Assembly: GCA_003221005.1 (NCBI GenBank)
Contig: QHTZ01000106.1
Location: 1 to 18,502 of the forward strand
Reading direction: 5' to 3'
DNA: 18,502 nt
Origin: Gemmatimonadota bacterium
GTDB taxonomy: Bacteria > Gemmatimonadota > Gemmatimonadetes > Gemmatimonadales > GWC2-71-9
This document shows positions 1-18,502 of this stretch, one piece after another (position 1 is the first letter of the stretch; each line of letters opens with the position of its first letter). The notes beneath the pieces are model-generated. The model was given only the letters and a program-made list of their open reading frames with translations. It was not told the origin of the DNA and made no database searches. Made by a program: the position numbers and the translations under genes.

Positions 1-1620
1 GGAGAGCCGGTGGGCGATGATCAGCGTGCTGCGGCCCTTGAGCAGCCGCTCGAGCGCTTCCTCGATCAGCCGCTCGCTCTCGGCATCGAGGCTCGAAGTG
101 GCTTCGTCGAGGATCAGCACGGCGGGGTCCTTGAGGAGGGCGCGCGCGATCGCCACCCGCTGGCGCTGGCCTCCGGAGAGCTTGATGCCGCGCTGGCCGA
201 CGAGCGTCGCGTAGCCCCGCGGCAGCCGGTCGATGAACTCGTCCGCGTGCGCCGCGTGGGCGGCGGCGACGATCTCCGCTTCATTCGCAGTCGGCCGCCC
301 GTAGCCGATGTTCTCCGCCACCGTGCCGCTGAACAGCGTCGGCTCCTGCGGCACGATGCCCACCGCCCGGCGCAGGTCCGCGAGCCGCACACTCCGGATG
401 TCGATCCCGTCGAGCGTGATCCGGCCCCCGGTGACGTCCCAGAACCGCGGCACCAGGTTGCCAAGGGTGGTCTTGCCGGCGCCCGAGGGCCCGACCAGCG
501 CGACCACTTCGCCGGGGGCGATCTGGAACGACACGTCGTCCACGGCGAGCGGTAGCTCGGACTGGTAGCGGAAGGAGACGTGGTCCAGCACCACGCTCCC
601 GCGCACCGGTGTCGCCAGGGGACGTGCCTCCGACGGGTCAGCTACGGTCGGCTTGGTCTGGAGCAGCTCGAACACTCGCCGCGCCGCCCCCGCAGTCTCC
701 TGATAGCTCGTGAACAGGCTCGTGAGGGCGGCGACCGCGGCGGCGATGAACACCGTGTAGAGAAGGAAGGACACGAGCGTCCCCGCCGTCACCACGCCCG
801 CGAGAACGAGCCGGCCGCCCTCCCACAGCACCGCTACCGTGCCGCCGAAGGTCGCAAACGTGATCACGGCGAAGAAGGCGCCGCGGATCACGGCGCGGCG
901 GATCGCGATCCGCACGACCTCGGCCATGCTCTTCCCGTAGCGCGCGGCCTCCCATGCTTCCTGCACGAAGCTCTGCACGATCCGGATCTCGCTGAACGCC
1001 TCCTCGGCCACCGCGGTCGCGTCGGCCACCTGGTCCTGCACCTTGGTGCTCGCGCGCCGTAGCAGCCGCCCGAAGAACATCGCGGAGCCCACGACGAAGG
1101 GCACCACGACGAGCGCCGTCGCCATCAGGTGGGGATTGGTGAGCGTCAGCAGCGTGATGCCCCCCACCAAGTAGAGCGACTGCCGCGCGAACTCGGAGAT
1201 CTGGAAGCTCACGAGCCCCTGGATCGTGCCGATATCGGCGGAGAGGCGGCTCACGAGCTCGCCGGTTCGCCGCTCGGCGAAGAACGCGGGCGAGAGCCGC
1301 ACCAGGTGCTCGAACAAATCCTGGCGCAGCCGCGCGACCACGCGCTCACCGGTGGCGGAGAGCAGATAGGTCTGCACGAAGTTCGAGAGCGCCTGGATGG
1401 TGAACAGTCCCGCGAGCAGCACGGCGATGCGGTCGAGCATCCCACGGTCGTGACGCACGAACGCCGCGTCGAGCAGGTGCCGTACGACCTGGGGAAACGC
1501 GAGGCCGATGGCGGCCGAGAGCGTGAGGCACGTGATCGCCGCCGCCAGGGCCCCGCGGTGCGGTCGGACGCGCGGCCACAGCCAGCCGAGCCCGCGCAGG
1601 GAAGGGAGGCGAAGCGCCAT
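1..1620 (-). CDS. ABC transporter, fused permease/ATP-binding half-transporter (MsbA-related/ABCB-like exporter); 3' end runs off the window
   Basis: Not in the ORF track because it has no stop in the window. Manual translation from the ATG at 1620 gives MALRLPSLRGLGWLWPRVRPHRG, then a TM domain (TGERVVARLRQDLFEHL, RRTGELVSRLSAD), Walker A GPSGAGKTT, Q-loop IVPQEP, signature LSGGQRQR, Walker B ILDEATS and H-loop IIAHRLS at the edge. Confidence 0.93.
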   Translation of the reverse strand, partial: MALRLPSLRGLGWLWPRVRPHRGALAAAITCLTLSAAIGLAFPQVVRHLLDAAFVRHDRGMLDRIAVLLAGLFTIQALSNFVQTYLLSATGERVVARLRQDLFEHLVRLSPAFFAERRTGELVSRLSADIGTIQGLVSFQISEFARQSLYLVGGITLLTLTNPHLMATALVVVPFVVGSAMFFGRLLRRASTKVQDQVADATAVAEEAFSEIRIVQSFVQEAWEAARYGKSMAEVVRIAIRRAVIRGAFFAVITFATFGGTVAVLWEGGRLVLAGVVTAGTLVSFLLYTVFIAAAVAALTSLFTSYQETAGAARRVFELLQTKPTVADPSEARPLATPVRGSVVLDHVSFRYQSELPLAVDDVSFQIAPGEVVALVGPSGAGKTTLGNLVPRFWDVTGGRITLDGIDIRSVRLADLRRAVGIVPQEPTLFSGTVAENIGYGRPTANEAEIVAAAHAAHADEFIDRLPRGYATLVGQRGIKLSGGQRQRVAIARALLKDPAVLILDEATSSLDAESERLIEEALERLLKGRSTLIIAHRLS

Positions 1621-2462
1621 TACAGCCCGACCAACACGAGGCCCGCCCACACGCCCGCCCCGACGGCGACGTGCGCCGCCTGGAGCGCGCCCGGCAGGGC
1701 GAGCAACACCATCGCCGCGGCGACACCGACCTGAAGCACGACGAGCGCCAGCAGGTAGCGCGGTCCACGCCGCCTATCGTTCACGGCCCAGACGAGCACG
1801 TAGACGGCAAGCGAGTAAGCGAGCAGCCGGTGCGTCCAGTGGATGTGCTGGAGCGGGTCGTCGGCTATGAGTTGGCCGCTGCAGAGCGGGAAGCCGAGGC
1901 ACGCGCTCGCGGCGCCCATGTTGGCCGTCAGCGCGCCGAGCAGCACGGTCACGAACCCCAGCGCCGCAGCTCCCCGCCCGGCCCGTGAGGGCGGGGCGAG
2001 GGGAGTCCCGCGCGCCGCGACGAGCAGCGTGCCGAGCAGCAGCATCGCGGTGCCCAAGTGGAGGATCACCGTCCAGGGCGGAAGCGCGAGCTTCACGGTG
2101 ATCGCGCCGAGGGCCACCTGCAGGACGAGCAGGCCGAGGGCGACGAGTGAAGCGGCGATCCTCACGCGTTCCCCCTCTCCCGACAGGAAGAGGGGGTCAG
2201 GGGGTGAGGCTTGCCGGTGCAAGGTCCACGCGTATCCGGCCAGCGCCACGACGAGCACCGTCACCGCCAGCGCGGCCAGCCGGTGGCCGTACTCGATCAT
2301 CGTGGGGAGGTCGAGCGGCGGGAGTAGCCGGCCGTTGCAGAGCGGCCAGTGCTCCCCGCATCCCAATCCCGAGCCGGTGATGCGCACGATCGCGCCAAAG
2401 ATGATGAGCAGGTAGGTGGCGACCGCGGCGGCCCAGGCGAGTCGGGTGAAGCGGCGCGTCAT
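1620..2462 (-). CDS. ctaA: Heme A synthase, COX15/CtaA family (280 aa)
   Basis: About 8 hydrophobic segments in two similar halves. Motifs GAIVRITGSGLGCGEHWPLC, IEYGHR, LHL, ACLGFPLC, IHWTHR and AAH give four conserved His and two Cys pairs, as in Bacillus-type CtaA. Its TAA overlaps the ABC gene ATG (TAATG). Confidence 0.9.
   Translation of the reverse strand: MTRRFTRLAWAAAVATYLLIIFGAIVRITGSGLGCGEHWPLCNGRLLPPLDLPTMIEYGHRLAALAVTVLVVALAGYAWTLHRQASPPDPLFLSGEGERVRIAASLVALGLLVLQVALGAITVKLALPPWTVILHLGTAMLLLGTLLVAARGTPLAPPSRAGRGAAALGFVTVLLGALTANMGAASACLGFPLCSGQLIADDPLQHIHWTHRLLAYSLAVYVLVWAVNDRRRGPRYLLALVVLQVGVAAAMVLLALPGALQAAHVAVGAGVWAGLVLVGL
2160..2209. repeat. Palindromic REP-like element lying in frame within ctaA
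   Basis: Core hairpin CCCCCTCTCCC-GACA-GGAAGAGGGGG at 2171-2196 (11 pairs, one G.U on the mRNA strand), inside an outer inverted pair CCTCAC (2160-2165) / GTGAGG (2204-2209). Confidence 0.7.
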
Positions 2463-2491
2463 AGGTGCCGAAATGTATATTCTCGCACCTT
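2463..2491. promoter_or_regulatory. Bidirectional promoter for ctaA (-) and the permease (+), with overlapping -10 hexamers
   Basis: AT-rich island in GC-rich DNA. TATATT (+, 2476-2481) and TACATT (-, 2477-2472) share the central TA, flanked by the inverted repeat AGGTGC/GCACCT. No SD on either side. Confidence 0.65.
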
Positions 2492-3838
2492 ATGACTGCA
2501 CCCGCGGATCGCTGGGGCGACCGCCTCCCGCGTCGGCTCGGGTTGTGGAGCGCGGTCGCGGTCCTCGTGGGCTCCACGATCGGCGGGGGCATCTTCCGCA
2601 CGCCGGCGATCATCGCGGCGCGTGTGCCGTCGCCCTGGCCGATGCTCGGCGTGTGGGTGCTCGGCGGCCTGTTGGCGCTGTGCGGGGCGCTCACCTACGC
2701 GGAGCTCGGCGCGCTGTTCCCGCGCTCGGGGGGCGTGTTCGTCTACATCCGCGAAGGCTTCGGCCGGCTCCCCGCGTTTCTGTTCGGGTGGACGGAGCTC
2801 ACGCTGATTCGCGCGTCGGCGCTGGGCGCGATCGCCACGCCCTTCGCCGAGTACCTGTTGCGGCTGCTAGGCTACGACCCGGCCCAGCCCGGCGTCGCGG
2901 ACGCGGTGCACTACGTCGCCGCCGGGGCGATCGCCGTCACCGCCACGCTCAATTACGTCGGCATCCGCTGGAGCGCGCTTGTCCTCAACGCCTCGACGGC
3001 CGCGAAGTACGGCGCGCTCGTCGTGCTCGTCCTGCTGGCGTTCGTTACCGCGCGCGGAAACTTCGCGCACTTCGCCGCCCCGGCGGGGACCCTGTCCGGC
3101 GGGCTCTTCGGCTTGTCGCTCGTGTCCGTGCTCTGGGCGTACGACGGCTGGGGCGACCTCTCGTTCGTGGGCGGGGAAGTGCGAGACCCCGAGCGCAACC
3201 TTCCGCGCGCGCTGATCCTCGGGACCGGCGCCATCATCCTCATCTACCTGCTGGTCAACGCCGCCTACCTGTACCTGTTGCCGATCGAACAGATGGCGCG
3301 ATCGCCGCTCGTCGCTGCCGACGCGGCGCAGCTCCTCGTGGGGCGCACGGGCGTGACGCTCGTGTCGCTGGTGGTGATGATCGCGACGTTCAGCACGCTG
3401 CTCGGCTCGATGCTCACCGCGCCGCGCATCTTCTTCGCGATGGCGGACGATGGGCTGTTCTTCCGCGCCGTGGCGCGCGTGCACCCACGGTTTCAGACGC
3501 CGTCGGTCGCGATCGTCCTCACCGCCTGCCTCGGCATCGCGTTCGTCCTGGCGCGGACGTTCGAGCAGCTGGCGGACCAGTTCGTCGTGGCGATCTTCCC
3601 GTTCTACGCCCTCGCCGCCGCCGCGGTGTTCGTATTGCGACGTCGCCGCCCCGACCTGCCACGCCCCGTGCGGGTGTGGGGCTATCCAGCGGTCCCGTTC
3701 CTCTTCGTCCTCGCCTCTCTCGTGATCCTCGGCAACGCGCTGCGCGAGCACCCGGGCGCCACGGGGCTCGCGTTCGGCGGCATCCTGTTGGGTGTGCCCG
3801 TCTACTTCCTCTGGAGTCGCATGCGGCCTCACCCGTGA
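2492..3838 (+). CDS. APC-superfamily amino acid permease (LAT/SteT-like, ~448 aa)
   Basis: About 12 TM segments with motifs VGSTIGGGIF, YAELGALFPRSGG, WAYDGW, EVRDPERNLPR and ARVHPRFQTP. ATG at 2492 is preferred over the track's GTG at 2465, which lies inside the promoter. Confidence 0.92.
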   Translation: MTAPADRWGDRLPRRLGLWSAVAVLVGSTIGGGIFRTPAIIAARVPSPWPMLGVWVLGGLLALCGALTYAELGALFPRSGGVFVYIREGFGRLPAFLFGWTELTLIRASALGAIATPFAEYLLRLLGYDPAQPGVADAVHYVAAGAIAVTATLNYVGIRWSALVLNASTAAKYGALVVLVLLAFVTARGNFAHFAAPAGTLSGGLFGLSLVSVLWAYDGWGDLSFVGGEVRDPERNLPRALILGTGAIILIYLLVNAAYLYLLPIEQMARSPLVAADAAQLLVGRTGVTLVSLVVMIATFSTLLGSMLTAPRIFFAMADDGLFFRAVARVHPRFQTPSVAIVLTACLGIAFVLARTFEQLADQFVVAIFPFYALAAAAVFVLRRRRPDLPRPVRVWGYPAVPFLFVLASLVILGNALREHPGATGLAFGGILLGVPVYFLWSRMRPHP

Positions 3839-3848
3839 CGGTTGCGCA

Positions 3849-3877
3849 TTGACGTTCGTAGTGGCGGCGGGCATTTT
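3849..3877 (+). promoter_or_regulatory. Possible sigma70-type promoter for the TonB-dependent receptor
   Basis: TTGACG (3849-3854), 17-bp spacer, weak -10 CATTTT (3872-3877). SD-like GGAG at 3915-3918 precedes the ATG at 3928. Confidence 0.35.
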
Positions 3878-3927
3878 TGACACGCCCTTGCCAGCCGTCG
3901 TTCGGCAGTGCTCCGGAGACCGTCACC

Positions 3928-6900
3928 ATGAAGCGATTCCTGTGGTTCTCGTGCGTGTGCGGCGCGATCGCGCTGCACCAGTCGGGGCGTGTTGCATGGG
4001 CGCAGGGCGTCACTTCCGCCGCGGTCGCGGGCCGGCTGAGCGACGAAGCCGGCGCCGCCGTCGCGAGCGCATCCGTGACGCTGGTGAACGGGTCCACCGG
4101 GCAGCGCTACTCGCGGCGGTCCGCGGAGGATGGGCGCTACAACTTCGAAAACGTCGAAGTGGGCGGGCCCTATACGCTCGAGGTGCGGGCGCTGGGCTTC
4201 GAGGCCGCGAAGAGCGCGCCGTTCCAGCTCGCGCTGGGGCAGCGCTCCGCGGTCCACCTCACGCTCAAGCGCGCCGCCGTCGAAGTGGCGGCCGTGACCA
4301 TCACGGCACAGGCCGATCCGTTGCTGTCGACCGGCCGCACCGGCGCGCAGACCTTGATCTCGGACTCCGCGCTGCGCCGGCTGCCGACCTTGAACCGCAG
4401 CTTCGACAACTTCCTCAGTGCGACGCCCCAGGTCGTGGGCCGCTCGTTCACGGGGCAGAACGACCGCTTCAACAACATTCAGATTGACGGCACCGTCAAC
4501 AACGACCTCTTCAACCTCGGCGCCAGCAACGGCAGTCCCGGTGGCGGCGTCAATGCTAGACCGCTCTCGCTCGAGGCCATCAAGGAATACCAGGTGCTGA
4601 TTGCGCCGTTCGACGTGCGCCAGGGCGGCTTCGTGGGCGGCCTCGTCAACGCCATCACCAAGTCCGGCACGAACGCGTTTCACGGCTCGGCATTCGGCTA
4701 CGGCCAGAATCAGAACTTCGTGGGGACCGACACGGCGGGCGTCTCGGTGCCCGTGTCGGACTATCAGCAACAGCAGTACGGGTTCACGGTCGGCGGCCCG
4801 ATTATCCGGGACCGGCTGCACTTCTTCGTGTCGGGCGACCTGCGGCACGACAATCGCCCGTTCGCGTCGAGCGTGCAGATCGGGCCCGATCCCAGCAACC
4901 CGGTCGATACGGCCGGTGTCGGCATCACTCAGGCCCGCGCGGACTCGGTCCGGACCATCCTGCAGGGCTTGCCGAACGGCTTCGACCCTGGAGATTGGCA
5001 CGCTCCGCAGATCAACAACCCGGAGACGAACCTGTTCGCCAAGCTCGACTACGAGCTGGGCACGAACAGCCACCTGGAGCTGTCGGGGACGTTCGTCAGT
5101 GCGAACCAGGACAAGCTGATTCACTCGTACCGCCTGGGGTACACGAGTCCTCCGACGTTTGCCAACGCGCGCGACGGATACGAGCTCTCGAACAGCGGGT
5201 ACGCCGTGCAGAATCACACGCGGACGGTGCGCGCCAACTGGACCACGGCGTTCGCCAACCGGTTTTCCAACGAGCTGATTGTGGGGCGCACCACGATCTC
5301 GGACGACCGGCCACCCGACGTTCCGCAACCGCTCATCCTCGTGTGGGGGAACTCCCCGTACGCGTACCTGGCGGCTGGTGCCGAGCGCTTCTCGCACGCG
5401 AACATCCTCGACCAGCGGGTGGTGGAGGCGACCGACAACCTCACATTCTCGCTGGGCCGGCACCTCTTCACCCTCGGCACGCACAACGAGTTCATCCACT
5501 TCCGCAACGTGTTCTTTCCGGCGTCGATCGGGATTTGGAGTTTCGCGAGCCCGGCGGCGCTTGCTCTCGGCACGCCCAACATGTACGCCCGCGCGCTTCC
5601 AGGCGTGCTGCGTCCCGACGGCCCCGTCGCGGACTTCGACGTCACGCAGATCGGCTTCTACGGTGAGGATCGCTTCTCACCACTTCCGAACCTCGATCTG
5701 ACCGTGGGTTTGCGAGCCGATGTGCCATCGTTGCCCGCGCCGGCATATAACGCGGTGATCGAAGACAGCCTGGGCGTGAACACCAGCTCGACGCCGAGCG
5801 GAAACGTCCTGTGGTCGCCGCGGCTGGGCTTCCACTACGATGTGGGCGGCAGGCAAGAGATCGTCTTCCGCGGCGGCGCGGGCGTCTTCAGCGGCCGGCC
5901 GCCGTATGTGTGGGTGTCCAATGCCTACGGCAACACCGGGCTTGAGCAGCAGACGCTGTTCTGTGACGGCGCAGCCTCGACGGCGAACAACAATTCGTCG
6001 TTTGACACGGTGCCGGCGTTCACGCTCGACCCGAATAACCAACCGCTGACGTGCGGCGGGACGAACCAGATCGGGCCCTCGTCCGCGGCGACCTCGATCG
6101 TGTTCTACGATCCCGACTTCAAGTTCCCGCAGTCCCTGAAGGTGGCGCTCGGCGTCGATCGCTCGTTGCCCTGGCACCTGTTCGCGACGGTAGACTTCGT
6201 CTTCACGAAGGCGATCAACCAGTACTATCTCCAGGACGTGAATCTGGTCGGCGTGCAGTCGACCTCCACAGGGGAAGGCGGCCGCGCAGGCACGGGCGGC
6301 CGGCCGCTGTACGGTACGATCAATGCGAGCAACGGCCGCTCGACGCCAACGCGCGCCACGTCAAAGGCGAACGACGTGGTTGAGAACCGCAACGTCAGCG
6401 AGGACCAATCCACGTCGCTGACGTTCCAGCTGCAGAAGCGGTTCAGCGACGGGATCGAGTTCAGCGCCGCGTACACCTACTCGCATGCGCTCGACGTGAT
6501 CTCGATGACGTCGGATATCACCGGATCCAACTTTTCGAACGCCGTGGTGGACGGCACGCTCGAGAACCGGAACCTCGCCCGGTCGCAGTTCGACCGGCCG
6601 CACAAGGTCACCGTGAGTGGCACGATCAACGCGCCGTTCGACACTCGATTTTCGCTCATTTACAACGGCGTTTCCGGCACACCGTTTACGTACATGGTGA
6701 GCGGCGACGCGAACGCCGACGGCGTGACGACGAACGACCCGGTCTACGTACCGCGCAGCGCCCTCGACATCTCGCTGCAAAATCCGCCGGATTGGCCGAC
6801 CCTGGACGCCTTCATCAATAACGAGCCCTGCCTCAACAACAACCGGGGCCGGATCCTGCCGCGCAACGGCTGCCGCAACGGGTGGCAGAACATCTTGAAC

Positions 6901-7176
6901 GCGCGGCTCAGCAAAGTGGTCCCGACCGTGCACGGGCAGTCGATCGAAGTCACGGCGGACATGCTCAATGTGCTGAACTTCATCAACTCGAGCTGGGGCC
7001 TGATTCGGCAGACCGGCATCTTCGAGAACAGCCCCAACCTGCTTCGTCTCGTGGGTTATGACACGACCAACAACCGGGGCAAGTACGCGCTCAGCATACC
7101 GGTCAAGGATCAGGTGCAGATCAACAGCATCGGGTCCCGCTGGGTGTTCCAGCTGGGGATGAGGTATACCTTCTAG
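3928..7176 (+). CDS. TonB-dependent receptor, Oar-like, with N-terminal carboxypeptidase-regulatory-like domain (~1082 aa)
   Basis: Signal peptide ending AWA|Q. N-domain GRYNFENVEVGGPYTLEV, plug motifs NNIQIDGTVNNDLF and FDVRQGGFVGGLVNAITKSGTN, barrel motif WSPRLGFHYD, and C-terminal beta-signal LGMRYTF. Confidence 0.93.
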   Translation: MKRFLWFSCVCGAIALHQSGRVAWAQGVTSAAVAGRLSDEAGAAVASASVTLVNGSTGQRYSRRSAEDGRYNFENVEVGGPYTLEVRALGFEAAKSAPFQLALGQRSAVHLTLKRAAVEVAAVTITAQADPLLSTGRTGAQTLISDSALRRLPTLNRSFDNFLSATPQVVGRSFTGQNDRFNNIQIDGTVNNDLFNLGASNGSPGGGVNARPLSLEAIKEYQVLIAPFDVRQGGFVGGLVNAITKSGTNAFHGSAFGYGQNQNFVGTDTAGVSVPVSDYQQQQYGFTVGGPIIRDRLHFFVSGDLRHDNRPFASSVQIGPDPSNPVDTAGVGITQARADSVRTILQGLPNGFDPGDWHAPQINNPETNLFAKLDYELGTNSHLELSGTFVSANQDKLIHSYRLGYTSPPTFANARDGYELSNSGYAVQNHTRTVRANWTTAFANRFSNELIVGRTTISDDRPPDVPQPLILVWGNSPYAYLAAGAERFSHANILDQRVVEATDNLTFSLGRHLFTLGTHNEFIHFRNVFFPASIGIWSFASPAALALGTPNMYARALPGVLRPDGPVADFDVTQIGFYGEDRFSPLPNLDLTVGLRADVPSLPAPAYNAVIEDSLGVNTSSTPSGNVLWSPRLGFHYDVGGRQEIVFRGGAGVFSGRPPYVWVSNAYGNTGLEQQTLFCDGAASTANNNSSFDTVPAFTLDPNNQPLTCGGTNQIGPSSAATSIVFYDPDFKFPQSLKVALGVDRSLPWHLFATVDFVFTKAINQYYLQDVNLVGVQSTSTGEGGRAGTGGRPLYGTINASNGRSTPTRATSKANDVVENRNVSEDQSTSLTFQLQKRFSDGIEFSAAYTYSHALDVISMTSDITGSNFSNAVVDGTLENRNLARSQFDRPHKVTVSGTINAPFDTRFSLIYNGVSGTPFTYMVSGDANADGVTTNDPVYVPRSALDISLQNPPDWPTLDAFINNEPCLNNNRGRILPRNGCRNGWQNILNARLSKVVPTVHGQSIEVTADMLNVLNFINSSWGLIRQTGIFENSPNLLRLVGYDTTNNRGKYALSIPVKDQVQINSIGSRWVFQLGMRYTF

Positions 7177-8267
7177 GTCTTCGTCTTTCGCAACAGCCAC
7201 GCCGCCGCGCCACCGAACAACAGGTTCGGCGTCCACGCGGCGAGCAGCGGCGGCAGCACGCCGCCGGCTCCGATCGCCTTGGTGAGCTGAACCAGCAGCA
7301 GGAAGACGAACGTCGTGCCGAGGCTCACCGCCACGCCCCAGGCGGTGCCGGTGCGTGGGCCCGAGATCGCGAGCGGCGCGCCGAACACCGCCACCACGAT
7401 GCAGGTGAACGGCACCGCGAGCTTGAGGGCGCGCTCCACCCGCAGCTTCTTCGTGTCCGAGCCGCTCCGGGCCAGCGCGTCGATGTAGCGCCCCAGCTCG
7501 AAGAAGCGCATCTCCTCGGGGGCCTTCGGCTCGGCGAGGAGATCGATGGGCCGCTCCCGCAGGTCGCGGATCCGCAACGAGTCGAAGGTGAACGCCGTCT
7601 CACCCGCGGCGCCCTGCAGGTAACGCACCGCGCCGCGCCGCAACGTCCACCCGCGCCCGACCCCCTTGGGCCGGTACGTCGCGCTCGACGCGGCGACCTC
7701 GATGGTGGGGTACTCGGGCCCGCTCCCCTCCCGCTCCATGATCACGTCCTGCATCTGCCCGGCTCCCGTGTCGAGCGAGCGGATCGCGTACACCCAGCCG
7801 CGGTCGGCGCGGTACACGAAGTTGTAGCGGAGGCTGGTGGTGTGGACCGGCCGCTCGCCGAGCAGCTCGCCTCGCCGCAACGTTCCGACGGGCGCCACGT
7901 CGCCGATGATGATGCCGAACAAGACCACGGCCGCGGCGGCGACGAATAGGGGACGCACCAAGCGGTGGAACGACATCCCCGACGCCTTCGCCGCAGTGAG
8001 CTCCGAGTGGCGTGCCAGGGGCCCGACGGTGAACACCGTGGCGAACAGCACCGCGGCCGGGAGGACGAGAAACATGATCTCGGGCAGGTAGTAGAGGTAC
8101 GACAGCGCCACGGCGCCGCGCGTCAACCCGCGGGCCAGATAGCTGCCGAGCTTGTCGGTGATGTCGATGATGATCACCACGAGCGGGAAGCCGAGCTCCG
8201 CGAGCAGCAGGATGCGGAGCCACTCGCGCAGCAGGTAACGGTCGAGCGTCTTCAGCGACGCGTCCAC
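7173..8267 (-). CDS. lptG: LPS export ABC transporter permease LptG (YjgP/YjgQ family)
   Basis: N-terminus KTLDRYLLREWL, motif LARHSELTAAKASGMSFHRL, periplasmic beta-rich region, and C-terminal LPPLLAAWTPNLLF. Start is uncertain (GTG 8276, GTG 8267 or CTG 8255); the track's extension to 8786 overlaps lptF. F versus G is assigned mainly from gene order. Confidence 0.85.
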   Translation of the reverse strand: MDASLKTLDRYLLREWLRILLLAELGFPLVVIIIDITDKLGSYLARGLTRGAVALSYLYYLPEIMFLVLPAAVLFATVFTVGPLARHSELTAAKASGMSFHRLVRPLFVAAAAVVLFGIIIGDVAPVGTLRRGELLGERPVHTTSLRYNFVYRADRGWVYAIRSLDTGAGQMQDVIMEREGSGPEYPTIEVAASSATYRPKGVGRGWTLRRGAVRYLQGAAGETAFTFDSLRIRDLRERPIDLLAEPKAPEEMRFFELGRYIDALARSGSDTKKLRVERALKLAVPFTCIVVAVFGAPLAISGPRTGTAWGVAVSLGTTFVFLLLVQLTKAIGAGGVLPPLLAAWTPNLLFGGAAAWLLRKTKT

Positions 8268-9757
8268 CGGATCCACTGCACCAACAGGCCCTTGACGTCG
8301 GCCCAGTCTCCCGCCCCACCCGTGATGCTGTGGGCCGGGCGGCGCGCCAGCGCGAGCCCGGCGAGCCCCACCGCGGTGAACAACAGGTTCGCCGTCCACA
8401 TGGCGAAGAACGGCGACACCACGCCGCGGTCTCCCAGCTCCTCGCCTCCGATCAGGCCGATGTAGTAAATCGTGAACACCACGAGGCTCATCCCGATCAC
8501 GAGCCCGATCCCCCCGCGCGGGAAGCGGATCGCCACGGGAACGCCGAGCAGCGTGAACACGATGCATGCCACGGCGAGCGCGTACTTCTTGTAGATCTCG
8601 ATCTCGAATGAGGCCTGGCGGGCCCGCGCGCCCTGGCGGTGCGCGGCTGCGGCGGCGGTGACCCCGGCAGAGACCAGCGGGGCACGGGGGACGGCGGCGG
8701 GGGGAGGTGGCAGCCGCGGCGGCGCCACCCGATGTCCGCGCGGTGGCGCGGGCGTCTGCGCCGCCGCCGCTCGGGGGCCCAGCCATACGCCGATGGCGCG
8801 CAGCAGGTGGCAGTACGGGCCGACGGGCGTAGAGTCGGGGGGAGCGGGCGCGAGCGGCGGGGGCGCAGGGGCGAGCCCGGCGAGACGGCGCAGGTCATTG
8901 CCGACCGCGATCACCGCCTCGCTGTCGGCCCGCTCGGCCACGCGCTCCGTCTCCTTGACCACCTGCCGCATGTCGCACACCGACATCTCCCGGTCGGAGC
9001 GATAGGTATCGTTCTCGGTGCGTTCCAGGGTGTTACCGACGCCCGCCACGCGGATGCGGTTGGTGCGGTAGTGGGTGCGGTTGAACTGGGTCGGGTCGGT
9101 GCGGTTCACCTGCCGCGTGTCGCCGTCGAGCAGGGTGAGGTACAGGTCGCGGCCGCCCGGGGTATAAGCCATCTGTCCGCTGTCGGCGCTGATGATGCGG
9201 CGCCGCTCGGCGTCCTCCAGATCGTAGATCGTCACATCCTTCAGCCGGTTCGACGCGGGGTCGATCCGCGCGGCGCGCAGGAAGAATTGGCCCGCGACGA
9301 CCTCGTTGATGACCTGCTCCCGGAGACTGAAGGAGGGCTTCTTGCGCTGGATGTCCATCAGCAGCATCCGGAGCTGATGATTCGCGCGGGGCAGGACCTG
9401 GTCGTTCCACAGGAACGCGAGCACCGCCACGCACGTCGCGCCGCCCAGCACCGGCGCGAGCAACCGCCCGACGCTCACTCCCCCCGCCTTCATCGCCGTG
9501 ATCTCGTTGTCCGCCGCGAGGTGGGTGAACACGTACAGGACCGCGACGAGGACGGCCATCGGCAGCGTCGTGGCGACGATGAACGGGATCGACAGCACGA
9601 ACACTTCGACGATCACGCCCCAGGGGAGGCCCTTCCCGACGAGGTTGCCGAGCTGTTTGGCGACCTGCTGGATCAGGAGGAAGCAGGTCAGCGCGGCGAG
9701 AGCGAAGACCAGCGGTGCGAGGTGCTGGCGCAACACGTAACGGCTGAGGATGCGCAC
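8252..9757 (-). CDS. lptF: LPS export ABC transporter permease LptF (YjgP/YjgQ family) with a Pro/Ala-rich insertion (~501 aa)
   Basis: RILSRYVLRQH start, LAADNEITAMKAGGVS motif, EIYKKYALAVAC and AMWTANLLF. GTG at 9757 is preferred because the ATG at 9772 overlaps a perfect -10 box. Confidence 0.87.
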   Translation of the reverse strand: MRILSRYVLRQHLAPLVFALAALTCFLLIQQVAKQLGNLVGKGLPWGVIVEVFVLSIPFIVATTLPMAVLVAVLYVFTHLAADNEITAMKAGGVSVGRLLAPVLGGATCVAVLAFLWNDQVLPRANHQLRMLLMDIQRKKPSFSLREQVINEVVAGQFFLRAARIDPASNRLKDVTIYDLEDAERRRIISADSGQMAYTPGGRDLYLTLLDGDTRQVNRTDPTQFNRTHYRTNRIRVAGVGNTLERTENDTYRSDREMSVCDMRQVVKETERVAERADSEAVIAVGNDLRRLAGLAPAPPPLAPAPPDSTPVGPYCHLLRAIGVWLGPRAAAAQTPAPPRGHRVAPPRLPPPPAAVPRAPLVSAGVTAAAAAHRQGARARQASFEIEIYKKYALAVACIVFTLLGVPVAIRFPRGGIGLVIGMSLVVFTIYYIGLIGGEELGDRGVVSPFFAMWTANLLFTAVGLAGLALARRPAHSITGGAGDWADVKGLLVQWIRWTRR

Positions 9758-9770
9758 GGTCAGTCGCGCC

Positions 9771-9799
9771 ATTATATTCGCACCTCCACGGCTCTACAA
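9771..9799 (-). promoter_or_regulatory. Sigma70-type promoter for lptFG, overlapping an opposite-strand -10 pointing toward sprA
   Basis: Minus strand: TTGTAG (9799-9794), 17 bp, TATAAT (9776-9771). Plus strand: TATATT at 9773-9778. Confidence 0.65.
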
Positions 9800-9869
9800 G
9801 TGCCGTTCCAACCTATCGTGTCACGGCACATCGGTCCTGGAGTTTCCGGGAAACGCGTTGGAACGGCAC
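9800..9869. repeat. Perfect 13-bp inverted repeat upstream of sprA
   Basis: GTGCCGTTCCAAC (9800-9812) and GTTGGAACGGCAC (9857-9869), 44 nt apart. A partial third copy ACGGCAC sits at 9823-9829. Confidence 0.8.
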
Positions 9870-9874
9870 CAGGG

Positions 9875-12800
9875 ATGGCGCGCCCCGTCCTGGCCGGTCT
9901 GCTCACCCTGGCGCTCGTCATACCCCAGGCCCATGCGCAGGATCGAGCCGCGGCTCCTCCCGCGTTTCATGCGTCATTTCACGCCGCGCCGCTCGTCCCG
10001 CCGCGCAATCCTGCGCTCGCGCCCGGCGGGCGACTTGGCCCGCGCACGTCGCCCGCGCTCGTCGCCGCCGCCTGGGAAGCGGAGGTGCGCGCGTCGCTGC
10101 CCCGGGGCCTGAATCCAAGCACGCTCGCCGCCGCAGCGGGCGCGGCGGCGCCCGAGGCGCCAGGCGCGCCGCCGCTCGCTCCCCGTCTCCCTCCCCCCCG
10201 CCCGGGCGGACTGCTCGGTCCCTACGCGGACCTCGGGATGCAGCTGAACCTGCGCTTCGAGCTCAAGGCCGACCGCTTCCAGAACCTGCGCTGCACCGCG
10301 TTCGATCAGCTCCAGGCGCTGTCCGGGTGCAATGCCGGGTTCCCCACCATCACCCCCACGCCGCAGTACTCGGTTCGCACCGCCGGCACCGTGGCGCAGC
10401 GGTTGCACGTGAAGGTGGACTTCGACAGCCAGCGCGAGTTCGACGCCAACAACAACCTCCAGGTCTGGTACGAGGGGCTCGAGGACGAAGTCCTCCGGCG
10501 GGTGGAGGCCGGCAACGTGACGTTCCAGATGCCACGCTCGCGCTTCATCACGGCCGCCATTCCGGCCAACAACTTCGGCGTCCAGGCGATCGGTCAGGTG
10601 GGGCCGCTCGAGCTGCGCGGCATCTTCGCGCAGCAGAAGGGCAACATCGTCCAGGACCGTACGTACACCATCGGCGAGACTGCCACGGAGCCGCTCGACC
10701 GGCTGGCGCGCGACCTCGATTACGAGCAGGGCCGCTTCTTCTTTGCCGTTGACCCCGCGGCGTTTTCGGGATATCCGGCGCTCGATGTCCTCACGCTCGA
10801 CGCGTCCGCGCTGCCACTCGAGCTTCGAGTCGGGAGCCTGCGGGTGTACCGGCTGCGGGCGGTGTCGCCGACGTCGATCGCCCAGCAGAACATCGGCGGC
10901 GTGCGGGCGGTGGCGTGCGGGGCCGGCGCCACCGAGCCCGTTGATTGCGCGGTCCAGCGCGCCGGCCCCTTCCAGTGGGAGGTGCTCCAGGAAGGAAAGG
11001 ACTACTACGTCGACCCGAGCGGCGCCTGGTTCGCGCTCGCGAGCCGCTTGGGCCAGAGCGACTACCTCGCCATGTCCTATGTTCCCGTCGGACAGACGGG
11101 ATGCGGCCCCCCTTCCGGGGGACGCTGCGTCGGCACGTTCCCGATCGTCGCCAATCCCAACCCGGCGGTGGTGGACACGCTGCGGCTCGTGTACGATCCC
11201 CGCCCCGGCACGCCGGCCACCGCGCCGTCGTTCCGGTTCGAGATCCGGAGCGCGTACCGGGTCGGTGGGAGCGAGACGACCCGAGAAACGGTCCAGCTCA
11301 CGCTGACCGTCAACCAGCGTGAGCGCGCCGTCGTCACCGGCCAGACGTACCTCGCCCTGCTCGGGCTGGCGCTCGCCTCCGACGCCACGCAGCTCGACAC
11401 CTACAACCGCCTGTTCCCGCGCGCCCGGGATCCGCAGCAGGGCGCCCCGCTGCGCGACTACTTCCTCGTGTTTCCCCACTTGGCCCCGTTCGCGGATTCC
11501 GCCAAGCTCGGGCCCACGGAGCGCAACGACTCGCTGTACCGCACGCCACGCCCGCTGCTCCCGACCCAGGGCCCGCCCTCCGTGTTCGCGCTCCGGCTGC
11601 ACGCCAACGTGTCGCTCACGGGCGACCGCGGCAGCCTGTCGCTCAACAGCTTTCAGATCCGCGACGGGAGCGAGCGGATCTACGTCGGCAGCCAGTTGCT
11701 CACGCGGGGCGTGGACTACACGATCGATTATCCGTCCGGGACGGTGACGTTCAAGAGCCCGGACTCGTTGTTCGCCGGCGGGGCGAAGCAAGTGCGCGCC
11801 CAGTTCGAAGAGCGAGCCGCGTTCGCGGTGGCGCCCACGTCCATCTTCGGCATGGCGGCGCGCTACGATCTCGGCGAGCGTGGCGAGGTGAACTTCACGG
11901 GGCTGTTCCAGCGGCAGCAGAGCGCGTTCACCCGGCCGCCGCTCGGGCTTGAGCCGTCCTCGAGCTTCATCGGCGGGGTGAGTACCGAGCTGCACTTCAA
12001 GCCCGAGTGGGTCACGCGGGCGCTCAACCTGCTGCCGGGGATCCACACCGACGCGCCCTCGTTCGTCAACGTGTCCGCCGAGGTCGCGAGATCGCAGCCG
12101 AGCCCGAACCGACTGGGGCAGGCGACGGTGGAGGACTTCGAGGGCGAGGCAGGGCGCTTCATCACGCTCGCGGATAACAGCTGGCATTGGGGGAGCGTCC
12201 CCTCGACCACGCGTGGGGCCGAGCCGTTCGGGTTCGCCGGCGTCGGGTTCGACACCACCAACACAGCCGCCCTGACCTGGCAGAGCCTCCCGTACAACAG
12301 CGACGGCACTCCAGTGCAGTTCCTCGCCCAGCAAGTCGACCCGACGATCCGCACCGTGGGCCAGGCGCAGTCCGCCGAGCCGGCGCTCTGGCTCGCCCTC
12401 AAGCCCGACACCGTGCTCGGGCTCGCCGACGCGCGAACCGGCGTGCCGAACTGGGTACGTCCACACCGGGACGGCCCACGCTGGCGCTCGATCACCCAGG
12501 GGCTCTCCGCCACGGGAATCGATCTCTCCCGTGTCGAGTACCTGGAGCTGTGGGTGTGGGAGGACAATCACCGGACCGCGAAGGCCAATGGGGCGGCGCT
12601 GCTGCTTGACTTCGGCTCCGTGTTCGAGGACGCGCTGGCGTTCGTGCCCGAAACCGTGAGCGTCTCGCCGGCGGGCGACACGACCTACTCCGGCTACCGG
12701 CGCGCGGGGGTGGGGCGACTCGACACGGAGGCGGAGCCGATCACGCACTCCTGGAGCGCGGCGATCGACGACGAGGGAATCCTCGGGGATCGCGTGGTGG

Positions 12801-15800
12801 ACGGCATCTGGAACGTGGGCGCGGGGGTCTTGATCGACACCCTGCCGCTCTGTAGCGGGACGATCAACGGCCAGGTGGGGCGGTACGGGTTCGGAGACCT
12901 GCGGTCCCGCTGCGGGCGTCATAACGGCGCCATCGACACCGAGGATCTGGACGGCGACTTCCAGCTGGACTCCGCGGCCGGGGTGCGGACGTCGGAGAGC
13001 TTCGTGCGCTACGCGTTCGCCATTGGCGACGACCGCTACTACGTCCGGGACGGCGGCATGGTCCCGGTCAAGGACAGCCTCGGCAATCCGGACGGCGCGT
13101 CGGGATGGCGCCTGTACCGGATCCCGTTTCGCACCGACACGATCATGCAGGGCACTCCCTCCCTGCGGCAGGTGCAGAGCCTCCGCCTCACCGTCGTGGC
13201 GCCCCACACGGCGCCCCCCGGGCAGCCCGATCCCCAGCTGTTCTTCGGGCTCGCGCGCGTCCGCCTCGTGGGCGCGACGTGGCTCAAGCGTGCGGACACG
13301 CCGATCCGCGGCGTGGCCGGCGAGCAGGGCACGGGGACGGGCGAGGTCGTGGCCTCGGTCGTCAGCACGGAGAACCAGGATCTCGGCTACACGCCGCCCC
13401 CGGGCGTCAGCGACGAGGCGGCGCGCGTGGACGCAAACCTCCAGGTGGGCACGACCCAGATCAACGAGCGCTCGCTCAGGCTGCTCGCGAGCGGGCTGGA
13501 GCGGGGGCAGCACGCCGAGGCCTACCTGCGGTTCACGACGGAAGGCGACAAGAACTTCCTCAGGTACCGGCGTGTGCGGGCGTGGGCCCGGGGCCGCGGT
13601 CCCGGGTGGGAGGAAGGAGACTTCGAGTTCTACCTCAAGGCCGGCAAGGACCAGAACAACTTCTACTTCTATCACGTGCCGGCCCACACGACCTCGTGGG
13701 ACCCCGAGGTCGTCGCCGACTTCAGCCGCTGGCTCGCGCTGCGGGCGTTGGTGGAGCAGGCGTGGCTGCGGGGCGAGGCGCCGCGGGTCTACCCGGGGTG
13801 CCCCGACTCGACGCTCGTGCCGTTCGACTCGGCCTACGTGATGTGCGACGGGCCGTACCTGGTCCACGTGCGGGATCCCGCGACGGCTCCGCCGAGCCTG
13901 GCCGCTGTGCAGGAGCTCGCGGTAGGCATCTGGCGCGTGGACGCGAAGGCGGTCGTCCCTCAGGCCGAGCTCTGGGTGGACGACATCCGCCTGAGCGACG
14001 TGGTACAGGATGGGGGTACCGCCGCCGCCCTGGACCTGACGCTCAGCGCCGCGAACGTGGCCGACGTCGTCCTCTCGCTGTCGCGCCGGGACGGCCAGTT
14101 CCGCCAGCTCGGCGCGGATCCGAGCTACACGACGGACAACGTCGTGAGCGTCGGCGCGACGGTGCAGCTCCAGCGGTTTCTCCCGGAGGCGTGGGGCGTG
14201 GCGATGCCGCTGTCGGTGCGCCGCGCGACGACGTCGAGCGACCCGTTCTACCTGAGCGGTACCGACATCGAGGCCGCCGAGCTTGCGGGGCTGCGGACGC
14301 CGCACAGCTCTGCGACGAGCTACAGCCTGGCGCTGCGCCACGCCCGCCGCTCAACCGGCACCCTCATGCGCTACCTCGTGGACCCGTTCGCGTTCACGGG
14401 CTCCTACACCGACGGCACGGCGCAGAGCGATCTGTCGCTCGCCTCCGCCTCGAGCTACGGCGCCAACCTCGACTACGCTCTCAACCCCGGAAGACGAGCG
14501 ATCGCCGGCTGGCGCGTCAGCCCCACGAGCCTGCGGTTCCGCTCGAGCCTCCTCGGGACGGACGGGTCGCGCTTCACCTACGCCGTCCCCATCGCCCGCG
14601 ACTCGGATGCGCTGCTCACTCCCGCGCTGTCGCGCACCAAGGTGTGGCGCAACACCGGCGGCGTGGAGTTCGTGCCCCTGAGCGGCCTGCAGCTGCGGCT
14701 CGACCTGAGCTCGCAGCGCGACCTGCGCGACTACGGGGATTCCACGAGTCTCGGCCGGCTCGCGCGCCTGGAGCGTGGCACGCTGCTGGGTCAGAACGTT
14801 GGGTTCGAGACGCAGCGGGCGATGAACACCTACCTCACGGCCACCCCGCCGGTCGGGACCTGGCTGCGGCCGCGGCTGACGCTGGGATCCTCATTCCTGT
14901 TGAGCCGGGATCCCAACGCGCGCGCCCCCGTCCGCGACATCGGCGATACGGCGGGCGGGTTTCACATTCCCACGGCGTTCAGCAACTCCCGCCGCGTGGA
15001 CGTAGGCGCGCAGCTCGATGCGCGGCGTCTCGGGCAGAAGCTGTTTGGCGACAGCGCCGCCCTGGCGCGGCTCGTGGGCCGTCTCACCAACCTCGACGTG
15101 TCCTACGGCCGCGTGTTCGGCTCCAGCTACTTCGACGCGCCGCGCGTTCCCGCGCTCGCCTACCAGCTCGGCCTGGGCGGGTTCGACAGGTTCCGCCGCC
15201 AGGACGGACTGCTCGCCGGCTCCGCGACCGACAACCTCACCCTCAATGCGGCCGGCGCCGCGCGGTTGTTGCTGGGGCTGCGGGTGAGCGGCAATTACCA
15301 GCGGACGCACGGTGAAACGTGGGTGCTCCGCGGGACGGATCAGGTTCCGCTGCAGACTACCAGCCGCGAATGGCCATCGGGGATCGCCAGCTGGAACCTG
15401 ACGCCGCCCCGCGCGGCGGGCGGCTGGCTCATCCGCGCCATCACCGCGCGGTTCACCTACCGGCGGCGCGAGACGACGATCCAGCAGAGCCTCCTGGCCG
15501 AAGTCGCCCCGTCGTTCGCCCTCACCCAGACCACCGAGCGCACCGTCGGCCCGTCCGTGTCGGTCACGTGGCTCGGGGGCGTGTCGACTTCCTACGACCT
15601 CTCGCGCATTAGGAGCGACGCGCTGAACGCGGGCAACGTGTTCCGGACCACGCGCAGCCAGGGGAACGCCAGCCTCAACTTCGCGTTTCGGCCCCCGGCG
15701 GGCGTCGTGCGGCTCAAGAACGTGATCCGGACCAGCGCTCGCTATGTCTCCACCGAGAACGTCGTGTGTCTCCAAGCGGCGGGCCAGGAGACGTGCGTGC

Positions 15801-15985
15801 CGTACGTGGACAGTCGGCAGACCCAGACGCAGCTTACCCTCGACACTGACTTCCCTCCCTCTCTGAGTGCGGGGTTTCAGATGGCGTACCTCGTGAACGA
15901 CGAACGGCAGTTCAATCACAAGACGGCGCAGCTCGTGATCACGGCGTTCGTAAACCTGTCCACCAGCGTGGGGCAGATCCGGTGA
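9875..15985 (+). CDS. sprA: SprA/Sov-like very large outer-membrane beta-barrel (type IX secretion translocon homolog, ~2036 aa)
   Basis: Signal peptide MARPVLAGLLTLALVIPQAHA|Q. Segments I recognise as SprA-family blocks occur in the expected order: YEGLEDEVLRRVEAGNV...IFAQQKG, LLTRGVDYTIDYPSGTV, AEVARSQP...VEDFEG, DTEDLDGD, WRLYRIP, ELWVDDIRLSD...GGTAA. The C-terminal third has alternating beta-strand patterns. The track start at 8639 is antisense to lptF. Confidence 0.85.
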   Translation: MARPVLAGLLTLALVIPQAHAQDRAAAPPAFHASFHAAPLVPPRNPALAPGGRLGPRTSPALVAAAWEAEVRASLPRGLNPSTLAAAAGAAAPEAPGAPPLAPRLPPPRPGGLLGPYADLGMQLNLRFELKADRFQNLRCTAFDQLQALSGCNAGFPTITPTPQYSVRTAGTVAQRLHVKVDFDSQREFDANNNLQVWYEGLEDEVLRRVEAGNVTFQMPRSRFITAAIPANNFGVQAIGQVGPLELRGIFAQQKGNIVQDRTYTIGETATEPLDRLARDLDYEQGRFFFAVDPAAFSGYPALDVLTLDASALPLELRVGSLRVYRLRAVSPTSIAQQNIGGVRAVACGAGATEPVDCAVQRAGPFQWEVLQEGKDYYVDPSGAWFALASRLGQSDYLAMSYVPVGQTGCGPPSGGRCVGTFPIVANPNPAVVDTLRLVYDPRPGTPATAPSFRFEIRSAYRVGGSETTRETVQLTLTVNQRERAVVTGQTYLALLGLALASDATQLDTYNRLFPRARDPQQGAPLRDYFLVFPHLAPFADSAKLGPTERNDSLYRTPRPLLPTQGPPSVFALRLHANVSLTGDRGSLSLNSFQIRDGSERIYVGSQLLTRGVDYTIDYPSGTVTFKSPDSLFAGGAKQVRAQFEERAAFAVAPTSIFGMAARYDLGERGEVNFTGLFQRQQSAFTRPPLGLEPSSSFIGGVSTELHFKPEWVTRALNLLPGIHTDAPSFVNVSAEVARSQPSPNRLGQATVEDFEGEAGRFITLADNSWHWGSVPSTTRGAEPFGFAGVGFDTTNTAALTWQSLPYNSDGTPVQFLAQQVDPTIRTVGQAQSAEPALWLALKPDTVLGLADARTGVPNWVRPHRDGPRWRSITQGLSATGIDLSRVEYLELWVWEDNHRTAKANGAALLLDFGSVFEDALAFVPETVSVSPAGDTTYSGYRRAGVGRLDTEAEPITHSWSAAIDDEGILGDRVVDGIWNVGAGVLIDTLPLCSGTINGQVGRYGFGDLRSRCGRHNGAIDTEDLDGDFQLDSAAGVRTSESFVRYAFAIGDDRYYVRDGGMVPVKDSLGNPDGASGWRLYRIPFRTDTIMQGTPSLRQVQSLRLTVVAPHTAPPGQPDPQLFFGLARVRLVGATWLKRADTPIRGVAGEQGTGTGEVVASVVSTENQDLGYTPPPGVSDEAARVDANLQVGTTQINERSLRLLASGLERGQHAEAYLRFTTEGDKNFLRYRRVRAWARGRGPGWEEGDFEFYLKAGKDQNNFYFYHVPAHTTSWDPEVVADFSRWLALRALVEQAWLRGEAPRVYPGCPDSTLVPFDSAYVMCDGPYLVHVRDPATAPPSLAAVQELAVGIWRVDAKAVVPQAELWVDDIRLSDVVQDGGTAAALDLTLSAANVADVVLSLSRRDGQFRQLGADPSYTTDNVVSVGATVQLQRFLPEAWGVAMPLSVRRATTSSDPFYLSGTDIEAAELAGLRTPHSSATSYSLALRHARRSTGTLMRYLVDPFAFTGSYTDGTAQSDLSLASASSYGANLDYALNPGRRAIAGWRVSPTSLRFRSSLLGTDGSRFTYAVPIARDSDALLTPALSRTKVWRNTGGVEFVPLSGLQLRLDLSSQRDLRDYGDSTSLGRLARLERGTLLGQNVGFETQRAMNTYLTATPPVGTWLRPRLTLGSSFLLSRDPNARAPVRDIGDTAGGFHIPTAFSNSRRVDVGAQLDARRLGQKLFGDSAALARLVGRLTNLDVSYGRVFGSSYFDAPRVPALAYQLGLGGFDRFRRQDGLLAGSATDNLTLNAAGAARLLLGLRVSGNYQRTHGETWVLRGTDQVPLQTTSREWPSGIASWNLTPPRAAGGWLIRAITARFTYRRRETTIQQSLLAEVAPSFALTQTTERTVGPSVSVTWLGGVSTSYDLSRIRSDALNAGNVFRTTRSQGNASLNFAFRPPAGVVRLKNVIRTSARYVSTENVVCLQAAGQETCVPYVDSRQTQTQLTLDTDFPPSLSAGFQMAYLVNDERQFNHKTAQLVITAFVNLSTSVGQIR

Positions 15986-16878
15986 CCCGGGTGCTGCGCA
16001 TCGCCGTCGCGGCCGTGCTGCTCGCCTGCCCGGCCGGGAGAGGGGCGCGCCGGCGCGAGTTCGATGGGGAGCGGGCTTTTGGCTTCCTCCAGCAGCAGCT
16101 GGCGTTCGGGCCCCGGATCCCCGGGACGCCGGGGCACGAGCGGGCGGGTGACTGGATCCTCACTCAGCTGCGCGCCGATGCCGACGCCGTCGTGATTCAG
16201 GCATTTACGCACGTCACCCGTCGCGGCGACGTGCTGCACCTGCGCAACTTTCTGGCGCGCTTCCGGCCAGCCCTGCCGGAACGCGTGCTGTTCCTCGCCC
16301 ACTGGGACACGCGGCCTCATGCCGACCAGAGTGCCAACCTGGGCGCCCAGCGCCTCCCGGTTCCCGGTGCCAACGACGGGGCGTCGGGCGTCGCGGTGCT
16401 GCTTGGCGTGGCTGGCGCGCTCAAGGTCAAGCCGCCCGCCGTGGGAGTGGACCTGCTGTTCGTCGACGGCGAGGATTACGGGGACTTCGCCGACTCGAGC
16501 GACGTGCTCATCGGCTCCCGCTACTTCGCGGCCCACCAACCCGCGGGCTATCCCCCGCTCTACGCCGTGCTGTTCGACATGGTCGGGGACAAGAGCCTCG
16601 ACATCTACTACGAGGGCAATTCGCAGACGGCTGCCCCGGAAGTCGTCGACCGCGTGTGGCGCACCGCGCATGACCTGGGATACGACCGCTACTTCCTGCC
16701 AGGCACCAAGCACACCTTGGTGGACGATCACGTCCCGCTGCAGCGGGCGGGGATTCACGCGATCGATGTCGTGGACTTCGACTACCCCTTCTGGCACACG
16801 ACCGAAGACACGATCGACAAAGTCTCGGCGGCGTCGCTGCAAATAGTCGGCGATGTTGCTGTGGCACTGGTACGGTAA
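15982..16878 (+). CDS. M28-fold zinc lipoprotein, probably a bacterial type II glutaminyl cyclase (298 aa)
   Basis: Lipobox LLA|C16. Motifs FGPRIPG, AHWDTRP, GANDGASG, DGEDYG, LFDMVG, DDH and FWHTTED. GTG start overlaps the sprA stop (GTGA). Confidence 0.85.
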   Translation: MTRVLRIAVAAVLLACPAGRGARRREFDGERAFGFLQQQLAFGPRIPGTPGHERAGDWILTQLRADADAVVIQAFTHVTRRGDVLHLRNFLARFRPALPERVLFLAHWDTRPHADQSANLGAQRLPVPGANDGASGVAVLLGVAGALKVKPPAVGVDLLFVDGEDYGDFADSSDVLIGSRYFAAHQPAGYPPLYAVLFDMVGDKSLDIYYEGNSQTAAPEVVDRVWRTAHDLGYDRYFLPGTKHTLVDDHVPLQRAGIHAIDVVDFDYPFWHTTEDTIDKVSAASLQIVGDVAVALVR

Positions 16879-16880
16879 GA

Positions 16881-16945
16881 GAGGCGTTGCCGGTGAAGCG
16901 TGCCAGGTGGAGCGCGCCGAGTAACGCCTCAACCGGCAACGACTC
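16881..16945. repeat. Long imperfect inverted repeat/hairpin after the M28 gene (REP-like element or terminator/processing stem)
   Basis: CGTTGCCGGT (16885-16894) pairs perfectly with ACCGGCAACG (16932-16941) and extends imperfectly both ways. The nearest T-run (16958-16962) is about 12 nt beyond the stem. Confidence 0.6.
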
Positions 16946-17011
16946 ACTCTGCACGCATTTTTCCTACCCCCGCTGCGTTAGTCCGCTCTCCGCACTGTGC
17001 GCTCGTCTCAC

Positions 17012-17026
17012 TACCGTCGGTGCACC
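17012..17026 (+). promoter_or_regulatory. Possible -10 element giving a near-leaderless comEA transcript
   Basis: TACCGT, then CGGTGCACC, then ATG. Same spacing and GCACC as at ctaA and the permease; no SD. Confidence 0.4.
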
Positions 17027-17434
17027 ATGGACGACCGCCGCGCCGCGTTGCTCCTCAGCGTGCTCGCGCTCACGGGCGCCAGCGTGCGCTACGTGATCGC
17101 CCCCAGCGCCGCCGCACCGGGCGACGTCGCGCTCGCCGCCGTCGATACGCCACCGCGCGGCGGACTGCAGGCGACGGCCCGCGCGGCCGCCCGCCTAGCG
17201 CGGCCGCTCCTGCCAGGCGAGCATGTGGACCTGGACCGAGCGGACGTGACCGAGATCACGCGATTGCCGCGCGTCGGCCCGGCGCTCGCGCAGCGCATCG
17301 TCGCCTGGCGCACCGCGCACGGACCGATCGGCACCCTCACACGCCTCGACAGCGTCCCCGGTGTGGGCCCCGGCCTGCTCGAGGCACTGCGTCCATTCGT
17401 CACATTTTCGGGGGTTATCCCGCCCGCGCCTTGA
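17027..17434 (+). CDS. comEA: ComEA-family helix-hairpin-helix DNA-binding protein (~135 aa)
   Basis: N-terminal hydrophobic anchor, VDLDRAD, and two HhH motifs LPRVGPALAQRIV and VPGVGPGLLEAL. Confidence 0.82.
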   Translation: MDDRRAALLLSVLALTGASVRYVIAPSAAAPGDVALAAVDTPPRGGLQATARAAARLARPLLPGEHVDLDRADVTEITRLPRVGPALAQRIVAWRTAHGPIGTLTRLDSVPGVGPGLLEALRPFVTFSGVIPPAP

Positions 17435-17458
17435 CTTGGGTTCGCCGGCCCCTAATTT
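17431..17458 (+). promoter_or_regulatory. Sigma70-type promoter for pilB
   Basis: TTGACT (17431-17436, containing the comEA TGA stop), 16 bp, TAATTT (17453-17458). Confidence 0.55.
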
Positions 17459-17479
17459 AGGTCGTTCAATCTCAACGAG

Positions 17480-18502
17480 TTGCATACGGCGACCGCAGCG
17501 GCCACCACGGACAAGCTGGGTGAAATCCTCGTCCGTGAAGGTCTGATCACCCCGGACCAGCTCAGGAAGGCGCTTCTCGAGCAGAAGGGCTCGGGGATGC
17601 GGCTTGGCTACACCCTGGTGAAGCTCGGGTTTATCGAGGAGACCGAGGTCACCAAGATGCTGGCCCGCCAGTACCGGATGCCGGCGGTGGACCTCTCCCG
17701 CTTCGAGGTCGAGCCCAAGATCCTGAAGCTCCTGACGCCCGACATCGCGATCAAGCACACCGTCCTGCCCCTCAAACGGGAGGGCCGCACCCTCACGATC
17801 GCCATCGCCGACCCGAACAACGTGACGGCGATCGAGGACATCAAGTTCATTACCCGGTGCGACGTGTTCCCGGTGATCGCCGGGGAGTACACCCTGCGCA
17901 ACGCTATCGACCGCTACTACCAGCAGTCCGACGCCCAGCTCCAGACCCTCCTGAAGAGCGTGGAGGCCGCGGAAGAGCTCGAAGTGGTCGAGGAGGCTCA
18001 GGACGAGGACGTCAAGGCGACCGACCTGGCGGACGACGCCCCGGTGGTCAAGCTGATCAACGGATTGCTCACCGACGCGGTCAAGCGGGGCGCTTCGGAC
18101 GTCCACATCGAGCCGTTCGAGCACGAGATGCGGGTGCGCTACCGGGTGGACGGGGCGCTCCAGGAAGTGATGAAGCCCCCCGTCAAGATGCGCGCGGCGC
18201 TCACCTCGCGCGTCAAGATCATGGCCGCTCTGAACATCGCCGAGCGGCGCGTGCCGCAGGACGGACGCATCAAGCTGAAGATGGGTGCGCGGGTGATCGA
18301 CTTCCGGGTGTCGACCCTCCCCGTCCTGTTCGGCGAGAAGATCGTGCTCCGGATCCTCGACAAGGGCAACCTGACACTCGACCTCACGAAGTTTGGGTTC
18401 GAGCCCAAGGCGGAGGAGCACCTGATGCGGGCGATCCTGAACCCGTACGGAATGGTGCTCGTGACGGGGCCGACGGGGTCCGGGAAAACCACGACGCTCT
18501 AC
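17480..18502 (+). CDS. pilB: Type IV-A pilus assembly ATPase PilB (GspE/PulE family) with N-terminal MshEN domain; 3' end runs off the window
   Basis: Not in the ORF track. Manual translation gives DKLGEILVREGLITPDQLRKALLEQ-KGSGM-RLGYTLVKLGFIEETEVTKMLARQ, then DAPVVKLIN, ASDVHIEP, RYRVDG, IAERRVPQDGRI, FRVSTLP, GEKIVLRILD and Walker A GPTGSGKTT at the edge. Start is TTG 17480 or ACG 17486. Confidence 0.92.
   Translation, partial: MHTATAAATTDKLGEILVREGLITPDQLRKALLEQKGSGMRLGYTLVKLGFIEETEVTKMLARQYRMPAVDLSRFEVEPKILKLLTPDIAIKHTVLPLKREGRTLTIAIADPNNVTAIEDIKFITRCDVFPVIAGEYTLRNAIDRYYQQSDAQLQTLLKSVEAAEELEVVEEAQDEDVKATDLADDAPVVKLINGLLTDAVKRGASDVHIEPFEHEMRVRYRVDGALQEVMKPPVKMRAALTSRVKIMAALNIAERRVPQDGRIKLKMGARVIDFRVSTLPVLFGEKIVLRILDKGNLTLDLTKFGFEPKAEEHLMRAILNPYGMVLVTGPTGSGKTTTLY

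Follow-up and report, generated by a model that had tools for sequence, protein, structure and literature searches.

How a SprA-type translocon may operate in a bacterium that displays no recognizable motor genes beside it is the question raised by the window, the whole stretch of 18,502 nucleotides analysed here. In the studied bacteria, the SprA pore is driven by the motor genes GldL/GldM (PorL/PorM). The window originated from a Gemmatimonadales MAG of a soil bacterium, which is 93.9% complete and distributed over 141 contigs, and up to 6% of the genome may be absent. This genome (G000) was compared with its relatives in a set of 151 Gemmatimonadota genomes, each at least 90% complete and several of them single-contig, while the locus comparison employed the best 80 of 127 confirmed related sprA loci, all of which belong to Gemmatimonadota/Gemmatimonadales MAGs and share 43-76% identity over the full length. 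The original prediction had supposed a probable non-Bacteroidota host, which was substantiated by the placement of the genome in Gemmatimonadota and by the origin of these best 80 of 127 loci. On the evidence presented below, the gene is the Gemmatimonadota orthologue of SprA/Sov, vertically inherited at a fixed locus, and its product most likely belongs to a reduced T9SS module, in which it would be the outer-membrane translocon. Gemmatimonadota are placed within the FCB superphylum, where, according to reviews, the T9SS "may also be present" (PMC11285876).

The sprA gene occupies positions 9875..15985 of the + strand and encodes a stop-free product of 2036 aa with a signal-peptide-like N-terminus, in which AHA is followed by QDRA. 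A Sec signal peptide of 22 aa (9875..9940, +) is predicted from the translation, with a putative cleavage site between AHA and Q, and a similar start ending in [AGS]Q was found in 50 of the 53 SprA orthologues with a full-length gene call. The frame is open upstream as far as 8639, and that stretch overlaps lptF on the opposite strand. The product matched the NCBIfam model TIGR04189 for SprA/Sov with 491.2 bits (cut-off 200; E 6.8e-147) and Pfam SprA_N with 44.2 bits (cut-off 27), and the intact SprA-like gene of about 2036 aa described in the original prediction was thereby confirmed. Searching the PDB by phmmer retrieved F. johnsoniae SprA (6h3i/6h3j, E 1.8e-27), and a profile built from 28 SprA orthologues, among which approximately 100 columns are invariant, matched 6h3i with E 5.2e-77, the best stretch (378-1734) corresponding to positions 436-1895 of the chain, or ~1350 positions. 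The AlphaFold and Foldseek comparison proposed at the outset pointed to the same protein: the AF2 model of residues 1037-2036 (the last 1000 aa; pLDDT 81.3) contains ~24 long strands, and SprA chains took the top four places among its PDB matches (E 7.6e-32 to 6e-24, TMq 0.47-0.49; the next 3.7e-6), with an identity of just 12-13% in the structural alignment. The barrel fold of the model suggests an outer-membrane location. The protein therefore resembles F. johnsoniae SprA (6H3I, 6H3J, 8GL6, 8GL8) and P. gingivalis Sov in family model, profile match, C-terminal-half fold, predicted Sec signal peptide, and co-occurrence with PorV-family barrels and CTD-tagged proteins, whereas the solved F. 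johnsoniae chain, whose barrel has 36 strands, is longer (2403 aa).

The gene is situated in a cluster with the order lptG-lptF <> sprA-glutaminyl cyclase-comEA-pilB, which is constant in the 80 related loci (best 80 of 127) and is also kept in three Gemmatimonadota genomes that are more distant (G006, G012, and G063). This order, identical in every locus and genome of the phylum compared, is not a chance neighbourhood, and it distinguishes the source gene, in the phylum Gemmatimonadota, from SprA/Sov of Bacteroidota. The divergent lptF (8252..9772, -; Pfam LptF_LptG, E 7.6e-82) lies within 500 nt of sprA in all 54 loci having at least 1600 nt upstream, and it is accompanied by lptG (7173..8240, -, start approximate), assigned by a match to the last 352 residues encoded in the 7173-8786 frame (LptF_LptG, E 6.2e-72) and found by tblastn in 60 of the 80 loci (best 80 of 127), many of which are incomplete. 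Downstream are a ComEA-like helix-hairpin-helix gene (17027..17434, +; its counterpart in G006, an HHH_3 protein encoded at the corresponding place, was matched by BLASTP with E 2e-11) and pilB, encoding the type IV pilus ATPase (17480..18502, +; Pfam T2SSE and MshEN), which is cut by the contig end and occurs within 3 kb of sprA in 46 of the 47 loci with sufficient sequence. A 186-aa ORF at 16900-17460 was rejected as a wrong-frame, Arg/Pro-rich reading, the true gene being in the 16997-17434 frame. The remaining genes of the window were assigned to an ABC exporter, ctaA, an amino-acid permease, and an Oar-like outer-membrane barrel (3877..7176, +; Pfam CarboxypepD_reg and OMP_b-brl_4). The last of these, given as context only, is a paralogue of the transporter heading the cargo operon on contig C65 and shares 29-33% identity (tblastn) with the Oar-like gene near sprA in G058. 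Both the lptFG, comEA, and pilB flanks and the absence of porK/L/M/N, porV, and porU genes from the window had been anticipated in the original prediction and were borne out by these assignments. The constancy of the cluster, the identity of the cyclase, and the dispensability of the system are three points that it did not contain.

The M28 enzyme that had been recognized next to sprA is indeed encoded by an M28-fold gene (15982..16878, +; Pfam Peptidase_M28), and its assignment could be refined: judged from its sequence, the product is a type II glutaminyl cyclase. Over query residues 26-294, phmmer matched it to glutamine cyclotransferases in the PDB (6qql, E 1.3e-57; 7cje, 1.5e-57; 6qro, 1.3e-55), and the PDB also lists some close matches under the name "leucine aminopeptidase". 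The gene start overlaps the sprA stop by 4 nt, and among the 61 loci having at least 1000 nt downstream, 58 carry the gene no more than 400 nt behind sprA. The type II glutaminyl cyclase and the "Q-rule" have been described in Bacteroidota (PMC5837995, PMC10653852); the source enzyme is alike across ~270 residues at E ~1e-57 and differs in its occurrence outside Bacteroidota and in its translational coupling to sprA. As under the Q-rule, the predicted mature N-terminus of SprA is Gln, and Gln follows the signal peptide in many predicted secreted proteins of the source genome. Such an N-terminal Gln appears to be a general feature of envelope proteins in this genome rather than a T9SS signal, and the cyclase gene is retained in 12 of the 13 SprA-negative genomes of the family.

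Two PorV/PorQ-family barrels are encoded by the source genome (NF033709, 122.4 and 120.5 bits; cut-off 90), and the Pfam PorV model was passed once (33.4 against 27). Neither comes near the equivalog cut-off of PorQ or PorV, with 65 and 46 bits for the PorV equivalog NF033710 (cut-off 250), and the barrel adjacent to the cargo scored higher with the PorQ model (75.2 bits) than with that of PorV (45.8 bits). The cargo operon comprises, in order, an Oar-type transporter with CarboxypepD_reg and TonB Plug domains, a cargo of ~1330 aa, the PorV-like barrel, and a GWxTD protein. The last 100 aa of the cargo match the PorZ CTD (NF052228, E 1.1e-5), and the cargo reaches 12.9 bits with the type A CTD model TIGR04183 (cut-off 23). 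The modelled CTD is a sandwich (pLDDT 84.1) that resembles PorZ most closely among PDB structures (5m11, E 4.4e-5, TMq 0.64), and PorU (6za2) and the RemZ CTD (8gl8_D) also appear among its matches; the cargo body differs from P. gingivalis PorZ in having no PorZ match outside the CTD. A further protein of 143 aa is constituted by only a signal peptide and a CTD (Por_Secre_tail, 24.8 bits against a cut-off of 27, E 2.7e-5). Searching the whole source genome with TIGR04183 gave no match at E<=0.001, and our own CTD profile found one clear and one weak CTD only. The list of clients is thus tiny, consisting of the ~1330-aa surface protein and the CTD-only protein, in contrast with the dozens of cargoes in Bacteroidota.

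The predicted complex of the PorV-like barrel and the cargo CTD scored 0.92; of the 80 solved complexes, 58 attained that mark, as did 2 of the 110 mismatched pairs. The best of three controls scored 0.00, and the runs shared at least 91% of contacts, with partner pLDDT of at least 82. Because PorV-CTD complexes have already been solved, the model indicates likeness and not binding. Since the PorU sortase, like PorP, gave no match in the source genome (93.9% complete), the cargo is probably held on its carrier with the CTD uncleaved. The PorZ of P. gingivalis is likewise described as staying on PorQ with its CTD uncleaved, and the pair described here is similar to PorZ-PorQ and PorU-PorV in the CTD match by both HMM and fold, in the preference of the neighbouring barrel for PorQ, and in being modelled as a complex. 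It differs from the P. gingivalis attachment complex in that PorU is missing and that the operon adds the Oar-type transporter and the GWxTD protein.

Across the phylum, SprA exceeded the cut-off in 120 of 151 genomes. A PorV-family match was present in 119 of these 120, and SprA was absent from 17 of the 18 genomes without such a match. Within the family to which the source genome belongs, 43 of the 74 other genomes carry the cargo family, all 43 being SprA-positive, and none of the 13 without SprA does. Two members of this family, G135 of the same genus (100% complete) and G031, have lptF directly adjoining the cyclase gene with no sprA between, and both are also without clear PorV-like genes and without the cargo. 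Judged from these natural losses, SprA, the PorV-family barrels, and the CTD cargo are functionally coupled. That sprA is cleanly absent from these two relatives indicates that the system is dispensable, and the viability of the SprA-negative relatives marks it as accessory.

With Bacteroidota-trained models, GldL, GldK, and GldN gave no match in the source genome (93.9% complete) even at E<=1, and GldM none at E<=0.001; PorU and PorP were missing too, and no complete canonical T9SS was recovered elsewhere in the genome. None of the three findings named beforehand as refuting the original prediction, namely a Bacteroidota host, a complete T9SS elsewhere, or a fold other than that of SprA, was obtained. 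It might be argued that an ordinary, complete T9SS is present, whose GldLM motor and GldKN ring have diverged beyond the TIGRFAM and Pfam models or fall within the 6% that was not assembled. The models in question (TIGR03513, TIGR03517, TIGR03523, TIGR03525, and PF12081) never fired in any genome reached, and the 14 control genomes include no T9SS organism, leaving no Bacteroidota positive control and the sensitivity of the GldK/L/M/N models for a diverged motor unproven. Moreover, the PorV equivalog falls far below its cut-off while the family model passes, which implies that Bacteroidota-tuned models lose Gemmatimonadota members, and the lineages with PorU and CTD cargoes (15 genomes with 24-35 CTD matches each) look fully working and yet are also below cut-off for GldL and GldM, a pattern expected of a failure in sensitivity. 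Against this explanation, GldL (TIGR03513) and GldM (TIGR03517 and GldM_1st PF12081) exceeded the cut-off in 0 of 151 genomes of at least 90% completeness, the best scores being ~20 bits on low-complexity parts, whereas the SprA, PorU, PorV-family, and CTD models of the same libraries do detect Gemmatimonadota members. The PorU model attained 583-636 bits (cut-off 420) in the three CTD-rich genomes checked (G012, G006, and G011), so it works within this phylum, and it found none in G063, as in the source genome. In five other genomes of the phylum, GldN was not detected and GldK matched only FGE-sulfatase proteins (<=112 bits against 350), and a GldK-like match followed up in G006 proved to be the variable protein of a diversity-generating retroelement. 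Furthermore, among 97 genomes of Bacteroidetes, TXSScan identified a T9SS in 60 with the aid of these TIGRFAMs (PMC4793230). A complete but diverged T9SS is considered unlikely.

Still less probable is that TonB-ExbBD energises the pore, with the Oar-type TonB-dependent transporter passing proton-motive energy to the outer membrane and thereby freeing the carrier-cargo pair. The Oar-like gene immediately precedes the cargo gene, in the same orientation, in G000, G058, and 20 of 20 further genomes, and among MotA/ExbB-family stators the source genome encodes just two, one in an exbB-exbD-exbD cluster and the other in tolQ-tolR...tolB; an Oar transporter of Myxococcus is reportedly needed for secretion of the protease PopC. 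Nevertheless, these genes are linked by adjacency alone, the transporter may serve only to take up whatever is captured by the surface protein, and the sprA locus itself is without a TonB-related gene. That SprA is an outer-membrane biogenesis or LPS-related factor, or a decaying relic, instead of a secretion pore appears very improbable. The invariable divergent pairing with lptF (54 of 54) and the scarcity of detectable CTD cargoes in the source genome would agree with it, but sprA is gone from G135 and G031 while lptFG remain, which means that LPS export is independent of sprA, and its presence tracks PorV-family genes and CTD cargo. The intact ORF, the identity across the best 80 of 127 loci, and the ~100 invariant columns in 28 sequences argue against decay.

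For the reduced T9SS module that we favour, export might proceed as follows. Cargo and machinery would pass the inner membrane via Sec, after which signal peptidase I would expose the N-terminal Gln, probably converted into pyroglutamate by the co-transcribed cyclase. The CTD of the cargo would then bind a carrier barrel of the PorV/PorQ family that is docked at the pore formed by SprA, and cargo and carrier may exit jointly through this pore. SprA, the carriers, the cargo, and the cyclase are seen as genes, and the steps joining them are what we infer. In the T9SS of Flavobacterium, the release step requires energy. Since neither a GldLM/PorLM motor nor a GldKN/PorKN ring is detectable here or in the 150 other genomes of the phylum, the release would have to rely on a motor that has diverged beyond recognition, on a different proton-driven system, or on no motor at all. 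Hence, of the minimal T9SS-like system, energised differently, that had originally been envisaged, the minimal part stood (two PorV/PorQ barrels and CTD cargo, with no GldKLMN, PorU, or PorP match), and no alternative motor was demonstrated. Tentatively, the whole phylum could possess a T9 translocon of SprA, PorV-type carriers, and CTD cargo without the rotary motor or the PorKN ring, its release being spontaneous or TonB-ExbBD-driven via the Oar-type transporter, and the motor-coupled machine of Bacteroidota would be derived, a proposal that we regard as possible rather than probable. If it holds true, the Bacteroidota machine would represent a gliding-tied elaboration of a simpler and older pore-plus-carrier export. 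Some classes of Gemmatimonadota add PorU and dozens of cargoes to the set of SprA, PorV, and CTD proteins.

The gene at positions 9875-15985 of the window (+ strand) comprises 2036 uninterrupted codons, and the N-terminus read from its translation displays a typical signal peptide with the end AHA/QDRA. The product matched the NCBIfam model TIGR04189 ("T9SS outer membrane translocon Sov/SprA") at 491.2 bits, with a cut-off of 200, and the Pfam model SprA_N at 44.2 bits, with a cut-off of 27. The single sequence retrieved the Flavobacterium johnsoniae SprA structures 6h3i/6h3j at an E-value of 1.8e-27, and a profile of 28 Gemmatimonadota orthologues reached 6h3i at 5e-77, in which profile positions 378-1734 corresponded to chain residues 436-1895. 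Folding was restricted to residues 1037-2036 with the 28-row alignment as input, since the full-length protein was too long, and the resulting model (mean pLDDT 81.3) contained about 24 long strands beyond residue 328 of the piece. When this model was searched against the PDB by Foldseek, ranks 1-4 were occupied by the SprA chains 8gl8_A, 8gl6_A, 6h3i_A and 6h3j_A (E 7.6e-32 to 6e-24, TMq 0.47-0.49), followed by the next match at 3.7e-6. On the HMM, profile and fold matches, the gene is therefore a true SprA, the fold basis being the C-terminal 1000 residues, and the intact SprA-like gene proposed in the original prediction was borne out. Taken by itself, sprA is unremarkable within a known family, and automated pipelines would give it the right name; what is unusual is found at the system level, namely a fixed locus, the presence of carriers and cargo, the absence of sprA jointly with them elsewhere, and never a recognisable GldLM motor or GldKN ring.

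Gemmatimonadota are part of the FCB superphylum, and the window represents the entire contig C20 of a 2.79 Mb assembly with 141 contigs and a completeness of 93.9%. When one genome per species was scanned, 127 relatives were obtained, the best 80 of which all belonged to Gemmatimonadota/Gemmatimonadales MAGs and were 43-76% identical over the full length, confirming the predicted non-Bacteroidota host. Within the window, an ABC exporter, ctaA, an amino-acid permease and an Oar-like barrel are encoded before lptG, and lptG and lptF lie on the - strand between the Oar-like barrel and sprA. Downstream, the start of an M28-fold gene (15982-16878) overlaps the sprA stop, succeeded by a ComEA-like gene (17027-17434) and by pilB, the last gene of the window. 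In this DNA of 70% GC, long open frames are misleading, as exemplified by the sprA frame, which stays open for 412 codons 5' of the real start (8639-9874), across lptF on the opposite strand. Likewise, an ORF of 186 aa at 16900-17460 was rejected as a gene, having neither a family nor ComEA similarity and representing an Arg/Pro-rich wrong frame over the ComEA-like gene.

Among the best 80 of the 127 loci, lptF was divergent and at most 500 nt from sprA in each of the 54 loci whose upstream part was long enough, the M28-fold (cyclase) gene was situated within 400 nt 3' of sprA in 58 of 61 (the exceptions being L075, L076 and L078), and pilB within 3 kb 3' in 46 of 47. The arrangement extends to G006, a genome of another family with 54-58% GC and a SprA merely 25% identical, where the order lptG-lptF <> sprA-cyclase-comEA-pilB is continued by two further type IV pilus genes, encoding another T2SSE ATPase and a platform protein of the T2SSF type. 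The same gene order was found in the genome G012 and, minus the cyclase, in G063. Thus, sprA is placed at one fixed locus wherever the phylum was sampled, which fits vertical inheritance.

Two PorV-like genes were detected by a six-frame family search of the source assembly. Both products pass the PorV/PorQ family model NF033709 in hmmscan (122.4 and 120.5 bits, cut-off 90) and fall far under the PorV and PorQ equivalog cut-offs. One of them (C40:9030-10244) is located between era and a response-regulator/GGDEF gene, and the other (C135:4519-5661) after a large cargo gene truncated at the contig end, with the gene of a GWxTD protein next to it on the other side. A tblastn search with the orthologue of the related genome G058 disclosed the continuation of the cargo gene on contig C65, where the gene before it encodes a TonB-dependent transporter of the Oar type that bears CarboxypepD_reg and Plug domains. 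The operon therefore consists of the Oar-like transporter, a cargo of about 1330 aa, the PorV-like barrel, the GWxTD protein and one more gene, the last, encoding a protein of 538 aa; it occupies the - strand of two contigs (C65:5120-1 and C135:7772-1693), with the break within the cargo gene. In G058 (L114, contig G058:C51) the cargo operon is found about 10 kb from sprA, and the Oar-type transporter stands directly upstream of the cargo in the source genome and G058 as well as in 20 of 20 other genomes inspected.

The last 100 residues of the cargo matched the C-terminal sorting domain (CTD) of PorZ (NF052228) at an E-value of 1.1e-5 and TIGR04183 weakly, at 12.9 bits. A model built with 21 orthologues adopted a beta-sandwich (pLDDT 84.1), whose best PDB match was PorZ 5m11 (E 4.4e-5, TMq 0.64, 27% identity), the sole match at E<=0.001; PorU 6za2 came 11th in the list, and the RemZ CTD from the structure of the SprA complex (8gl8_D) 14th. 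The complex of the PorV-like barrel with the cargo CTD was modelled with a score of 0.92, a mark reached in 58 of 80 solved complexes and in 2 of 110 mismatched pairs, and the best control scored 0.00. At least 91% of the contacts were common to the runs, with a partner pLDDT of at least 82. Because PorV-CTD complexes have already been solved, this agreement indicates likeness rather than proof of binding. As for further cargo in the source assembly, a six-frame search with TIGR04183 gave no CTD at E<=0.001, and jackhmmer with the cargo CTD over all six-frame ORFs recovered nothing beyond the cargo protein. The 21-CTD profile over the six-frame ORFs returned the cargo and one weak further match (E 0.11), a CTD-only protein of 143 aa (C74:1998-2426, - strand, L144) composed of a signal peptide (end ARG/QG) and a CTD with no passenger, which scored 24.8 bits against Por_Secre_tail (cut-off 27, E 2.7e-5).

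In six-frame searches of the same 93.9% complete assembly, GldM was not detected at E<=0.001, GldL, GldK and GldN were not detected at the looser limit of E<=1 either, and PorU and PorP/SprF were likewise not found. The proposal of a minimal T9SS-like system is supported for this genome, in which SprA, PorV-like barrels and CTD cargo are present and GldK/L/M/N, PorU and PorP were not found. Across 151 genomes sampled from the phylum, each with a completeness of 90% or more and the source genome included, SprA (TIGR04189) exceeded its cut-off in 120, the PorV family (NF033709) was matched in 133 at E<=1e-5 and above cut-off in 115, and type A CTDs (TIGR04183) were detected in 64 at E<=0.001. 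These tallies include the unpublished genome G053, and that of the cyclase also G093; leaving both out shifts the counts by 1-2 with the same conclusions. GldM (TIGR03517) was found in 0 of the 151, GldM_1st (PF12081) in none above cut-off, with one 18.8-bit match, and GldL (TIGR03513) in none above cut-off, with nine matches of at most 21 bits. In five chosen genomes of the phylum, no GldN was found, and GldK gave sub-cut-off FGE-sulfatase matches alone. The sole GldK-like match of G006 was rejected as PorK, for it has the FGE-sulfatase fold and the genes after it encode an HRDC protein, bAvd and a reverse transcriptase, the whole constituting a diversity-generating retroelement (L107, G006:C42:4294-7310). 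The 74 GldK-like matches of another genome, G011, were attributed to an expansion of the FGE-sulfatase fold, every one under cut-off.

In the source family, 41 of 74 genomes had 1-2 CTD matches (TIGR04183) each, and from 24 to at least 35 were counted in each of the 15 genomes of families f10-f12. PorU scored 583-636 bits in the three genomes tested among the CTD-rich ones, and it was absent from the source genome and G063. On this split of CTD and PorU, the phylum therefore has a rich form, with SprA, PorU, 11-14 PorV matches and dozens of cargoes, and a lean form, with SprA, 1-4 PorV-like proteins, 1-2 cargoes and no PorU, to which the source genome belongs. Neither form shows a motor or ring. 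A serious caveat on this absence is that the GldK/L/M/N models rose above cut-off in no genome of the searched set, which was made up of Gemmatimonadota and 14 control genomes with no T9SS organism, and hence no Bacteroidota positive control, among them.

The phylum thus keeps SprA together with carriers of the PorV family and CTD cargo, joined by PorU in some classes, with no recognisable motor or ring. If the motor is really absent, this would define the smallest functional core of a type 9 secretion system, and the question of the motor's role and necessity would move to a phylum that has cultured members. This reading is chiefly at risk from a remote-homology search with proper controls that detects a motor, in which case an ordinary T9SS would exist in a sister phylum and the outcome would warn of the limited reach of current profiles. 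The sole outside support for the reach of the GldK/L/M/N models is that TXSScan, with these TIGRFAMs, called T9SS in 60 of 97 Bacteroidetes genomes (PMC4793230). A literature survey, with supplementary tables (e.g., those of PMC4793230) outside its scope, encountered no paper studying T9SS in Gemmatimonadota or reporting a lack of the motor in phyla other than Bacteroidota; the sole mention was one review sentence, according to which T9SS "may also be present" in Gemmatimonadetes (PMC11285876).

Natural losses of sprA tie SprA, carriers and cargo together functionally through co-occurrence and co-absence, with counts that are drawn from related genomes and hence do not represent independent events. 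A PorV-family match was present in 119 of the 120 SprA-positive genomes (the exception being G114), and SprA was also missing in 17 of the 18 genomes devoid of such a match. The cargo family occurred in 66 of the 151 genomes; in the source family it was found in 43 of 74 other genomes, all SprA-positive, and in 0 of 13 SprA-negative ones. In G135, a genome of the same genus rated 100% complete (L110, G135:C141), and in G031, of the same family (L111, G031:C8), lptF and the cyclase gene adjoin and face each other over a gap of about 60-110 bp with no sprA, which therefore is truly missing from the conserved locus and not lost in an assembly gap. Both genomes gave weak PorV-family matches alone (5.6e-6 and 7e-9) and no cargo match. 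The repeated, clean absence of sprA together with carriers and cargo shows that the SprA module is dispensable, and these natural deletions lacking clear carrier and cargo genes could serve as ready comparison strains.

As to the energy source, substrates have been reported to accumulate on SprA-PorV in Flavobacterium devoid of the motor, from which the authors concluded that GldLM energy is needed to release the PorV-cargo pair from SprA (PMC10994853). The source assembly contains only two genes of the MotA/ExbB family, in the clusters exbB-exbD-exbD, followed by an unassigned gene of 256 aa (C109:39548-41933, L119), and tolQ-tolR...tolB (C88:49199-52461, L120), so no flagellar stator was detected. 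For the possibly different energisation considered in the original prediction, TonB-ExbBD is the sole concrete candidate that can be named, on the basis of gene adjacency alone, the cargo operon beginning with a TonB-dependent transporter. In G012, an operon of overlapping genes (L118, G012:C83:770-11953, - strand) combines a cargo-carrier pair of T9SS type B with an immediately adjacent proton motor of the ExbBD type. It begins with a TPR protein, an FG-GAP/CARDB protein of 1183 aa that ends in a sorting domain of type B (CHU_C) and a PorP/SprF-family protein, and ends with MotA/ExbB-like (308 aa) and ExbD-like (137 aa) proteins and genes of 348, 552 (weak TPR matches) and 226 aa, the last three with no informative family match. 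This ExbB/ExbD pair was rejected as the substitute motor of the phylum: tblastn found no relative in the source genome, and the ExbB was found in 2 of 151 genomes.

The neighbour described as an "M28 enzyme" in the original prediction does have the M28 fold and is better identified otherwise, since its product (15982-16878) matched PDB chains deposited as glutamine cyclotransferase (6qql, 7cje and 6qro) at E-values of about 1e-57; the gene therefore encodes a predicted type II glutaminyl cyclase. Among the 53 SprA orthologues whose gene was called at full length, the signal peptide ended in [AGS]Q in 50, and the start is mis-called in two of the other three. In the source genome, 123 ORFs passed a strict home-made signal-peptide filter, and Gln meeting the -3/-1 rule was observed in 47 of them (38%), a figure that indicates enrichment rather than a Q-value because the filter passes false positives. 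Gln at +1 reached 8.8 times its share in mature regions, followed by Ala at 2.6 times. Cruder heuristics, which gave 8-13% Gln at +1, were replaced; most of their non-Gln cases were false peptides or misplaced sites. The 'Q-rule' has been described as a feature of Bacteroidetes, "not the entire FCB group", that coincides phylogenetically with T9SS, and the passages of that paper on the rule leave Gemmatimonadetes unmentioned (PMC5837995). The Gln enrichment together with the cyclase gene suggests that the rule holds in a Gemmatimonadales genome, and the sprA-cyclase operon with its Gln-first signal peptides would extend it beyond Bacteroidota. The cyclase gene was present in 127 of the 151 genomes; of the 13 genomes in the source family that lack SprA, 12 retain it, and it is missing in some SprA-positive lineages, e.g., four genomes of the genus g41. 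It is therefore a general envelope enzyme and no part of the T9SS, its coupling to sprA being incidental.

The four g41 genomes (G063, G088, G099 and G132; L112) carry a SprA that fits the Bacteroidota model much more closely, with 818-1251 bits and matches up to model position 1832-1979, at an unchanged lptFG locus without the cyclase gene.
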